This document shows positions 1 through 64,000 of a stretch of DNA of 64,000 nt, piece by piece (positions within the stretch are counted from its first letter, which is position 1; each line of letters starts with the position of its first letter). The stretch covers positions 95,012-159,011 of the forward strand of contig NZ_CACZDK010000011.1 of assembly GCF_902779965.1 (NCBI RefSeq), read 5' to 3'. A model generated the notes under the pieces. That model saw only the letters and a program-made list of their open reading frames with translations. It did not search any database and was not told the origin of the DNA. The position numbers and the translations under genes are program-made. The DNA comes from Fibrobacter succinogenes. GTDB lineage: Bacteria; Fibrobacterota; Fibrobacteria; Fibrobacterales; Fibrobacteraceae.

Positions 1-42
1 AGCTCCATAGCATGAGAGCTGAAATTATGCAGGCAAGCCGTT

Positions 43-879
43 TCATTTTGACTTCTCCTGCAATTTTTTAGTAAAAGCAAGCGGGAACAGCTGAACATTC
101 AGCTGGAATACCGTATCGTCGCCGGTTCCTTCCTGTGACAAGCGAAGCAAGTCAGAGCGGAACTCCTTAATCTTTTCACGGATGAGCTGGATATCGTTCA
201 TGTTGAACGTCATCGTCACAGTGCTAATATCGCGAAGAGGAGGCGCATGACGTTCTAGCGATTCACCGCCAAGGCGAATCGTCTCCTTTTGGAATGTCCG
301 AACTGCTTCGGACCTCCAGTTACCACCTGTACTCACAAACGTATCATTCACTTTCCAGTACCCATCCTTTCCCTCAGAGATCATGTTCAGGTCGTGGAGG
401 AGCTTGATAGCCTCCTTGGCTTGCTCCACCGTGATTGCCGGCGAACAAGACTCCGCGAGCCCTTCATAATCATCTTTAAAATTACAAATACCGATTACAG
501 AACGGATAGCGTTATAGTACCAATGACGGTAAAATTCAAGTTCTTTTTTGGCAAGACGCTTTAAAGGAATACCCTTCAAGGCCTGCATCTTCTCATAGTG
601 GTTCAGGGCTTCCTGATCGCTCTTGGCGCGTCCAAAATAGACCAGTTCCGACCAATAGGCGGTTTCCTTTTCGTCAAGCTCAAAAAATTCAGCCATGGGC
701 TTGATAAAGTTGACCGCAAGGTGGATCTTGCCCTGCGAAATTCGGAGGAGGTTTCCTGGATCAGCACCGAGTTTCATAGCCATGTATCGCCAGGATATAA
801 CCGTCTTGCGCTTTTTAAAATCTTCAAAAGCGTCTCTAATCCATTCGCGATAATCGGTATATTCAAAAATTGGTTTCAC
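43..879 (-). CDS. TIGR02147-like uncharacterised protein (Fibrobacter-type paralogous family, probable N-terminal HTH)
   Basis: 278-aa ORF. The N-terminus MKPIFEYTDYREWIRDAFEDFKKRK..ISWRYMAMKLGADPGNLLRISQGK matches my memory of the TIGR02147 family. The antisense ORFs 289..564 and 598..972 show nothing recognisable. Confidence 0.5.
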   Translation of the reverse strand: MKPIFEYTDYREWIRDAFEDFKKRKTVISWRYMAMKLGADPGNLLRISQGKIHLAVNFIKPMAEFFELDEKETAYWSELVYFGRAKSDQEALNHYEKMQALKGIPLKRLAKKELEFYRHWYYNAIRSVIGICNFKDDYEGLAESCSPAITVEQAKEAIKLLHDLNMISEGKDGYWKVNDTFVSTGGNWRSEAVRTFQKETIRLGGESLERHAPPLRDISTVTMTFNMNDIQLIREKIKEFRSDLLRLSQEGTGDDTVFQLNVQLFPLAFTKKLQEKSK

Positions 880-972
880 AGAAAGTCCTCACGTCAAACA
901 GCACCTCGCGCTATCCCAAGACAACTTCCCTTTCCTCATCCAACACAAGACAGTACGGGTGGTTTGAAGTAG

Positions 973-990
973 TATAAAGATATCTTTATA
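973..990. promoter_or_regulatory. perfect 18-bp palindrome TATAAAGATATCTTTATA, candidate operator
   Basis: Read directly. It lies about 95 nt upstream of the start of the TIGR02147-like gene and 26 nt downstream of the stop at 1016. Confidence 0.4.
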
Positions 991-1015
991 CCCATCAATA
1001 GGTTAGTGCACAGCC

Positions 1016-1384
1016 CTATCGTTCGTTGTGGAATTTTACAACGGAAGTCGAACCAGCAGAGCAGGTCGCTATCCAAGAACATTCTTGCAAATCGGCAAAG
1101 CGAGTGTCGCTGCAGCGGCCATCAAAGGCTAGAGCGCCGTTTTCGTCAAAGTAGTAAGCGACTTCGTAAGTGATTTCAACAAGCTTGGACTTTATCACCT
1201 CTGGAGCACTCATCACTTTCGACGTGATGTCAATCACACAGTTGTCTTTCAATTCCGAAGCTTCGGCAGCCGAATCAAGCGAATTCCAATGAATCTGAAT
1301 TTGCTTGAAATCTTCCACTTCAGGGTGCTTGGAACAAGACACGAGCAAAGTAACCAAAACCGCAAGAAGAAGCCAACCGCGCAT
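1016..1384 (-). CDS. small lipoprotein, unknown function
   Basis: An internal ATG at 1384 gives MRGWLLLAVLVTLLVSCSK, a signal peptide plus lipobox. The longer track ORF (to 1480) would overlap the upstream GGDEF gene. Confidence 0.6.
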   Translation of the reverse strand: MRGWLLLAVLVTLLVSCSKHPEVEDFKQIQIHWNSLDSAAEASELKDNCVIDITSKVMSAPEVIKSKLVEITYEVAYYFDENGALAFDGRCSDTRFADLQECSWIATCSAGSTSVVKFHNER

Positions 1385-1394
1385 TTCAGATTCC

Positions 1395-2732
1395 TTAATG
1401 ACTACGTCTGAACGTTGCCACGGTAACACGGTTACGGCCGCTTTCCTTCGAAGAATACAACGCCTTGTCGGCACGAGCAATGAAGGACTTCGGATCTTCG
1501 CCCGGTACCATTTCGGTCACACCAAAGGAGCAGGTCACCTGCTGCTGCTTGATAAGCGTCGTTGTTTCAATCGCCTTGCGGAGCTTTTCTGCAAGGAACG
1601 CCGCGTTCTGGATACTCGTCTCATCACTCAAGATCACGAACTCTTCGCCGCCCCAGCGCACAAGGGAATCCGTATTGCGAATCATGCTCTGCACAAGCTT
1701 TGCAAGGTTCACAAGAACTTCGTCGCCAACGAGATGGCCGTATGTATCGTTCACTTCCTTGAAGTGGTCGATGTCGAAAATCATGAACGACACCGGGAGG
1801 CCTGTCCTATTGAGTTTTTCCTGTTCGCGGAGGAGAACACCGCTAAAGCCAGCACGGTTGAGGCACCCGGTAAGCGGGTCTTCCTTACTGGACTTCTCGT
1901 ACTCGCTCTTCTCGATTTCGAGAGCACGGAGGTTCTTCTTGAGTTCTTCCTGCTTCTTCTTGTTAATCGCGCGTTCACGACTGTAATCGAAGAACCTGAT
2001 AATCAAGATGATAAGGAATGTGACAAACCATAAAGCGACAAGCGTCGTCACGAGGTCCACTTGCGAAATTTTTTTACCCTTGAAGCGAAGCCTATTGATT
2101 TCCATGCCGCCATAACCAAGCGGAGCGTTTGTGCCGGTCTGGATTTCAATAAGCGGAATGTTCGAAAGATCAACGCGCGCCTTGTGAACGTTGATTTCGT
2201 TCTGGGCCACCCACCAGCCAGCCACGCGGAATTCCTGCGGGACAAACACGGCCGGATACGGCTCCCTGGTCGGGGTAAATTCAATCTCGTTAAACTTGAG
2301 GGAGGTCTCGTCGTTCTTGCGATAAAGCGCCTTATCGTAACCGCGCATGTAAAGACGGACGGAGCCCTCGTTACGCGGTTTGAGCCACACAAAAAGACTG
2401 TCGTAGTTCGAAAGGTCTAACCCTTGGAACTTGCCATCGCCAAGATAAATCTTGATCCCGACATACGGGTAGGCGTATCCCTCGCGAAGTTCGTACTCAA
2501 TAACAACAGAGCTATCGGTACGGGTCATCGTAATTGCAGAAGTACCTCCATCCACGGAGTCCGCACTTGCAACCACATAGGGATATTCGCCAAGATTAAT
2601 GTCTAAAATGTCATCAAGGAAATGCCGATATGCAAACATGGCTACGGCGGTCACCACCAATAGCACAACAATCAGGAAATTCATCCTGAAAAGGGCATAC
2701 ACATTTCTCATAACTTTTGAAGACATAATCAC
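1395..2732 (-). CDS. membrane-bound diguanylate cyclase (GGDEF domain) with extracytoplasmic sensor region
   Basis: 445 aa. It has an N-terminal TM helix, an outside region of about 200 aa, a second TM (LVALWFVTFLIILIIRFF) and a coiled coil. The C-terminal GGDEF domain carries RWGGEEF and DIDHFKEVND. Confidence 0.85.
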   Translation of the reverse strand: MIMSSKVMRNVYALFRMNFLIVVLLVVTAVAMFAYRHFLDDILDINLGEYPYVVASADSVDGGTSAITMTRTDSSVVIEYELREGYAYPYVGIKIYLGDGKFQGLDLSNYDSLFVWLKPRNEGSVRLYMRGYDKALYRKNDETSLKFNEIEFTPTREPYPAVFVPQEFRVAGWWVAQNEINVHKARVDLSNIPLIEIQTGTNAPLGYGGMEINRLRFKGKKISQVDLVTTLVALWFVTFLIILIIRFFDYSRERAINKKKQEELKKNLRALEIEKSEYEKSSKEDPLTGCLNRAGFSGVLLREQEKLNRTGLPVSFMIFDIDHFKEVNDTYGHLVGDEVLVNLAKLVQSMIRNTDSLVRWGGEEFVILSDETSIQNAAFLAEKLRKAIETTTLIKQQQVTCSFGVTEMVPGEDPKSFIARADKALYSSKESGRNRVTVATFRRSH

Positions 2733-2792
2733 ATATCCATTTTAGGCCATGACATTCTAAATATACAAAAAAGGACGTTCATCGCTAAGAAA

Positions 2793-3842
2793 TTATCTCG
2801 AAAGCCATCGTCCAAGGCGAGCGATTACGGGCCTTAGAGTGTTCGCCAGCTCTTCTTGGGAATGTGTATCGGGGTGTCCATGCAAACCGACATTCGATGT
2901 AAAGACGTGTTTATATTCGAGGTCCTTGTGTCCGGCAGCGATTTCGCTATCGTAAATCTCTTTAATCGTGGGACCAAGGTCATCGTTCGGCCAAACTTTC
3001 GTCGAAATAAGCAGGAATTTCACACCAGGGTGAGACTTACGGAGCTTTTCGAGCAGTTTTACGTACGCCTTTTTGAATTTTCCTTTATCCGCATACGGAG
3101 GATTGCCCTGAAAATCGTTAATTCCTTCAAAAATCACGACAACCTGCGGGTGGAATTTTTCAAAATCCCAGCGTTCTGGCTTCGAATATGAGGTTACCGA
3201 GCCCATGACCGTGTAATCATAGAGGCGTTCCATGGTCCAATCGGGCACGATATTGTCGTAGTTGCGCACAAGACCGCGCCCACTGAAGGCATTCACCTGG
3301 TAGTCGGCATTGAAACCGCTAGCAAGGAGGTATGCATAACTTTTGGAGGCATTCGTCTTATCGAACTCGGGAGCGTCTTCAGCAGAAGAACCTTCGCAAC
3401 CATAACCCGCGGTAAAGGAATCGCCGATGAACTCGATGCGGCGTTGGGAAGGCTTGGGGGCTTCGCCAAACTCGCCATCAACGGAAATGCCGTAGAACTT
3501 GATTTCGGGAACGCCACTTTCGCTAATCTTGATGAAGCGGTACTTGTGGAAGGCGCCATCGTCCTGAACCTTGATTGCACGTTCTTCCTTGGCATCGACT
3601 TCGAACTGGTCAATTTGCTTGCCGTCGCGGTCAAGGCGCCAGCGGGAACGGCCTTCGACTGTAAATGTAATTTTCGAGGCTTTGGCATTAAATGTAATGG
3701 ATGCAGCAGGCGCACTGGCGCGGCTCACGCCGTTATCATGGGCCCAGCGGCCGTTAAACAGCAAATTTTGCATAGAAGAAGACGCTCCGAAAGAGTACGC
3801 GACAAGGGCACTCAGCAAAAGGAATATGCGAAGAAGATTCAT
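2793..3842 (-). CDS. secreted SGNH/GDSL hydrolase, CE2-like carbohydrate esterase architecture
   Basis: 349 aa with signal peptide MNLLRIFLLLSALVAYSFG. An N-terminal beta-sandwich-like region of about 130 aa is followed by SGNH block I FIGDSFTAGYG and a C-terminal GHPDTHS block. Confidence 0.7.
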   Translation of the reverse strand: MNLLRIFLLLSALVAYSFGASSSMQNLLFNGRWAHDNGVSRASAPAASITFNAKASKITFTVEGRSRWRLDRDGKQIDQFEVDAKEERAIKVQDDGAFHKYRFIKISESGVPEIKFYGISVDGEFGEAPKPSQRRIEFIGDSFTAGYGCEGSSAEDAPEFDKTNASKSYAYLLASGFNADYQVNAFSGRGLVRNYDNIVPDWTMERLYDYTVMGSVTSYSKPERWDFEKFHPQVVVIFEGINDFQGNPPYADKGKFKKAYVKLLEKLRKSHPGVKFLLISTKVWPNDDLGPTIKEIYDSEIAAGHKDLEYKHVFTSNVGLHGHPDTHSQEELANTLRPVIARLGRWLSR

Positions 3843-3866
3843 TGAGGGAATGATAGTATTTTTTGA

Positions 3867-3898
3867 GTTACTAGTTACTAGTCAATAGTTACTAACAG
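3867..3898 (+). repeat. heptad stop-codon array (TAG/TAA every 7 nt)
   Basis: The sequence is gttacTAGttacTAGtcaaTAGttacTAAcag, with stops at 3872, 3879, 3886 and 3893. Confidence 0.85.
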
Positions 3899-3899
3899 T

Positions 3900-3935
3900 G
3901 TCATTCTGAGCGCAACGAAGTGGAGTCGAAGAATC
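3900..3935 (+). repeat. GTCAT-arm-GAGC..arm' hairpin repeat (arms ATTCT/AGAAT)
   Basis: The sequence is gtcATTCTgagcgcaacgaagtggagtcgaAGAATc. Confidence 0.8.
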
Positions 3936-3965
3936 TAGTTAAGTTGGCCGACGCTTTTATATGCA

Positions 3966-3994
3966 ACAAAAAGACCCCGCAACGGTGTGCGGGG
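3966..3994 (-). terminator. rho-independent terminator after the 4041 gene
   Basis: The minus strand reads CCCCGCACACCGTTGCGGGG followed by TCTTTTTGTT. Confidence 0.75.
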
Positions 3995-4040
3995 TGACAC
4001 AGGAAAAATCAGGAACACAGCACTGAAGCCAAAAATCGTC

Positions 4041-4538
4041 TTAATCCACCCTACTGACAGACTGTAACCGAATAGAATTTAAATCAGGGCCATACGAGGG
4101 CGGATTAAAACTATAAATTACACTCACTTTAGCTCGATCACTTTTTGCAGAAACAAGCTGCGACGCCATAACTGCCACACCAAACATATTTGCAGAACCA
4201 CCCACCGGAGACAAAACTAAACGTAATTCATGATTTGGATGATTATAATCTAAACCGCTAGGTTGATTCTGTATTGGATAATATGTGATCATTTTTGTTG
4301 TATGAAATTTACCGCAATTAGCAGAAGTACCTAACCAAAAAATAATAGTTCCATCTGGCTGACTAGCTAATCTACACACATAGCCAGTTTGTTCACACAT
4401 ATCCGTCGGCACATAAATTCCTGATGCAAGCGTTGCACCTGAGGTATTGCAGCGATCATTATCATCGTACTTTGGTTCATCAGCTTGAGCAATTGTTAAA
4501 CCAATAGCAATTGTTACTAGTAGTAGATTTTTTTTCAT
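4041..4538 (-). CDS. secreted Cys-containing protein, unknown function
   Basis: The ATG at 4538 is preceded by a GAGG Shine-Dalgarno and gives signal peptide MKKNLLLVTIAIGLTIAQA. It is AT-rich like the two genes upstream. Confidence 0.55.
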   Translation of the reverse strand: MKKNLLLVTIAIGLTIAQADEPKYDDNDRCNTSGATLASGIYVPTDMCEQTGYVCRLASQPDGTIIFWLGTSANCGKFHTTKMITYYPIQNQPSGLDYNHPNHELRLVLSPVGGSANMFGVAVMASQLVSAKSDRAKVSVIYSFNPPSYGPDLNSIRLQSVSRVD

Positions 4539-4552
4539 TTTAACCTCTTTTC

Positions 4553-5140
4553 TTAAAAAGGGCACCCTGTCACAAATTTTAGATTTACTTCTTCCGCATT
4601 CGGAACTCTTGAAAAATTAAAGGTTCCGTCATATTGAACCATACACGAAAAAGTAACATTACAATTCATTGACTTGATATTACAGAACGCTTTATACGCC
4701 CCATACTTGCTATATATAAAATATTCACCATCTATATTTCTTTCAAAATCCACTGGATTACCTATATATTTCCGACCAGCAATTTCATTATTTTTCAAAC
4801 AAAAGGTACCAAGGAAATCTAAATTATCTAGTTTAAGATTTTCGCATACAGAATATCTATCAGAATTCATTTCCAAAATCCATATAGAGTCTCTTACATT
4901 TTCAGTTGTACTATCAAAATAAAGAAATAAGTCATATGGTGAGGGATTGTTTTCATCCATAGGGGCAATGCTGAAATATATACTCCCGTTTTTTCCACAA
5001 CGAACAGAATCCGAATCAAAAGACATTCCGTTGATTGAACAATCTCTATTCACAACAATTTCGTGTTCATAGGGATTATACGAATCATTGCATGCACAAA
5101 AAACAAATGCGGCTAACATGATTACTATAAACTTTTTCAT
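4553..5140 (-). CDS. Cys-rich lipoprotein, unknown function
   Basis: 195 aa. MKKFIVIMLAAFVFCACND is a lipobox. The start overlaps the stop of the S8 peptidase gene (5137/5140). Confidence 0.6.
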   Translation of the reverse strand: MKKFIVIMLAAFVFCACNDSYNPYEHEIVVNRDCSINGMSFDSDSVRCGKNGSIYFSIAPMDENNPSPYDLFLYFDSTTENVRDSIWILEMNSDRYSVCENLKLDNLDFLGTFCLKNNEIAGRKYIGNPVDFERNIDGEYFIYSKYGAYKAFCNIKSMNCNVTFSCMVQYDGTFNFSRVPNAEEVNLKFVTGCPF

Positions 5141-8100
5141 TTTTTTCTCCTTACATCCAAGAGGATTGGAGCCAAAACATCATAAGACAAATGTTCAACC
5201 TTATCTATCGCATAGCCCCAACCTTGCTGATTATCATCATTACTTTCAAGAACAACTTTAAGAGTCTTCGTTTTTACACCAATAGTCTTCCCCGCAAGTT
5301 CCGAACCAGTATACGCACCTATCAATTGCCCCGAACCATCATAAAGATAAATCCAATCATTCGGAGCTACAAAAGTCCTACTATCAAATGTAACATAATT
5401 TTCCAAAAAATTCCCTAATTCATGAACACAGGAACTAGTCTTATTTTTTAAATAAGGATGTTCATCTTCAAAACAAACGGGTTCTTCTAATTTGAAATCG
5501 CTAACAATAGACGCCACTTGTGCAAAACCATCCGTACTATTCCCAACTTTAACTTTATATCCTTCAACAACAACTTGCCATTCGCCAGTCTCAATATCAG
5601 CACCAGAAAATTCTCCTTCAACATCAACGACTTCGACATTATTGAGATGGTCAAAGCATGAACGAAAAACATTCGAATCTAGGCATTCCAAATGTTTCTT
5701 TTGATAAGCCCCCTTTTCCGCCTCATCAAGCGTTATCATTTCATAACCGGATGTTCTAGCCAGTAACCCTCTGGCACCAACGAATTTACCATTTTCATCC
5801 ATATATGCTGTTGAAAGAGAATCTAACTTCCATGGATAATAACGTATACCAGACGGGGACACAAGATACATATCCAAATCATTGACTAATTTTGATTTGG
5901 TAAAATTTTCTACAGAAACATCTTCAACTGAAGGGACAGCATCATCCCAAACCAAGGTAATCCTCACTTTTTTTACCCCAGCACCAGCAGGAATACTAAA
6001 CGTCCACTTTTTAACCATTCCATTGTATATTTCAAATTCACGGAACCTCTCAAATTTTTGATTTGCAGCATCATAACCGTCAATAATATCCAAAGCACCT
6101 TTCGCATTCACACTACCCCAACCTGTTACAAAATCAGGACCTTGTCCGTATGATACTCTCACTTTTTTTCCTTCCATAATTTCAACCCCATCCAAAACTC
6201 TATGTTTGCCTTTCATATCTGTAGCCGAATGTATAAGTATAGCCTTTGTTGTCGAATTTCTCATTGATTGTTCTTCTAAAGGCAACCCCGTTCTCTCTCT
6301 AAATTTCTGATACATCAAAGCAACAACCCCAGTTACAATTGGAGCCGACAACGATGTTCCACACATAAAATCATAATCATAACTTTCTATCCTTCCTTTG
6401 CCAATAGTCGTTGCTACAACAAAACTATATCGTGTACCATGCGCCACAACATCTGGTTTTATACGACCATCCCATGTAGGCCCCAGCCCTGAAAAACTAG
6501 CCACAATATCCTCAGCTCTAGCATCGATAGCACCAACAACAATGGCGTTTTTAAATGGACCCAATATGGAATGAAAACCTCTCATCGTATCATAATATTG
6601 AACGTCTCCATTATTTCCTGCAGCCATAACAAAAGTTTTAGTTAAAAAGTCACCACCTTCAGAAAACAGCTTCCAATTTCTAAAAATATTTTCATCTATC
6701 TTTCTAAAATTTTTCCCATAATAAATCGCTTTCCTCATCTTCTCCTTTTGGTCTTTTTCATCAAAAAAACAACATATATCATCATTTTCAACCAAAGCTG
6801 TAGAATGATTTACCACATGCCCTGACTGACGGTTAAACACACCACCCAATGAATAAAATTGCACCTTAGGAGCAATTCCTCTCAATCGAGAATTTGGCGC
6901 CCCACTTCCATTTCCACCAATAGCACCCGCCACTCTTGTTCCATGATCCGCCCGACCTACGGTAGTGTTATCATAATCATATTTTTGATTTTCTTTACTA
7001 TACCATGGAGATTTTCTAGGAAAATATTCTTTTTTTTCAACATCATATTCTTGAAAGGCTAAATTTTCAAAATCCACCCCAGTATCATAAACGCCAACAA
7101 CCACTCCCTCTCCTGTATACAACTCTCCTTTTAACCACGTTGTTGTTTTTACAGTTTCTTTCATCCCCGCCACCCATGCCGGACTACTTTGTAAATAATT
7201 CAAACCCATTGAACGATAAATCTGACCATTGTAAAAATCAACATCACTAAAATAATATACTTTATCTTCAGAGCACGAAGCAAAAGGCGCCCCCACCTTC
7301 TCCGTTGCCAAATCCTTCACATTGTGATTTCGCGATAGACATTGCACAGAATCCCTTGGAACCGTAGCCAAAACAATTTGACGGTCAATCAACGCGTCTG
7401 CACCTCCGCACGATGTTACGATATCCTTGCATGTAAACATACCCACATCAGGCCAACACATCACTTCTAGCCTATACGAGAGTTTTTCTTCTACTATTTC
7501 CTCACATGAACCATCCTCTTGGCAAACACGTTTTTTCCCATACAAATCATCGTCTCCCAAAATCAAAGAAAGAGATGTCGTGTCATCTACAGAAAATGCG
7601 TTATAAAATCCAGACAATTGCAGTTGAAGCGTTTTTACTCTAACCGGAACAGAAGCCCTGCTAAACAAGAGCGTTCGCCCTAGATAAGTAGATACTTCAA
7701 CAACATCGACACCCTTTGCTTTTAAAGAATCCTTTTCACTCTTCGTAAATACGGAATCTTTCAGAATCCAAAAACGGCCTTGAGGTACAACCTCATCTTC
7801 ACTGCCTTTGAATTTTTCAATCACATGATGCTTATTACGGCTACTCCAGACAACGTTGCCGGTTCCACTAGATCCATCAAGCGGATTGTATCCCCAAAGA
7901 ATGTTATTTTTATCATCATAAACTGCCATGAAGTAACTCTTTTCCTTAACAGCAGCATTTTTCTGATACGAATAATCCCTGCTACAATCCCAAGCCTTCC
8001 AATCTTCACGATGCAAACGAAAATGCAGTTTAACCGATTTGCCGGGACGCAACTCGCCCTTCGTTTTCAAATTCACTACAGTATATTTCCCTGCGGATAC

Positions 8101-8466
8101 AATCATTGTATCCACCTTAAATGAGTTTGATGCGTAATCAACAGAAGCACGAAGCATTGAATCCCGACCATAGTTTCCCGTTTTCACGCCACTGCAGCTA
8201 GGTTTGTTCGCGTTCTTTTCGCAATACTGGATATTTGTGTTTTCTGCGAAATACTGGATTACGGGATTTGATATGGTCTTTGTCGAAATATTGGCAAGAG
8301 TCACCCTATACTCTACCCAATTCCATTCCGTTCTATGGCGTTCACTTTGAAAGTCAACAAGCAAAGAATCACTAGCCATCATCATTGAAGGCAAAAATAC
8401 TACAAAAGCAATTATTTTAACAAGTAATTTCAGTCCACTCATTTCAATATTTTTCATACAAAGCAT
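5137..8466 (-). CDS. large secreted subtilisin-family (S8) serine peptidase
   Basis: 1109 aa. Catalytic motifs occur in D-H-S order: VYDTGVD, HGTRVAGAIGG, AAGNNG, GTSLSAPIVTG. A P-domain-like LVWDD..NDLDMYLVSPSG follows. The N-terminal region of about 450 aa is unassigned. Confidence 0.85.
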   Translation of the reverse strand: MLCMKNIEMSGLKLLVKIIAFVVFLPSMMMASDSLLVDFQSERHRTEWNWVEYRVTLANISTKTISNPVIQYFAENTNIQYCEKNANKPSCSGVKTGNYGRDSMLRASVDYASNSFKVDTMIVSAGKYTVVNLKTKGELRPGKSVKLHFRLHREDWKAWDCSRDYSYQKNAAVKEKSYFMAVYDDKNNILWGYNPLDGSSGTGNVVWSSRNKHHVIEKFKGSEDEVVPQGRFWILKDSVFTKSEKDSLKAKGVDVVEVSTYLGRTLLFSRASVPVRVKTLQLQLSGFYNAFSVDDTTSLSLILGDDDLYGKKRVCQEDGSCEEIVEEKLSYRLEVMCWPDVGMFTCKDIVTSCGGADALIDRQIVLATVPRDSVQCLSRNHNVKDLATEKVGAPFASCSEDKVYYFSDVDFYNGQIYRSMGLNYLQSSPAWVAGMKETVKTTTWLKGELYTGEGVVVGVYDTGVDFENLAFQEYDVEKKEYFPRKSPWYSKENQKYDYDNTTVGRADHGTRVAGAIGGNGSGAPNSRLRGIAPKVQFYSLGGVFNRQSGHVVNHSTALVENDDICCFFDEKDQKEKMRKAIYYGKNFRKIDENIFRNWKLFSEGGDFLTKTFVMAAGNNGDVQYYDTMRGFHSILGPFKNAIVVGAIDARAEDIVASFSGLGPTWDGRIKPDVVAHGTRYSFVVATTIGKGRIESYDYDFMCGTSLSAPIVTGVVALMYQKFRERTGLPLEEQSMRNSTTKAILIHSATDMKGKHRVLDGVEIMEGKKVRVSYGQGPDFVTGWGSVNAKGALDIIDGYDAANQKFERFREFEIYNGMVKKWTFSIPAGAGVKKVRITLVWDDAVPSVEDVSVENFTKSKLVNDLDMYLVSPSGIRYYPWKLDSLSTAYMDENGKFVGARGLLARTSGYEMITLDEAEKGAYQKKHLECLDSNVFRSCFDHLNNVEVVDVEGEFSGADIETGEWQVVVEGYKVKVGNSTDGFAQVASIVSDFKLEEPVCFEDEHPYLKNKTSSCVHELGNFLENYVTFDSRTFVAPNDWIYLYDGSGQLIGAYTGSELAGKTIGVKTKTLKVVLESNDDNQQGWGYAIDKVEHLSYDVLAPILLDVRRKK

Positions 8467-8600
8467 TACATTATAAATTACAATATAACTAACTTTATAT
8501 ACAAAATAAAGCTAAGTTTTTTTTTACAAACTAAATAAATTCTAATATATAAAAAAACGTAAAAAGCCCCCACATACAACGGAATGTTGCTGGAAGCATT

Positions 8601-8629
8601 ATAAAGGAAACGCCGGCACTAGGGCCGGC
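8601..8629 (-). terminator. probable terminator after the 8663 gene
   Basis: The minus strand reads GCCGGCCCTAGTGCCGGC followed by GTTTCCTTTAT. The T-tract is weak. Confidence 0.5.
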
Positions 8630-8662
8630 ATGACAACGCTAAAACAACTTGTCGCGGGATTC

Positions 8663-10558
8663 TTACGCTTGCGATGTCGCGGCTTTCTTGCTCAGGACCT
8701 TGATTTCTTGAATAAAGGAAAGGTCGAGCGAGAACTTTTCTTCCTTGCCACTTTCCTGAATTTCGACCATCGAGGGAGACTTCGCCAAATGGAGCGCATG
8801 CACGTAGAACATCTTTTCTTCGAGCTTTGCGTTTCGCTTGGTCTTGTCCATGATTTTTGCAGCAAGCGGAGTGCCCACCGTCTTTGCATAGCGCAAGACC
8901 TTCACAAGATCAAACGTGCTCAACTTCTGATAAACGCTACCGTACTTGGTAGAATCCATCGTCGCCTGGGCAGATGCTTCGTCAGCTTCGTCGCGCAAGT
9001 CATAGTCGATTTTCTTGGATTCCGGCCATGCAATGGCGAACTCGGCTTTCCATTCTTCTTGCGCAGCCGGCGTGCGGTTTTCGCTCGATTCGCCTGCGCA
9101 CGGGAAGAATCCGTAGTTTTCGAGAATTTCGAGCGCACGGGGTTCCCTTTCCGGATTTAGAACAAAGCCGTATCCCGGAATGTATTCCTCGGTGCATTCC
9201 ATGAACTGCGGGAAGCGTGAAAGTTCGGCAAGCACTTCGGCACTTTCGACCTTGAGGAGTCGAGCCGTGCGCACCTTGGCGCCATAGAACGAGGCATTCC
9301 ATTCGGCAAGCGTCGAAGAAACGTTCTCAGGCGGCTTGAGCCAGTTGCGGAGATTTTCCACTTCGGATTCCGGGAAGCCACACTTGAGGCCAGCCACATA
9401 AGTTTCCTTTTCGAGCGTAAAGCAAAGGAACGTCTCGTCGTTCTTGACTTTTGCAAGGCATGCGAGAGAGTAAAGCACACGCGGAGCCATGCCGGTCGAA
9501 ACGACCAAGTCAAAGTTCGGGAGTGCCGTGAGGTTCGCTTCGGGAATGGACGCGATAGACGTATCGAGCCAATCCTTGCCCGACTTGCTCAGAACTACGG
9601 AAGTAATCTTGCCCTGCGCCATGCGGAAATCGACAAGTCCCAGAATCCAAAGTTCACAAAGCGGACGCGGCATGAATTCCCAAGGCAACACCTTGTTCTT
9701 TTCCTGAATGCGGTAAGATGGATCCATCACCCAGAAGAGGAGAGCGGCGTCAGCAGCGGAGAGGCCTTCGCCCAAGCCAGTCAGCAAATGAGCGCAAAGG
9801 TCACGATCCCCGTGGAAGCGTTCCTTGATCCACCAAGAAATTACATCTTGATGCAAGCGGAAACCGTTCTTATGAATAAAATCAATGGCAGTCGCCGACG
9901 GAAGCAAGAAGGAGTTTTCGCGTTCAAGCCAACCGTTCTGCACGAGGAAACTAAAGATAAGCGAAATTTCGTGTTCGCAAGCCTTTTCGGAAACATGGCG
10001 AGACGATGTAAACGCTTCGGCGCAAATCTGGCGGCCACGGCGATGGAGCGTTCCGTTTGCATTGATGCGGAGTTGCTTTTTCTTGGCGTTTGCAAGCACA
10101 ATGCAAATATGCCAATCCAAAAGGTTCTGGAAAGAAATCAACGGAGAAACCGTATCAATCTCGCCTTCCGGCTTAACATCAAAGCAACCGACAAAATCCG
10201 TAAAGCCCGCGTATATAGGAGTCCCGCCCACAAAAGAACGGTAAAGGACGAATTCACGGCACATCGTAAGGAGGAACGTCTGGAGTTCGCGATTTTTGCT
10301 TACAGGGACCGTGAGGCGAAGTTCGTTAAATGCAAGTCCTCTGGACCCGCTATTGTAAATCAAATTCAGGCAGCGGCGCTGCCACATTTCCATCTTGGAA
10401 AACAGTTCCGCCACACGTTCCTTGTTGGAATAAAAAGACAGTGTTTCGGACTGGATGAGAGCGTTGTTTAAAAGTCCTTTTTTGCCGAACGCCTTAGCAT
10501 GGGCGTTGCGAAGCAAGGGCTTGGACATACCATCAAAAAAAGCGTTTAAATCAAACAT
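8663..10558 (-). CDS. conserved hypothetical protein, function unknown
   Basis: 631-aa ORF with host-like composition and its own terminator. I recognise no motif. Several shorter ORFs on both strands overlap it and are rejected. Confidence 0.6.
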   Translation of the reverse strand: MFDLNAFFDGMSKPLLRNAHAKAFGKKGLLNNALIQSETLSFYSNKERVAELFSKMEMWQRRCLNLIYNSGSRGLAFNELRLTVPVSKNRELQTFLLTMCREFVLYRSFVGGTPIYAGFTDFVGCFDVKPEGEIDTVSPLISFQNLLDWHICIVLANAKKKQLRINANGTLHRRGRQICAEAFTSSRHVSEKACEHEISLIFSFLVQNGWLERENSFLLPSATAIDFIHKNGFRLHQDVISWWIKERFHGDRDLCAHLLTGLGEGLSAADAALLFWVMDPSYRIQEKNKVLPWEFMPRPLCELWILGLVDFRMAQGKITSVVLSKSGKDWLDTSIASIPEANLTALPNFDLVVSTGMAPRVLYSLACLAKVKNDETFLCFTLEKETYVAGLKCGFPESEVENLRNWLKPPENVSSTLAEWNASFYGAKVRTARLLKVESAEVLAELSRFPQFMECTEEYIPGYGFVLNPEREPRALEILENYGFFPCAGESSENRTPAAQEEWKAEFAIAWPESKKIDYDLRDEADEASAQATMDSTKYGSVYQKLSTFDLVKVLRYAKTVGTPLAAKIMDKTKRNAKLEEKMFYVHALHLAKSPSMVEIQESGKEEKFSLDLSFIQEIKVLSKKAATSQA

Positions 10559-10639
10559 TATGCACCTTAAAACAGGATGCCAAATATAATAAAAATCACG
10601 CGGTTAGTTAAGGGGCTACACACGTGAACAGGTGTTGGG

Positions 10640-10680
10640 TAGTAGGAAGTAGGCGGTAGGAAGTAGGAAGGGAATACTAG
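10640..10680 (+). repeat. heptad stop-codon array
   Basis: The sequence is TAGTAGgaagTAGgcggTAGgaagTAGgaagggaatacTAG, with TAG at 10643, 10650, 10657, 10664 and 10678. Confidence 0.85.
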
Positions 10681-10732
10681 GTATGAGGTCGGGCTCCGCC
10701 CTTTGGGGTCGCTACGCTTTGAGGGTATAGGT

Positions 10733-10764
10733 AAAAAAAAGGAAATGCCGCAACAAGTGCGGCA
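10733..10764 (-). terminator. rho-independent terminator after dinG (second hairpin)
   Basis: The minus strand reads TGCCGCACTTGTTGCGGCA followed by TTTCCTTTTTTTT. Confidence 0.8.
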
Positions 10765-10778
10765 TGACAATTCACTAA

Positions 10779-10803
10779 ATCCTTCGACTTCGCTCAGGAT
10801 GAC
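10779..10803 (-). repeat. GTCAT-arm-GAGC..arm' hairpin repeat (arms ATCCT/AGGAT), inverted orientation
   Basis: The minus strand reads gtcATCCTgagcgaagtcgaAGGAT. Confidence 0.8.
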
Positions 10804-10850
10804 ACGTTGCAAAGCACTTCACTTCGGCGGGCTCAGTGAACTTGAAGCGA

Positions 10851-10867
10851 CCCGGAACAAGTCCGGG
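10851..10867 (-). terminator. first hairpin after dinG (no T-tract)
   Basis: CCCGGA-N5-TCCGGG lies 16 nt after the dinG stop. It belongs to the same flank-conserved hairpin class. Confidence 0.3.
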
Positions 10868-10882
10868 GTGACAACGTTAGAT

Positions 10883-13606
10883 TTACTTCACAAAGCGTTC
10901 GATGTCGGAGACGGAGCCAGCGATGCGCTGCTTGAAGTTCCAAATGCGGGAGAAGGTCTTGCCGTAGCGTTCGAGGATAACGCGATTATCCAAGATGAGG
11001 ACCTTTCCGGAATCGGAATCAGAACGCAAAAGGCGACCCAAGCCCTGACGGAGTTCAATATAGGCTTCTGGGATAAAGTAATCCTTGAAGAAGTTCTTGT
11101 TTGCAGCCTTCATCTCATTCGTGATGCCAGCGACAAGCGGATCTGTCGGGTTCGGGAACGGGAGCTTCGTAATAACGAGCAACTTGAGCGCATCGCCCGG
11201 GAAGTCCACACCTTCCCAAAGGCTTTGGCAACCCAAGAGGCAGGCGCCGCGTTCCTTGCGGAACATAGCCACGAGTCCGTCAAGCGAGCCATCGACATGC
11301 TGGCAGAGCAAAAGCTTGTTGCGTTCGGCAAATGCCGGAGCAAGTGCAGCCTGCGCCTTCATCATCGTAGCGACACTTGTGAAGAGCACCATCGTATTTT
11401 CTTCAATCGACGGGAGCACTTTCAAAAGCGTATCGTTCAAGGCATCGCCAAATTCCTGAGCCGAAGGTTTCGGGAGGAACTTAGCCACCATCACGGAGCG
11501 GCGTTCGTTCACATCGGACTGTTCAGTATAAACTCTCACAAACGGCTGTTTGCTCAAGCGCAAATTGTCCATGCCCATTTTTTGCAAGAAATACGTGAGA
11601 TCGGCCTGCACAGAAAGCGTCGCCGAAGTAAACGTCGCAGACTTGATCCACGGATAGAACTTTTCTCTCCAGATGCTACCAGAATGGAGCGGAACTGCAT
11701 GCAGCTTGATGGTATGCGGGTTGAACGGTTCTTCCATGTAGAAGACCCAATCACTGCGGCCCGCCTTTGTAACAAATTCAAAGTCCGAAATGAAATGGCC
11801 AATCTCGGTCATGCGGCCATCAAGGTCACTCACAACGCCCTTGAGGGAATCAATATTTGCAGCCGCCGCAACGAGCTTTTCAGCAAAGCCACGAGCATTA
11901 GCGTACTGTTCGAGGAACGTTGCCGGGTCAGCTTCGTATTCAGCGAGGATGCTATTCGTGTACGTAAAGCCACTGCGGCCATTTTTCTGCTTAGCAAGTT
12001 TCTTGCCAATCTTCATGAAGAAGCGGTGCAGAGCCTTTTCGGATTCGCCCAAAGCTTCGGAAAGCTTGTCGCAGAGTTCATGGAGTTCCGGCTGTTCTGC
12101 CGGGATTCGGCTTGCAATTTCTGCAATGAGGCCGTCGCCACCCGCTTTGGAAGGTTCGAGCGTTTTTGCAATATTTCTGAATCCGAAGAACGAAATCGTG
12201 CGGCCAAACACCTGGTTACTGATTTCTGGCAGGCGGTGCGCTTCGTCAAAAACAATGTGTTCGTACGACGGGAGCAACGCAAAATCGAGTTGCAAATCAG
12301 AAAGGAAAAGCGAATGGTTCACAAGCACCATGTTTGCATTCATGGCCTTGCGCTTTGCAATGAGTGCCGGGCAGTTTTCGTGACACGAGTGATTTTCGCC
12401 GTTGCAGCAAGAGGCACTGCACGAAAGCTTCGACCAAAGCACACGATTGCGGCTCTGGCTAAAGGAATTGCATTCGTTGATGTCACCCGTTTCAGTCGTC
12501 AAGACCCATGGGATAAGCGCCATGAAAGAATCGCGTTCTTCGGTGGAAAGGAGCGTTTGCGGATGCATCAGCAGTTCTTCGAACTTACGGAGGCAAAGGT
12601 AGTTGTCGCGGCCTTTCAAAATCGCCGGGCGAAGTTCGCCATTGTAAATCTTTGCAATCTGCGGGATAGACTGAGTCCAAAGCTGTTCCTGCAAAGTGCG
12701 CGTTGCGGTACTGATGAGCACACGCTCGCCGGTAATAGCCTTGTTTGCAGCCGTAATCAGGTAAGACAATGTCTTGCCGGAACCGGTCGGAGCTTCGAGC
12801 ACGCAGAGACCGCCCTTGTACATATTGCGTTCCATGACCGAGGCAAAATCCTGCTGGTTGTGGCGCGGCTTGTAATTATCAACGACAAACGAAATAAATC
12901 CGCCTTCCTTGAAAAATTCACTCACACGCGGAGCCCTAGACTTAGGCAAAGCTTCTGGAGCGGGGGCTATAGGCAACTTGTACTTCGGAGCGGCAAGCGT
13001 TTCGACATTCGATGTGAAAAGCGTCTCGTAGCCGGAGCCCTTAGCAACTTTAGAAAGAGCATCATAAATCCACGGGTCCATTGTAGAAATCTTTTCGAGA
13101 GCCTTCACGAACAAGCGTCCGCAAGCATCAGCATCAGGCAAGGCACGATGAGCACGGCTACGTTCAATATCGAGTTCCTGTACAAGTGTATCGAGACGAT
13201 GGTTCGGAACATCCTGGAACGCAATGCGCGAAAGCGTGAGCGAATCCCAGAACACATGGGAATCATAAGAAATACCGACCTTGGTAAACGCCTGCTTGAG
13301 GAACTTGGAATCGAAAAGGGCATTGTGTGCAACAATCGGGAGATCACCGATAAACGAGCAAATCTGCCCAGCAACTGTTGCAAAATCCGGAGCACTTTCC
13401 AAGTCAGCCTTGTTAATGCCAGTCAGCGTCTCAATAAAGGGACGAAGTTCAGCAGAAGACGGTTTCACCAGAAAATCGAGATTTTCCTTCGGTTCGCCAT
13501 TTTCAAAGCGAACTAGAGCCACCTCGATGATTTCGTCTTTCTCGAAATCAAGACCGGTTGTTTCCAAGTCAAGCGCCACAAATGCGGGAATTTTTTCCAT
13601 CTTCAT
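10883..13606 (-). CDS. dinG: bifunctional DnaQ-like 3'-5' exonuclease / DinG-family ATP-dependent DNA helicase
   Basis: 907 aa. Exonuclease motifs are VALDLETTGLD, HNALFDSKFL and HRALPDADA. Helicase motifs are Walker A EAPTGSGKT and the DEAH box FDEAHRL. The Cys-rich segment CSASCCNGENHSCHENC is compatible with an Fe-S cluster. Confidence 0.85.
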   Translation of the reverse strand: MKMEKIPAFVALDLETTGLDFEKDEIIEVALVRFENGEPKENLDFLVKPSSAELRPFIETLTGINKADLESAPDFATVAGQICSFIGDLPIVAHNALFDSKFLKQAFTKVGISYDSHVFWDSLTLSRIAFQDVPNHRLDTLVQELDIERSRAHRALPDADACGRLFVKALEKISTMDPWIYDALSKVAKGSGYETLFTSNVETLAAPKYKLPIAPAPEALPKSRAPRVSEFFKEGGFISFVVDNYKPRHNQQDFASVMERNMYKGGLCVLEAPTGSGKTLSYLITAANKAITGERVLISTATRTLQEQLWTQSIPQIAKIYNGELRPAILKGRDNYLCLRKFEELLMHPQTLLSTEERDSFMALIPWVLTTETGDINECNSFSQSRNRVLWSKLSCSASCCNGENHSCHENCPALIAKRKAMNANMVLVNHSLFLSDLQLDFALLPSYEHIVFDEAHRLPEISNQVFGRTISFFGFRNIAKTLEPSKAGGDGLIAEIASRIPAEQPELHELCDKLSEALGESEKALHRFFMKIGKKLAKQKNGRSGFTYTNSILAEYEADPATFLEQYANARGFAEKLVAAAANIDSLKGVVSDLDGRMTEIGHFISDFEFVTKAGRSDWVFYMEEPFNPHTIKLHAVPLHSGSIWREKFYPWIKSATFTSATLSVQADLTYFLQKMGMDNLRLSKQPFVRVYTEQSDVNERRSVMVAKFLPKPSAQEFGDALNDTLLKVLPSIEENTMVLFTSVATMMKAQAALAPAFAERNKLLLCQHVDGSLDGLVAMFRKERGACLLGCQSLWEGVDFPGDALKLLVITKLPFPNPTDPLVAGITNEMKAANKNFFKDYFIPEAYIELRQGLGRLLRSDSDSGKVLILDNRVILERYGKTFSRIWNFKQRIAGSVSDIERFVK

Positions 13607-13613
13607 CCATCCT

Positions 13614-15383
13614 TTAAGGCAATGCCGGCAAGTTCGGCATCAGTTGTTCTAAATCGTTTGGACCACTTTTGATTTTCAAAGTATCAATCGGGGAACGCCA
13701 TGCAGAGCCAAAACTAAAGGGATTTAGAGAACCACCATTCGGAAGTCCGGTCCCTTTATCTGCATAATAATAGTCAATAATGTAACCACCTTCAACAAGG
13801 TCATTAAACGCAAACGCCCCGTAAGAAGAGCACTTCGCATATTCAAACTTACCGGTTTCCACAGACTTGAGACGAACTATAGCGCCCGCCTTTGCGCCAG
13901 GAATTTTACCCACCATCGAAGCCAACTTCAATTTGGAAATCGTCTCGAACGTGAGCTTATTTTCGTACTTTGTCGTAATCACGGTATCACGGACACCATT
14001 GCTATCGGCCTTTGCCAAAGTCGTATCGGCATAGCCACGCAGCAAGCTGAACTTGGAATCAGTCGGCCACGGAGTATCGCGCTTTACAAGGTAGCGGACT
14101 GGGTCTAGCTTTTTCGCAGAAACTTGCGCCGTATCTTTATTTTCGACAATAAAGAACATGTCTTTCAAGGAATCGAGAACAGGCTTGTTATAAATTACGA
14201 CCAAGGAATCATGCGGGAACGCATTTTTCGACTTACCCGTCACCTGCACCGTCTGGATTTTTGGAGCGAGCGTATCGGCCTCCATTTCTTTCCATTCAAT
14301 TTCGGCATAGTTCCTTGCGGTATCTAAAGCACGGGAAAGCGAATCCTTTCCGGTACGGCAAATAAACTTGTACAAGACTTCGTCTTTCGGTTTTGGATCA
14401 AAGTAAAAACGCGGAGCGTTCAATGTCCCGAGATACACAAGTCGCGGGTAAAGCGTATCGCCATCCGGCGAAGCAAGATAGCAGTTAGAAGTATCCGCAA
14501 AAGCAGAGTCAAAATAGACGCGGCGCGTAAAGTTCGCTTCCAGTACGTTTGCAAAAGGCTGCGTGACATTGTCCATTTCCATCAGCGAAGTGTCTTGGTC
14601 CGCAAGCGCAATCCAAAGCGTGTCCTGCGTTGTTTCATTCAATAGCAAATCCGAAATCCAGACACCAGCAAGTTCCGACGACGGTTCAATCCTGTGGTTG
14701 CCATTCCCATCGACAAATGCGACAACGCGATAACGCCCAGCCTTAAGCCCTGTAAACGTGAAGTTTCCAATGCTATCAGCCGCCGTGATATAAAGCGGTT
14801 CTTCTTTTGTAAGCATCGGGAGCGAATCCAGCACATGCGTAGTCGTATCGCGATACTTTTCAAGATAGCGCTTGGATTCACGTTCAGGACCCATCAAATA
14901 AAGGCCCACGCTCGGGTACGATCTTTTGCGCACAAGGGAATCGCTCACCATCACACGACCGGAAAGCGTCAAAGAGTCAATCGTAGCACCCGTCGAGAAT
15001 ACGACCTGGAACGGCTTTGCCAGCGCATTACCGCGTAAATCCTTGATGCCACCAGCGAACGTAACGGTATAAGTCGTTCCCGTATCAAGTTCGGCACGCG
15101 AATAAACTTCGAGCATCTTGCCGTGAACTTCGTAACGCAACTTCTTTTCAATCGGAGGCGAAATGGAAATAGCACCACGCGGAATCGAGGCGTTGATCCA
15201 TTCATCGAATTCCAATTTCACATAAAGTTCATTCGGATGATTTGCAGTCTTTGGTGCAGGAGACACCGCCGCGACACGCGGCGGCAGCTTATCTTCGGGA
15301 CCACCCGAAGGAGCCACTTGCGTAGCGCAAGCAGCTATCATCAGGCATGAGGCCAAAAAATATGCAACCTTCGAGAACTTCAT
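13614..15383 (-). CDS. lipoprotein with N-terminal Ig-like (SbsA/Big_5-type) domain
   Basis: The ATG at 15383 gives MKFSKVAYFLASCLMIAAC (lipobox). PPRVAAVSPAPKTANHPNELYVKLEFDEWI resembles Ig-like surface-protein domains. The track ORF begins two codons earlier at a GTG. Confidence 0.55.
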   Translation of the reverse strand: MKFSKVAYFLASCLMIAACATQVAPSGGPEDKLPPRVAAVSPAPKTANHPNELYVKLEFDEWINASIPRGAISISPPIEKKLRYEVHGKMLEVYSRAELDTGTTYTVTFAGGIKDLRGNALAKPFQVVFSTGATIDSLTLSGRVMVSDSLVRKRSYPSVGLYLMGPERESKRYLEKYRDTTTHVLDSLPMLTKEEPLYITAADSIGNFTFTGLKAGRYRVVAFVDGNGNHRIEPSSELAGVWISDLLLNETTQDTLWIALADQDTSLMEMDNVTQPFANVLEANFTRRVYFDSAFADTSNCYLASPDGDTLYPRLVYLGTLNAPRFYFDPKPKDEVLYKFICRTGKDSLSRALDTARNYAEIEWKEMEADTLAPKIQTVQVTGKSKNAFPHDSLVVIYNKPVLDSLKDMFFIVENKDTAQVSAKKLDPVRYLVKRDTPWPTDSKFSLLRGYADTTLAKADSNGVRDTVITTKYENKLTFETISKLKLASMVGKIPGAKAGAIVRLKSVETGKFEYAKCSSYGAFAFNDLVEGGYIIDYYYADKGTGLPNGGSLNPFSFGSAWRSPIDTLKIKSGPNDLEQLMPNLPALP

Positions 15384-15385
15384 TC

Positions 15386-16735
15386 TCACTTAATCAAATC
15401 AATAATCTTGCCAATGCGGGTGAATCGAACGCGGAACGGAATGCGCCACCAAGTCCATGGTTTGCCGAGGGCAAACTTTCCATCATCGTTTTCGAACGAG
15501 AAGTAAATGACAAAAGCCTTTGCACGGATGTTGCGCAACGAGACAAGTCCCCAATAACGGCTATCGGCGGAATTATCGCGGTTGTCGCCCATCATAAAGT
15601 ACTGCGGGTACTTCACGACATAGCGATTAATCTTTTCGGAACCGAGGTACAAATTGCGCTGAATTTCGAAATGAGACTTTTCCACAACTTCGGTGGAATC
15701 CGTAGAATCCTGAGCCGGCACCGCCACATTCAAGCGCTTCACATTACCATCAAGATCCTGAAGGATGGAACCTTCAAAGGACACGTAACTCACAGGACGA
15801 GTAAAACCGCGATTCAAATCAGGATCGTGCGAATCAATCATCGGCAAAAAGCCAATCTTCGCCAGTTCCCTGAAATAGTTGAACGGCATCGCGCCAGACA
15901 ACGTATCGCCAAGCGTAAGTCGCTGTTGAATTATAGTCTGGTTTCTCGAAAGCATCGCATTCAGCAAGAGAGCGCGATCATTTTCGACCGGAAATCTAAA
16001 ATCCTTGAACACGTAATTGTTGTTTTCGCGGCCATTGAGCAAAAGCGAAAGCTCCAGACGTACAGAAGAATCCGGATTTTCCTGAGCCACGAGAGAACGC
16101 AACCACCAAAGTTTAATCATCGAAATAGAATCAACATACAGCGTATCGCCCGCAGAGGGCACTACAAATTCTTCGACTTCATCTCGCGGAGAAAGCGTGC
16201 GAACATTCGCCGTCCACTTTCCGAATGCCGGGAGAGAATCCTGACGCTTGCCATTCAAGAAAAGCTTGCCACCATGAACCGCCACTCTATCGCCACTCAC
16301 CGCAACGCAACGCTTGATGTAGTCCTTCGGACCATCGGCATAATGCACCAAATGCGGCTGGCCTTTTTCGGGGGCGTGGTCCCAGTAGTAATTGCCCAGC
16401 ATAAGCGCATTGAACAGATGCGTGTAACGCTTGGGGTTATTATCGGGATATTCCGGTTCGCCCGGATAACGGAAGATGACGACATCGCCGTGCTTGGGTT
16501 CTGCATATCCTGGGAAGTTCTGGTTCGAGAACGGAATCGGCGAGCCGTAAGTAAACTTGAGACCCAGCAAGAAGTCACCCGTCTTAAGCGAATCTTCCAT
16601 GGAACCGCTCGGAATCTGGAACGCCTGGATGACGTACTGGATAACGATTAAAGCAAGAATGATCGGTACAACAACTTCACGTGTAAAAGATTTAAGAAAC
16701 TTCTTTATGTTTTTTTTCGGAGATGTCTGTTCCAT
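15386..16735 (-). CDS. lepB: signal peptidase I
   Basis: S26 motifs are present: SGSMEDSLKTGD (catalytic Ser) and GDNRDNSADSRYWG. There is an N-terminal TM helix. An ATG at 16735 (MEQTSPKK) is likelier than the TTG at 16747. Confidence 0.85.
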   Translation of the reverse strand: MEQTSPKKNIKKFLKSFTREVVVPIILALIVIQYVIQAFQIPSGSMEDSLKTGDFLLGLKFTYGSPIPFSNQNFPGYAEPKHGDVVIFRYPGEPEYPDNNPKRYTHLFNALMLGNYYWDHAPEKGQPHLVHYADGPKDYIKRCVAVSGDRVAVHGGKLFLNGKRQDSLPAFGKWTANVRTLSPRDEVEEFVVPSAGDTLYVDSISMIKLWWLRSLVAQENPDSSVRLELSLLLNGRENNNYVFKDFRFPVENDRALLLNAMLSRNQTIIQQRLTLGDTLSGAMPFNYFRELAKIGFLPMIDSHDPDLNRGFTRPVSYVSFEGSILQDLDGNVKRLNVAVPAQDSTDSTEVVEKSHFEIQRNLYLGSEKINRYVVKYPQYFMMGDNRDNSADSRYWGLVSLRNIRAKAFVIYFSFENDDGKFALGKPWTWWRIPFRVRFTRIGKIIDLIK

Positions 16736-16747
16736 CAAAACTCCCAA

Positions 16748-17521
16748 TTACAAACTCTTGACCGTTTTCACAAAATTACGGCTTACAGTAATCTGCGTCT
16801 TGTTCTTGTCGCGAAGCACAACGCAAAGGCGACCGCTTTCAGTCTTTCGAATTTCGGAAATGTAGTCTATTGCCACCAAATGAGCACGATGAACACGAAC
16901 GAACTGGCGCGGGTCAAGCCGCTTTTCCAATTCCACAAGCGTAAGGTCTATAATGTACTGCGATGTGGTCGTGTAAGCCGTCGTGTACTTTTCTTCGCTC
17001 TGGAAACGAATGACCTCATCCATATTCACAAGCAAAATGCGGTCGGGCTGTTTGACCTGCAATCGCTGCATGTAAAAGCCGCTCGCGTTCATCATTTCTT
17101 TGAACTTGTCCCACGAGAAATCCGCCGGAACGCCCTGCCCGACTTGTTGCGGCATGCGCTTGCGAAGCTTCGCCATCGTCGCCTGCAATCGCTCGGGATC
17201 AATTGGCTTCAAAAGGTAATCTACAACATTCTCTTCGTAAGCACGGAGTGCGAAGTTATCGTAGGCCGTCGTAAACACGATGAGCGGAATATCGTCTTCG
17301 TTCAGCGATTTCAGAACTTCGAACGCATCCATGTCCGGCATCTGGATATCCAGAAATACGACATCCGGGTCGAGTTCATGAATCTTTTCAATCGTCTGCG
17401 TACCAGAAGAGGCTTCGCCTAAAATTTCAATTTCACCCGAATAAGCTTCGAGCAAGGAACGCATGCGCACGCGTGCTAGTGGTTCGTCATCGGCAATTAA
17501 GGCAGTAAACATATTATCCAA
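16748..17521 (-). CDS. LytTR/AlgR-family response regulator
   Basis: 257 aa. A REC domain (LIADDEPLAR, VVFLDIQMPDMDAF) is followed by a C-terminal LytTR-like domain (FVRVHRAHLVAIDYI). Confidence 0.85.
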   Translation of the reverse strand: MDNMFTALIADDEPLARVRMRSLLEAYSGEIEILGEASSGTQTIEKIHELDPDVVFLDIQMPDMDAFEVLKSLNEDDIPLIVFTTAYDNFALRAYEENVVDYLLKPIDPERLQATMAKLRKRMPQQVGQGVPADFSWDKFKEMMNASGFYMQRLQVKQPDRILLVNMDEVIRFQSEEKYTTAYTTTSQYIIDLTLVELEKRLDPRQFVRVHRAHLVAIDYISEIRKTESGRLCVVLRDKNKTQITVSRNFVKTVKSL

Positions 17522-17527
17522 CTCTTA

Positions 17528-17953
17528 CTATTTAATTTTCTTATAAAAACGAATTAGCACGGCTTTCATGCCTTCGGCATCGCGATAGACATCGCCCAAC
17601 TTCATAAAAGCCAAATTTCCAACCTTATCACGCTTAAAATCCCAACGGACCGAATTGTCCGAGAGACTCACCTTCACAATGCTATCGGCATACACGAATG
17701 TCCCACGAAGCGTATCAACACTTACGGAATCCTTCATGATAGATTCAACCACCATGACCTTGCCATCATTAAACAAGTCCATATTCACTACGCGCTGATT
17801 ACAATTATCACAGGGCAGACGTCCCGAATAAAAACCAAAGACTTCCGCAGGAATTTCTATGGGCGGCAAATCAGGGAGCGGTTCCGACTTCTGTTCAGAA
17901 CAACCCACAAATAGTCCACACATCATTGCAGCTAGCGCACAGGCATACTTCAT
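17528..17953 (-). CDS. lipoprotein, NlpE N-terminal-domain-like
   Basis: The ATG at 17953 gives MKYACALAAMMCGLFVGCSEQ (lipobox). FYSGRLPCDNCNQ resembles the CxxC segment of the NlpE/CutF N-domain. Confidence 0.45.
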   Translation of the reverse strand: MKYACALAAMMCGLFVGCSEQKSEPLPDLPPIEIPAEVFGFYSGRLPCDNCNQRVVNMDLFNDGKVMVVESIMKDSVSVDTLRGTFVYADSIVKVSLSDNSVRWDFKRDKVGNLAFMKLGDVYRDAEGMKAVLIRFYKKIK

Positions 17954-17999
17954 GCATAATAATCTAAAAAATTTCGGACAAGACAAATGGAGGGCGGCT

Positions 18000-18911
18000 C
18001 TAAAAACCGGTCGAATAGACCACTCTAAAGCCTAGAGTCACTTTGGAACGAGCCGGATCAAGCTTTTCGCGTTCTTTGGGGTCAAGTGCGGTTACCTTGT
18101 CCGACCAGCCACCACCACGAACAACGCGATATTCGCCCTTTTCAGGACCTGTGTAATTGTCGCTTTGTTTTTTCGGATAAGCGTCATACCAGTCATTGAC
18201 CCATTCAGCAACGTTACCGGCCATATCGTAAAGGCCAAAAGCGTTCGGCAACTTTTGAGCCACCATATCAGGACCAGCAGTTTGTCCGTAATACGCATAC
18301 TTAGACGCGACATCTGTGTCCCAATAATAAGTTGTCGAAGTACCACCATGAGCCGCAACTTCCCATTCATTTTCTGTCGGGAGACGGATCGAAGCGGCAG
18401 AGTAATTTATTTTTAAATCCACCAGAATCGAATCACCGGCAATGGACTTGTAGACATAGGCCGTATCAAGGCCTGCAAGTTTTGAAAACGCATTGCAAAA
18501 GAGAGCGGCACGGAACCAGCTTACACTCGAAACGGCAATCGAATCTCCCGTCTTATACTGTTTCGGCCAGTCCCCCATTACAAATTCATAAACCTTTTGA
18601 GTCACTTCCGTCGTGGCCATAGAAAATGAATTTACGCCAAAAGAATTCACACCACGAGTAATTGTAGCCTTGGGAATTTTAGCCCACCCGAACATGCCCA
18701 AAATCGTGGGATCCACATGCAAAGAATCCTTACTCGAAGAGGAATTACTTACAACGCTAGACGAGTTGCCTTTATCAATAGGAGGTAAGGGAGTGCCTTC
18801 AACAGCATCACCGCTTGCCGTGCAAGCATCCAGTGCCAAAAGCGCCCCTAGCGATAATATCGCCATGAAAGCCATGCAAAACGGCATGAATGGTTTCAAA
18901 CGCATAGTCAC
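18000..18911 (-). CDS. formylglycine-generating-enzyme (SUMF1/FGE-sulfatase) family protein, secreted/lipoprotein
   Basis: 303 aa. It has a signal peptide, a Ser-rich linker, then LPTENEWEVAAHGG, NAFGLYDMAGNVAEWVNDWY and VVRGGGW. Confidence 0.8.
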   Translation of the reverse strand: MTMRLKPFMPFCMAFMAILSLGALLALDACTASGDAVEGTPLPPIDKGNSSSVVSNSSSSKDSLHVDPTILGMFGWAKIPKATITRGVNSFGVNSFSMATTEVTQKVYEFVMGDWPKQYKTGDSIAVSSVSWFRAALFCNAFSKLAGLDTAYVYKSIAGDSILVDLKINYSAASIRLPTENEWEVAAHGGTSTTYYWDTDVASKYAYYGQTAGPDMVAQKLPNAFGLYDMAGNVAEWVNDWYDAYPKKQSDNYTGPEKGEYRVVRGGGWSDKVTALDPKEREKLDPARSKVTLGFRVVYSTGF

Positions 18912-18925
18912 CCCCTCGTCAAAGA

Positions 18926-21900
18926 TTAACGGACAACGCCGACGCGGTAAAGCTTCTGCTTTGTCTTGCCACTTTCGAACTTGACCTTCAAGCGAGCCGT
19001 ATAAATATCCGAGCCCAAGTTGTGCAAGTCGAGATTAGCCTGATTCATGCCGGCAACGCCATCCGGAATGTCCGTCTTGAATACGCACAAACCAGTGATG
19101 TCATAAAGTTCAAGTCTTACCGTACGCGGCTTTGTGCCCAGTTCCATGCGAACTTTCGCTTCGCCACCGCGCACCGGATTCGGATAAATAAAGAATTCCG
19201 TAATTTCGTCCTTGGCCTTTACGTCATCGACATCGCCAAGCTTAGAAGCATCGAAGAATCCCGTGCGTTCGTTACCAGCAGCCGGGAGCGTCCAAGCAGC
19301 GGCGGCCTTTTCGGCACCATCGGCAGCCTTGTCCAGACGGAACGCGGTCACGCCCGTTCTGTGGAACGCGTAAAGTTCCGGGCCTTTGGAATTCTTAACA
19401 GCATCCGTCACAAAAATGCTCATCGGAACAGCCTGCTGCAACGAATCCGTCGATTCGTAACTGCCCGCCGCAATCGGGAAGCGGTCGGTAACGCGTTTGC
19501 CCTTGCCCGTATAAGCATAGACCAAGCCATTGCTCGACGGCACAAGAATTTCAGGAAGCTTATCGCCCGTTACATCAACAATCAACGGATCGCTGTGGAA
19601 TCCCGTAATAGGCGTACCGCGATTAATCGTCACCGGGAACCCGTCCACCGGAACGCCAAAGCGGTCAAGCGCATAAACGAGGTTATCGCCCAGGAATACA
19701 ATTTCCGGATACGCATCGCCGTTCAAATCACCGAACGCCATTCCAGAAGTTTCGTCAGCGAGCCCGCTCGTTCCAGCCGCGCCACGCTTGTATACGCGCA
19801 CCCACTGAGCCGTCTGCTTGCCACCTTCGCCAAGCTTAAAGCTAGCGACTGTACCGCGACTACCAAGCATCACAGCTTCAACCGTTCCATCGCGATCCAA
19901 GTCCGTGCAAGCCACACGGAAACTTTCGTTCTTGGAAGTAGCCACTTGAGCAAATCCAGCCTTTTGCTTGCTAAAGCTCGGCTTTGCATCGGCCTTGTTT
20001 TCGAGCGAGAACTTGCGCATAAAGATTTTGCCATCTTCGCCCACAACCACGCCAAAGTAATCTTGCTTGTCCACCTTGCAAAGCGCCATGTCCTGCGGGT
20101 GAGCAATGGATTCCGTCGAGGTAAACGTGCGTGTCATTTCATCAGTCAAGTTCACCGTCCAGAATCCGGAATCCGCAGCAAAGAACAAGTGCGAATTAGC
20201 GACAATCGGCCCAACCAAAGCAGTACCCACCGCCGAAGCTCCAGCAACGGATTTCTGCAAATCCATATCATCTTGCATCGGGACGCCAGCGTTAAACGAA
20301 GTGCGCACCAAATGCTTCTTGTGCAGAGAATAAACGCGTTCGCCATCGCTTGCAAGCCCGACAAGCGGTCCATAGCTTGGGCCAACACGATAAAGTGGAA
20401 CATTCACAGTCTGATTCTTTTTCGAAACCTGCTTTTGCACTACAGACGTGTCCGACATGTACAACGTATCGCCAAGAGCATTCATCGCCTGGAGCGTTCC
20501 ATCTTCAGAAGCAAACACAATCGCCTTGCCCGTTTCATCATCTTCGTAATTGACAAATACGGCACCGCGCACAGCATTCGCAAGTCCCACATTCTTCGGG
20601 AACTTCGACTTTTCAATGCTTCCATCGTCAATGCTAATCGTCACGCGAATGATTGGTGCAGCAAAGTTAATCACGCTATCACCCATGAACGCATTTGCGG
20701 TCCTTTCGATGCGAGCATCCTTCGGAATTTCCACAGAAATCTTGATTCCCGTATAGCCGCCATACGTCGTCGCAGTATTCGCATAACCCGTTGGCATAAT
20801 GGGATCCGTCGTATCTGGATAATCCATCGGCATGATAGTCTTGATTGTATCAAGCTTCTTGAGGGTATCATGCTTTTCGTCTTTGGTATAACGCAAATGC
20901 GGGAGCAAGTCCGCTCCGCTACCAAAATCGTAGGTATCTTCGCCAAGAGCATTCTTGAACGACTTGCCAATACTCAAGATGCAATCGGATTCCACAAGCG
21001 AAAGCCCAAACTGATGGTCGCGAAATTCATTTCCACCCCAATAGTTTGCAATTCCGTACTGGAGCGTTTCGCGCAAATACCAATCGTTCACTTTCCACAC
21101 AGCGATACCGCTTGCCGGAAGCCCCGCATCAAAACTGCTCACGCCAAGCACAAGACCTTCCGCCTTATTCTTGTTGGACTCGCACTTACTCTTGACACAG
21201 ATTTCATCTTCGAATATCGTAGAAAGACTATCGACAATAATTTTCCTCTTCATTGTCGTATCATTACTCTGCGTCGCTTGGCCAAGATACACTTCCACCA
21301 TCCCGTCCTTAGCCCAGGAACGCTGACGGTTTTCAATCAAGATGTATTCACTAGCACTCAGAGCGACCTTCACGATTTCGGTCCCGAGACCGCTACCCGC
21401 CGCCGCAACATCAACAGTAACCGGATGCCCCGCCGTCGGGCGCACTTCCTTAACATTAGACCAGCCCATGTAGGCGCGTTCCCACGCAGCAGGCAACACA
21501 GGAAGAAATCCATTGCCAGCATTGTAGCCCGCAAAGTCCATCATGTCGAAATAGCCCAAACGGGAAATACCCTTGGCCGCATCGTAAGTGTTCGGCAACC
21601 CCAATTCACGCCCAATCTGGTTCACCACAAAACCGTTGATACCCCAGTTCAGTCCATCCTGCGATGCCGTTTCGCTCACCACCATAATCGACTTGAGCGT
21701 ATCAATAGAGGAACCCTTCAGCACAAGACCGTTATTCAGAGAATCGTCCGATATCGCAACTTCGGGAAGGCTTTTGGGCAAATAAGTCCACAGAACACCC
21801 GAAACAAAGCTATCCCAAAAATCACCTGGAGTGTTGGCTCCCTTCGTCCCCATGCTGCCACCATCAACAAGACTGCTTGCTCCAGCATGCGCAATCATGA

Positions 21901-22399
21901 ACGCACGCTTTGTATTCGGATTTTTAGAAAGCGGAATATTGAACGGCGAATTCTTCGAGCCATGCGCCTTCATCACGACATCGTACACAAAACGCAAGTA
22001 ATCGCAAGTGCGGGCTGAATCGTACTCGGCAGCCTTTTCGTCCTTCATCCTCTGGGTACGATTGTATTCAATCATCTGCTTGTCGAGCGTGTAAATCGTT
22101 GGGATAATACTATCCTTGATGACAAGCTGGCCACCACTTGCCGCCTTGTAATAGGCATTCGCAAAAGCCATATGCTTTTGCCAATAATAAATTTTGCCGC
22201 GGTCTCCAGCCGGATCCAAGTTATACGTCCCAGTATCAGTACCAAAATGGCCCGTACCTGTCGTAAGCGAGTTATCGGGCTTTTCCTCCTTGAACTGCGC
22301 AAGCAGCACAAACACTTCGAGAGTATCCACAGCATGCGCCAATGACGTTAAGGACAATACGATTAAAAACAATGCGAAAAATTTGGCATTCAACTTCAT
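18926..22399 (-). CDS. large secreted protein: M6 (InhA-like) metalloprotease-like domain with substituted zinc motif, FG-GAP-like repeats, T9SS-type C-terminal sorting domain
   Basis: 1157 aa with a signal peptide. VNQIGRELGLPNTYD..GYFDMMDFAG..AAWERAYMGW aligns by eye to the HExxH..LGLPD..GW pattern of M6 peptidases. The repeats are DLDRDGTVEA, GDLNGDAYPEIV and DVTGDKLPEILV. The C-terminus FFIYPNPVRGGEAKVRMEL..LELYDITG..GSDIYTARL looks like a T9SS CTD. Confidence 0.7.
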   Translation of the reverse strand: MKLNAKFFALFLIVLSLTSLAHAVDTLEVFVLLAQFKEEKPDNSLTTGTGHFGTDTGTYNLDPAGDRGKIYYWQKHMAFANAYYKAASGGQLVIKDSIIPTIYTLDKQMIEYNRTQRMKDEKAAEYDSARTCDYLRFVYDVVMKAHGSKNSPFNIPLSKNPNTKRAFMIAHAGASSLVDGGSMGTKGANTPGDFWDSFVSGVLWTYLPKSLPEVAISDDSLNNGLVLKGSSIDTLKSIMVVSETASQDGLNWGINGFVVNQIGRELGLPNTYDAAKGISRLGYFDMMDFAGYNAGNGFLPVLPAAWERAYMGWSNVKEVRPTAGHPVTVDVAAAGSGLGTEIVKVALSASEYILIENRQRSWAKDGMVEVYLGQATQSNDTTMKRKIIVDSLSTIFEDEICVKSKCESNKNKAEGLVLGVSSFDAGLPASGIAVWKVNDWYLRETLQYGIANYWGGNEFRDHQFGLSLVESDCILSIGKSFKNALGEDTYDFGSGADLLPHLRYTKDEKHDTLKKLDTIKTIMPMDYPDTTDPIMPTGYANTATTYGGYTGIKISVEIPKDARIERTANAFMGDSVINFAAPIIRVTISIDDGSIEKSKFPKNVGLANAVRGAVFVNYEDDETGKAIVFASEDGTLQAMNALGDTLYMSDTSVVQKQVSKKNQTVNVPLYRVGPSYGPLVGLASDGERVYSLHKKHLVRTSFNAGVPMQDDMDLQKSVAGASAVGTALVGPIVANSHLFFAADSGFWTVNLTDEMTRTFTSTESIAHPQDMALCKVDKQDYFGVVVGEDGKIFMRKFSLENKADAKPSFSKQKAGFAQVATSKNESFRVACTDLDRDGTVEAVMLGSRGTVASFKLGEGGKQTAQWVRVYKRGAAGTSGLADETSGMAFGDLNGDAYPEIVFLGDNLVYALDRFGVPVDGFPVTINRGTPITGFHSDPLIVDVTGDKLPEILVPSSNGLVYAYTGKGKRVTDRFPIAAGSYESTDSLQQAVPMSIFVTDAVKNSKGPELYAFHRTGVTAFRLDKAADGAEKAAAAWTLPAAGNERTGFFDASKLGDVDDVKAKDEITEFFIYPNPVRGGEAKVRMELGTKPRTVRLELYDITGLCVFKTDIPDGVAGMNQANLDLHNLGSDIYTARLKVKFESGKTKQKLYRVGVVR

Positions 22400-22417
22400 G
22401 GTTATAATTTACTAAAA

Positions 22418-22448
22418 TAGAACTTAGAACTTAGAACTTAGAACTTAG
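22418..22448 (+). repeat. perfect tandem heptamer (TAGAACT)x4 plus TAG
   Basis: Read directly, beginning 19 nt upstream of the start codon at 22399. The complement carries a TAA every 7 nt. Confidence 0.9.
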
Positions 22449-22467
22449 TTTTTTAGTTTAAAGTCTA

Positions 22468-22487
22468 CTTAGTAGGAAGTAGGAAGG
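22468..22487 (+). repeat. heptad stop-codon array (TAGGAAG type)
   Basis: The sequence is ctTAGTAGgaagTAGgaagg, the same word as in the 10640 array. Confidence 0.75.
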
Positions 22488-22499
22488 AAAAAACGCTAG

Positions 22500-23279
22500 T
22501 TATTCGCCGATGCGCTGGTAACTTCTAGGAATATTGAGGCGCCAGGTACCGGTGCCGAATGATTTTCCGCGATTGACTTTTTTCACGCGGAGTTCGAGGA
22601 AAGTCGTCGAATCACGAACAAAAGAAATCTTGGATGGCGTTTTTACGCCTTTAAATTCTTTATATTCCTCGATGATGATTTTCTCTGTACTGCCGTCACG
22701 GCCAGGCATTTCTAGCCATTGCACTTCACCATTCTTTTCGGCATATGTAAAATGGCGGCCCGACGATTCACGGGCATCCACGATTTTCATAGCAACAGAA
22801 TCTGCGCCAATAGAATCGCGCGTTGCTTTCACTTCAAATTTTTCAGGCAGCACCTTGCCATCAAACAACCCTGCAACTTGATGGATATGCACAAGCGGGA
22901 GCGACGGGTCATTGAGCAGTCCGACCATGTAACCGGCACCCTTCACATACATTTTTTCCGTGGGGAAAACCATCTGCCAGCCTTCTTCAAGCCACAGGAG
23001 CGAGGCAACGCCTATGCCAAGCGTGCCAGTCAACTCCATGCGGTAGCGCTTGTTCGGGACAGAAAACAGCACGGCATCCAAATCCTGCGTCTTGCCATCC
23101 GGCGAATAAATTGTGAGCGAAAACAGAGCCTTCAAGCTATCGGCAGGGGCTTCGGCGCTTTGCACTGTAGGCGCAGTCGATTGCTTTCCGCCAACGCAAC
23201 CCGTCAAAAAAAGCGACAGCAATAGCAGTAAAAACAATCCACGCGCAAATGCGGAATATTTCGCCACCTTGAAGGTCAT
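22500..23279 (-). CDS. lipoprotein, unknown function (LolB/DUF4292-like is only a guess)
   Basis: 259 aa with lipobox LSLFLTGCVGG. It lies directly downstream of a TPR protein, as DUF4292 genes often do. Confidence 0.45.
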   Translation of the reverse strand: MTFKVAKYSAFARGLFLLLLLSLFLTGCVGGKQSTAPTVQSAEAPADSLKALFSLTIYSPDGKTQDLDAVLFSVPNKRYRMELTGTLGIGVASLLWLEEGWQMVFPTEKMYVKGAGYMVGLLNDPSLPLVHIHQVAGLFDGKVLPEKFEVKATRDSIGADSVAMKIVDARESSGRHFTYAEKNGEVQWLEMPGRDGSTEKIIIEEYKEFKGVKTPSKISFVRDSTTFLELRVKKVNRGKSFGTGTWRLNIPRSYQRIGE

Positions 23280-23285
23280 ACGAAC

Positions 23286-25202
23286 CTACTTCTTTTTGCC
23301 AAAGAACTTCAGCGCAGCGGGGTGCTTGGGATTCAACTTCAGCAGTTTTTTGTACGACTTGCGGGCTTCTTTTTTAAGGCCAAGAGCATCCTGAATGGCG
23401 CCCAGATGTTCCCAGAACACATCGTCGCGGTTCATCTTCTTGTGGTCAATCAATTGCATCGCCTGGTAAGCTTCGTCAAAACGTCCCATGCGATACAAGC
23501 CCCAAGCCTTGGAATCCAAATAGGCGTCCTTGCCCTCGCCATCCTTTTCTAGCGCAAGCGCTTCGAGCACAAGCTTATAGCCCTTCTCGACTTCGGCAGG
23601 AGTGCGGTTAAGTTCAATCAGCGAATAGCCATAATAGTTCAATGTCGAAGCCATTTCGTGCGGAGAGAAACCTGGCTGTTTCAACAAAATTTCAAAATGA
23701 CGGAACGATTCATCATAGCGTTTGAGGCGTTCCAAGTTCATCGCCATCGAAAGGCGCACACGGCTGTACGAGGAATCATTCGCAAAGAACTTTTCGAGCA
23801 TAGCCTCTGCTTTGATGCGGTTATCAAATGCATGAGCCTTTTTCGCGGTATCAGCACGCAAATCCTTTTCGAGGTCCAAGGCTTCACCGATGAGCGCTCT
23901 CGAATAGATGTCCAGAATCTGCAAATACTTGACATGCGCTTCGTTCTTCATAAACGCAAGCTCCGCAGAATCGGCAATACCGGGGAGCGGTTTCCACGTT
24001 TCCCAGAATTTCATGAGCGAATCGAGCAAGGGGAACGCCTTTTCGTACTTATCGGCAAGAGCGTACACCGAAGCAAGCAACATTCGCGTATCGCCGTTAC
24101 TTACGGAATCAGACTTTTCGGCGTACTTGATAGCCTCGGCATAATTCTGTTCGTTCGCAAAAATGTTCACGAGTCCAAGATAAGCGCGGTTTGCATACTT
24201 CGGCTGGCCCTGCAATTTACCTACAGAGGCAAGCAAGTGGATTTTAGCGCTGTCGCGCATGCCGATATCGTATTCGTACTGGCCAATAAAGCACAAGACC
24301 GCTGGCGTACGCACGCCATCTTCATAATACTTCTTTTTTGCAAACGCATAGGCGCTATCCCCGGGCATCGAAGAAAGCACCATAATCGTCATTTCTTCGT
24401 CTTCGGGTTTTGCGCTCGTGAGCGTGTCCACAACGGCTGCGGCTTCCTTAAAGCGCTTCATCGCCATGAGGCCGCGCACTTTCTGCAAGAGCAACTGCTT
24501 ATCGCCGGTCGCTTCGTGAGCCTTGCCGAACAAATCCACAACCGCAGAATCGCGTCCCAATTCCAAAAGGAGCGAAAGCTGGCGCTGGAACAAAGTGGAA
24601 ATGTAATTGACTTTGGGCAACAGCAAGTCGTAAACGCGTACAAGTTCGTTTTCGTCTCGAACGGCTTCAAGGAACAAGCTGTAATCGTAAAGCAGAGCCA
24701 TGTCCTGATAGCGCGAAGAATCAAGGGCCATCACAAAATACTTGCGGCAAGAATCGACTTCGCCGGCCTTTACATAAAGGCGCGCAAGCAACGCATACTG
24801 CGCAGCAGTGCGTTTACCCTTGAGTTGGGAGGCCTTCTTCGCTTCGACAAGAGCAAGTGAGTCTTCACCCGCAGCAATTAAGCGTTCAGCAACGCCAAAG
24901 CCCAAATAACGGCTCGTCGGATCGGCCTTGTAAGCCTGTTTCCAAAAGAAATCCGCCTGACGCTGGTCACCGCGCATTTCCATGTTTTTTGCGAGGAAGA
25001 AAAATTCGTGGGCGGCTTCGAGGTCCACCTCGACTTTGGGCGGTTTAGAGACAATGTCCTCGGCAACCTTTTTTACCAAGGCGGAATCTGCCGCTGTCAA
25101 AGTTTTCGTATCGACATCACTCTTTTTTGCAGGAGCAGAACTACAGGCACACAAAGCCACCATTCCCAAAGAAAGCACCCACGAAAAAAATACATGTCGC
25201 AT
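23286..25202 (-). CDS. TPR-repeat lipoprotein
   Basis: 638 aa with signal/lipobox MVALCACSS. Repeated helical units of about 34 aa with A/Y/L periodicity run throughout, e.g. AYLDSKAWGLYRMGRFDEAYQAM. Confidence 0.65.
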   Translation of the reverse strand: MRHVFFSWVLSLGMVALCACSSAPAKKSDVDTKTLTAADSALVKKVAEDIVSKPPKVEVDLEAAHEFFFLAKNMEMRGDQRQADFFWKQAYKADPTSRYLGFGVAERLIAAGEDSLALVEAKKASQLKGKRTAAQYALLARLYVKAGEVDSCRKYFVMALDSSRYQDMALLYDYSLFLEAVRDENELVRVYDLLLPKVNYISTLFQRQLSLLLELGRDSAVVDLFGKAHEATGDKQLLLQKVRGLMAMKRFKEAAAVVDTLTSAKPEDEEMTIMVLSSMPGDSAYAFAKKKYYEDGVRTPAVLCFIGQYEYDIGMRDSAKIHLLASVGKLQGQPKYANRAYLGLVNIFANEQNYAEAIKYAEKSDSVSNGDTRMLLASVYALADKYEKAFPLLDSLMKFWETWKPLPGIADSAELAFMKNEAHVKYLQILDIYSRALIGEALDLEKDLRADTAKKAHAFDNRIKAEAMLEKFFANDSSYSRVRLSMAMNLERLKRYDESFRHFEILLKQPGFSPHEMASTLNYYGYSLIELNRTPAEVEKGYKLVLEALALEKDGEGKDAYLDSKAWGLYRMGRFDEAYQAMQLIDHKKMNRDDVFWEHLGAIQDALGLKKEARKSYKKLLKLNPKHPAALKFFGKKK

Positions 25203-25222
25203 TAAAAACTCCCGAAAATATC

Positions 25223-25984
25223 TTAGTCAGCAATAATAAAGTTCACACGCGTACCCGGTTTTAGATAGTCGCCATATTTCGGAGACGTTTCAATAACAGA
25301 ACCAGGACGTGCGCCATCTTCACTCTTTTGACGCTTTATAGAACCCACCTTGAAACCAAGCCTATCCATTTGAGGATAAACTTCATCCATGAGGGTTCCT
25401 TCGAAATTGGGGAGCAAAATTCTACCTGTTGTAACGCCGGCAGAAATAACGACCTTCACCGTATCGCCAATGCGAACCGTATCGCCTGCAATCGGGATCG
25501 TACGAATCACGACGCCGCGCGGAATACTCTGGTGGGCGCCCTTCACAATTTCACCCTGAACAAGACCTGCACGGGCAAGCGAAATATCGGCCTGCTTTTG
25601 GCTCTTACCGCGCAAATCAGGAATCACAACCTTGCGGAGCCCGAGGCTCTTCGTGAGCTTTACCGTGCGGCCAATTTTTGCCGTGCGGCCTGCTTTAGGC
25701 ATTTGCACAAGCACCATGCCTGCAGGCACCTGGGTGCTGTAGCGGCCTTCTTCGACCCATTCGTACTTGAAACCTGCTGCGGTCAAAGCAGATTCAGCGG
25801 CCTTTTCCGAGAGGCCTTCCAAATTCGGAACTTCACCTGTGCGGGCGAACGCCCCTGCAAATGCAGGCATCAAAAGCTTATCGACCATAAAGACAAGCGC
25901 AATCACAACAACAATCCAAATGGCGAGAGCCTTGAAAAAAGCTGTATGCCTTATCTTATTCCAAATCGACTTTATTTTATTCAT
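25223..25984 (-). CDS. membrane-anchored stand-alone PASTA-domain protein (three PASTA repeats)
   Basis: 253 aa. An N-terminal TM helix is followed by three units of about 65 aa, beginning VPNLEGLSEKAAESAL, IPDLRGKSQKQADISL and LPNFEGTLMDEVYPQM. Confidence 0.75.
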   Translation of the reverse strand: MNKIKSIWNKIRHTAFFKALAIWIVVVIALVFMVDKLLMPAFAGAFARTGEVPNLEGLSEKAAESALTAAGFKYEWVEEGRYSTQVPAGMVLVQMPKAGRTAKIGRTVKLTKSLGLRKVVIPDLRGKSQKQADISLARAGLVQGEIVKGAHQSIPRGVVIRTIPIAGDTVRIGDTVKVVISAGVTTGRILLPNFEGTLMDEVYPQMDRLGFKVGSIKRQKSEDGARPGSVIETSPKYGDYLKPGTRVNFIIAD

Positions 25985-26000
25985 AACAGTTCAGTTAGGT

Positions 26001-26711
26001 TTAGCCCTTAGTAGCCTTTTCTTGGAGTGCATCTTCATCAAAGATGACAATATCCTTGCCGGTCATCGCGATGGCGTTTGCACGAACGAGCAAGGAACAA
26101 ATGCGGCTCACAGTTTCGCGAGTCGTACCCGACATATCGGCAAGTTGCTGCTGGGTCGGGCGATTATGGATAACCGTCACCATGCTTCCGTTATCCGTAT
26201 GGATACGAACACCGCGTTCTTCCATCAAGTTCAGAAGCGTTCCTGCCACACGGCCAGACACAGACATGGTCGAAAGCGAGCCAATCTGCTTATTCGCCTT
26301 GCGGAGTCGCTTGCAAAGTTCACTCATGAGCGCCATTGCAATTTCAGGAGTCCTGCGGATAAGGCTAAGGAATGACTCACGGTGGATGACAAGCAAAGTC
26401 GCGTCAGTCACCGTACGGACGGAGGCAGACCGGGGTTCGCCGTCAATGAGCGACATTTCCCCGAAAAAGTCCCCACGTTCAAGGAAAGATAAAATGGTTT
26501 CGCGACCGTCTATGCCAGTCATATAGACTTGCACAGAGCCGGTGGCGATTAAGTACAAAGCCTGCACAGAATCGTCACCTTCCAAGACCACAGTCTCATC
26601 GCGATTGTAGTTTTTGACAATTACCAAGTTGGCAATCATCCCCAACTGTTCTTCATTGAGCTCCGAAAAGAGTTCAACGCCCTTTAACAAATCAACTGCG
26701 GTTGTATCCAT
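26001..26711 (-). CDS. Crp/Fnr-family transcriptional regulator
   Basis: 236 aa. The cNMP-binding fold shows FGEMSLIDGEPRSASV. The C-terminal HTH shows LADMSGTTRETVSRI. Confidence 0.85.
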   Translation of the reverse strand: MDTTAVDLLKGVELFSELNEEQLGMIANLVIVKNYNRDETVVLEGDDSVQALYLIATGSVQVYMTGIDGRETILSFLERGDFFGEMSLIDGEPRSASVRTVTDATLLVIHRESFLSLIRRTPEIAMALMSELCKRLRKANKQIGSLSTMSVSGRVAGTLLNLMEERGVRIHTDNGSMVTVIHNRPTQQQLADMSGTTRETVSRICSLLVRANAIAMTGKDIVIFDEDALQEKATKG

Positions 26712-26733
26712 TTTATTTTCCCCTTATTTTGTT

Positions 26734-28017
26734 TTAGTCAAGATCAACGACGATACTCTGGTCGCGCTTGGCACCGATAGAAACCATGCCAATCTTCACG
26801 CCCACGAGTTCCGCCATGCGATACAAGTACTTCTTTGCGTTTTCCGGAAGTTCTTCGAACTTGCGGCACTTGCTCGTATCGACCTTCCAGCCCGGCATTT
26901 CTTCGTAGACCGGCGTGCAACGTCCGACCTTGGAAAGCTGGTTCGGAATGAGATCGAGCTTTTCGCCATCGCACATGTAGTGCGTGCAAATCTTGATGGT
27001 GTCGAACGTGTCGAGCACGTCGAGCTTGGTGATAGCGAGGTGAGTGAGGCCATTCACGACCGTTGCCTTGCGGACCACCGGAGCGTCGAACCAACCACAG
27101 CGGCGGTTGCGGCCAGTCGTTGCACCAAATTCGTTACCAATCGTACGGAGCTTGTCGCCAGTTTCGTCGAGGAGTTCCGTCGGGAACGGACCGTTACCCA
27201 CGCGGGTGGTGTAAGCCTTCACGACACCGACAACCTGGTCCAAGACCGTGGGGCCAATGCCAGCACCGCAGCTTGCGTAACCGGCAACCGTGTTGCTGGA
27301 GGTCACGAACGGGTAAGTACCCTGATCCACGTCGAGGATAGTGCCCTGAGCACCTTCGAACACGAGGCGCTTGCCTTCCTTCACGGCCTTGTAAAGCATT
27401 TCGCTAACGTCGGCAACGAACGGCTTGATCTTCTGGCCAAGTTCGAGGTAGTCCTTGATGACCACTTCCGGATCAATTTCCGGAACATCGTACATCACCT
27501 TGAATTCTTCGTTGTGAACCTTGGCCATAGCTTCGACACGCGGACGGAGTTCGCGTTCGTCCATGAGGTCACCCACGCGTACGCCAATGCGGTTCACCTT
27601 GTCGCTGTAGCACGGACCGATACCGCGACCCGTAGTACCGATAGCAGCCTTGCCGGCCTTCTTTTCCTTGGCCTTGTCCAAGGTGGAGTGGTACGGGAGC
27701 ACGACGTGTGCGTTGTTAGCGATGAACAGACGACCTTCCGGGTTGATGCCCTTCGTGTGGAGGTCTGCAATTTCGTTCAATGTCTGGATCGGGTCGAGCA
27801 CGACGCCGTTACCGATGACGCAAATCTTGTCCGGGTGCATAATACCCGAGGGAATCAAGTGGAATACGAACTTTTTGTCGCCTACTTCCACGGTATGGCC
27901 GGCATTTGCACCGCCCTGAAAACGCACGATAATATCTGCATCGAGCGTTAAGAAATCAACAACCTTGGCTTTTCCTTCGTCGCCCCACTGGGAGCCGATA
28001 ACAACACGATTTGCCAT
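26734..28017 (-). CDS. purA: adenylosuccinate synthase
   Basis: 427 aa. The N-terminus GSQWGDEGKAKVVD and GGANAGHTV are hallmark PurA motifs, and length and collinearity are typical. Confidence 0.95.
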   Translation of the reverse strand: MANRVVIGSQWGDEGKAKVVDFLTLDADIIVRFQGGANAGHTVEVGDKKFVFHLIPSGIMHPDKICVIGNGVVLDPIQTLNEIADLHTKGINPEGRLFIANNAHVVLPYHSTLDKAKEKKAGKAAIGTTGRGIGPCYSDKVNRIGVRVGDLMDERELRPRVEAMAKVHNEEFKVMYDVPEIDPEVVIKDYLELGQKIKPFVADVSEMLYKAVKEGKRLVFEGAQGTILDVDQGTYPFVTSSNTVAGYASCGAGIGPTVLDQVVGVVKAYTTRVGNGPFPTELLDETGDKLRTIGNEFGATTGRNRRCGWFDAPVVRKATVVNGLTHLAITKLDVLDTFDTIKICTHYMCDGEKLDLIPNQLSKVGRCTPVYEEMPGWKVDTSKCRKFEELPENAKKYLYRMAELVGVKIGMVSIGAKRDQSIVVDLD

Positions 28018-28195
28018 AAATCCTTCGTTTTATTTCTTTGACATCGAAACGGTTGCCCCAAGGTACCTCCCTGGAGCCCTTTTTCGCCATAAAGATAGTA
28101 AGTCCTCTTTTGAAAAAAAGTGCGCTACATTATAGAAATACAAAAAAATATGGCGAAATGTACGAGCAACGGCGCTTTTTTCTTATTTTTTAATT

Positions 28196-28663
28196 ATGTC
28201 CGAAAAAATTAAAACGCTTATCAAAAGACTCGCACCACTTCTCGATGAAAATTCCGATGTTTTTCGCGAATTGGAGACATTTTTTAGCGCCGAAGGAAAG
28301 ATCGACATACACCTCGGCGACCTTGGAAAATTTCTTAATAATAACAGAACGTATCAAGTGGTCCGCATAAACGGCAAAAGTTACAAGGACTGCGTTTACG
28401 AACTCGTCGATAATCACCCCGAACTGATGGAAGCCATCGGCATGTTGCGCTATTACAAGGCGCCCGCCGGGAGCATCAAGTGGGAGGATGTCGAAGCCGC
28501 AGAAATTGCGATCGGCAACGAACTCACGGTAAACGCCTACGGCTGGGAACCGGATGCATGGACAATTTTCGAAAACAACGCCCTCGAAGAAGCCTCCGCG
28601 CCAGAAGACAAAAAAGGCGACCACGGCCTCGTCGCAATCGTTGCGCTAGATTCGATATTGTAG
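28196..28663 (+). CDS. hypothetical protein
   Basis: 155-aa ORF on the rarer plus strand, divergent from purA. It has host-like composition and no recognisable motif. Confidence 0.5.
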   Translation: MSEKIKTLIKRLAPLLDENSDVFRELETFFSAEGKIDIHLGDLGKFLNNNRTYQVVRINGKSYKDCVYELVDNHPELMEAIGMLRYYKAPAGSIKWEDVEAAEIAIGNELTVNAYGWEPDAWTIFENNALEEASAPEDKKGDHGLVAIVALDSIL

Positions 28664-28710
28664 ACGAAAGAAAGCCAGCATCGCTCAGAATAACACTCAG
28701 CGCACTCTGC

Positions 28711-28742
28711 CTACTGTCTACTTCCTACTGTCTACTAACTAG
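28711..28742 (-). repeat. heptad stop-codon array, inverted orientation; the last unit supplies the PBP4 gene stop codon
   Basis: CTA occurs at 28711, 28718, 28725, 28732 and 28739 on the plus strand, which is TAG every 7 nt on the minus strand. Confidence 0.85.
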
Positions 28743-30880
28743 TGCTGTATAAACTTGAAGAAGGTAACGCCGGGGATTTTGCGGGTCTGTAAGTATTCGG
28801 CAAGCGGAACTTCAACGACCTGCCTTCTTTGCGATGAGGCATGGCGCATTACCGGCTTTTGTCCCGGCATAAAGATAACGAACCCTGTATGAGTCAAGTC
28901 GATTTTATCGGATGTTCCAACAATTCCGATTCCAAGAACTTTCATCACGCCTTTATACGTTCTCTTCGCCATTTCAATGGCCTCATCCAATGGCATATAG
29001 CGAATCGTGAGCGGAGTTTCTTTACCCGTGTACGTTATATTGTGATTCCTGAAAAATTCCTTCTTGGGCATGGTGCGTGTCACCGAAACTTCGCCTTCCA
29101 TCGGAACAACCTTGGCATACTTTCCTTCGCCAACCCAATCGTCGAGCAGGAAATGTTTGCGAGTCAAAAAGCTTACCTTGCTCCCTTTGTAGCGGAGGCG
29201 TTGCAGCTGCCTGTACAAAGACTTTTCGCTTTTGGCCATCGCAAGGGCCACAACATGTTCCAAGTACGTCACGCAATCGACAGAGTCAAGATAAACTAAC
29301 GGCTTATCGTCAACCGTATCCAAATGTCCTTCGCCCATCGGGCCCAACTTGTAAGGTGTTCCAATCAAGCGCTTCGAGAAATAATCCAAACGCTTGTTGA
29401 GACCGCTAACGCCTTGGGCATCAAGCCAAAGCGTTTTCATTTGCAGAAGCGATTTGTAATCGTTGTTCGTATAACTGATAAGCCTCATCCAAAGCGTGTC
29501 AAGAACATCCTTGCTCTTGCAATCTGGATTGGTGTTGGTTCCATTCAAATACATGGCAGCCGTAAGCGTATCGCCATCCACCGTGTAGATATAGCCCACC
29601 AAGGCATGGACTTCGGCGATATAGCCTGTCTTGAACCGAGTGAGCCACGGGGCTTCAAGATTCAGCATGCGCTTGGCGCCCGAGCCTACACCTGGGCTTG
29701 CAAAACTGTTGATGTAATATTCGCTTTTTGGATGGCGGGCCATTTTCGCAAGCATCTTCGAAACAGCAGAAGGTTTCACCTTGTTTTCAGGCGAAAGGCC
29801 ACTTCCATCCCAGACATCGAAATCAGTCGGGTTGAGATCCATTTCCAAAAGGAACTTGCGTTCGGCCTTACGGCCTCCTTCAACACTTCCCACACCAGAG
29901 ACTTGCGCGCCAAGATTCCTGAGCAACGTTTCGGCATGGAAATTCTGGCTACGCTGATTGATTTCGTCGAGAATACTCAACAGAGGCGCCGACGAGAACG
30001 AAAACTTTTTCAATTCCGTACTTGAAATCGATTTACGTTCCTTGAAAACGATACCGCGATTCTTGAGCGCATGCATAAATGCAGCCCTAAAATAACCGAT
30101 CGGATTGCGAATCGGAAGCACCAAACTAGCCGAATCAACATCTTCGCCGATGGTTCCTCCGAGCGTAATTATGGACTTATCAGGGTCAATCCCGTACACC
30201 CATTTTTTCTTTCGGCCTTTAACGGTCTTTAAGTTGTTTACAACCTTGACATACCCCACATCCGGCTGAATAGAAACCACTGCCGAATCGCCACTGAAAT
30301 AGCCCGGCCAAAAACGAATCGTCACGCAGTTGTCATTGAACCCCAGCGGGCCAATTTCGGCGCCATACCAGGAATCGTAAAAATTGCGGCGCCAGTTTTC
30401 GGCTTTCCATGGTCCCGTGTAATAACTAGTGTCCAAATCAATTTGCCCAATAATGGTGTCCACATCCAAAGCATGAATAGAATCCACCATGGTGTTCAGC
30501 ATGTAAAACGGATCATCGTAATATCTTGCAGAAATATTCGGATCGCCCTCGCCGCGAATTTTGAGAGAGCCAATAAGCGTACGCTTTCTAATGTCTCCAA
30601 ATACCGTTATTTCTGTTTTCGGTTCATAATTGAGCGGCAAAAAGTGGATTGCGGCAGCGGTTGTCAACGTCTTGAGCGTACTTGCCGGCGTAAACATTTC
30701 ATCGCCATTAATGTTCCCGATTTCCTTGCCCATTTTCACGGAACGAAGCGACATGCCAAAGGTCGTCCCCGGAAGAAGCGAATCCACATAGCTTTTGTAC
30801 GGAGCCAGATTAACATGCGCAAACAGCGGTGCTACAAGGAACGGTAGCAACCTAGAGGCTATTTTAAACAACTTATTCAT
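28739..30880 (-). CDS. PBP4-type D-Ala-D-Ala carboxypeptidase/endopeptidase (S13) fused to a C-terminal DUF1460-like domain
   Basis: 713 aa. Motifs are SxxK (PASTLKTLT), SGL/SPEN and KTG (RFKTGYI). The extra C-terminal region of about 230 aa (DSVDCVTYLEHVVALAMA..) resembles the DUF1460 amidase-like family. Confidence 0.75.
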   Translation of the reverse strand: MNKLFKIASRLLPFLVAPLFAHVNLAPYKSYVDSLLPGTTFGMSLRSVKMGKEIGNINGDEMFTPASTLKTLTTAAAIHFLPLNYEPKTEITVFGDIRKRTLIGSLKIRGEGDPNISARYYDDPFYMLNTMVDSIHALDVDTIIGQIDLDTSYYTGPWKAENWRRNFYDSWYGAEIGPLGFNDNCVTIRFWPGYFSGDSAVVSIQPDVGYVKVVNNLKTVKGRKKKWVYGIDPDKSIITLGGTIGEDVDSASLVLPIRNPIGYFRAAFMHALKNRGIVFKERKSISSTELKKFSFSSAPLLSILDEINQRSQNFHAETLLRNLGAQVSGVGSVEGGRKAERKFLLEMDLNPTDFDVWDGSGLSPENKVKPSAVSKMLAKMARHPKSEYYINSFASPGVGSGAKRMLNLEAPWLTRFKTGYIAEVHALVGYIYTVDGDTLTAAMYLNGTNTNPDCKSKDVLDTLWMRLISYTNNDYKSLLQMKTLWLDAQGVSGLNKRLDYFSKRLIGTPYKLGPMGEGHLDTVDDKPLVYLDSVDCVTYLEHVVALAMAKSEKSLYRQLQRLRYKGSKVSFLTRKHFLLDDWVGEGKYAKVVPMEGEVSVTRTMPKKEFFRNHNITYTGKETPLTIRYMPLDEAIEMAKRTYKGVMKVLGIGIVGTSDKIDLTHTGFVIFMPGQKPVMRHASSQRRQVVEVPLAEYLQTRKIPGVTFFKFIQH

Positions 30881-32499
30881 CAGCGAGATTTCTTCTTCCT
30901 TCGTCTTACGACGAAAACGACAATAACACCAAGTACTAAGAATCCCGCACCAAGAGAAGCTAGCAAGAATCTTGACGAAACAACCTTGTATTTAATTTCA
31001 TCGGCGGTCGGCATTTCATTTCGGCCTATAATATTCGTTGCATTTTTAGGATAAGTTTCCTTATATTCATTCAAGAAGATATGTTGGATCCAATGAAGCG
31101 TTTCGGCATAGTTCAAGCTATCGGAATGGGCAAGGACCTCATTGATTTTCGTATTCGCGTCATAGACAAGCTTTGCTAAGGCGGCGCTGCGTTTTTTCTT
31201 GTTCTTCGTATTTGCAAACAAGGTGCCCATGTTGTTCGAAAGATCAATCAAGATTTTTTCGACTTCGCCCCACTCCGGAATATTCGGGAAACTGCGGCAA
31301 TGCTCCAGTTCGGCAACAAGCTTGGAATAACGCAAATCGCGATTCCAAATATGGAGAATGCTCCTATCCGCAGGCAAGAATCCAACTTGGCGCGAGAACG
31401 CATCAATGTTGTCTGCTCGGAGCATGTAGGCCAGCAGATGCTCTGCAAGTGCACTTTTAGACGATTTCCGTTTGTTGCCTAGCGCCAAATGGCTCCCGCC
31501 CATGAACGAGAACTTTCCGTTCGGGCCAGAAGGCAAGTTCAAAACCTTAATGCCATCTTTTGCAATCGCCGAATTAGCAAGGCCTCCGGCTTCTACCGGA
31601 TAATCCAATTGCTTAATCAGTTCCGATGTTCCGTAATGAATGACGCGTTCCGAGCGCACAAAGCCATCGGCATTATCCGCAGAGTTTTCATACACGCTAT
31701 GGGGTGCCATTTGCGCATCGCCCATAATCTTTGCATAAAGAGCAAGCCCGACCAGCGTATTCGAATCCAAAAGCGCACTGCGGTAGCCCTTTCCCGACGG
31801 CACCACAAAGTCGCCGCCATGGCTCCAGACAAACGGCGCCATGCACTGTTGCCCAGCCCAGTCATCCTTGCCCGGGAGCGCAAAAGGCGTTATCTTGACG
31901 CCCTCCGCAGTGGTCAAATCGCTATTTGCAATAGTTTTCAAGACGCCCAACACATGCGAGTACGATTCAAAATCCGAATCATCAAATCCAAGTTGCTGCC
32001 AGATGCGTTCGTTCACAAAGAATCCGCGAACGTCGATGAACCACGGTACCGAATACGTCTCGGGACGCCCAGAAATATGCGAACTGCGAAGCCCTTCGCC
32101 CAAAAAGCGAGCCGAATCAATTTCCGACATCAAGTAATCAATAGGACGAATGTAGCCAAGCGATGCGAAGTGCGGAACCCAAGTCGAACCAAGCTGAATC
32201 ACATCGGGCGCGACTGCAATCGAATCCGCAAATGTCCCCGTTATTCTATAGAAAGCCTCGTTCCACGGAAGCACCGTAAGCTTTACCGGAATACCGGTCT
32301 CGCGATAGAATTTTTTGACAAGCCTATGTAGAGCGTTTTTCGAGCCAATGCCATTGTCCATGACCCAAAGCGAAACCGTGTCCGCAGTTGCAACTCTTGC
32401 CACAGTAGGAACAGCAAGCGCACCCAGCATAACGCTCACGCATAGCGCAAATCGGGCCAAGCCAGCAAGTCCAACAATCTTCTTCGCAATTCTAATCAT
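30880..32499 (-). CDS. extracellular solute-binding-protein-family protein with C-terminal TM anchor
   Basis: 539 aa. After an N-terminal signal comes an SBP_bac_1-like body (LWVMDNGIGSKNAL..TVLPWNEAF..). It ends in a hydrophobic helix plus RRRKKKSR. No permease or ATPase genes are adjacent. Confidence 0.6.
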   Translation of the reverse strand: MIRIAKKIVGLAGLARFALCVSVMLGALAVPTVARVATADTVSLWVMDNGIGSKNALHRLVKKFYRETGIPVKLTVLPWNEAFYRITGTFADSIAVAPDVIQLGSTWVPHFASLGYIRPIDYLMSEIDSARFLGEGLRSSHISGRPETYSVPWFIDVRGFFVNERIWQQLGFDDSDFESYSHVLGVLKTIANSDLTTAEGVKITPFALPGKDDWAGQQCMAPFVWSHGGDFVVPSGKGYRSALLDSNTLVGLALYAKIMGDAQMAPHSVYENSADNADGFVRSERVIHYGTSELIKQLDYPVEAGGLANSAIAKDGIKVLNLPSGPNGKFSFMGGSHLALGNKRKSSKSALAEHLLAYMLRADNIDAFSRQVGFLPADRSILHIWNRDLRYSKLVAELEHCRSFPNIPEWGEVEKILIDLSNNMGTLFANTKNKKKRSAALAKLVYDANTKINEVLAHSDSLNYAETLHWIQHIFLNEYKETYPKNATNIIGRNEMPTADEIKYKVVSSRFLLASLGAGFLVLGVIVVFVVRRRKKKSR

Positions 32500-33830
32500 T
32501 GAGCGAGTCTTCCAAAGTCTTCAAAGAAATGGGGATAAGTCTTGTTCACACAAGCGGGGTCGAGAATCTTCATGGGCACACCACCGAGCGAGACAAGGCT
32601 AAAGCACATGGCCATGCGGTGGTCGTTGTAGGTTTCAATCGTTGCCGGCTGCAACTGTTCTGGCGGTTCAATCGTAATGGTATCCATATCGGCCACCACG
32701 CGGGCGCCCACCTTCTGGAGTTCCGCAGAAATTGCGGCAATGCGGTCGGTCTCTTTCACGCGCCAGCTGCCAATGCCACGAATCGTAGTCGTGCCCTTCG
32801 CAAAAAGCGCAAGCACGGAAACCGTCATGGCCGCATCCGGAATGTCATTCAAGTTCATGTCGAGGCCCTTGAGTTCACAACCGCGACCATCGCATTCAAT
32901 CCAGTCCGGACCAATTTCAATCTTTGCGCCCATCTTTTCGAGAACTTTTGCAAAGCCGACATCGCCTTGATGGCTCTGGCTACCCACGCCGAGCACGCGC
33001 ACCTTGCCCTTTGCAATCGCAGCAGCCGCAAGCGGATAGCTCGCAGAACTGGCATCGCCTTCGACAAAGAACTCGCCAGGAGACTTGTAGGAACCCTGCG
33101 GAACGTAAAAGTCCGTGAGCCCATCATGGCGCACTTCCACGCCAAAGCGCTTCATCACATCCATCGTCAGTTCGATGTACGGAGCCGAAATAAGTTCGCC
33201 TTCTACATGAATGTGAAGCGGGCTCTTGCAATACGGTGCGCAAATCAAAAGCGCCGTGAGATACTGGCTCGAAATGTTCCCGCGGACACTCACATCGCCG
33301 CCCTTGAGGCCATCGGCCTTAATGCGAACCGGCGGATAACCTTCGGACTCCAAATACTTGATATCGGCATCCAACGTGCGGAGCGCATCCACAAGGTCGC
33401 GAATCGGGCGTTCACTCATGCGTTCTTCGCCGCGCAAAATGAACTTGCCCCAACCGAGCGAAAGCGCTGCCGTCAACGAGCGCATAGCCGTACCGGCGTT
33501 CCCGAGGAAAAGTTCAATGGCAGGACTCGGGCCATCAAACGGGCCACCATGCCCTTCGACAACAGCATCGGTAAAATCATCCGCGAAATCAATCTTCACG
33601 CCCAAACGCTTCAAAGCCTCGCCCATATAGCGGGTATCATCACTCTTGAGCAAATTTTTCAAATGCGTAGTCCCCTCGGCAAGCGCAGAAATCAAGAACA
33701 CGCGATTCGTAATGCTCTTGGACCCCGGCAGGCAAAGAGAACCTTCAAAAGAATGATAAGCAGGAAGCTGAATAAAACTCGGGCGAAATTGGAAATCGTT
33801 CATACAAGAAAAATTATACATTTTTATCAT
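32496..33830 (-). CDS. aroA: 3-phosphoshikimate 1-carboxyvinyltransferase (EPSP synthase)
   Basis: LPGSKSITNRVFLISALAEG and LFLGNAGTAMRSL are present. The true start may be the ATG at 33803 (MNDFQF). Confidence 0.92.
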   Translation of the reverse strand: MIKMYNFSCMNDFQFRPSFIQLPAYHSFEGSLCLPGSKSITNRVFLISALAEGTTHLKNLLKSDDTRYMGEALKRLGVKIDFADDFTDAVVEGHGGPFDGPSPAIELFLGNAGTAMRSLTAALSLGWGKFILRGEERMSERPIRDLVDALRTLDADIKYLESEGYPPVRIKADGLKGGDVSVRGNISSQYLTALLICAPYCKSPLHIHVEGELISAPYIELTMDVMKRFGVEVRHDGLTDFYVPQGSYKSPGEFFVEGDASSASYPLAAAAIAKGKVRVLGVGSQSHQGDVGFAKVLEKMGAKIEIGPDWIECDGRGCELKGLDMNLNDIPDAAMTVSVLALFAKGTTTIRGIGSWRVKETDRIAAISAELQKVGARVVADMDTITIEPPEQLQPATIETYNDHRMAMCFSLVSLGGVPMKILDPACVNKTYPHFFEDFGRLAQ

Positions 33831-33880
33831 GGGCTGTCTTTTCGGGCGCTCAAAAAGCAGAGCTAAAATTAAACAAACAC

Positions 33881-34639
33881 GTGAGGAACAACATGGAACC
33901 GGAAGTCACAACCAAAAATTTTGAAGTACGTTTCTCGGACTGCGACCACCACAGCCGACTCAAACTTTCAAATCTCTTCCTGTTCATGGAAGAAACTGCG
34001 ATTGCCGATGCCGAACAGAACGGTTTTGGCATTTGGAAAATGATGAAGGCTGGCTATACCACAGTCATTACGCGCATGAAAATCCGCTTGTTGCACCACC
34101 CGGTCTGGGGCGAAAGACTCTCTGTTTCGACATGGGCCAAGGACATCATTAAGGACAAAGTCTGCCTTAAGGATTATTCCATCCTCGATGCACAAGGGCA
34201 CTCCATCGCGCAGGCAACATCTTCGTGGCTCTTGGTGAACATGAAAACTGGCAAGGCAGAAAACCCCGCCAATTCGCCGTACCCGATTCCACTAATTCAG
34301 GGCAAAAACGCATTGCCCGAAATGATGGACATTTTGGACCCGCAGTTAGAACCGAAAATTATCGGGCAAGAAATTGCAAAGTACAGCGACTTGGACATGA
34401 ACAAGCACGTGAACCATTGCCGCTACGTGGATTGGGTAACAGATTCGCTCGATGCCGAAGAACTCAGAAGCAGAAGAATCCGTTCGATACAGATAAATTA
34501 CATCACTCAAATTCCGCTGAGCGGAAAAGTGAATATCGTGAGGTTCAAAAACACGAACCATCACGCCTATATTTTCGGGATGAACGGCGACGACATGACA
34601 CAATGCCATTTTCAGGCGAGAATCGGATTCGCGGACTAG
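33881..34639 (+). CDS. acyl-ACP thioesterase family protein
   Basis: 252 aa with a double hot-dog layout. VRFSDCDHHSRLKLSNLFLFMEETAIADAE and DLDMNKHVNHCRYVDW are typical of Acyl-ACP_TE. Confidence 0.75.
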   Translation: MRNNMEPEVTTKNFEVRFSDCDHHSRLKLSNLFLFMEETAIADAEQNGFGIWKMMKAGYTTVITRMKIRLLHHPVWGERLSVSTWAKDIIKDKVCLKDYSILDAQGHSIAQATSSWLLVNMKTGKAENPANSPYPIPLIQGKNALPEMMDILDPQLEPKIIGQEIAKYSDLDMNKHVNHCRYVDWVTDSLDAEELRSRRIRSIQINYITQIPLSGKVNIVRFKNTNHHAYIFGMNGDDMTQCHFQARIGFAD

Positions 34640-34741
34640 ATTATTCGGAAGTAAACGGCAGAAAGTCGGAAGGGAATGCCATATCGAACCATCCGGTAAA
34701 AAATTGTTATCTTTCATAGCGGATTTTTTCTGGAGTGCACC

Positions 34742-36010
34742 ATGTCTAAATTAACGGTTTTCGTTCAAGCAGCATCTTTTACCGCTGCGATTTCGCTCAC
34801 GGCATGCATTGGAACAAGTCAATGTCCGGCGCCAGAGGCGACACCGATTTCAAAAACTCCGATTATTTTAGGACAAGATACGGTCCACGCCGTAGAAACG
34901 CAACCCGGCACGCACACCGAAATGCAGGTTGTTACCGGTGATAGCGCTACGCAGTTGCTCGATCAATTCAAGTTGACAACGCCCGACCAAACTCCAGATG
35001 TAACGCCAACAGTTCTCGTACAAACCAGAGTCGATACAGTCTTGATGATGTTGCCGCCTTGCGACAAGACGCATTTTTCGCATTGCACGCTTGAAACAAC
35101 GATGGACCCGTACAAGGCTTTCCCGGCTCTCGCGAACTACGTTTTCAACTACGCCGATACACTCAGCAAGGCAGGACAAACCGATTCCGCTTCTGTTATT
35201 CTAAACAGTTTTTCGTCCATGGCTCCCATGTGGCAAGAATGGCAAGCCTACTCGGATACATTGCGCAATGACTTCGGCAAGCGCCGCGAAGAGAAAGCAA
35301 AAGAATTCGAATCCATGGCCCTCCAAATCCAGAACATGAATCGTGTGCAAGCCTCGTACAGCATGGTTGCAGAAACCGCCGACAGCTTGATTGCACAACT
35401 CGCTCCGGGCGATTCGCTTGCCAACTGGGCAGCGGGCCAAAAGAAAATCGCTTACACGAACACGTTAAAGAAGGCAACAAAAGAATTTAATGAAATCAAG
35501 GTTCTTGCCGACGAGAAGGCTCAATTCGCCGAAGCCCGCAAGCAGACCGAGACATTCCGCATCCGCTACCGCGATTTCGAAGACACGCTCCATGTGCAAG
35601 ATTTCCTGAAGCATGTCGATGAACTTGAAAAATCGCTCGATTCTGAAACCGCAAAGATGTGGGAAAAGAACGACCCCGAAAAGGCTCTCGCTCAGACAGA
35701 CACGCTCATTGCCAACGAAAAATTCGAAAAGGCAAAGGACTTGCTGAACAAGCTCAAAGCAAGCAAGTACCGCAAAGAAGCGAACGAAAAATACATAGTC
35801 CTCGCAGACGCATACTGCAACAAGCAGCGCAAAACGACATCGCAAATTTTTGCAAAGTCGTTAAAGCAAACGGACGAAGCGAAGAAAAAGAAATTGCTGA
35901 ACGATGCCATCGCGCCTTTGGACAAGTGCCTCGCGGAATTCCCTGAAACAACGCAGCGCGAAAAAGTCGAAAGCAACAGAAAATTTATTGAAAAGGAACT
36001 CGCCAAGTGA
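34742..36010 (+). CDS. lipoprotein with long helical / coiled-coil region, unknown function
   Basis: 422 aa with signal/lipobox AISLTACIG. The C-terminal half is K/E-rich and helical. Confidence 0.55.
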   Translation: MSKLTVFVQAASFTAAISLTACIGTSQCPAPEATPISKTPIILGQDTVHAVETQPGTHTEMQVVTGDSATQLLDQFKLTTPDQTPDVTPTVLVQTRVDTVLMMLPPCDKTHFSHCTLETTMDPYKAFPALANYVFNYADTLSKAGQTDSASVILNSFSSMAPMWQEWQAYSDTLRNDFGKRREEKAKEFESMALQIQNMNRVQASYSMVAETADSLIAQLAPGDSLANWAAGQKKIAYTNTLKKATKEFNEIKVLADEKAQFAEARKQTETFRIRYRDFEDTLHVQDFLKHVDELEKSLDSETAKMWEKNDPEKALAQTDTLIANEKFEKAKDLLNKLKASKYRKEANEKYIVLADAYCNKQRKTTSQIFAKSLKQTDEAKKKKLLNDAIAPLDKCLAEFPETTQREKVESNRKFIEKELAK

Positions 36011-36777
36011 CAGACTGGTGGAATTACGCCCAGTACCCGGCATTCTTCATTTTGGGCGCCATCGTAAGCCTCATCAATAGCATTGCCGGAGGCGGCTCCA
36101 CGCTCAGCCTCCCCATCATGATTTTTCTCGGGCTCCCGGCAACGGTAGCTAACGGCACGAACCGCATCGGGCTTATCATCGGGAATTTCAGCAGTGCTTT
36201 TAATCTCGCACGTCATGGCTATTTGAACAAGAAAATTTTCTTGCAATTGCTTTTGCCGACTTTCTTTGGAGCGCTCGTCGGCGCCTGCTTCTTGGTGCGC
36301 ATTGGGGATAAGCTATTCCAGGCGATTCTCGCAGTTGTCATTTGCCTTGTGGTAGTCATGAGCAACTTGCGCAAGGACATTCTCGGAAAGCCTCCAGCAA
36401 CGCCACCTGAAAAGCTAACACTCAAAGGCGCCCTCGGATTTTTCGGAATCGCTATTTATGGTTGCATAGTGCAAGTGGGCGTTGGGTTCGTACAAATATT
36501 TGGACTCACGCGATACACCGGACTTGACCCAATTCACGTGAACGCCATCAAGAACGCACTCACAAACGTGTTCTTGATTGTAAGTACCGTCGCACTCGGC
36601 ATTGCCGGAAAAATCGACTGGCCTATCGCGATAGTCATGGCCGCAGGCGCATGGTTCGGCGGCTACCTCGGCAGTTTTACGCAGCGCAAGAAAGGCAACA
36701 AGTTCATCCAGCGATTCATCAGCGTTTGCAGCATCGGTATGGCGATTGCGCTTGTCGTGGATTTGATCGTCAAGTAG
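36007..36777 (+). CDS. TauE/SafE-family anion exporter
   Basis: 256 aa and polytopic. SIAGGGSTLSLPIMIFLGLPATVANGTNR is typical of the family. There is a 4-nt overlap with the upstream gene. Confidence 0.8.
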   Translation: MTDWWNYAQYPAFFILGAIVSLINSIAGGGSTLSLPIMIFLGLPATVANGTNRIGLIIGNFSSAFNLARHGYLNKKIFLQLLLPTFFGALVGACFLVRIGDKLFQAILAVVICLVVVMSNLRKDILGKPPATPPEKLTLKGALGFFGIAIYGCIVQVGVGFVQIFGLTRYTGLDPIHVNAIKNALTNVFLIVSTVALGIAGKIDWPIAIVMAAGAWFGGYLGSFTQRKKGNKFIQRFISVCSIGMAIALVVDLIVK

Positions 36778-37147
36778 ATTCTGCGCCGTTCGCCTCACAT
36801 TTCGAACCACTTTCCACACGCTTCACAGCACGTTTCTTGCGCCGCTTTTTGCGCGGTTTCAAAGGTTCACCGAGGCCTGCGCGCAATCCCAATTCCAGTT
36901 CAGAGTCGCCTGCGGCGAGCAGTTCTTTTTGCGGGCGTTTCAGTTTTTTGATGCGAGCTTCTAGGCGGAGCGCTTCTTCGCGGGTTTCTAGTTCGAACGT
37001 GCGCAACACGCCTTCTGGCGGAAAAGCCTTCGTGAACTTTGCTCCTCGCCCATTGCAATGTTCCTCGTAGCGAGCCTGCACATCCACGGCGTAGCCCGTG
37101 TAAATGCGATTACCCTTGCAACGGAGCATGTAGACGAAATGCGACAT
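36770..37147 (-). CDS. GIY-YIG nuclease-family protein with basic C-terminal tail
   Basis: 125 aa. The core is MSHFVYMLRCKGNRIYTGYAVDVQARYEEH..GAKFT. The tail is PRKKRRKKRAVKR. The 3' end overlaps the convergent TauE gene by 8 nt. Confidence 0.75.
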   Translation of the reverse strand: MSHFVYMLRCKGNRIYTGYAVDVQARYEEHCNGRGAKFTKAFPPEGVLRTFELETREEALRLEARIKKLKRPQKELLAAGDSELELGLRAGLGEPLKPRKKRRKKRAVKRVESGSKCEANGAEST

Positions 37148-37332
37148 ATGAGGTATGGGGGCGGCTCTTCGAGCCTTTGGGCTATGAGCTCGGCACTAAA
37201 GTGCCTCTCAGCATTTCATAATAGAAATATTTAAAACAAACCAAACACTTCACCCCGTTCGGAACGTCAACATAACCTCAAAGCGAAGCGACCTCAAAGG
37301 TGCAACGCACCGACCTCACACCCCAATGCCAA

Positions 37333-38661
37333 CTATTCTTTCTTAGACACGATACTCATGTAGATTGTGCCAAGGATTGCGGCGCTAAAGCTTCCAAGGA
37401 GAATACCAAGCTTTGCGGAATCCTTGTTCGCACCGTCTTCAAAGGCAAGGCCAGCCACAAAGAGAGCCATGGTAAACCCGATACCGGCAAGCATGCCGCC
37501 ACCCCAAAGGACCTTCCAGGAGTAGCTCGGCTTCTTGGATACGCCAATCTTCACCGACAAGAGGCTAAAGAGGAATATACCGATCGGCTTACCGAAAATG
37601 AGGGCTAGTGCTACGGCGCCAAGCACCGGGACATCCAGACCGCCGAGCTTAATTTCTACGCCGGCATTCGAGAGCGCAAAGATAGGCATGATAGCAAAAT
37701 TCACCCACGGCACAAGCGGCTTGTACAAGCGTTCCTGCAACGAAACACTTTCACGGGCACCACGCTGGAGCATGTTGAACACGCGGTACTTTTCTTCGCC
37801 AGAGACCTTGGTATCACCAGAAAGCACGCTGCCCACGCTGTTAGCAAAGTTTGCCACCATACCTCTTGCAACAACAGGTTTTGCCGGAACCGAGAGTCCA
37901 AGGAGAACGCCCGCAATTGTCGGATGTACACCCGACTTGACAAAGAACGCCCAAATAGCAACGCCCAACACACCATGCAAAAGCAAGTTACGTACACCAA
38001 TACGGAAGAACACATTGATCAAAGCAAGGAGCGCAAACGCAATTCCAAGAGCCGCGAAATTGATGCCATCGCCGCTCGGGTAACCAATTGCAATCACGAG
38101 AATCGCACCGATATCGTCCGCAATCGCCAAGGTCAAAATCATCACGCGGAGCGCATGGGGCACCTTCTTGCCCAAAATCGCCATACAGCCGACCACAAAC
38201 GCGATATCTGTCGCCGTGGGGATTCCCCAACCATGTGACGTTCCCGGAGGGCAAAGCGCCAAGTAAATGAGCGCCGGGAAAAGCATACCGCCAGCCGCCG
38301 CAATAATCGGGAGGCTCGCCGCCTTCGGGTCGTGGAGTTCGCCATAGGTCATTTCGCCTTTGACTTCGAGCCCGATGTTGAAGAAGAATATCGTCATCAG
38401 CGCATCATTGATGAACCAATGCAAATCGCCCGTGCCCACCCAGCTGCCAATCGTGACCACAAATGGCAAATGCCAAAAGTGCTCATACGATTCTGGAGAG
38501 AGGTTCGCCCAGATGAGAGCCGCAAGCGTCATAATGATAAGCACTATGCCGCCCGTCGTCTCCACCTTCATCAGGCGTTCAATCGGGGTGATAATCTTAC
38601 GTACCGGGGTTTCCGGAAACATATCTTCAATTTTATCGCTGCTTGTTACTCGTGCTGACAT
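37333..38661 (-). CDS. nhaA: Na+/H+ antiporter NhaA
   Basis: 442 aa and polytopic. LTLAIADDIGAILVIA is the conserved DD motif, and FFFNIGLEVK and ALSNAGV are also present. Confidence 0.9.
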   Translation of the reverse strand: MSARVTSSDKIEDMFPETPVRKIITPIERLMKVETTGGIVLIIMTLAALIWANLSPESYEHFWHLPFVVTIGSWVGTGDLHWFINDALMTIFFFNIGLEVKGEMTYGELHDPKAASLPIIAAAGGMLFPALIYLALCPPGTSHGWGIPTATDIAFVVGCMAILGKKVPHALRVMILTLAIADDIGAILVIAIGYPSGDGINFAALGIAFALLALINVFFRIGVRNLLLHGVLGVAIWAFFVKSGVHPTIAGVLLGLSVPAKPVVARGMVANFANSVGSVLSGDTKVSGEEKYRVFNMLQRGARESVSLQERLYKPLVPWVNFAIMPIFALSNAGVEIKLGGLDVPVLGAVALALIFGKPIGIFLFSLLSVKIGVSKKPSYSWKVLWGGGMLAGIGFTMALFVAGLAFEDGANKDSAKLGILLGSFSAAILGTIYMSIVSKKE

Positions 38662-38748
38662 ATGTTTTTCAATATAGATAACTTTTAAAACTTTTTTGGA
38701 GCTTTACAGCCTTTGTAACAGATAAATAGGAATAATACTACAAATCCG

Positions 38749-41700
38749 CTACAAGAACATCGCCAAGACATCTTTTAGCTTTTCAATGCTCACCGGTTTT
38801 GCGATATGCTCGTTCATACCCACTTCGAAAGAAGCCTGGCGGTCTTCGTCAAAGGCATTTGCCGTCATAGCGATAATCGGAATTTCGGCAACATCCTTGT
38901 TGTCAAGTGCGCGGATGCGTTTTGTAGCCTCGTAACCATCCATCACTGGCATACGAACGTCCATCAAAACCACATCAAACGGTCTCGAAGTCGCCTTCGA
39001 AAGCATTTTCACGGCAATATCGCCGTCTTCGACGGCAGTCACAATAAAGCCATTATCCTGGAGAATTTCCATCGTGATTTCGCGGTTGAGGATGTTATCC
39101 TCGACCAAGAGGATCTTCTTGCCGGCAAAGCCCGATTTTTCTGTTTTCTCCACACCATCTTCGCGCTTTTTCGATTGCACCAGCTTGAATTCGAACGTCA
39201 TGACGACTTCGGTACCCACATGCAAGCGGCTCGCGATTTCAATCTGACCGCCCATCATCTCGACAGAGTTTTTCGTAATCGCAAGTCCAAGCCCCATACC
39301 ACGAGTCTCTCTCGATGCAGAGAGCTCTCTCGTAAACGGCTCATAAACCTTCTTGAGGAATTCCTCGCTCATGCCGATACCGTTATCCTTGATACGGAAT
39401 TCATAAGCGGCATAGCTCGACTTCGAAAGCGGCGTTTCCTTGACGCTCATCGAAATAGAACCACCTTCCCTCGTAAACTTGATCGAGTTCGAAAGAACCT
39501 TCAGCAAGACCTGACGCAAGCGGTTCTTATCGCAAACCACTTCATCATCGTTGATATCGACACAGTCGAGTTCGAACTTCAAATCCTTCACTTGCAAATC
39601 ATTGCGGATATCGCGTTCCACTTCATGAACAACTTCGAACAAATGCGTCGGCGTTTCGTTGAGGTCGAACTTGCCCGATTCAATGCGGCTCATATCAAGA
39701 ATATCATTGATAATCGCAAGCAAGCGGTCAGAACTTTGGTCAATCTTGAAAAGGCAATCCTTAATACGGTCACGGTCATCCAAATGCGACGACGCGATTG
39801 ACGTAAGGCCAATAACGGCATTGAGCGGCGTACGGATTTCATGGCTTATGCTATTGAGGAATTCCTTTTTAGCACTGTTTGCCGCCTGCGCCGCCGAGAG
39901 CGCCTGTTTCAAGGCTTCGGCCTGCGTTTCGAGCTGTTCCTTTTGTTCAAGCTGCAAGCGGGTCGCTTCATCGACGCTGATAAAGCCAGCCACAATCTGT
40001 TCCTGAGCATCAGGCGCCTTGCCTGCCATCACAAACTTCAACTGCCAATATTCTACGGCGCCATTAATAATCATTCGGAAGTTGACATAATACGCGCTCT
40101 TTGCAACAAGTTTTTCCATCACCACATCGCGAGACGTCATGTCCATAAACATCTTGCGGTCGTCCGGGTGGACAAGCGTATTCGCGATCAACGTCAGGCG
40201 ATCTTCAAAATTCCCGACCTTTCTCCAGTTCGGGTTATCGGCCCAATTATTCTTTTTCACATAATAAAGATGGTCTTCGCGAGTGGACGGGTTAATGAAG
40301 CTCACCAGCGAGAAATCTTCCGAGAGGCCTTTAATCACAGAAAGCCTTTCGCGCTCGGCTTCGAGAGCCACCTTTTCGTCGTTCACATCTTCGACACCAA
40401 TGAGCACATAGCCTTCACCCTTGCCATCGGCAAAACCAATCAACGTGTGGCGCAACCAGACCCAGTTGCCATTGATAAACCAACGCATGTCCACAACCTT
40501 TCGTGATTCATACTGGTTCATCATTTCAAGGAAGGATTCCTTATTGAACACGCTATGGCAAAGTTCCAAATCATCCTTATGGATCTTGGTAAGCTCATCG
40601 TTGTTCATGATGTCGTACAAAGAGACATTGCAATCAAAACGGCTGAGAATTTCCTTGTACAAATCGTTCATGGAACTCGGGTAAACCACATACGAACCGG
40701 ACTCGGGATTCACATAATAAATATGGATAAAGTTCTTGGACAAAAGGCCTAGAAGTTTCATTTGCATGTAACGGACCTTTCCCACATCATCTTGTTTAAA
40801 CTGATCCAATTCACTTGCAAAACGGCGGATGGCGACTCGACGGAGCAACATAAAATAAGCAACAAAGAAGACAATTACAACAATGCCTAAGCAAAGCAAG
40901 ATAAAGCGGACTTTATGGATTGCCGCAAAAGCCACCTTTTCTGGCGACGAAATTGCAATACTCCAGTGATTTACCGGCAACGGCTTATAATAGAAACAGT
41001 TCGATTCTTCCCAATAGTTTTCAACGCAAGCTTTACCCGTAGCGCCAGCAAGCAAGCTATCCACCAACACAGAGAATAAGCCTTTCTCGTTATCCAATTC
41101 ATTTATATAATCACGAATACCCTTCAACGAGTCATGCTTTGAATCGGCAATAAGGCGACCATCATCGCGATTGACAACATAGACATACATTTTGCGGTCG
41201 TTCTGTTTATCACTACGCATGTATTGATGAATTAGCCCCAAACTAAAATTCCAGTACGCAATGGCAACGACCTTGTCGCGACTCTTGATGGGGACAAAAT
41301 GGTACAGCAATTTTTCTTCGAGTTTATCGCTTTCAAGGCGTACAACGACATGCGCATTGGGTGTCGCTTCTTCATTAAACGATATCCCCATCATCGAAGC
41401 ATTCATCAAGGAGCCATCCGATAAAATCGCCGTATCGCCAGGCAAAAGGATATTGATTTTTTTGTCACGCAAGAACGGTTGCAATTCATTCAACTTCGGA
41501 AGCAAACTATCGACCGAATAATCGTTGCGATCCCCCAAGGCATCGGCCACAAACTGTAGCGTTCCACCATAGTGCAGATTGCTCATTATGAAATCATTCG
41601 ATGCAGTTTCGGCATATTCACGAAGCCTGTTATAGCAGCCGTCCTCAACGATTTTCAGAATTTTCTGGCAAACAAACATGAACACCAAAGCATTCAAAGC

Positions 41701-41775
41701 CACAAGAATCACGGCAAAAATAACATGATCCCGGTGCATCATTTTTTCACTATGGACGCCATCAATATTCTTCAT
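38749..41775 (-). CDS. hybrid sensor histidine kinase / response regulator with extracytoplasmic sensor domain
   Basis: 1008 aa. Two TM helices flank an outside domain of about 270 aa, followed by PAS-like regions. The H-box is SHEIRTPLNAV, the HATPase block is DNGIGM..GMGLGLAI, and the C-terminal REC shows LLVEDN..VLMDVRMPVMDG. Confidence 0.85.
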   Translation of the reverse strand: MKNIDGVHSEKMMHRDHVIFAVILVALNALVFMFVCQKILKIVEDGCYNRLREYAETASNDFIMSNLHYGGTLQFVADALGDRNDYSVDSLLPKLNELQPFLRDKKINILLPGDTAILSDGSLMNASMMGISFNEEATPNAHVVVRLESDKLEEKLLYHFVPIKSRDKVVAIAYWNFSLGLIHQYMRSDKQNDRKMYVYVVNRDDGRLIADSKHDSLKGIRDYINELDNEKGLFSVLVDSLLAGATGKACVENYWEESNCFYYKPLPVNHWSIAISSPEKVAFAAIHKVRFILLCLGIVVIVFFVAYFMLLRRVAIRRFASELDQFKQDDVGKVRYMQMKLLGLLSKNFIHIYYVNPESGSYVVYPSSMNDLYKEILSRFDCNVSLYDIMNNDELTKIHKDDLELCHSVFNKESFLEMMNQYESRKVVDMRWFINGNWVWLRHTLIGFADGKGEGYVLIGVEDVNDEKVALEAERERLSVIKGLSEDFSLVSFINPSTREDHLYYVKKNNWADNPNWRKVGNFEDRLTLIANTLVHPDDRKMFMDMTSRDVVMEKLVAKSAYYVNFRMIINGAVEYWQLKFVMAGKAPDAQEQIVAGFISVDEATRLQLEQKEQLETQAEALKQALSAAQAANSAKKEFLNSISHEIRTPLNAVIGLTSIASSHLDDRDRIKDCLFKIDQSSDRLLAIINDILDMSRIESGKFDLNETPTHLFEVVHEVERDIRNDLQVKDLKFELDCVDINDDEVVCDKNRLRQVLLKVLSNSIKFTREGGSISMSVKETPLSKSSYAAYEFRIKDNGIGMSEEFLKKVYEPFTRELSASRETRGMGLGLAITKNSVEMMGGQIEIASRLHVGTEVVMTFEFKLVQSKKREDGVEKTEKSGFAGKKILLVEDNILNREITMEILQDNGFIVTAVEDGDIAVKMLSKATSRPFDVVLMDVRMPVMDGYEATKRIRALDNKDVAEIPIIAMTANAFDEDRQASFEVGMNEHIAKPVSIEKLKDVLAMFL

Positions 41776-41785
41776 TTTTCAATCA

Positions 41786-44700
41786 TCACTTTTTAATAAA
41801 TTTAGACAAAATATATTTCATTTTATCAACGTTTATCGGTTTGGAGATGTGTTCATCCATGCCAGCATCTAGTGCGGCCTTGCGATCTTCTTCAAATGCA
41901 TTCGCAGTCATGGCAACAATCGGAATGCGAGACTGGTAACGCGCCGGAAGCATACGTATAGCCCGCGTTGCCGCAAAGCCGTCCATTATAGGCATCTGCA
42001 CATCCATAAGGACTAGATCATACTGCTTTGGCACAGATTTTTTTATCAACTCAACAGCTTCTTTTCCATTTTCAGCCGTAGAAACCACGAAACCGCAATC
42101 AGCAAGAATATCACATGCAATTTGGCGGTTCATTTCGTTGTCTTCGACAAGCAAAACTTTCTTGCCCGCAAAATTAGAAGTCCCCACCTTAAATTTTGAA
42201 CCGGCATTATTCTTGTTATGCAGCCTGAAATCAATATTCAGAACAACTTCTGTACCCTTGTTCTCTTCGCTAAAGATTTCAATATCGCCACCCATCATCT
42301 CTACGATATTCTTGGTGATGGACATGCCAAGGCCAGTCCCTTGAATACCGCTCACGGTCGAAGAATTTGCGCGCGTAAACGGTTCATAAATCGTCTTCAG
42401 GAATTCCTCGCTCATGCCCATACCGTTATCACGGATGCGGAATTCGAACAGCGCAAAGCCGGGCTTTTGCGATTCCTTTTCATCCACTTGCATCATGACG
42501 GAACCACCCGCATGCGTGTACTTGATGGCATTCGAAAGCACATTGAGCAACACCTGGTTCAAGCGGAGCTTATCACACACGATTCCTGAATTGCGGATAT
42601 CCGTCTTCACTTCAAATGCAAGATTCTTGGCATCGACATCCGCCTGTACAATATCCTTGAGCGTATCGATAATATCGACGAGACTTTCGGTATTTTCCGA
42701 CAAAGACATCTTACCCGATTCAATGCGGCTCATGTCAAGCACATCATTGATCAGCGAAAGCAAATGGTTCGAGCTTTGTCCAAGCTTTTTCAAGTAACCC
42801 AGCACAACATCCTTTTCATCGATATGCGCCATGGCAAGTCCGGTAAAACCGACAATAGCATTCATCGGCGTGCGGATATCATGGCTCATGTTCGAAAGGA
42901 ACGCCGTCTTTGCACGGTCGGACGATTGCGCCATCGAAAGCGCCTTTTGCAGCATGACCTGTTGTTTTTCAAGCAAGTCGTTCTGTTCCGCAACCTTTGC
43001 GTCCAATTCAATTTTTTCGACTTGGTCATCGCTCAAGAGCATAAACGAAAGAACAAACGAAACGACTTCATTTTTTTCATCACGTTCAATCGTTGTAAAT
43101 CTGGCGCGCAGCCATTCACCGCTTTCAATCTTGAATTCCAGTTCGCGCTGGTCGGCTTCTTTCAAGAATTTCTGCACATAGAACAAGTTCGAAAGCTTTA
43201 GCCAATCCTGTTTAAAATCATCCGCAACAAGGCCACTGATTTTCTTGACTTCACCAGAATACGTGCTGTACGGCGGACGCTTTTCCACCCACGACACATT
43301 CGAAGCCTTGATGGTACGGAAAGAATTATCCTCGACATTCACAAAGTAAATAGAAACGTAATCATCATAGAGGATATCGTTCACGAAATCCTTGAGAATC
43401 AAGTCGTCCTTTTCTGCAAAGCCAAGAGCGACAGCCTTTGGGCTATCAAACTCATTGCCCACTTTCACAAATTTCATTTCGCAATAGTGCGGGCGCCCAT
43501 CGACATTGCCTCGATATGTTGTAATAAACGTTTTTCTCAAGGAGAGTTCTCTCTTGATATTATCGATTGCACCGGCATCAAGCATCATTTGACGGTCGCG
43601 TTCCCAGACAACGCCATTCACATAATCTTCAAACGCCTTAGAATACAACACGCCCGAACGGAAACGGCTACCAAAAAGCGACATGGATTCCTTATTCATC
43701 GAATAAGGCGTAATGGAATCTTTTTCAAGATCGATGTAATAGACCGAGGAATACTCCGAAGCCAGGATATCAATAATTTCCAAATCCTGCTCGATCTTTT
43801 TCTGATGCATGCGAGCTGTACGAATCTGCTCGTCCTTATCGGCAAAGCCAATCACAAAAGCTCTTTGCTTTTTGTTTACCGCAACAACCTTACATTCGCA
43901 AAAACGGTCGGCATAGTTGACGTACTCAAAGCTTGTAACGCCTTGTTTCTGAAGAAGCGGCTTTAAGTTTCTAACAGAAAGTTTCCTGATAACGAAATCG
44001 ACATTTTCTGGAGAGACAACTTTATTTGCAATAAAGTCGATTGCAGCGCCATACGTCATTTCGTTCAGCGAATTGCCAAGCATTTTCTGGATATTCGTAT
44101 TCAGCTTATGTGCGGTCACCTTGTCCGATTCCAAATCGCAATAGAAAATGCACGAGTAATCCGATGCCAAAAGCGACGTCACCGCAGCATCTTCTTCCAT
44201 ACGTTTTCTGCGGTTGATTTCGTTTTCGGCAAAGCCTGCCACAAGCTTTAGCACCGCAAAATTCTTTTGCGATTCCTTCGGGTTGTCGAGCACGAGAAAT
44301 CCATAGCGTCCTTCGTCAGACACGATCGTCGAAACACTTATACCCTTTACATCCTGAATCGGTAGTTCGCTATACAATCTTTCCCAAACACCATATTCGT
44401 CATTTTGCGAATCCAGATAAACAGCGTCCATATCCCCGACAGATTCAATCCACGGATTAACGAACACAAACGGAAGCCGCTGAAGGTCAGCCTTACTAGG
44501 CCTTACCCCCTTACGGCACCATTCATACGTGCTACTCAGGTATTGCTTATCCCTGTCGCTTTCGAGAATGTAAGCTCTGTCGGCCGCATAAAAAGAAGCA
44601 AGCGTCGAAAGCAGTTCTTCGATAGCATCCCTCGAACGGTTTTCCTTATAAAGAACATCGATGCAATCTCGAATAGCAGCATCCTGCTTTTGCTGCTCCG

Positions 44701-45571
44701 AAACGTTATAAGCCACCATCATGGCCTGATACTCATTCAAGATTTCATCCTTGGAAACGTAACAGACAAAGCGGCTGTAATGCCAACCGATATGCGGCGA
44801 ATAAAATCGACAAGTGTATTCCGGGATCGAATCGCCTTTTTGGAACTGCTCAATCAGAGTCTTCGCCGAAAGATGCTGAACAAAAGTCCGCCTGTATTCC
44901 TTATCGACAAGTTGCTCAGCAATTTTGCGGACAACCGCATCGTACGACGGAAATTCAGAGGAAAACGAATCACTCACATCGACCGACTTGCCCTCGATTA
45001 TCTGGATAAACGGCCGAATAATTTTCCCTTCGGAAAGATTCACCTTGAAGTAACTGTAGGCCTTATCAAGAATAGCTCTTCCATAAAGTTTTTCGTTCAA
45101 GGCACTTTGCAAACGCTCTCGCTTCACGTCCAAATCCATCGTCGTGATTTCTTGACGCATTTCTTCTTCAGCCGTCTTTTGGATTAACGCAAGCTCTGTT
45201 ATATCCTTGTGCCAGCCTTCAAGCCGTATGCCCTTTTTATAATCAAAATTACGGTTCCCTCCGCAACGCACAAATCGGACACGACCATCGGGAGAATGCC
45301 ATGGGTACTGAATTTCAGCCGCCTGACCGACGCTCATCTTATCGACATACGCCTTGACTTCAGCAAAATGCTCAGGATCAATATTATCGAACCAAGCATG
45401 AAAAATATCTTCGCCAGAAACGCCCTCCGAAAGACCAAGCAACTTCAGCATGGTTTTGTTAGCGCTCATGCGTGGTGCACAGCCATCATCAATTTCAACA
45501 GCCCATAGCCCAATGCCAACGGCGTCTAAAATATTTGTCGTCAAGGGGTTAGAATTTTCAGCCATAAACAT
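41786..45571 (-). CDS. cytoplasmic multi-PAS/GAF-like hybrid sensor histidine kinase / response regulator
   Basis: 1261 aa with no TM helix. The H-box is SHDIRTPMNAI, the HATPase block is DNGMGM..GTGLGMSI, and the REC shows LLVEDN..VLMDVQMPIMDG. The C-terminal 450 aa look paralogous to the gene downstream. Confidence 0.85.
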   Translation of the reverse strand: MFMAENSNPLTTNILDAVGIGLWAVEIDDGCAPRMSANKTMLKLLGLSEGVSGEDIFHAWFDNIDPEHFAEVKAYVDKMSVGQAAEIQYPWHSPDGRVRFVRCGGNRNFDYKKGIRLEGWHKDITELALIQKTAEEEMRQEITTMDLDVKRERLQSALNEKLYGRAILDKAYSYFKVNLSEGKIIRPFIQIIEGKSVDVSDSFSSEFPSYDAVVRKIAEQLVDKEYRRTFVQHLSAKTLIEQFQKGDSIPEYTCRFYSPHIGWHYSRFVCYVSKDEILNEYQAMMVAYNVSEQQKQDAAIRDCIDVLYKENRSRDAIEELLSTLASFYAADRAYILESDRDKQYLSSTYEWCRKGVRPSKADLQRLPFVFVNPWIESVGDMDAVYLDSQNDEYGVWERLYSELPIQDVKGISVSTIVSDEGRYGFLVLDNPKESQKNFAVLKLVAGFAENEINRRKRMEEDAAVTSLLASDYSCIFYCDLESDKVTAHKLNTNIQKMLGNSLNEMTYGAAIDFIANKVVSPENVDFVIRKLSVRNLKPLLQKQGVTSFEYVNYADRFCECKVVAVNKKQRAFVIGFADKDEQIRTARMHQKKIEQDLEIIDILASEYSSVYYIDLEKDSITPYSMNKESMSLFGSRFRSGVLYSKAFEDYVNGVVWERDRQMMLDAGAIDNIKRELSLRKTFITTYRGNVDGRPHYCEMKFVKVGNEFDSPKAVALGFAEKDDLILKDFVNDILYDDYVSIYFVNVEDNSFRTIKASNVSWVEKRPPYSTYSGEVKKISGLVADDFKQDWLKLSNLFYVQKFLKEADQRELEFKIESGEWLRARFTTIERDEKNEVVSFVLSFMLLSDDQVEKIELDAKVAEQNDLLEKQQVMLQKALSMAQSSDRAKTAFLSNMSHDIRTPMNAIVGFTGLAMAHIDEKDVVLGYLKKLGQSSNHLLSLINDVLDMSRIESGKMSLSENTESLVDIIDTLKDIVQADVDAKNLAFEVKTDIRNSGIVCDKLRLNQVLLNVLSNAIKYTHAGGSVMMQVDEKESQKPGFALFEFRIRDNGMGMSEEFLKTIYEPFTRANSSTVSGIQGTGLGMSITKNIVEMMGGDIEIFSEENKGTEVVLNIDFRLHNKNNAGSKFKVGTSNFAGKKVLLVEDNEMNRQIACDILADCGFVVSTAENGKEAVELIKKSVPKQYDLVLMDVQMPIMDGFAATRAIRMLPARYQSRIPIVAMTANAFEEDRKAALDAGMDEHISKPINVDKMKYILSKFIKK

Positions 45572-45696
45572 TTACCATAACTACCTTATAAAAATAATAC
45601 GTTTTATTACCAATATTTCAAACCAGTGAAAATAATAATGTCAAGCCAAACAACACTTTTTTACGACATTTATACCATATTTACAGAAAAATTTTC

Positions 45697-45725
45697 CAAA
45701 AAGTAAACGCCCGCGCATGGCGGGC
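45697..45725 (-). terminator. second of two tandem terminators after the Prs-family gene
   Basis: The minus strand reads GCCCGCCATGCGCGGGC followed by GTTTACTTTTTGG. Confidence 0.7.
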
Positions 45726-45734
45726 ACGACAACG

Positions 45735-45773
45735 CCATAAAAGAAATCCCGAACATCATACGATGTCCGGGAT
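45735..45773 (-). terminator. first of two tandem terminators after the Prs-family gene
   Basis: The minus strand reads ATCCCGGACATCG-TATG-ATGTTCGGGAT followed by TTCTTTTAT. Confidence 0.65.
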
Positions 45774-45794
45774 CCTTTCCATATACAACAAAGA

Positions 45795-46961
45795 CTAGAA
45801 GAATGCAGGCGGCCAACGCGGGTTCTTGGAGGACATATCGATCTTGTAGAAGTCCTTCTCGAAACGTCCGTCGTCCATGCCGTACATCTGCATCACGTGG
45901 CGAGCAATCCACTTGCCGAGCTTGAGCACAGTGAGCTTCTTGCGGAGGCGACCCTGGCAGTCACGGTTCATGATATCCGGAAGCGTGGAGGTCGTGAGAA
46001 TTTCGTCGATGGCGTGGCTGTTGAGCTTTTCGCGAGCTTCAGCACTGGTGTGGAAGTGCGTCACGCCGAAGCATACGCGGTTCGGGTGGCCCTTCTTGAT
46101 GTGTTCGCAGCACTGCACAATCGTTGTACCGGTACGGACCATGTCGTCGAATACGATCACGTCCTTACCTTCAATTTCTTCGATGCTAATGTCGGAAAGT
46201 TCCGGGTTGAAAGTCATAGAAATTTCGCGTTCACCCGTACGAACCTTGTCCATAACAACGCGCTTGCATTCCGGGAGCTGGAGAGCATCGTACACGGCGT
46301 TCATGAACGGACGTGCGCCCTTGTCCGGAGAAACGATCACGAGGTTGTTGCCATCCTTACCGGTTTGAACAAAGTTGCTGTTCTTGATGTAGTGGGCATA
46401 GACGTCGGTCGGAATCAAGTTGTGGAAGTGACCTTCGAAAACATCGTTGAAAAGGTTCTGCACCTTGATGCTGTGGTTGTGGCAAGTCACAACGGCATCA
46501 ACGCCGGCTGTCTTCAAAAGCTGAGCGTAGAGGAGGCTTGTAAATGCCTGACCGTCAAACTTCTTGAGGTCGATATCCGGGCGATCTTTTTCGAGTTCGC
46601 CAATGCGGTGCGGACCGCGGTCCTGGGCGCTATAGAACAAATCCGGTTCCACGAGAACGACCTGTTCGGCACCGTTATCCTTGGCGGCGCGAGCGAGGAT
46701 GCAGTTGCGCATGGCGTAGTCGTTACGGCTGCGTTCGTGGTTCGAAACCGAGCAAATCAAGACAATCTTGCCTTCCAAGCGGCGGCCGATATGTTCCATA
46801 TCGTCCACATCCAGCATGTAGCGGGGGCAGAATTCGGAGTTGGCGAAAGTCTTCAGGGAGACTACGTCGGAGATATCTTCACGGAGGCCGATGTACTGAG
46901 CCATGTCGATGGCAAACGGATCATCGGTAAAGTTGCCGGTCACGATAAAACGATCTGACAT
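45795..46961 (-). CDS. ribose-phosphate diphosphokinase (Prs/PRPP synthetase) family protein, long variant
   Basis: 388 aa. The N-domain pattern is FANSEFCPRY..GKIVLICSVSN and the PRPP-binding loop is VIVFDDMVRTGTTIV. It is longer than my recollection of classical Prs proteins (a little over 300 aa). Confidence 0.7.
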   Translation of the reverse strand: MSDRFIVTGNFTDDPFAIDMAQYIGLREDISDVVSLKTFANSEFCPRYMLDVDDMEHIGRRLEGKIVLICSVSNHERSRNDYAMRNCILARAAKDNGAEQVVLVEPDLFYSAQDRGPHRIGELEKDRPDIDLKKFDGQAFTSLLYAQLLKTAGVDAVVTCHNHSIKVQNLFNDVFEGHFHNLIPTDVYAHYIKNSNFVQTGKDGNNLVIVSPDKGARPFMNAVYDALQLPECKRVVMDKVRTGEREISMTFNPELSDISIEEIEGKDVIVFDDMVRTGTTIVQCCEHIKKGHPNRVCFGVTHFHTSAEAREKLNSHAIDEILTTSTLPDIMNRDCQGRLRKKLTVLKLGKWIARHVMQMYGMDDGRFEKDFYKIDMSSKNPRWPPAFF

Positions 46962-47100
46962 TTTCCTAGCCTTGATTTAAGGGTTGTGAGTGATTAGACC
47001 AAATATAGTTAGAATTGGGCGGGGTTTCAAGTTTTGAGCATCTAAAAAAACAAAAACAAATTGTCAGGGACGTCGCAAACCGCGTGATTTAGAACAAAGT

Positions 47101-47145
47101 AACTATTTGTTGTACAAAGAAGCCGCCCACACGGGAGCGGCTTCT
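47101..47145 (-). terminator. probable eno terminator, distal to the tandem repeats
   Basis: The stem is AGAAGCCGC-N10-GCGGCTTCT. The minus-strand tail TTGTACAACAAATAG is T-poor. Confidence 0.45.
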
Positions 47146-47166
47146 CTTAGCAAATCTAAAAACTTA

Positions 47167-47330
47167 GATTAGTTGCGCTACTTCGTTGCGCTGTCCTAAG
47201 CGGCTCGGTCATATTAGCAAGTAAACTTGCTAATGCGACTTTCGCCTGATTAGGCGTTGCGCTACTTCGTTGCGCAGGCCTTGCGGCTCGGTCATGCCGG
47301 CAAGCAAGCTTGCCGTCGCGACACTCGCCT
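47167..47330. repeat. two tandem 81/83-bp units directly after the eno stop codon
   Basis: Units 47167..47247 and 47248..47330 both begin GATTAG, contain TTGCGCTACTTCGTTGCGC and CGGCTCGGTCAT, and each carries a different perfect internal palindrome. A third GATTAGG start at 47331 contains the eno stop. Confidence 0.85.
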
Positions 47331-47332
47331 GA

Positions 47333-48748
47333 TTAGGCCTTCTTGCAGCCCTTCTTGCACGGAGCTTTCTTAGCCGGAGCCTTGGCACCCTTGCGCGGAT
47401 CGCCAGCATAGACAGCAGCCTTGCCGAGTTCTTCTTCGATGCGGAGCAAGCGGTTGTACTTGCAGACGCGGTCCGTACGAGAGAGGGAACCAGTCTTGAT
47501 CTGGCCAGCGGCAGTACCGACAGCGAGGTCAGCAATGAAGGTGTCTTCGGTTTCGCCAGAACGGTGAGAAACGATCGGAGCATAGCCTTCGACCTGAGCG
47601 CGCTTGATAGCAGCGAGGGTTTCAGAAACAGAACCGACCTGGTTCACCTTGATGAGGATAGCGTTAGCGATGCCAGCCTTGATGCCTTCGTCGAAGATGG
47701 TCGGGTTCGTAACGAACAGGTCGTCACCAACGAGGTTGATCTTGCCACCGAGCTTGTCGGTAAGAACCTTCCAACCTGCCCAGTCTGCTTCATCGAGACC
47801 GTCTTCGATGGAGAAGATGGAATACTTGTCAATGAGCTTTTCATAGAGCTTGACCATTTCAGCAGACTTGAGGGTCTTCTTGGTGCTCTTCTTGAACGTG
47901 TAAGTAACAGCCTTGGAGCCTTCCTTTTCAGTATCCTTGTCGCAGAATTCGGAAGAAGCAACGTCAAGAGCGATCTTGATGTCCTTGCCGAAAACGTAAC
48001 CAGCGTTTTCAGTAGCGGTCTTCAAAGCAGCGAGAGCCTTTTCGAGGGTCATCACGTCCTTGATTTCGTAACCGAACTTGTTCTTAGCCGGCTTGATAGC
48101 AACGCCCGGAGCAAAGCCACCTTCGTCACCGACGGTCGTATCGAAACCACCCTTCTTGAGGACAGCCTTAAGAGCGTGGAAGATTTCGGTCACCATCTGG
48201 AGACCCTTGGAGAAAGTCTTAGCGCCAACCGGAGCGATCATGAATTCCTGGAAGTCGATCGGAGCGGAAGAGTGAGCACCACCGTTGATCACGTTGCACA
48301 TCGGGCACGGGAGGGTGAGCTTTTCAGTGCCATGGAGCTTGGCGATGTACTGATAAAGCGGAAGGCCAGCGGACTTAGCAGCAGCAACGCAGACAGCCAT
48401 GGAAACGCCGAGGATAGCGTTTGCGCCGAGGGTGTTCTTGAGCATGCGGTTGCCATCGAGTTCGATCATAGCATCGTCAACTGCAGTCTGGTCAGCGGCA
48501 TCCATACCGATGATCTTCTTGGCAATCTTGGTGTTGACGTTCTTCACGGCAGTGAGCGTGCCCTTGCCGAGATAGGTCTTCTTGTCGCCGTCGCGGAGTT
48601 CGCAAGCTTCGCGTTCACCGGTGGAAGCGCCGCTCGGAACAGCAGCATGACCAACGGAACCGTCGTCAAGAGTGACATCAACTTCGAGAGACGGATTGCC
48701 ACGGGAATCCAGGATCTGACGAGCCCAAACTTTTTCGATTTTAGCCAT
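47333..48748 (-). CDS. eno: enolase with Lys/Cys-rich C-terminal extension
   Basis: 471 aa. [34 protein letters not shown] and other enolase blocks are present. It ends in an extra [19 protein letters not shown]. Confidence 0.95.
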
Positions 48749-48805
48749 TTTATTTAACCTTCTGTTAAAGTGAAAATTTTTGTGTTTTAAATATAAAAAA
48801 GTGGT

Positions 48806-48856
48806 TAGTGATTAGTGGTTAGTGATTAGAAAAAAATGTGAAGATTTAGTTATTAG
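48806..48856 (+). repeat. heptad stop-codon array (GGTTAGTGATTAG x2 plus two further TAGs)
   Basis: TAG occurs at 48806, 48813, 48820 and 48827, then at 48847 and 48854. Confidence 0.85.
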
Positions 48857-48874
48857 AGGTTTGTTGATGTTTCC

Positions 48875-48899
48875 CATCATCCTGAGCCATGCAAAGGAT
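48875..48899 (+). repeat. GTCAT-arm-GAGC..arm' hairpin repeat (arms ATCCT/AGGAT)
   Basis: The sequence is catcATCCTgagccatgcaaAGGAT. It abuts the stop codon at 48900. Confidence 0.7.
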
Positions 48900-49667
48900 T
48901 TACTTGGACGATCCAAACAAGCCCAGCTGTACAAAAGCTCCAAAACGGAAATGGCGATTTGTAATTCTTACATGACCGCCCAAATCAATATAATATCCAC
49001 CTTCCTTATAACTACCGGAATAAACGATCCTAACACCAGCAGCCTGAGACCAGCCTAGTTCCCAGCCTTCGGAATAAACTAAATTACTAATCCCATAATC
49101 AACAAAATGATGTGATTCAAAGAGCCCAATTCTAGATTTTTCAGACAGAGCCCAATAAGTATTGCCAATCAATATGTATTCAACCCATTCCGAAATCCTA
49201 TCACGTTTTTCTCTGTTAATAGTGGGATCATTGGGACTTCCAGAAACCAACATAGATAAAATAAACGCCCACAAAAATTCATCAGATATTCTGACTCCAT
49301 CCGACCGAATATCTACATCTACAGATAAAGCTGTCATGCCAGCACCTACGCCATCTTTTCCCCAAAGACGTCTATTATTTCTTATTCCAAAAAACGGAAT
49401 TTGAATTACTGATGGAGCATGATAAGCGATTTCCATAAAAAAACCGCTCGGAAAATATTCATACTTAGCATCCGATGTTTTTTCAATCCCAGCATCAATA
49501 TGTTCGACTTTATTCGTATCAACAACGCCGTTCGTATCAACATCCAGCGCAAGCGAAATTTTCGAAAGAGAATCTGCATCCAACGAGTCCTGCAAATCCT
49601 GCGCAGACGGTTGTGCAATAGCACATACCGCAAGCATCAAAATGCAGAATAACACATTTGATCTCAT
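48900..49667 (-). CDS. secreted protein, unknown function (AT-rich gene)
   Basis: The ATG at 49667 gives MRSNVLFCILMLAVCAIAQP (signal peptide). Its composition is lower in G+C than both neighbours. Confidence 0.55.
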   Translation of the reverse strand: MRSNVLFCILMLAVCAIAQPSAQDLQDSLDADSLSKISLALDVDTNGVVDTNKVEHIDAGIEKTSDAKYEYFPSGFFMEIAYHAPSVIQIPFFGIRNNRRLWGKDGVGAGMTALSVDVDIRSDGVRISDEFLWAFILSMLVSGSPNDPTINREKRDRISEWVEYILIGNTYWALSEKSRIGLFESHHFVDYGISNLVYSEGWELGWSQAAGVRIVYSGSYKEGGYYIDLGGHVRITNRHFRFGAFVQLGLFGSSK

Positions 49668-49725
49668 TAAAGAACTCTCAAAGTTCGTTTTTCGAAACAC
49701 TCTTTTTGAATATACAAAAATATTT

Positions 49726-51045
49726 TTATTTCTCTACAACATGCCCCGAGAGTTCTCGGAAATCGCCTATTTTATACAAGGTAATTCCAGGCGAAACCAA
49801 GTGAAATACAGACTGTTCTGCAAGCGTTTCCACGTTGAACTCGAAAGAATCCAGGCGGTTGCGGTAGCTGTCCGTAGAATTGTCGAACGAAACCATGTAA
49901 GGCGGGTGCAAAATCTTGCCCTGGTTCGCAAGCGAAATAAGCTCGACTCCGACCCTGTCGTTAGAAACAACCCACGCATCCACAGGCGGGATTTTTTTCA
50001 CGAGCGTCATTAAAATTTGTCTATAGCGTGCGTGTGCACGCGGTTCCTGCATAAAGTCATAAGGGCTCGCATGCGATGCATCGGTCGCTTCGAGCACCTC
50101 AAGCCCCACATTCTTAAGACCTTTCAAGCGATCCCTCGACCACATGCTCATGTGGTAAGGCGAAACAAAGGCAATTCGCGTCATGCCTTTTTTCTTCAAA
50201 AAGCGCCCGACAATGCGCCCCGGAAATTCACCAAAAGCGAGATTAAAAAATGCAAATCGCTTTTCTTTTTTCAGCGCACGCGGAATGTCGTACAGCGGAT
50301 GTTCCCACCACACAGCCACAGGGAAACGCGTCGTTGCAAGCTTTGCAAATAACTTATTGATATTGAACACGAGCATCGTCGAGACAGCAGCACCAAAGCA
50401 GCCTCGGCAATCCTCCAACTTGATGCGGTTACCACTAGCGTCTAGGAATGCGCCTTCATCCTCGAAATAGCCTAGCGCCTTGACGCTTAAGTTATTGCGA
50501 TGTGCCTCCACATACACTTTTCGCATAAACGAAAGTTCGCGTTCACCAAGGCAATTAAAATCCCCGTTAGGGTTACAGCGCATAATTAGGAGAATTTCTT
50601 TTGTCTTAGAAACCGCCAACCGGGCATCGACAAAATAATAACGACCTTGCCCCTTGCGTTCCAAAGTTCCCTTTGCATGCAATGATTCCAGTGTACGCCG
50701 CATGGTTCCTAATGTCGTCGCATAAGACTGACACATGTCCTTGATTGACGGGAGCGGGCGATTAACCGAAATCTTTCCCGACTTCCAGTCCTCCAGCAGC
50801 AATCGCTCTACGCGTTCCGTTTCACACTCGTGCGCGGATACCTCGATTTTAGGTTTCGCCCCCCAAAAGTAGCCGTTGCCGTGTTCTGCATAAATCTTCC
50901 CCTGAAAGGCCAGTTTCTTGTATGCACGGAAAACGGTGAACGTCGAAGCCCCCGAAGACGCAGCCACCTCGCGCACAGACGGGAGCCGCTCCCCATCCTT
51001 GAAATTAGACGATTCAATCCACTTGCAAAAATCTTCGATTGTCAT
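49726..51045 (-). CDS. transcriptional regulator: two GntR-type wHTH units plus LacI/PBP-type ligand-binding domain
   Basis: The ATG at 51045 is preceded by GAGG. The two wHTH units are LPSVREVAASSGASTFTVFRAYKKL and LPSIKDMCQSYATTLGTMRRTLESL. The C-terminal region of about 280 aa is sugar-binding-like. Confidence 0.65.
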   Translation of the reverse strand: MTIEDFCKWIESSNFKDGERLPSVREVAASSGASTFTVFRAYKKLAFQGKIYAEHGNGYFWGAKPKIEVSAHECETERVERLLLEDWKSGKISVNRPLPSIKDMCQSYATTLGTMRRTLESLHAKGTLERKGQGRYYFVDARLAVSKTKEILLIMRCNPNGDFNCLGERELSFMRKVYVEAHRNNLSVKALGYFEDEGAFLDASGNRIKLEDCRGCFGAAVSTMLVFNINKLFAKLATTRFPVAVWWEHPLYDIPRALKKEKRFAFFNLAFGEFPGRIVGRFLKKKGMTRIAFVSPYHMSMWSRDRLKGLKNVGLEVLEATDASHASPYDFMQEPRAHARYRQILMTLVKKIPPVDAWVVSNDRVGVELISLANQGKILHPPYMVSFDNSTDSYRNRLDSFEFNVETLAEQSVFHLVSPGITLYKIGDFRELSGHVVEK

Positions 51046-51133
51046 GGTGAGCCTCAAAAGAACAGTAGATACAGTTTAGAAGAAATATAGGATTTATAAG
51101 AATCACCAAAAGGAAGATGAGGAAGAAAAAAAA

Positions 51134-52492
51134 CTACAAGTACATAGCCATATAGGCAGGAATGTAGGTGATTCCGTTCTGTATTTTCAGGTTTCCTGGA
51201 TGTACTACGACACTATGGTCAATTCGCCCAGAGAATTTTTCGATAAACTTTTCTAAAGAAGTTGTCGTATAATTCCGGCTGGACTTGACTTCGATGGGAA
51301 TTATCTTTCGGCGAAGTTTGTTTCCTGTTCCTATCAAAAAGTCAATCTCAATGTCATTGCGCTTCTTTTCTGCGTTGTAATGATTGTAATAGTAAAGTTT
51401 ATGTCCATTGCACGACAGCATTTGAGCCACAACATTCTCGAAAAACATTCCCTCATTTAAAGAAAGTTTTCCCTGTAGAATTTTTAGATAAAGATCTTCA
51501 TCGGCAAGCTGATTTTCATCAAACGTATGGCTAATCAAAAGTCCCGTATCGCCCATATAGCACTTGATATATGCCCTTTTCTCGTTTAACGAAAGTCCTA
51601 TGTTTGGGTCTGTCGTATTGAAGCACTCGTTGGCAATCATCGAATCCGCGAGCCAAAAGAACGTGTCTTCATAAGATTCACCCACGCTACCTTCAACACC
51701 CCTTAGACGGACCCGTTTTTCATGTTGCGAAAGGAACGACGGAATCTGGTCGAAAATGGACTGTACCTTTGAACGGTATTCGCGACCTATTTTTGCAATG
51801 TCGTTTCTGTAGGTCTCAAGGATTTTTCTTTTCTCAACATCGGCAGCAGAAAAATTTCTGTCATTTTGTATAAACTGCGCAACAGCTTTTGGCATTCCGC
51901 CCACAAGCATGTACTGGCGGAACAAAAGCGTCGCTTTCTTGTGTAGATTATTCTCTAACGGAATCTTGGAATCGAAACATTTTTTTGAATAGTCAATAAG
52001 CGGAGCTTCACCCAAAGCAAGGCAAAATTCCTCAAAATCCATAGGGAACATCTTTACGGAATGCTCTTCCGACGGGAGATTGATGTCTTTCACGTTTTCC
52101 TTGATTGAAATCAGTGACCCCGTTTCAATGATATCGTAACGCCCGTCCTTGACCAAATACTTGACCGCTTCCCTTGCTTTGGGGAACTTTTGAATCTCGT
52201 CAAAGATGACAAGCGATTTTCGGCGATGCAAAGTCTTATGGTAAACAGACGAAAGGAGCATCCAAAATGTATCCAAATCGTTCAGATGGTTCTGGAAGGC
52301 CTCCTTGACGGTAGCGCTGGCAATCGTAAAATCTACCAGAAGGTAGCTCTCGTATTCATTTTTCCCAAATTCTTCGACGATAGTGGATTTGCCGATGCGT
52401 CTAGCCCCCTCTATCAAAAGAGCTGTATCGCCATTGGATTTAGCCTTCCAGTCTAAGAGTTTCTTGTAGATTTTTCGCTTAAATGGCTTCAT
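51134..52492 (-). CDS. AAA-family ATPase with DUF4143-like C-terminal domain
   Basis: The ATG at 52492 gives MKPFKRKIYKKLLDW. Walker A is GARRIGKST and Walker B is LVIFDEIQ. The C-terminal ..EIDFLI..IPIEVKSS is a PD-(D/E)xK-like end typical of AAA_14/DUF4143 proteins. Confidence 0.75.
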   Translation of the reverse strand: MKPFKRKIYKKLLDWKAKSNGDTALLIEGARRIGKSTIVEEFGKNEYESYLLVDFTIASATVKEAFQNHLNDLDTFWMLLSSVYHKTLHRRKSLVIFDEIQKFPKAREAVKYLVKDGRYDIIETGSLISIKENVKDINLPSEEHSVKMFPMDFEEFCLALGEAPLIDYSKKCFDSKIPLENNLHKKATLLFRQYMLVGGMPKAVAQFIQNDRNFSAADVEKRKILETYRNDIAKIGREYRSKVQSIFDQIPSFLSQHEKRVRLRGVEGSVGESYEDTFFWLADSMIANECFNTTDPNIGLSLNEKRAYIKCYMGDTGLLISHTFDENQLADEDLYLKILQGKLSLNEGMFFENVVAQMLSCNGHKLYYYNHYNAEKKRNDIEIDFLIGTGNKLRRKIIPIEVKSSRNYTTTSLEKFIEKFSGRIDHSVVVHPGNLKIQNGITYIPAYMAMYL

Positions 52493-52614
52493 TTTTCCAG
52501 CCTTTTTTACAATACGCAACATTAAATATACACAAAAATCAAACAAAACGCAATGTTAAAAACGATAAAATTCGAATAAAACGCAGGGTTAGAACAAAAA
52601 AAAGCGCATCAAGA

Positions 52615-53862
52615 CTAAATTTTTTCCAGTTCGTCTCTCATAGCGGGGCGATTCTTGAACCGCGACAGCCAAGATATTTTCAGCCGGTTGACTTCCGGGA
52701 GGCCGCCTTCGTACTTGAGCAGTTCGCCCGCTTCGCGGACAACATTCCTGTATTCCTTACGGTTGCTGGCACGCACCATTGCGCCATCCAGATATTCCAT
52801 GAACATCTTGACAAATTCTGCATTGTACTTGGGGCACAACGCCTTGCCGTAACGCTTGAAATAAAAAAAGCTCGGCCCAATCGAAAACACCCTGCAAAAA
52901 GACGCATAGAGTTCATCCGTCATGTTTTCGTACGCAAGGACATCCATCCGAAAGTCCCATTTGGTAATCGAATTCAATAATTCAACCAGAGCGCCTTTCC
53001 ACCGTTGCTTAGGGACAAAGTCCTTGTATTCCTTGTAAAAATCCATTCTGGATTGCGCAACAACCATCGTTTTCAGCATGTCGCCGAACTTTTCTGTCTG
53101 GCCTGTCGCACGGTACATTTCTTTCAACTTGGCATGGACCTTTTCTGCAAGCCCCGGCCAGTTTTTATGCGTGTCCAGCAAGTTCGTTAGGCATTTCTCG
53201 GCTTCTTCGAATTTCGATTCTTCCACCAAAATATCGAACAGCAAAAAGGCGGAATCCGTAAACGTCGCATAGTCGGCAAGATACTTCTTGACTTCGGAAT
53301 TGTCCATTTTCAGCTTACGCATTACGGTAGCGCGTGAACAAGCCCAGCCCCCTATACGGTACGAGCGGATACTGTCACTCTGTTTTTCACATTCGATAAT
53401 CTTGTCGAAAAACTTGAGTTTCGCCTTCAGGTCGGCCACACTGTTGAACGCCTCGTTGTACACATCCCACAGTTCGCCTTCCACAAGCCACATTTCCGTT
53501 TTCAGGATGTTGTTCTCTATCCACTTGCGGCATTCCGTAATGACATCGGCCGACGCCGTATTCAAAAAACTCATCCAAAGACTCTTGAATTCCGGCAGGA
53601 GAATTGACATTTCGCCGTTCGAGTCGTCAATGTTCAGGTTCCCGAGCTTTTTCGTGAAATGGACCAGGACCTTCTTGGCGCCGTCATTGTTTACAAACAG
53701 GCGAAGCCTTTCAATTCGCTCGAAAAGATTCAGCATGTCATTCGTGAAATAGCGCGCGTCGCGGTAAGCGATAAGCCCACCGTCGCGATACCTGCGGACG
53801 ATGCTGTCGAACTGGGCGGTGAGATCTTCAAGTTTTAGTGGTTGCATGGTTCGGGTTTCCAT
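52615..53862 (-). CDS. helical-repeat hypothetical protein
   Basis: 415-aa ORF predicted to be all-helical. The C-terminal ..NRKEYRNVVREAGELLKY..WLSRFKNRPAMRDEL resembles the tail region seen in SWIM-associated proteins, but no SWIM finger is present. Confidence 0.5.
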   Translation of the reverse strand: METRTMQPLKLEDLTAQFDSIVRRYRDGGLIAYRDARYFTNDMLNLFERIERLRLFVNNDGAKKVLVHFTKKLGNLNIDDSNGEMSILLPEFKSLWMSFLNTASADVITECRKWIENNILKTEMWLVEGELWDVYNEAFNSVADLKAKLKFFDKIIECEKQSDSIRSYRIGGWACSRATVMRKLKMDNSEVKKYLADYATFTDSAFLLFDILVEESKFEEAEKCLTNLLDTHKNWPGLAEKVHAKLKEMYRATGQTEKFGDMLKTMVVAQSRMDFYKEYKDFVPKQRWKGALVELLNSITKWDFRMDVLAYENMTDELYASFCRVFSIGPSFFYFKRYGKALCPKYNAEFVKMFMEYLDGAMVRASNRKEYRNVVREAGELLKYEGGLPEVNRLKISWLSRFKNRPAMRDELEKI

Positions 53863-53879
53863 GGCTCTTTAGACAATTC

Positions 53880-53896
53880 TTCCGCAACTTGCGGAA
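53880..53896. promoter_or_regulatory. 17-bp palindrome TTCCGCAA-C-TTGCGGAA
   Basis: Read directly, 18 nt upstream of the ATG at 53862. No T-tract follows it on the minus strand, so an operator or 5' UTR stem is likelier than a terminator. Confidence 0.35.
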
Positions 53897-53990
53897 AATT
53901 TTTGCGGATACAATTACGCTTCTGATTCACCGATTAGAAAATCTCCCTTGATTAATACGAGAAATTCTTGTGGGTTCATGATTGCACAAT

Positions 53991-55460
53991 CTACTTAGCA
54001 CGGCGCAATACGTATTTTCCCTTGCCTGCGCCCACAACAGGTTCCACTATATTTAGCGTTTTCATCCGCTTTATAAGATTGGTCGCAGTAGCCGGAGCAC
54101 ACTTTAAGATATCCACAATATCGCCAGCACCAAAAACTTGATTTATTTGGATTTCGTTCACAAGTTGCAATATTTTATCCCTTACCGAGGCATTCAACTT
54201 AGCATCTAAGATCTCAGACTTGAGCCGAGCAATCCCTAAGTTTTCACCATCAATCCCTAAGTTTTTGTCACCAATCCCTAAGTTTTTCGACCCAAATCCC
54301 GAATTTTTAACGATAGCCTTCAAAATGAAAGCATCCTGCCGATATTCTGGTTTCGGCAATCCCTGCGCTTCCATTTCCCGACACATGCGATCAACACCTT
54401 CCCCAAAATCCTTCACATACTTGTAGTCCTTCAGGTATTCCGCAATATGCGAATTACGGGCAAAATGAGCGTTTCTGATCGCTTCTATCTTCACTTGGCT
54501 CGGAAGGTTCCCCGGAGACTCGACAACAAGATGGTCATCGAACATTTTTATCTGGATTTCCGTCCCCCGAATGGAATAATCTCTATGGGTCACAGCATTG
54601 ACAACAAGTTCAGTACGGACAAATTCAGGATACTCCTGCTCCGTCGTGAAGATTCCTCCCTTAGTCAGATAAGTCCGTTCCTTAATCTGCGTCTGGATAT
54701 AGGCGACAGCCTTCTGAACCTGTTCAAGAATCCGCCCCTCAAATGTTACGTCCTTAACAACATTCATTTCCGCACCGAATTTTTCCTCGATTCCCTCATA
54801 ACGAATGAAACGCACTCTTGCACGCGGGAAGAATAACTGCGGATTTTTGCCAAAAAGAAGTATTGCGGCAACACTCAAATGAACAACGCCCTCTTTTACT
54901 TTAGCAAAGTTATTATTATGCAACAAATACTCATGCGGAGACTTAGAATAGCCAATTAACTTCAAATATTCTTTGAGATAAGCCTCATCGACATCATCAT
55001 AACCGGATTCCGGAACAAGAACATCTTCAAACGAACGCAAGTCCTTGTCGAAACTGAGAGTCATACGGTCATCGTAAGACAAAATCTTAGACTTGTCGCC
55101 AATTCGCAAATAAGCATCATGGGCCTGATTTTCGTGAACAAACGGACTTGCATCAATATGGAATACCAACACATGGTTCGCGCGCCCCTTATAATCAACA
55201 CACTCAACAAATTCGTGAGCGAAAGGGACTGTCGGCATACAGAAATCCATCGGGACTCGCAGCAGCTCATTTACTTCGCGTTTGTGATGATCGACCCCAT
55301 CTATTCTACGAGTCTTGTCTGAAAACCCTACAACGATAATCCCGCCATCAGCATTGGCGAACGCACAGACATGGTTCGAAAAATCGCGCGGAGCAATATT
55401 AACGCTCTTGCGGTCAAAAGTCTGAGATTCTTCCATTGCAAGGATTTCTTCTATACGCAT
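53991..55460 (-). CDS. AlbA_2 (Schlafen-like divergent AAA) / HATPase_c_4 / wHTH protein
   Basis: 489 aa. The N-terminus ESQTFDRKS..VCAFANADGGIIVVG is the classic AlbA_2 motif. NAVTHRDY is in the middle, and a wHTH-like end follows. It contains a 21-bp tandem repeat. Confidence 0.75.
   Translation of the reverse strand: MRIEEILAMEESQTFDRKSVNIAPRDFSNHVCAFANADGGIIVVGFSDKTRRIDGVDHHKREVNELLRVPMDFCMPTVPFAHEFVECVDYKGRANHVLVFHIDASPFVHENQAHDAYLRIGDKSKILSYDDRMTLSFDKDLRSFEDVLVPESGYDDVDEAYLKEYLKLIGYSKSPHEYLLHNNNFAKVKEGVVHLSVAAILLFGKNPQLFFPRARVRFIRYEGIEEKFGAEMNVVKDVTFEGRILEQVQKAVAYIQTQIKERTYLTKGGIFTTEQEYPEFVRTELVVNAVTHRDYSIRGTEIQIKMFDDHLVVESPGNLPSQVKIEAIRNAHFARNSHIAEYLKDYKYVKDFGEGVDRMCREMEAQGLPKPEYRQDAFILKAIVKNSGFGSKNLGIGDKNLGIDGENLGIARLKSEILDAKLNASVRDKILQLVNEIQINQVFGAGDIVDILKCAPATATNLIKRMKTLNIVEPVVGAGKGKYVLRRAK
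54230..54313. repeat. in-frame 21-bp tandem repeat (three good copies plus one degenerate)
   Basis: The copies are caatccctaagttttcaccat, caatccctaagtttttgtcac, caatccctaagtttttcgacc and caaatcccgaatttttaacga. On the coding strand they encode KNLGI heptapeptides. Confidence 0.85.
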
Positions 55461-55523
55461 ATTTTTCCTCTAGGAGCTAAAATAGATTATTGGGGCGGTG
55501 AGTGCAATAGGCCCGATTTTTCC

Positions 55524-56464
55524 TCACTTCCCAAGGCTTTTCAGCATCTTCCTGTCTTTATTCTTCCAGAAAGTGAGGCCGTTTCTAGCACCTCCGGCAA
55601 CAAACGCTGCCGCCATTGACGGGACTACGGGGTGACCCAGCCGTTCGTCGTTGTGCGCGACGGGCTGATTTGCTGAATGCAACGCAAGGCAGAAACGCTG
55701 GCCGAAGAAACGATTCCGTCCACCTCGATTCCATCGGAACAGATTTTTCCTTCGAAATACGTCTTGAGTTTGCCCTTCGGGCCGTAATCGAAATGCACGG
55801 CATCGCCCACGTTCAAAAGCCCTGCCTTCACAATCTCGTACAAAGCGTTGCTCTTGTCTGTTGTCTTCAAGGATTCCTTTTCCTGAGTCAATTCCAAATC
55901 CGGAAAGTCGTAAAGCACCTCACCCTTGCCGTTCATGTATTTCTCGATATGCTGAATCTGCACATCGACCTTCTGCATCGATGCCCATTCCTCAAGGTCG
56001 CTCGGGGAATAGTCTATCGGCAAAGAGACAATCGGGTCCTTTTCCAGAATCTTCTGAACAAAACCGTGCACATGGATTTGCTGAATTTTCAGGTCGGATT
56101 CAAGAAGCTTCGAGAACTCCTTCTGCTTTCCGATTTCGGCAATGCAAAGTTCCGTAATCTTGTTCTTCGTCTCGCGATTCATCACCGCGACAAGCTGCTT
56201 GCTGATTTGCGGAGCGATATGCCCCCACGTTTCGTGGTCGCCGCGTTCCACCTCCAGGATGAACTATCGGTTCCCCTTGAAATCCACGATGATGCCATCG
56301 GGAACAGTCCCCTTGCCGCCAGAAGTCCGAATTAAACTTTTTGGTAGCAAGATGGAATAGTCACCGAAGAGAAGCTTGAAGTTGCGGACGACAACCTTCT
56401 CGACCTCTTCTTCGGTCTTGAATTGAACCTTGGAATAAAATGTACCTGTGGGAGTGAAGAGCAT
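55524..56464 (-). pseudogene. disrupted PD-(D/E)xK nuclease with RAMA/DUF4357-like C-terminal domain
   Basis: Track ORFs 56264..56464 and 55625..56251 are one reading frame split by an in-frame TAG at 56264..56266 (..PDGIIVDFKGNR*FILEVERGDHE..). The expected C-terminal NGW-x-FWK signature is split again: NGW ends at 55637 and TFWKNKDRKMLKSLGK* continues in another frame at 55524..55574. Confidence 0.7.
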
Positions 56465-56474
56465 GGGAAGAGTC

Positions 56475-57539
56475 CTAATACAATTTCAATTTTTTAGCCA
56501 AGTCTAACCTCATTTTTGATAAAGGCCTTTTGTGTATATCCTCATTTGCATAAAACCTATATAATAAGCGCACAATTTGATCATTCGACAAGAATTTCCT
56601 ATAAGTTGCTTTTATATTTTTTAGATATCCTTTTGTCTGAGCATTCTTATACCAAAGCAGTTCCTCCAACACATCATCAAAAGCTTTATATAAGTCATCA
56701 ATATGAAAGACATTGTTATGATTTATTTTCAATTGTGTATTTTGGCTATTTAAATGAATATTTCTTGCCATTTTACTTTTATCTACAGATAAACTTGTGA
56801 TTACTTTTTTATCAAAATCAAATTTAAAAGGATCCAAATCATTAGAGTCATCCGTATACAAATAGAACTCGCTATCTTTGATGCTTTTCCATCGATTGCA
56901 GAACGGGCAACTTGGTTGCAAATTATAAAACGAAACACATAAAAAGGGGTATTCAGATTTAGGAAGATAATGATCCAACTCATAGCGTCCCATATCATCT
57001 AAACATGTTTTTCCTTTAGTGGTCAAACATTGCACATTCGTGTTAACAATATAACTCGCATTACAATAAACACAAGCATTTATCTTAAGATCATCAAAAT
57101 ACGAAACAAATCCATTAGGAGAATTTCGTACATAATCATATCTCAACGCATCAACAATCGCATCATTAAATTGAGTCATATCCTTGGGATCATTCCATGG
57201 AGATTCTTCCAAATCCGCTTTAGTCAAAAACAGAGCCCTGTGTTTATAAAAATAATCATTGGGACAAAAGGATTTTGTTTTTTTATAATTATCCCAACTT
57301 TTTTTTACCTCTGAAGGTTTCGCTAAAAGTATATCTTCTGGATTATTTTCATCTTCAAAATTGTTTATTATTTCGTCTATATAATCAATATATTTTTGAT
57401 ATCCATTACTCTGCGTTGCGGTAATTTTACTTTTTAAAGCATCCAAATTATCTTTGGGCTTTTGCTTCAAATTTTTAAAAATATTATCACGATATTTTTT
57501 CGCAGTTGTTTCAAAATCAGAATAAAGAAGTCGACGCAT
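56475..57539 (-). CDS. HNH endonuclease, PtuB-like (Septu-type), with extra N- and C-terminal regions
   Basis: The ATG at 57539 is preceded by AGGAG. The HNH core is CVYCN..YELDHYLPKS..YNLQPSCPFCNRWKS (CxxC..H..N..CxxC). About 155 aa precede it and about 135 aa follow it. Confidence 0.6.
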   Translation of the reverse strand: MRRLLYSDFETTAKKYRDNIFKNLKQKPKDNLDALKSKITATQSNGYQKYIDYIDEIINNFEDENNPEDILLAKPSEVKKSWDNYKKTKSFCPNDYFYKHRALFLTKADLEESPWNDPKDMTQFNDAIVDALRYDYVRNSPNGFVSYFDDLKINACVYCNASYIVNTNVQCLTTKGKTCLDDMGRYELDHYLPKSEYPFLCVSFYNLQPSCPFCNRWKSIKDSEFYLYTDDSNDLDPFKFDFDKKVITSLSVDKSKMARNIHLNSQNTQLKINHNNVFHIDDLYKAFDDVLEELLWYKNAQTKGYLKNIKATYRKFLSNDQIVRLLYRFYANEDIHKRPLSKMRLDLAKKLKLY

Positions 57540-57541
57540 AA

Positions 57542-59560
57542 TCACTCCTCTTGAGCAATTTTATCAAGCATATAATCTCTTATAATAGGTTCACCTATTA
57601 AATTATTAATGCGAGATTTTATTTTTTCTTTATCTATTCTTTTCTTACTATCAAAAGAATCAATTAACTTGTCTATTTGCTTTTGAGCATACGCTCCTAT
57701 AAAACCGTTTTCCAAAAAGAAGCTTTGATGCAAAACATCGCAGATATTCGCTGCAAACGGATTGACACGAATAGTATCGCTTACATCTCTCCCGTTTTTT
57801 AAATACAAAATGTTTTGTTTAGGAACATCCGACAGGACAAAAGGAGAATGTGTTACCAAAATAATATTTATCATAAATTTATTATTATAGCCAAGCCTTT
57901 CGATCATAGAAATGAGATTATCGACAAAACAGCGCTGATAATCAGGATGAAAGCTTATTTCTATTTCTTCAAATATCAAGTTGACATTATTATACTTCGG
58001 AATATCCTTAGATTTTACGGACATTAAATTTTCTATATGATAAACACAAGTACTTAAAGTGCTAAAAAGTTGTCTTTCACCCGAACTAAGTTTTTCAAAA
58101 GGAATATTATTTATTGTTTTTTTATAACCATGTTGGTCTTTGTACAAAAAAACAGATGGGACAAAGAACGGTGGAGGAAGATGACGTTTCAGGTCCATCA
58201 AAGAAGCATCTGTCGAATCAAACTTCAGACATTTCAAATAGTCTTCGACAGAAAAGCCATTGGGTTTTCTACTAAGTTTTTTCACCGAATCATAACTGTT
58301 TAAAAAATTATACACTTGATGTACTTTAACTGTAATATGTGATTTATCCTCATTTATAATTTTATTTACAAGTGAAGTTAACAAACTTTTTTCTTTTCCC
58401 AATACAATCCTATCTAATTTCAATATGTTTCCTAAATCTTGATAATTTGAATATAATGAATATTTAGAAACTATTGACAAAACTTTGTATGCCAAGTAGC
58501 CATACGAATAAATTTCCATTTCATCGTACACGGCTTTTTCATCGAACCCAAATTCCTTAGCAATAATACCAAAAATTGTATTTGGATTCCCTTTTAGAAA
58601 AGAGCCTAAATCAAAGAAAATATTTTGAACATCTAGAAGAAAATCATTCAATTCTGAATCATATTCTGGACAGATTTTTTTATCAGCTTTCTCAAAAGTC
58701 TGATTTTTGATATATTCTTTTTTCGCTAATTCTTTAAGCCATGGATTTAATCGTTCTCGGACATACTGACGATCATATTTAAATGTAACGTTTTTAAGGC
58801 CGTATTCATTTATTAGTCTCAATCCTTTTTTTTCAAAATAATAAAGCAACGACGACAATCTAGATACCGTAAAACGTTCTTCTTTTCCCACATCAATCCA
58901 TCCATCCTCACTTCTATATGGATTAAGAACTATCGCCGTTGCATAGCCATCATTTTTATGGAAAATTCTATGAATCCATGATTTCATAGTAGTCCGCCCT
59001 ACTCCTGGAATTTCAAAGCACTTTTCCCCCTTATAATCCGAAGATATAAGTGATTGCATAGAATAGTTTGTAACAATACTATAAAAGAAATTCTTCGTCA
59101 CCCCAATAATGTCAGAAGTTTCTTCACTTATTATAGTCTCTTCACACTCATTCTTTTTCTCAATTAAATAAACCGATTCTCCTTTACAAACAAGAGTGTA
59201 CAGAATATCATTGATTGTATAATATAGTTCTGCATCAATACCGCAAACGAAAAGTAAATTCGATCTCTCTCTTTTTTTTACATCAAGAAGAAAGGAAAAA
59301 TTATTGACCATTCTATAAATCAATTCAAGCAAGGATGACTTACCGCTTCCATTCATGCCAACAATTGCATGAAGAAAAATATTTTTTCCATATATATTTT
59401 CTTCAATATTATATTCGGGATTTAAAACAATCTTATCATTTTCAAGACAACAGCGATTGTTAAAAAAATAAAATCCTGGTTTAAGATTTTTTCTTACAAT
59501 CTTTGAACAATCTTTGCCGATTTTTAAAGCTGCAATACAAAATAAATTTTTCTGTTCCAT
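57542..59560 (-). CDS. ABC/AAA_21-type ATPase, PtuA-like (Septu-type), oversized
   Basis: The ATG at 59560 is preceded by AAGGAAG. Motifs are Walker A GMNGSGKSS, signature-like LSSGERQ, Walker B LIFEEIE and H-loop LVTHSPFVLSD. About 415 aa separate Walker A from the signature. Confidence 0.6.
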   Translation of the reverse strand: MEQKNLFCIAALKIGKDCSKIVRKNLKPGFYFFNNRCCLENDKIVLNPEYNIEENIYGKNIFLHAIVGMNGSGKSSLLELIYRMVNNFSFLLDVKKRERSNLLFVCGIDAELYYTINDILYTLVCKGESVYLIEKKNECEETIISEETSDIIGVTKNFFYSIVTNYSMQSLISSDYKGEKCFEIPGVGRTTMKSWIHRIFHKNDGYATAIVLNPYRSEDGWIDVGKEERFTVSRLSSLLYYFEKKGLRLINEYGLKNVTFKYDRQYVRERLNPWLKELAKKEYIKNQTFEKADKKICPEYDSELNDFLLDVQNIFFDLGSFLKGNPNTIFGIIAKEFGFDEKAVYDEMEIYSYGYLAYKVLSIVSKYSLYSNYQDLGNILKLDRIVLGKEKSLLTSLVNKIINEDKSHITVKVHQVYNFLNSYDSVKKLSRKPNGFSVEDYLKCLKFDSTDASLMDLKRHLPPPFFVPSVFLYKDQHGYKKTINNIPFEKLSSGERQLFSTLSTCVYHIENLMSVKSKDIPKYNNVNLIFEEIEISFHPDYQRCFVDNLISMIERLGYNNKFMINIILVTHSPFVLSDVPKQNILYLKNGRDVSDTIRVNPFAANICDVLHQSFFLENGFIGAYAQKQIDKLIDSFDSKKRIDKEKIKSRINNLIGEPIIRDYMLDKIAQEE

Positions 59561-59594
59561 TTTCTTCCTTATTTTTATCAAACCAATTTTTTTG

Positions 59595-61577
59595 TTATTT
59601 TCCAGATTCAATCCATTCCATCGGAATTAAATAATTTCCATTTCTCCATTCTTCCACTTCATAAACATTTTCAATACTTCCATAAATATCGGAACCCGCA
59701 TGGTCAAGAACTATTACTTGCCACTTACCATTCAACGCCGTAACAGAATTCGACAATGTTTGGAATATTTTCTTTACGGAATTTATTTCATCTGGATCAT
59801 ATTGCGGATCATCATCAGAACTCTTTACAGTACGAGGGAAATACACTTGACTAGGTTGGTCAAAAATTGCAAAAGAAGGTGTAAACGAAGCAGGATTCCT
59901 CATTTGAGCAAAAAATTCCTGCAAAGCACAAATTAAAGCTAAATGAAAGGAAAGCCAGTTTGAAGCACTACCTATTTCACTCAGTAAATGGTCGTATCCC
60001 GAATCATCCTGCACTTTTATAGACAACTCACTTATTGAAAATTCAGGCGGAATGTTTTGATATTTAGGGTCTACATCAAGCGTTTTCAAACGATTCAGCA
60101 TCAATTGAGAAATTTCTGCCAGCCGATGTTCTAAAAGAGTTTTTGAATCATGTTCCCTAATATATTTTTCACATTCATCAATTCTTTTTTGCAACTCAAC
60201 TAATTCTTCGGAAAGAGATCCTTCATCAGATAAAGATTCAATCAACTCTACAGTCTTTTCCAATTTTCCTAGAGAACGGTATATCTCTTCCTGACGGGAA
60301 CTTTCTTGTTTTGCGGATTCATTTTCAGAAAACAAAGCATTTCGCCTCTGTTCCATCAATTTTCTTTCAGAATCCAATTCTTCGAGTCTCTTTTGAAGAT
60401 TTTGCTTTTCTCGACTTACAGCGGCCGGCATTTCAAATGATGAACTCGCTAAATTTTCATATTTCTTTAACGCTATTGAAATTTTTTCAAATTCACTAGA
60501 TGCAGCAGGGTGCTCTATGCCTCCGCAAAACGGACATTTGGAGGACTCCTTAGCAATATTTTCAAACCAAGTTGATATTTTCAATCGCTCTATTTTTCGT
60601 TTTGTCCCATTTCCAACAGTTTGTAACGCTTTTTCAACTTTCGCCAAATTTCTCAATCGTTTTGAAATACGCGCCACTTCGTCATCAATTTCTTGTTCTT
60701 TCAGGTCAAAAGCCTTAAAATCGGCATCAAACGAATCGTTTGCATTTTTTACGGAAACAAGATAACTTTTGGGAGTTGCTATAATTTTTTTCGCAATACT
60801 TACTAATTCATCTTGGTCATTCTCTTTTGTTTCTATACCATCTACAAAGCCTAAATGAACTAATTTTTGAACGTCAATAAGTATATTATTCAGCCATATA
60901 TTTGACACCTTTTTCGTTCTTTCATATTCACGTTGTTTTTGAACAAAAATAAGTTGAAGTTCCTTTAATCGCTTCCTTTTTTCAATTAGTTCAAAATTTT
61001 CCGCACCAAGTATAAAAGAGAACCATTTTTTCAGTCGTTCTCTGTATTCCGTTTTATGACTTTTATAAAATAAAATTGCTTGGTTAGCCACAACATCCTG
61101 ACTTTGCAAAATCAAACGTGTTAGATCGCGAAAACTCAAGCGACTTTCCAACTTAGATGTATTCTCATCGCTTTCTACATACGGAAGCCCACATACTCCA
61201 TTTAAAATTGTTTTTACGCTTTCTAAAGATTGATTTTTCTCCTCAATTTTATGTGGAATTTCTATTTCTTGCTGGCGATCATAATAAAAATCATTAGAAG
61301 CCTTGTCTCCAACAGGAACTTTGCGTGCTATTAAAAATTCATCTTCATCCAAAGAAATAACAAGACCATACCACGAAGCATTATCTCTAATAACCTCTAT
61401 GGGAATCAAACATTTTGACGAGCCAAGACAATAATCTACAATAGGAATTATTGCAGTTTTACCCGTTCTTGATTTCCCTGTAATAACATTAACTTTCCCT
61501 AACTCGAACTTTATAATTCGAGGCCCAAAATTTTCATTTTTCGGCCAAATGACAATATTTTTTACTTGAAAATTCAT
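59595..61577 (-). CDS. lmuB: Lamassu LmuB-type SMC-like ABC ATPase (DUF3732)
   Basis: The ATG at 61577 forms an ATGA overlap with the upstream stop. Walker A is GKSRTGKTA. A long coiled coil carries CPFC at its midpoint (60525..60536). The C-terminal blocks are GSASNWLSFHL, AIFDQPSQVYFP and VIVLDHA. Confidence 0.75.
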   Translation of the reverse strand: MNFQVKNIVIWPKNENFGPRIIKFELGKVNVITGKSRTGKTAIIPIVDYCLGSSKCLIPIEVIRDNASWYGLVISLDEDEFLIARKVPVGDKASNDFYYDRQQEIEIPHKIEEKNQSLESVKTILNGVCGLPYVESDENTSKLESRLSFRDLTRLILQSQDVVANQAILFYKSHKTEYRERLKKWFSFILGAENFELIEKRKRLKELQLIFVQKQREYERTKKVSNIWLNNILIDVQKLVHLGFVDGIETKENDQDELVSIAKKIIATPKSYLVSVKNANDSFDADFKAFDLKEQEIDDEVARISKRLRNLAKVEKALQTVGNGTKRKIERLKISTWFENIAKESSKCPFCGGIEHPAASSEFEKISIALKKYENLASSSFEMPAAVSREKQNLQKRLEELDSERKLMEQRRNALFSENESAKQESSRQEEIYRSLGKLEKTVELIESLSDEGSLSEELVELQKRIDECEKYIREHDSKTLLEHRLAEISQLMLNRLKTLDVDPKYQNIPPEFSISELSIKVQDDSGYDHLLSEIGSASNWLSFHLALICALQEFFAQMRNPASFTPSFAIFDQPSQVYFPRTVKSSDDDPQYDPDEINSVKKIFQTLSNSVTALNGKWQVIVLDHAGSDIYGSIENVYEVEEWRNGNYLIPMEWIESGK

Positions 61578-62074
61578 AGAACAACTCCAAACAAAGAGAG
61601 TAATGTATTTAAATTCACTTGAGAAAACCACTTACCTAAAATTTCTGCTTTCTTTTGAAGTTTCATTATAGGCAAATTTTTCAATACAGACATCTGATTA
61701 TCATCCAGTGACTTAGGATACAATTTTGCAGTTTCGCAATCCCAAACCAACAAACCAAAACTCACAGCAAAATCTACGGATTTCAACGCAATTTCCTTAT
61801 CCTCATTTATTTTAGAAACAAGGGAGGCTAAAATGTCGGACTGCTTTTTATCAGTAAAACTCTGCACATATGCAGCAACAGTTGTTGTTCGATTTGTTAT
61901 CCGTTCGTTATAATTTTTTGACATGAGCAAAGAATACACCAAAAAATCCTCGATAACAACAGCAGCATCATTTGTAGAATGATGTTCAACATAACTTTTA
62001 TTAAAAGCCCATAAAAGGAAAGCTCCTATAAGAGGAGTATTCCATTCTTCATACTCTTCTACTAAACTGCTCAT
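61574..62074 (-). CDS. lmuC: Lamassu LmuC-type / ABC-three-component middle component
   Basis: This 166-aa helical protein is wedged between the nuclease and the ATPase, with 1 nt and an ATGA overlap at its ends. The N-terminal NTPLIGAFLLWAFNKSY pattern resembles middle-component families. Confidence 0.5.
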   Translation of the reverse strand: MSSLVEEYEEWNTPLIGAFLLWAFNKSYVEHHSTNDAAVVIEDFLVYSLLMSKNYNERITNRTTTVAAYVQSFTDKKQSDILASLVSKINEDKEIALKSVDFAVSFGLLVWDCETAKLYPKSLDDNQMSVLKNLPIMKLQKKAEILGKWFSQVNLNTLLSLFGVVL

Positions 62075-62075
62075 T

Positions 62076-63245
62076 CTATTCCTGCTTTAATTTATTTTTC
62101 CAATCTGGATGCCAACCTAATTCTTCATTATTAGACAAAGCATGATAAGACCCTGCAACAGTTTTATAAGGAGGCTTATGCACTCCTAATTGCATATCCT
62201 TATCCATACAATTAATCATCAACAAATGCCCCCTTTGAACATCATCCGATGATTGCATAGTCAAAGATATTTTTTTACGTTCTGATTTATAGGCATCAAT
62301 CAAATTCTTTTCAAAAATTGCTATATCTTCTTTAGATATTATATCATCATCTATCCATTTAATTCTATTTTCGCCAGCTCTATAAAAATCCAATACAGCA
62401 GTTATTTTTTCATCCTGATCTGCATTTACAAAGTCCATTTGTCTAATATAAGTTGGTTTTTGGTTTACTTGATTTTCTGCATAATCGTTTCCAGGAAGTT
62501 TTGATCCAGCAAAATCAATCAAGCAATCGTTATTTAATTTTTTTATTTGCGGATACGCATACTTAACCAAATCTTTTCGAGAAATCGTTGCAACTTGTCT
62601 AGCAGCAATTTTTTTCATTAATTCTTCTTGAAGCCATCCTGTCAAACAATTAACTAAAACAGAAACATCTCGCGATTCAGGAAGCATTAAACGATTTTTT
62701 AAAATGCGCTTTATCTCATCATACACATTATCAGCATTTTTATCACAAACCAATTCAAATCGTGCTACAATTTTTTCAAACAATTTGTAATTTTGATTGA
62801 ATAGACAATAAACATACTTATATAGCGGATGCTCGGAGTCGCTCAAAACATCAATAACATCTGTCTTTATTGCAGAAAGCGTTGCCGAGACATTATTCGC
62901 TCCGGCCTTTGATAATTTTACAATTATCGAATCTTCTTTAGATTCGTGATTCGCATATAGAATAAAAAAGTCCCGATTAGCATCCAATTCATTATTTACA
63001 ACAGCCTGCGTCCAATTATAAAATGTTTTCCACAAATTCTCGGATCGATCCAATACAGGGGACTTCCCTGCTATAGACGATTTATCTTCTTCTGATATTT
63101 TTACACCCTCACCATTTTCAACTCCAACATCACCAAAATCTTCAACCGATACAAATGCATCATCAGATGCTTCAATCAATCGAAGCAACGCTCTCGGATA
63201 CTGCAATGTATATCCAAATAATTGACCAGCAGCAGAAGAATTCAT
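62076..63245 (-). CDS. lmuA: Lamassu LmuA-type effector, Cap4/DUF4297-like PD-(D/E)xK nuclease N-domain
   Basis: 389 aa. AAGQLFGYTLQYPRALLRLIE..VSVEDFGDVGVE..KISEEDKSS fits the G..GF.YQ ... D ... ExK pattern of DUF4297. The C-terminal region is helical. GAGG lies 6 nt upstream of the ATG. Confidence 0.6.
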   Translation of the reverse strand: MNSSAAGQLFGYTLQYPRALLRLIEASDDAFVSVEDFGDVGVENGEGVKISEEDKSSIAGKSPVLDRSENLWKTFYNWTQAVVNNELDANRDFFILYANHESKEDSIIVKLSKAGANNVSATLSAIKTDVIDVLSDSEHPLYKYVYCLFNQNYKLFEKIVARFELVCDKNADNVYDEIKRILKNRLMLPESRDVSVLVNCLTGWLQEELMKKIAARQVATISRKDLVKYAYPQIKKLNNDCLIDFAGSKLPGNDYAENQVNQKPTYIRQMDFVNADQDEKITAVLDFYRAGENRIKWIDDDIISKEDIAIFEKNLIDAYKSERKKISLTMQSSDDVQRGHLLMINCMDKDMQLGVHKPPYKTVAGSYHALSNNEELGWHPDWKNKLKQE

Positions 63246-63273
63246 AAATGCCTCTAGCTATATAAATTTGATT

Positions 63274-64000
63274 TTACCTCTTCTCCACGGCTTCGATTTC
63301 TTCGGTATCGGTGATGCCGTAGAGTTGATAGACAAGAGTGTTGACTTGGGTTTCTAAATCTGTTGTATCTTCACCATTTTTCTTTGCGGTGATGATTTCA
63401 TCGGCGAGAGTGGCGAGTTGTTGCAGGAGTTCCGCGTTTTCTAGGGGGATGCGGAGGTTTTCGAAGTAGGCTTTGCGGATTTCTCGGGTGCCGCCCATGA
63501 GCTCAGGGCAGTTGTACCATATCCAGAGTTTGACAAGGTTGGAATTGAATATGGCGAGGAGGGCTTTCAGTAAGTGGGCCCTATCGCCTTCGGCTCCAGG
63601 GTGACTTTTCGCATTGGATTGCTTCGCTTCGCTCGCAATGACGTTTTCCGTTCCCTTTGGCAAATTCTGCGAATTGTCCTTTTCCGTAATGATAAAAGAT
63701 TTATCGTTGCTGAAAGAGCCGGTTTCATCATAGGTAAACGGAAATACCGATGTCATGTTCGGATATACAATTTTCGGTTTGGCGAATTCTTTATAATATC
63801 CGATCTGGTCCTGCGTTTCAAACCATTTGTTGCTGGTTTTCTTGCGAGCCTTGATTTCTTCGCCGTTCACAATATGCTTGGCACCGGTCTGTTCCAACTT
63901 TTCGATGCCAAAACTCAGCAGATGATTCTTGATTGCCGGATATTGGTTGATGTCAAGGTTTAATGCCGGGAAAGTTCCGATAAGATACTGGTCTTCTTTT
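63274..64000 (-). CDS. DNA methyltransferase / type IIG R-M enzyme, C-terminal TaqI_C-like specificity region (5' part lies outside the window)
   Basis: The frame is open to the window edge. NQYPAIKNHLLSFGIEKLEQTGA..KWFETQDQIGYYKEFAKPKIVYPN and the terminal LVYQLYGITDTEEIEAVE are typical of Eco57I/PglX-type methylases. An in-frame repeat-derived segment interrupts it. Confidence 0.6.
   Translation of the reverse strand, partial: KEDQYLIGTFPALNLDINQYPAIKNHLLSFGIEKLEQTGAKHIVNGEEIKARKKTSNKWFETQDQIGYYKEFAKPKIVYPNMTSVFPFTYDETGSFSNDKSFIITEKDNSQNLPKGTENVIASEAKQSNAKSHPGAEGDRAHLLKALLAIFNSNLVKLWIWYNCPELMGGTREIRKAYFENLRIPLENAELLQQLATLADEIITAKKNGEDTTDLETQVNTLVYQLYGITDTEEIEAVEKR
63616..63642 (-). repeat. 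GTCAT-arm-GAGC..arm' hairpin repeat (arms ATTGC/GCAAT) lying inside the methyltransferase reading frame
   Basis: The minus strand reads gtcATTGCgagcgaagcgaaGCAATcc. It is translated in frame as VIASEAKQS. Confidence 0.8.

Follow-up and report, generated by a model that had tools for sequence, protein, structure and literature searches.

The window analysed here, a 64,000-nucleotide stretch of the Fibrobacter succinogenes genome, contains an AT-rich block of five genes packed on the minus strand directly downstream of a type IIG restriction-modification (RM) gene. A sequence-only reading of this DNA had described the five open reading frames and the junctions between them, and all were confirmed. 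From upstream to downstream, the features are as follows.

63274..64000, minus strand: 3' part of the type IIG RM gene (1287 aa in the full contig), running off the window end
63272..63354, minus strand: conserved last ~80 nt of the RM gene, right limit of the block shared with relatives and probable homology arm
62076..63245, minus strand: lmuA, 389 aa, predicted Lamassu effector with an N-terminal Cap4-type PD-(D/E)xK nuclease and a C-terminal CTD7
61574..62074, minus strand: lmuC, 166 aa, predicted Lamassu middle component of the MC3 family
59595..61577, minus strand: lmuB, 660 aa, predicted short SMC/Rad50-like Lamassu sensor ATPase
59561..59594, minus strand: inter-module spacer, 34 nt with AAGGAAG, boundary of Lamassu and M62
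57542..59560, minus strand: PDC-M62A, 672 aa, predicted ABC-type (AAA_15/AAA_21) ATPase of the PtuA/AriA structural class
56475..57539, minus strand: PDC-M62B, 354 aa, predicted HNH (beta-beta-alpha-metal) nuclease with an extra N-terminal helical domain
55625..56464, minus strand: host-like downstream gene, split by an in-frame TAG into 66 aa and 208 aa, left limit of the AT-rich block

The start codons agree with the consensus of homologue N-termini and with deposited lengths of 672, 660 and 354 aa. The lmuA/lmuC junction reads TAG-a-ATG (62074/62076, 1 nt apart), lmuC and lmuB share an ATGA overlap (61574-61577), and PDC-M62A and PDC-M62B (hereafter M62A and M62B) are joined by TGA-tt-ATG (57539/57542) with GAGGAG ahead of the ATG. 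The biggest gap inside the block is the 34-nt spacer between lmuB and M62A, and the block itself is separated by 10 nt from its left-hand neighbour and by 28 nt from the RM gene on the right, which is on the same strand. Translational coupling is seen inside the Lamassu module and inside the M62 pair and is absent between them, so that the earlier proposal of one translationally linked unit of both modules is not supported. The packing is tight and co-directional, co-transcription of the five genes is plausible, and no terminator-like or promoter-like site was recognised at the lmuB/M62A spacer in a scan that is uninformative for Fibrobacter. The M62 module begins at its own ATG, and the 34-nt spacer is too short to hold a separate promoter, so the module probably relies for its expression on the DNA upstream.

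The drop in base composition that had been estimated by hand was also borne out. G+C from 56475 to 63245 is 0.320 as compared with 0.474 in the remainder of the window, the minimum among 249 other 6.8-kb windows being 0.409, and GC3 is 0.24-0.28 across all five genes versus 0.45-0.67 in adjoining genes. However, the edges, which had been described as sharp on both sides, are so only on the left, where G+C changes from 0.47 to 0.30 between neighbouring 100-nt windows at 56474/56475. On the right the change is less abrupt: G+C is 0.40 over the final 100 nt of lmuA, 0.25 in the short stretch separating lmuA from the RM gene and 0.43 over the first 100 nt of that gene. The block common to relatives extends from 56477 to 63354, taking in the final ~80 nt of the RM gene. 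The AT-rich DNA of relatives runs past the five genes into further defence genes, so AT-richness does not set these five genes apart as a unit of their own.

Families of the two modules

Genes one to three are predicted to constitute a textbook short Lamassu of the Cap4/CTD7-MC3-DUF3732 type with its catalytic residues present, and the earlier assignment to Lamassu/ABC-three-component (PD-(D/E)xK nuclease, small protein and SMC-like ATPase) was upheld by PADLOC, Pfam and alignments to solved complexes. LmuA matches the PADLOC LmuA profile over its full length (4.1e-42) and Pfam CTD7 at residues 266-385 (1.3e-18), and aligns full-length to the solved LmuA chains 9hqu_C (6.9e-33) and 9nxx_A (3.6e-26). 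Its D36...E53-x-K55 motif is present, with K55 aligned to K57 of Vibrio cholerae LmuA, a residue reported to be essential (PMC12663957). LmuC is a full-length match to Pfam MC3 (9.1e-15) and also matches PDB chains named LmuC (9hqu_D, 5e-6; 9ny5_C, 7.5e-3). LmuB matches PADLOC LmuB over its full length (1.1e-108) and Pfam DUF3732/LmuB_C (6.4e-44), aligns full-length to 9hqu_A (7.8e-122) and 9ny5_D (1.3e-95), and carries a Walker A motif (GKSRTGKT at 34), a single CxxC (CPFC at 348) and a short-type Walker B (FAIFDQ at 569).

The module therefore resembles V. cholerae DdmABC/LmuABC (9NY5/9NXX) and the related complex 9HQU/9HQX in its lmuA-lmuC-lmuB order with 1-nt and 4-nt junctions, in the Walker A, D-Q Walker B and DUF3732 of LmuB, in the MC3 of LmuC, and in an LmuA that combines a Cap4-type N-terminal domain, with its catalytic lysine, and CTD7. 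Each of the three Fibrobacter proteins aligns to the solved chains along its whole length or nearly so, at modest sequence identity. Unlike V. cholerae LmuB, which is described as lacking a zinc hook (PMC12663957), Fibrobacter LmuB has one CxxC at 348; in addition, the host here is a rumen Fibrobacter.

The downstream pair had been read as a Septu-like ABC ATPase with an HNH nuclease. The two enzyme classes and the relationship to Septu stood, while the family changed: judged from profile matches, genes four and five are best assigned to the PADLOC candidate PDC-M62 and not to Septu proper, and the pair is a distant Septu relative. We know of no experimental validation of this candidate system. 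M62A matches PDC-M62A over residues 41-666 (7.9e-51) and M62B matches PDC-M62B over its full length (2.9e-36), so both proteins fit these profiles nearly end to end, and the genes are adjacent, as in PDC-M62, here with 2 nt between them. Unlike PDC-M62 elsewhere, the pair here directly follows another system, with no intergenic DNA upstream to itself; the Fibrobacter alleles also group in a clade apart, with at most 42% identity to the nearest non-Fibrobacter homologues. PMC11811056 cites PDC-M62 as an unpublished candidate of Payne et al.

A possible but doubtful alternative is that the pair is simply Septu (PtuAB), which would make the block a Lamassu followed by a Septu, both fully described families. 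The two-gene ATPase-HNH architecture is indeed the same as in Septu (8EEA/8EE4 and retron Ec78/Ec83 PtuAB), and PADLOC results for the Bacillus cereus group contain 203 cases in which a PDC-M62 call duplicated a Septu call (PMC11811056). M62A matches Pfam AAA_15 and AAA_21 and has a Walker A (GMNGSGKS at 68), signature (SSGE at 492), Walker B (LIFEE at 528) and H-loop (THSP at 570). Its AF2 model (pLDDT 80.9) predicts an ABC ATPase fold with a helical insertion, as in Septu (Foldseek E 7e-7 to 8e-4), and is nearest to PtuA and AriA (AriA, 5.8e-7; retron Ec83/Ec78 PtuA, 7e-7 to 1e-4; E. coli Septu 8eea, 6e-5). M62B shares with Septu an HNH active-site motif with two CxxC pairs; C156-x2-C159, D189-H190, N206 and C211-x2-C214-N215 are invariant in 30 homologues, several of which contain PF01844 HNH. 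The top three Foldseek matches of its AF2 model (pLDDT 88.5) are retron Ec78 PtuB chains. However, these last matches have E values of 0.1-0.5, so the likeness of fold between M62B and PtuB is not significant, and M62B has ~150 additional N-terminal residues. M62A is likewise bigger, being 120-220 aa longer than solved PtuA chains, with ~12% sequence identity to them. Furthermore, the near-full-length matches to PDC-M62 stand against PtuA models that reach only the C-terminal ~180 aa of M62A at 1e-15 or weaker, a PtuB profile that reaches only the HNH core of M62B (1e-7), and an NCBIfam PtuA score of 44.8 bits where the cut-off is 500 bits. A search around the locus for a retron RT or ncRNA near the M62 pair found neither.

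Whichever name is preferred, the M62 genes form a self-contained pair. Across species-level genome loci with M62A, M62B is present in 76 of 80, usually overlapping or a few nt away, and no recurrent third gene lies beside the pair, the neighbours on both sides being heterogeneous.

Independent histories of Lamassu and M62

Lamassu and M62 at this locus have independent histories. Among related Fibrobacter loci, identity is 98-100% for the Lamassu genes and 57-78% for the M62 pair. For example, LmuB protein shows 98-100% identity to that of loci L009, L013, L178 and L182 as compared with 72-78% for M62A, and M62B is 69-70% identical to that of L009 and L013. Values of dS are about 0-0.06 for lmuB and lmuC versus 0.83-1.8 for M62A and M62B, the latter with a dN/dS of 0.10-0.26. 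Accelerated in-situ evolution of M62 was considered as a cause and rejected, as it requires low dS and high dN and the opposite is seen. The nucleotide identity profile breaks at ~59616, the LmuB/M62A junction; against L009 and L013 it falls from 99-100% to 75-96% in the 100-nt bin of the spacer and to 55-85% deeper in M62A.

Each module also occurs without the other in close relatives. An M62AB pair with 71% identity occurs without Lamassu in L016 and in L186-189. L016 has the same RM gene upstream, with AbiJ and further genes in the slot, and its homology to the window resumes at 59563. Conversely, L098 has Lamassu (98% nucleotide identity across LmuC-LmuB), its homology to the window ends at 59610, and PDC-S57 and other genes follow. 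Consequently, the earlier suggestion of a fixed unit moved as one block is not supported, and the alternative of simple stacking, raised alongside it, is favoured by this separability and by the discordant divergence.

The discordance bears equally on a further idea, very improbable in our view: that the five genes are cargo of a single mobile cassette, whether an integrative element, a transposon or an integron-like cassette, and entered the site together in a recent insertion. The sharp left change in G+C, the uniform GC3 and the identical block ends (63354 and 56477) in the window, L009 and L013, outside of which the DNA differs, would be expected of such a cassette. However, dS differs between the halves by a factor of about 20 or more, which implies that the modules did not arrive together recently. 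There are no direct or inverted repeats at the flanks, no tRNA within the window, and no integrase, transposase or recombinase in the called genes around the block. The block was found on no plasmid or phage record, distant Bacillus LmuBC matches being all that appeared, and the exact copies all share one chromosomal context. Other defence genes of relatives' islands are likewise AT-rich, so low G+C marks the accessory gene pool and not one element.

Lamassu followed by M62 is nevertheless the commonest arrangement in the Fibrobacter clade, in a sampling biased by locus retrieval (24 loci with at least six distinct M62 alleles, versus five M62-only and one Lamassu-only). One could envisage that the modules are co-transcribed and functionally coupled through synergy, mutual back-up or shared sensing, with adjacency selected while M62 alleles diversify. 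That order is kept over these deeply diverged alleles, with an inter-module spacer of 10-35 nt in all of them and an M62 module without its own upstream region. We consider such coupling improbable since the modules occur apart in close relatives, do not co-diverge (dS about 0 versus about 1), and in every Fibrobacter case occupy one chromosomal locus, so that shared ancestry explains the recurrence. Across phyla, an LmuB profile, which would miss long-type or very divergent Lamassu, places a Lamassu no more than 10 kb from M62A in 1 of 80 genomes, and an M62A profile has no match in any of 80 LmuB loci, 43 of them with at least 2.1 kb downstream. The one co-occurrence (L031, a rumen Bacteroidales genome) is independent and in the same orientation. 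As Lamassu is found in about 15% of genomes (PMC12663957), these frequencies are about what general defence-island clustering predicts. Additionally, Lamassu is described as self-sufficient (PMC12663957) and M62 pairs stand alone in 79 of the 80 genomes.

A modular defence island

The neighbours of the block are the type IIG RM gene, PDC-S01 and an AlbA_2 protein. The RM gene matches PADLOC REase_MTase_IIG (2.7e-33) and Pfam TaqI_C, and its full form in L001 and L003 contains DUF7149, DUF7814, Eco57I and TaqI_C. Upstream of 63354, RM-side identity is 0.51-0.56, and from there on it is 0.92-0.93; blastn alignments with L009, L013 and L017 begin at 63354, and L016 has RM-side homology over 63354..63272. 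The RM C-terminal motif LETQVNTLVYQLYGITD is retained, largely even in otherwise divergent RM variants. At the other end, the TAG split of the downstream gene is present in all identical copies and its 208-aa part has a GC3 of 0.67. This gene gives a weak RAMA match (E 0.007, below cut-off), and L178 has a RAMA gene in the same position.

As in other modular defence islands, type IIG RM, Lamassu, PDC-M62 and PDC-S01 are packed co-directionally, and AbiJ, PDC-S57 and a KAP NTPase occupy the same slots in relatives, the flanks being kept while contents vary. Unlike other modular hotspots, this one has exchange boundaries at most a few nt away from start and stop codons, which leaves the modules with hardly any regulatory DNA, and the RM 3' end and the M62A 5' end appear to serve as homology arms. 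In M62A, pS is 0.16-0.20 in codons 1-60 versus 0.5-0.65 elsewhere. We infer that the locus is an array of slots prone to recombination (RM 3' end, slot 1, M62AB, variable genes). Homologous recombination through two conserved arms, the RM 3' end and the first ~60 M62A codons, would swap whole modules there. Lamassu would adjoin M62 because of this organisation.

Molecular mechanisms for the two systems can be proposed by analogy with homologues (PMC12663957; bioRxiv 10.1101/2025.03.14.643221; PMC12819146). If Lamassu (63245-59595) works like its solved homologues from V. cholerae and related complexes, monomeric LmuA would be sequestered by an LmuB dimer together with LmuC. On sensing DNA ends or aberrant replication structures, LmuB/LmuC would hydrolyse ATP and release LmuA, which would tetramerise via its CTD, cut DNA non-specifically and abort the infection. 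In the M62 pair (59560-56475), the ABC ATPase M62A probably keeps the HNH nuclease M62B inactive and may release it upon a phage cue or a change in ATP. The hypervariable helical insertion of M62A (residues ~265-354) is a likely specificity or sensor region.

Most likely, then, the block is two independent defence systems of known type that follow one another, head to tail, within a chromosomal island of co-directional genes, just downstream of a type IIG RM gene. The two modules are best viewed as separate, swappable parts of a defence island and not as one fixed five-gene system.

Gene content and composition of the AT-rich block

The block consists of five minus-strand open reading frames that lie where the sequence-only reading had placed them, and the junctions between these genes are likewise all as it had described.

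62076-63245, minus strand: lmuA, first Lamassu gene
61574-62074, minus strand: lmuC, second Lamassu gene
59595-61577, minus strand: lmuB, third Lamassu gene
57542-59560, minus strand: M62A, ABC ATPase gene of the M62 pair
56475-57539, minus strand: M62B, HNH nuclease gene of the M62 pair

The lmuA and lmuC genes meet as TAG-a-ATG, lmuC and lmuB overlap by ATGA, a 34-nt spacer with AAGGAAG separates lmuB from M62A, and M62A is joined to M62B by TGA-tt-ATG behind GAGGAG (a gap of 2 nt). Gaps of 28 nt and 10 nt separate the block from the preceding and following genes, respectively. The ATG starts agree with the N-termini of homologues and with deposited protein lengths, and longer reading frames from TTG 59611, GTG 61631 and GTG 57545 are not supported. 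The reported drop in G+C is borne out, with a value of 0.320 in the block versus 0.474 in the rest of the window, and the minimum over 249 other windows of equal length is 0.409. Third-position G+C (GC3) is 0.24-0.28 in the block genes versus 0.45-0.67 in neighbouring genes, and the compositional contrast is far beyond chance. Of the sharp edges that had been claimed, the G+C profile confirms an abrupt left edge but shows a softer right one.

The first three genes had been read as a Lamassu-type module, and PADLOC, Pfam and alignment to solved complexes identify them as a complete short Lamassu (ABC-3C) system, with LmuA, LmuB and LmuC each aligning to solved Lamassu chains along the entire or almost the entire protein. 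The LmuB of short Lamassu is an SMC/Rad50-like ATPase of ~600 aa with a Gx4GK[S/T] Walker A motif and a short-type hhhhD[Q/S/T/E] Walker B motif (PMC12663957). The LmuB of the block agrees with this definition in length and in both motifs, as it has 660 aa, a Walker A of GKSRTGKT at residue 34 and a short-type Walker B of FAIFDQ at residue 569; it also has one CxxC, at residue 348. It matches the PADLOC LmuB profile over its full length (1.1e-108), Pfam DUF3732 (6.4e-44) and the solved chains 9hqu_A (7.8e-122) and 9ny5_D (1.3e-95). LmuC, which is encoded between the other two proteins as expected of the small middle component of Lamassu, matches Pfam MC3 (9.1e-15) and LmuC chains in the PDB (5e-6 to 7.5e-3). 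LmuA follows the Lamassu pattern, in which an N-terminal effector domain is combined with a C-terminal ABC-3C domain for docking to LmuB/LmuC; it matches PADLOC LmuA (4.1e-42) and solved Lamassu chains (6.9e-33 and 3.6e-26), and its C-terminal domain corresponds to Pfam CTD7 (1.3e-18). The N-terminal domain is a Cap4-type PD-(D/E)xK nuclease that aligns to 9nxx_A, with K55 opposite the catalytic K57 of V. cholerae LmuA and opposite the alanine of chain 9ny1, a K57A mutant. K57 is essential both in vitro and in vivo in V. cholerae, where 9NY5 is the LmuABC complex and 9NXX the LmuA tetramer (PMC12663957). By reference to homologues, LmuB2-LmuC would sequester LmuA and sense DNA ends or replication structures, and ATP-dependent release of LmuA would lead to tetramerisation and non-specific DNA cleavage (PMC12663957; 10.1101/2025.03.14.643221). 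Going by these homologues, the module would have anti-phage or anti-plasmid activity via DNA-end sensing and LmuA tetramerisation.

The last two genes, which had been proposed as a Septu-like pair, do encode an ABC ATPase and an HNH nuclease, but the PADLOC candidate system PDC-M62 fits them better and membership of Septu proper is not established. M62A has a Walker A motif at residue 68, SSGE at 492, LIFEE at 528 and THSP at 570, while M62B has the HNH motifs CxxC (156), DH (189), N (206) and CxxC-N (211), which are invariant across 30 homologues. By far the best PADLOC matches of the two proteins are the PDC-M62 profiles, with M62A matching PDLC04737 (PDC-M62A) at 7.9e-51 over residues 41-666 of 672 and M62B matching PDLC04743 (PDC-M62B) at 2.9e-36 over residues 13-353 of 354. 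PADLOC PtuA models reach at best 1e-15 on M62A and cover only residues ~478-657 in the C-terminal ATPase half, and with the NCBIfam PtuA model the score is 44.8 bits, where the cut-off is 500 bits. These profiles do not support an assignment of M62A as PtuA; the fold class is common to both. PtuB profiles likewise match only the HNH core of M62B (1e-7). Neither protein has a close relative with a solved structure, and a sequence search of M62B against the PDB returned nothing significant. The closest folds to the AlphaFold model of M62A (pLDDT 80.9) are PARIS AriA and the PtuA of retrons Ec83 and Ec78 and of E. coli Septu (E 6e-7 to 8e-4, at ~12% identity), and for the M62B model, a confident one (pLDDT 88.5), Foldseek ranks PtuB chains of retron Ec78 first, with weak E values of 0.1-0.5. 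An Rfam scan gave no RNA family match, and thus no retron noncoding RNA by which the ATPase-HNH pair could be read as the effector of a retron. A full-text literature search under the name PDC-M62 found it described only as an unpublished PADLOC candidate, one with calls that often duplicate those for Septu (PMC11811056). Consequently, "Septu-like" is a fair description of the pair and PDC-M62 the precise assignment. By analogy with Septu, the M62 ATPase would restrain the HNH nuclease until a phage cue is received (PMC12819146).

The surrounding defence island

The setting of the block is a chromosomal defence island, at a locus flanked by GH26 genes and eno. Upstream of lmuA on the same strand is a type IIG restriction-modification (RM) gene that runs off the window end at 64000 and encodes a 1287-aa enzyme in the full contig. 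Downstream of the block the following genes occur in order, after which come GntR and enolase genes.

55625-56464, minus strand: stop-interrupted host-like gene
53991-55460, minus strand: AlbA_2/HATPase_c_4 protein, a further defence-island gene
52615-53862: 415-aa protein with no family match
51134-52546, minus strand: PDC-S01 homologue, a further defence-island gene

The PDC-S01 homologue contains AAA_14 and DUF4143 (2.6e-106), and the AlbA_2/HATPase_c_4 protein partially matches a PADLOC pAgo-associated profile. An in-frame TAG (56261-56263) divides the interrupted gene into reading frames of 66 aa and 208 aa in the window and in every identical metagenome copy; its version in homologous locus L017 is intact at 225 aa, where the stop is lost through a ~130-nt deletion. 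A RAMA domain is weakly matched by the C-terminal part, and a RAMA gene occupies the same position in locus L178. Since the GC3 of the split gene is host-like at 0.67, this gene and the RM gene may be original neighbours between which the AT-rich modules were inserted.

Two further features were observed in the window and its relatives. At 63570-63645 (minus strand) the RM gene has an in-frame insert of ~25 aa (ENVIASEAKQSNAKSHPGAEGDRAH), the DNA of which occurs once in the window and which is absent from the homologues in loci L013 and L182. Close to the C-terminus, the RM homologues of L013, L182 and L016 have another in-frame insert, ASCHPE[R/L]TLEPKAIGEVEGSS, which is missing from the window, and L016 also has the first insert of ~25 aa. 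Both look like small repeat-derived insertions that are tolerated in frame. Additionally, a second AT-rich block is present at 4000-8500 (minus strand; G+C 0.35-0.41, GC skew -0.17 to -0.41), which encodes an 1109-aa Peptidase_S8 subtilase (5137-8466) with weak matches to PADLOC subtilase and IetS profiles, and two small reading frames with no family match.

Separate histories of the two modules

Contigs carrying M62A homologues of 57-78% identity were inspected, and most of these homologues sit behind Lamassu in the same order as in the window. In these loci the Lamassu genes are 87-100% identical to those of the window and the M62 genes 57-78%. A sliding identity profile in 100-nt bins against loci L009 and L013 is at 0.99-1.00 across most of the Lamassu genes, the exceptions being 62216-62716 in L009 (88-93%) and the last ~300 nt of lmuB in L013 (89-93%); it falls in the bin with the spacer and the stop codon of LmuB, and across M62A and M62B it ranges over 0.55-0.90. 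Synonymous divergence (dS) is 0.00-0.06 for lmuB and lmuC versus 0.83-1.8 for M62A and M62B, with dN/dS of 0.10-0.26, values by which the M62 alleles are old and under purifying selection. A near-identical Lamassu has been put beside old M62 alleles by recombination, or the reverse. Positive selection as the source of M62 divergence was rejected given these ratios, near-saturated dS and a pN/pS of only ~0.6 in the most variable segment. The patch at 62216-62716 in L009 (lmuA residues ~177-343) forms a mosaic within a Lamassu that is otherwise 98-100% identical and lifts lmuA dS to 0.19, which indicates that the LmuA linker and the first part of CTD7 belong to a recombination tract of their own.

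The two modules also occur apart. In L016 the RM gene and the M62 pair are kept with eight other genes, including an AbiJ homologue, in the place of Lamassu; homology to the window ends at the RM stop codon and restarts at 59563, three nt before the M62A ATG. The M62 pair is again found behind other genes and without Lamassu in L186-189. Conversely, locus L098 has LmuC-LmuB at 98% nucleotide identity with homology ending at 59610, inside the last LmuB codons, after which a PDC-S57 homologue and other genes follow with no M62. Among the fetched loci, 24 have both modules (with at least six M62 alleles), five have only M62 and one only Lamassu, counts that are biased by retrieval. Exact-protein look-ups found every copy in the same chromosomal context and are thus uninformative on linkage.

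More distant genomes give a similar picture. Among 80 genomes, each representing a species and carrying an M62A homologue of 28-41% identity, an LmuB profile search within 10 kb found Lamassu in one, the rumen Bacteroidales locus L031, where 1.2 kb and two small reading frames lie between the modules. In the reverse survey of 80 metagenomic LmuB loci, LmuA was present in 72 and LmuC in 66, and an M62A profile search found none (43 of the loci, with at least 2.1 kb downstream, being informative on that side). As Lamassu is present in about 15% of genomes (PMC12663957), one case in 80 is at the level of ordinary defence-island clustering, and no excess of co-occurrence over such clustering is seen across lineages.

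A fixed translationally linked unit of both, moved as one block, is not supported, as the modules are found apart in both directions and do not diverge together. Simple stacking, which the sequence-only reading had offered as its alternative, is favoured by separable modules with discordant histories. One cooperating system of five genes is improbable. In its favour are the frequency of the Lamassu-M62 order in Fibrobacter and an M62 module that lacks its own upstream region; against it, all of the Fibrobacter cases are at one locus, the histories are discordant and each module also occurs alone. Even less credible is a single mobile cassette. Its two halves differ in age, the window has no tRNA, no integrase-like gene was found among the neighbours, flanking repeats amount to short chance-level pairs, and plasmid and phage collections returned only distant Bacillus LmuBC matches. 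A Bacillus toyonensis plasmid that encodes an "HNH endonuclease" 1.6 kb after LmuB, an apparent second case of Lamassu with an ATPase-HNH pair, was rejected because no ATPase reading frame lies between and the HNH protein is of another, standalone type.

Proposed module exchange and allelic variation of the M62 pair

Most likely, two independent systems are stacked in a slot array composed of the RM 3' end, a slot, M62AB and variable genes. The RM gene is conserved over its last ~80 nt, for the most part also in variants whose remaining sequence has diverged, and codons 1-60 of M62A have a pS of 0.16-0.20 versus 0.5-0.65 elsewhere; these two segments are plausible homology arms by which whole modules could be exchanged. 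Translational coupling is confined within each module, with the 34-nt spacer as the module boundary. The whole array may plausibly be co-transcribed, since the gaps are tiny and no terminator-like site was found. A promoter and terminator consensus scan found nothing at the junction 59561-59594, with counts at the shuffled level (38 vs 31 +/- 5; 6 vs 5.5 +/- 2.4), but it does not settle the matter, as promoters in Fibrobacter may depart from the sigma-70 consensus. A more ambitious proposal, which we regard as unlikely, is that RM, Lamassu, M62 and the downstream gene constitute one polycistronic defence operon, an integrase-free, integron-like slot array, driven by recombination, in which modules nearly devoid of their own regulatory DNA would be exchanged at start and stop codons, the persistent Lamassu-M62 adjacency would reflect functional synergy and, as a subsidiary point, a Septu-like system yet to be characterised would sense phages through a fast-diversifying surface, M62A residues ~265-354.

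The M62 pair itself is conserved. M62B was detected in 76 of the 80 species-representative genomes, where the two genes usually overlap by 4-35 nt, and clustering of upstream and downstream neighbours in these genomes gave a heterogeneous set with no recurrent third partner. Identity across the Fibrobacter alleles is 0.86-0.96 in the ATPase and HNH cores. In eight of the M62A alleles, residues ~265-354, a segment of the helical insertion encoded at about 58499-58768 (minus strand), have only 0.35-0.42 amino acid identity, indels and the highest pN/pS (about 0.6). Hypervariable and set between conserved ATPase motifs, this segment is a candidate specificity determinant.

Other arrangements were also observed. 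Both Fibrobacter contexts without Lamassu encode a cysteine-rich protein of ~518 aa 36 nt upstream of M62A (L016 7974-9530 and L186 4584-6143; 88% identical), which has no Pfam or PADLOC match, and matches neither LmuB nor the M62AB neighbours of the 80 genomes; it may represent a defence gene not yet characterised, or another partner for M62AB. In four loci from Flavobacteriia and related organisms (L087, L090, L095 and L097), the reading frame directly upstream of the matched M62A is M62B-like and is itself preceded by one of ~620-710 aa, which suggests tandem M62-like pairs.

A fixed composite five-gene unit is not supported, and the defence island is ordinary, if neatly modular. With the composite system failing, the main value of the analysis is negative: relatives of a tight, AT-rich, operon-like block of two ATPase-nuclease modules should be checked before a new five-gene system is claimed. 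The locus also illustrates module exchange clearly, down to the gene boundaries, and adds to the recorded defence content of Fibrobacter succinogenes, a rumen cellulose degrader. Additionally, its M62 alleles form a natural series for the uncharacterised PDC-M62 family; with conserved ATPase and HNH cores and one hypervariable helical insertion, they suggest where specificity may lie.
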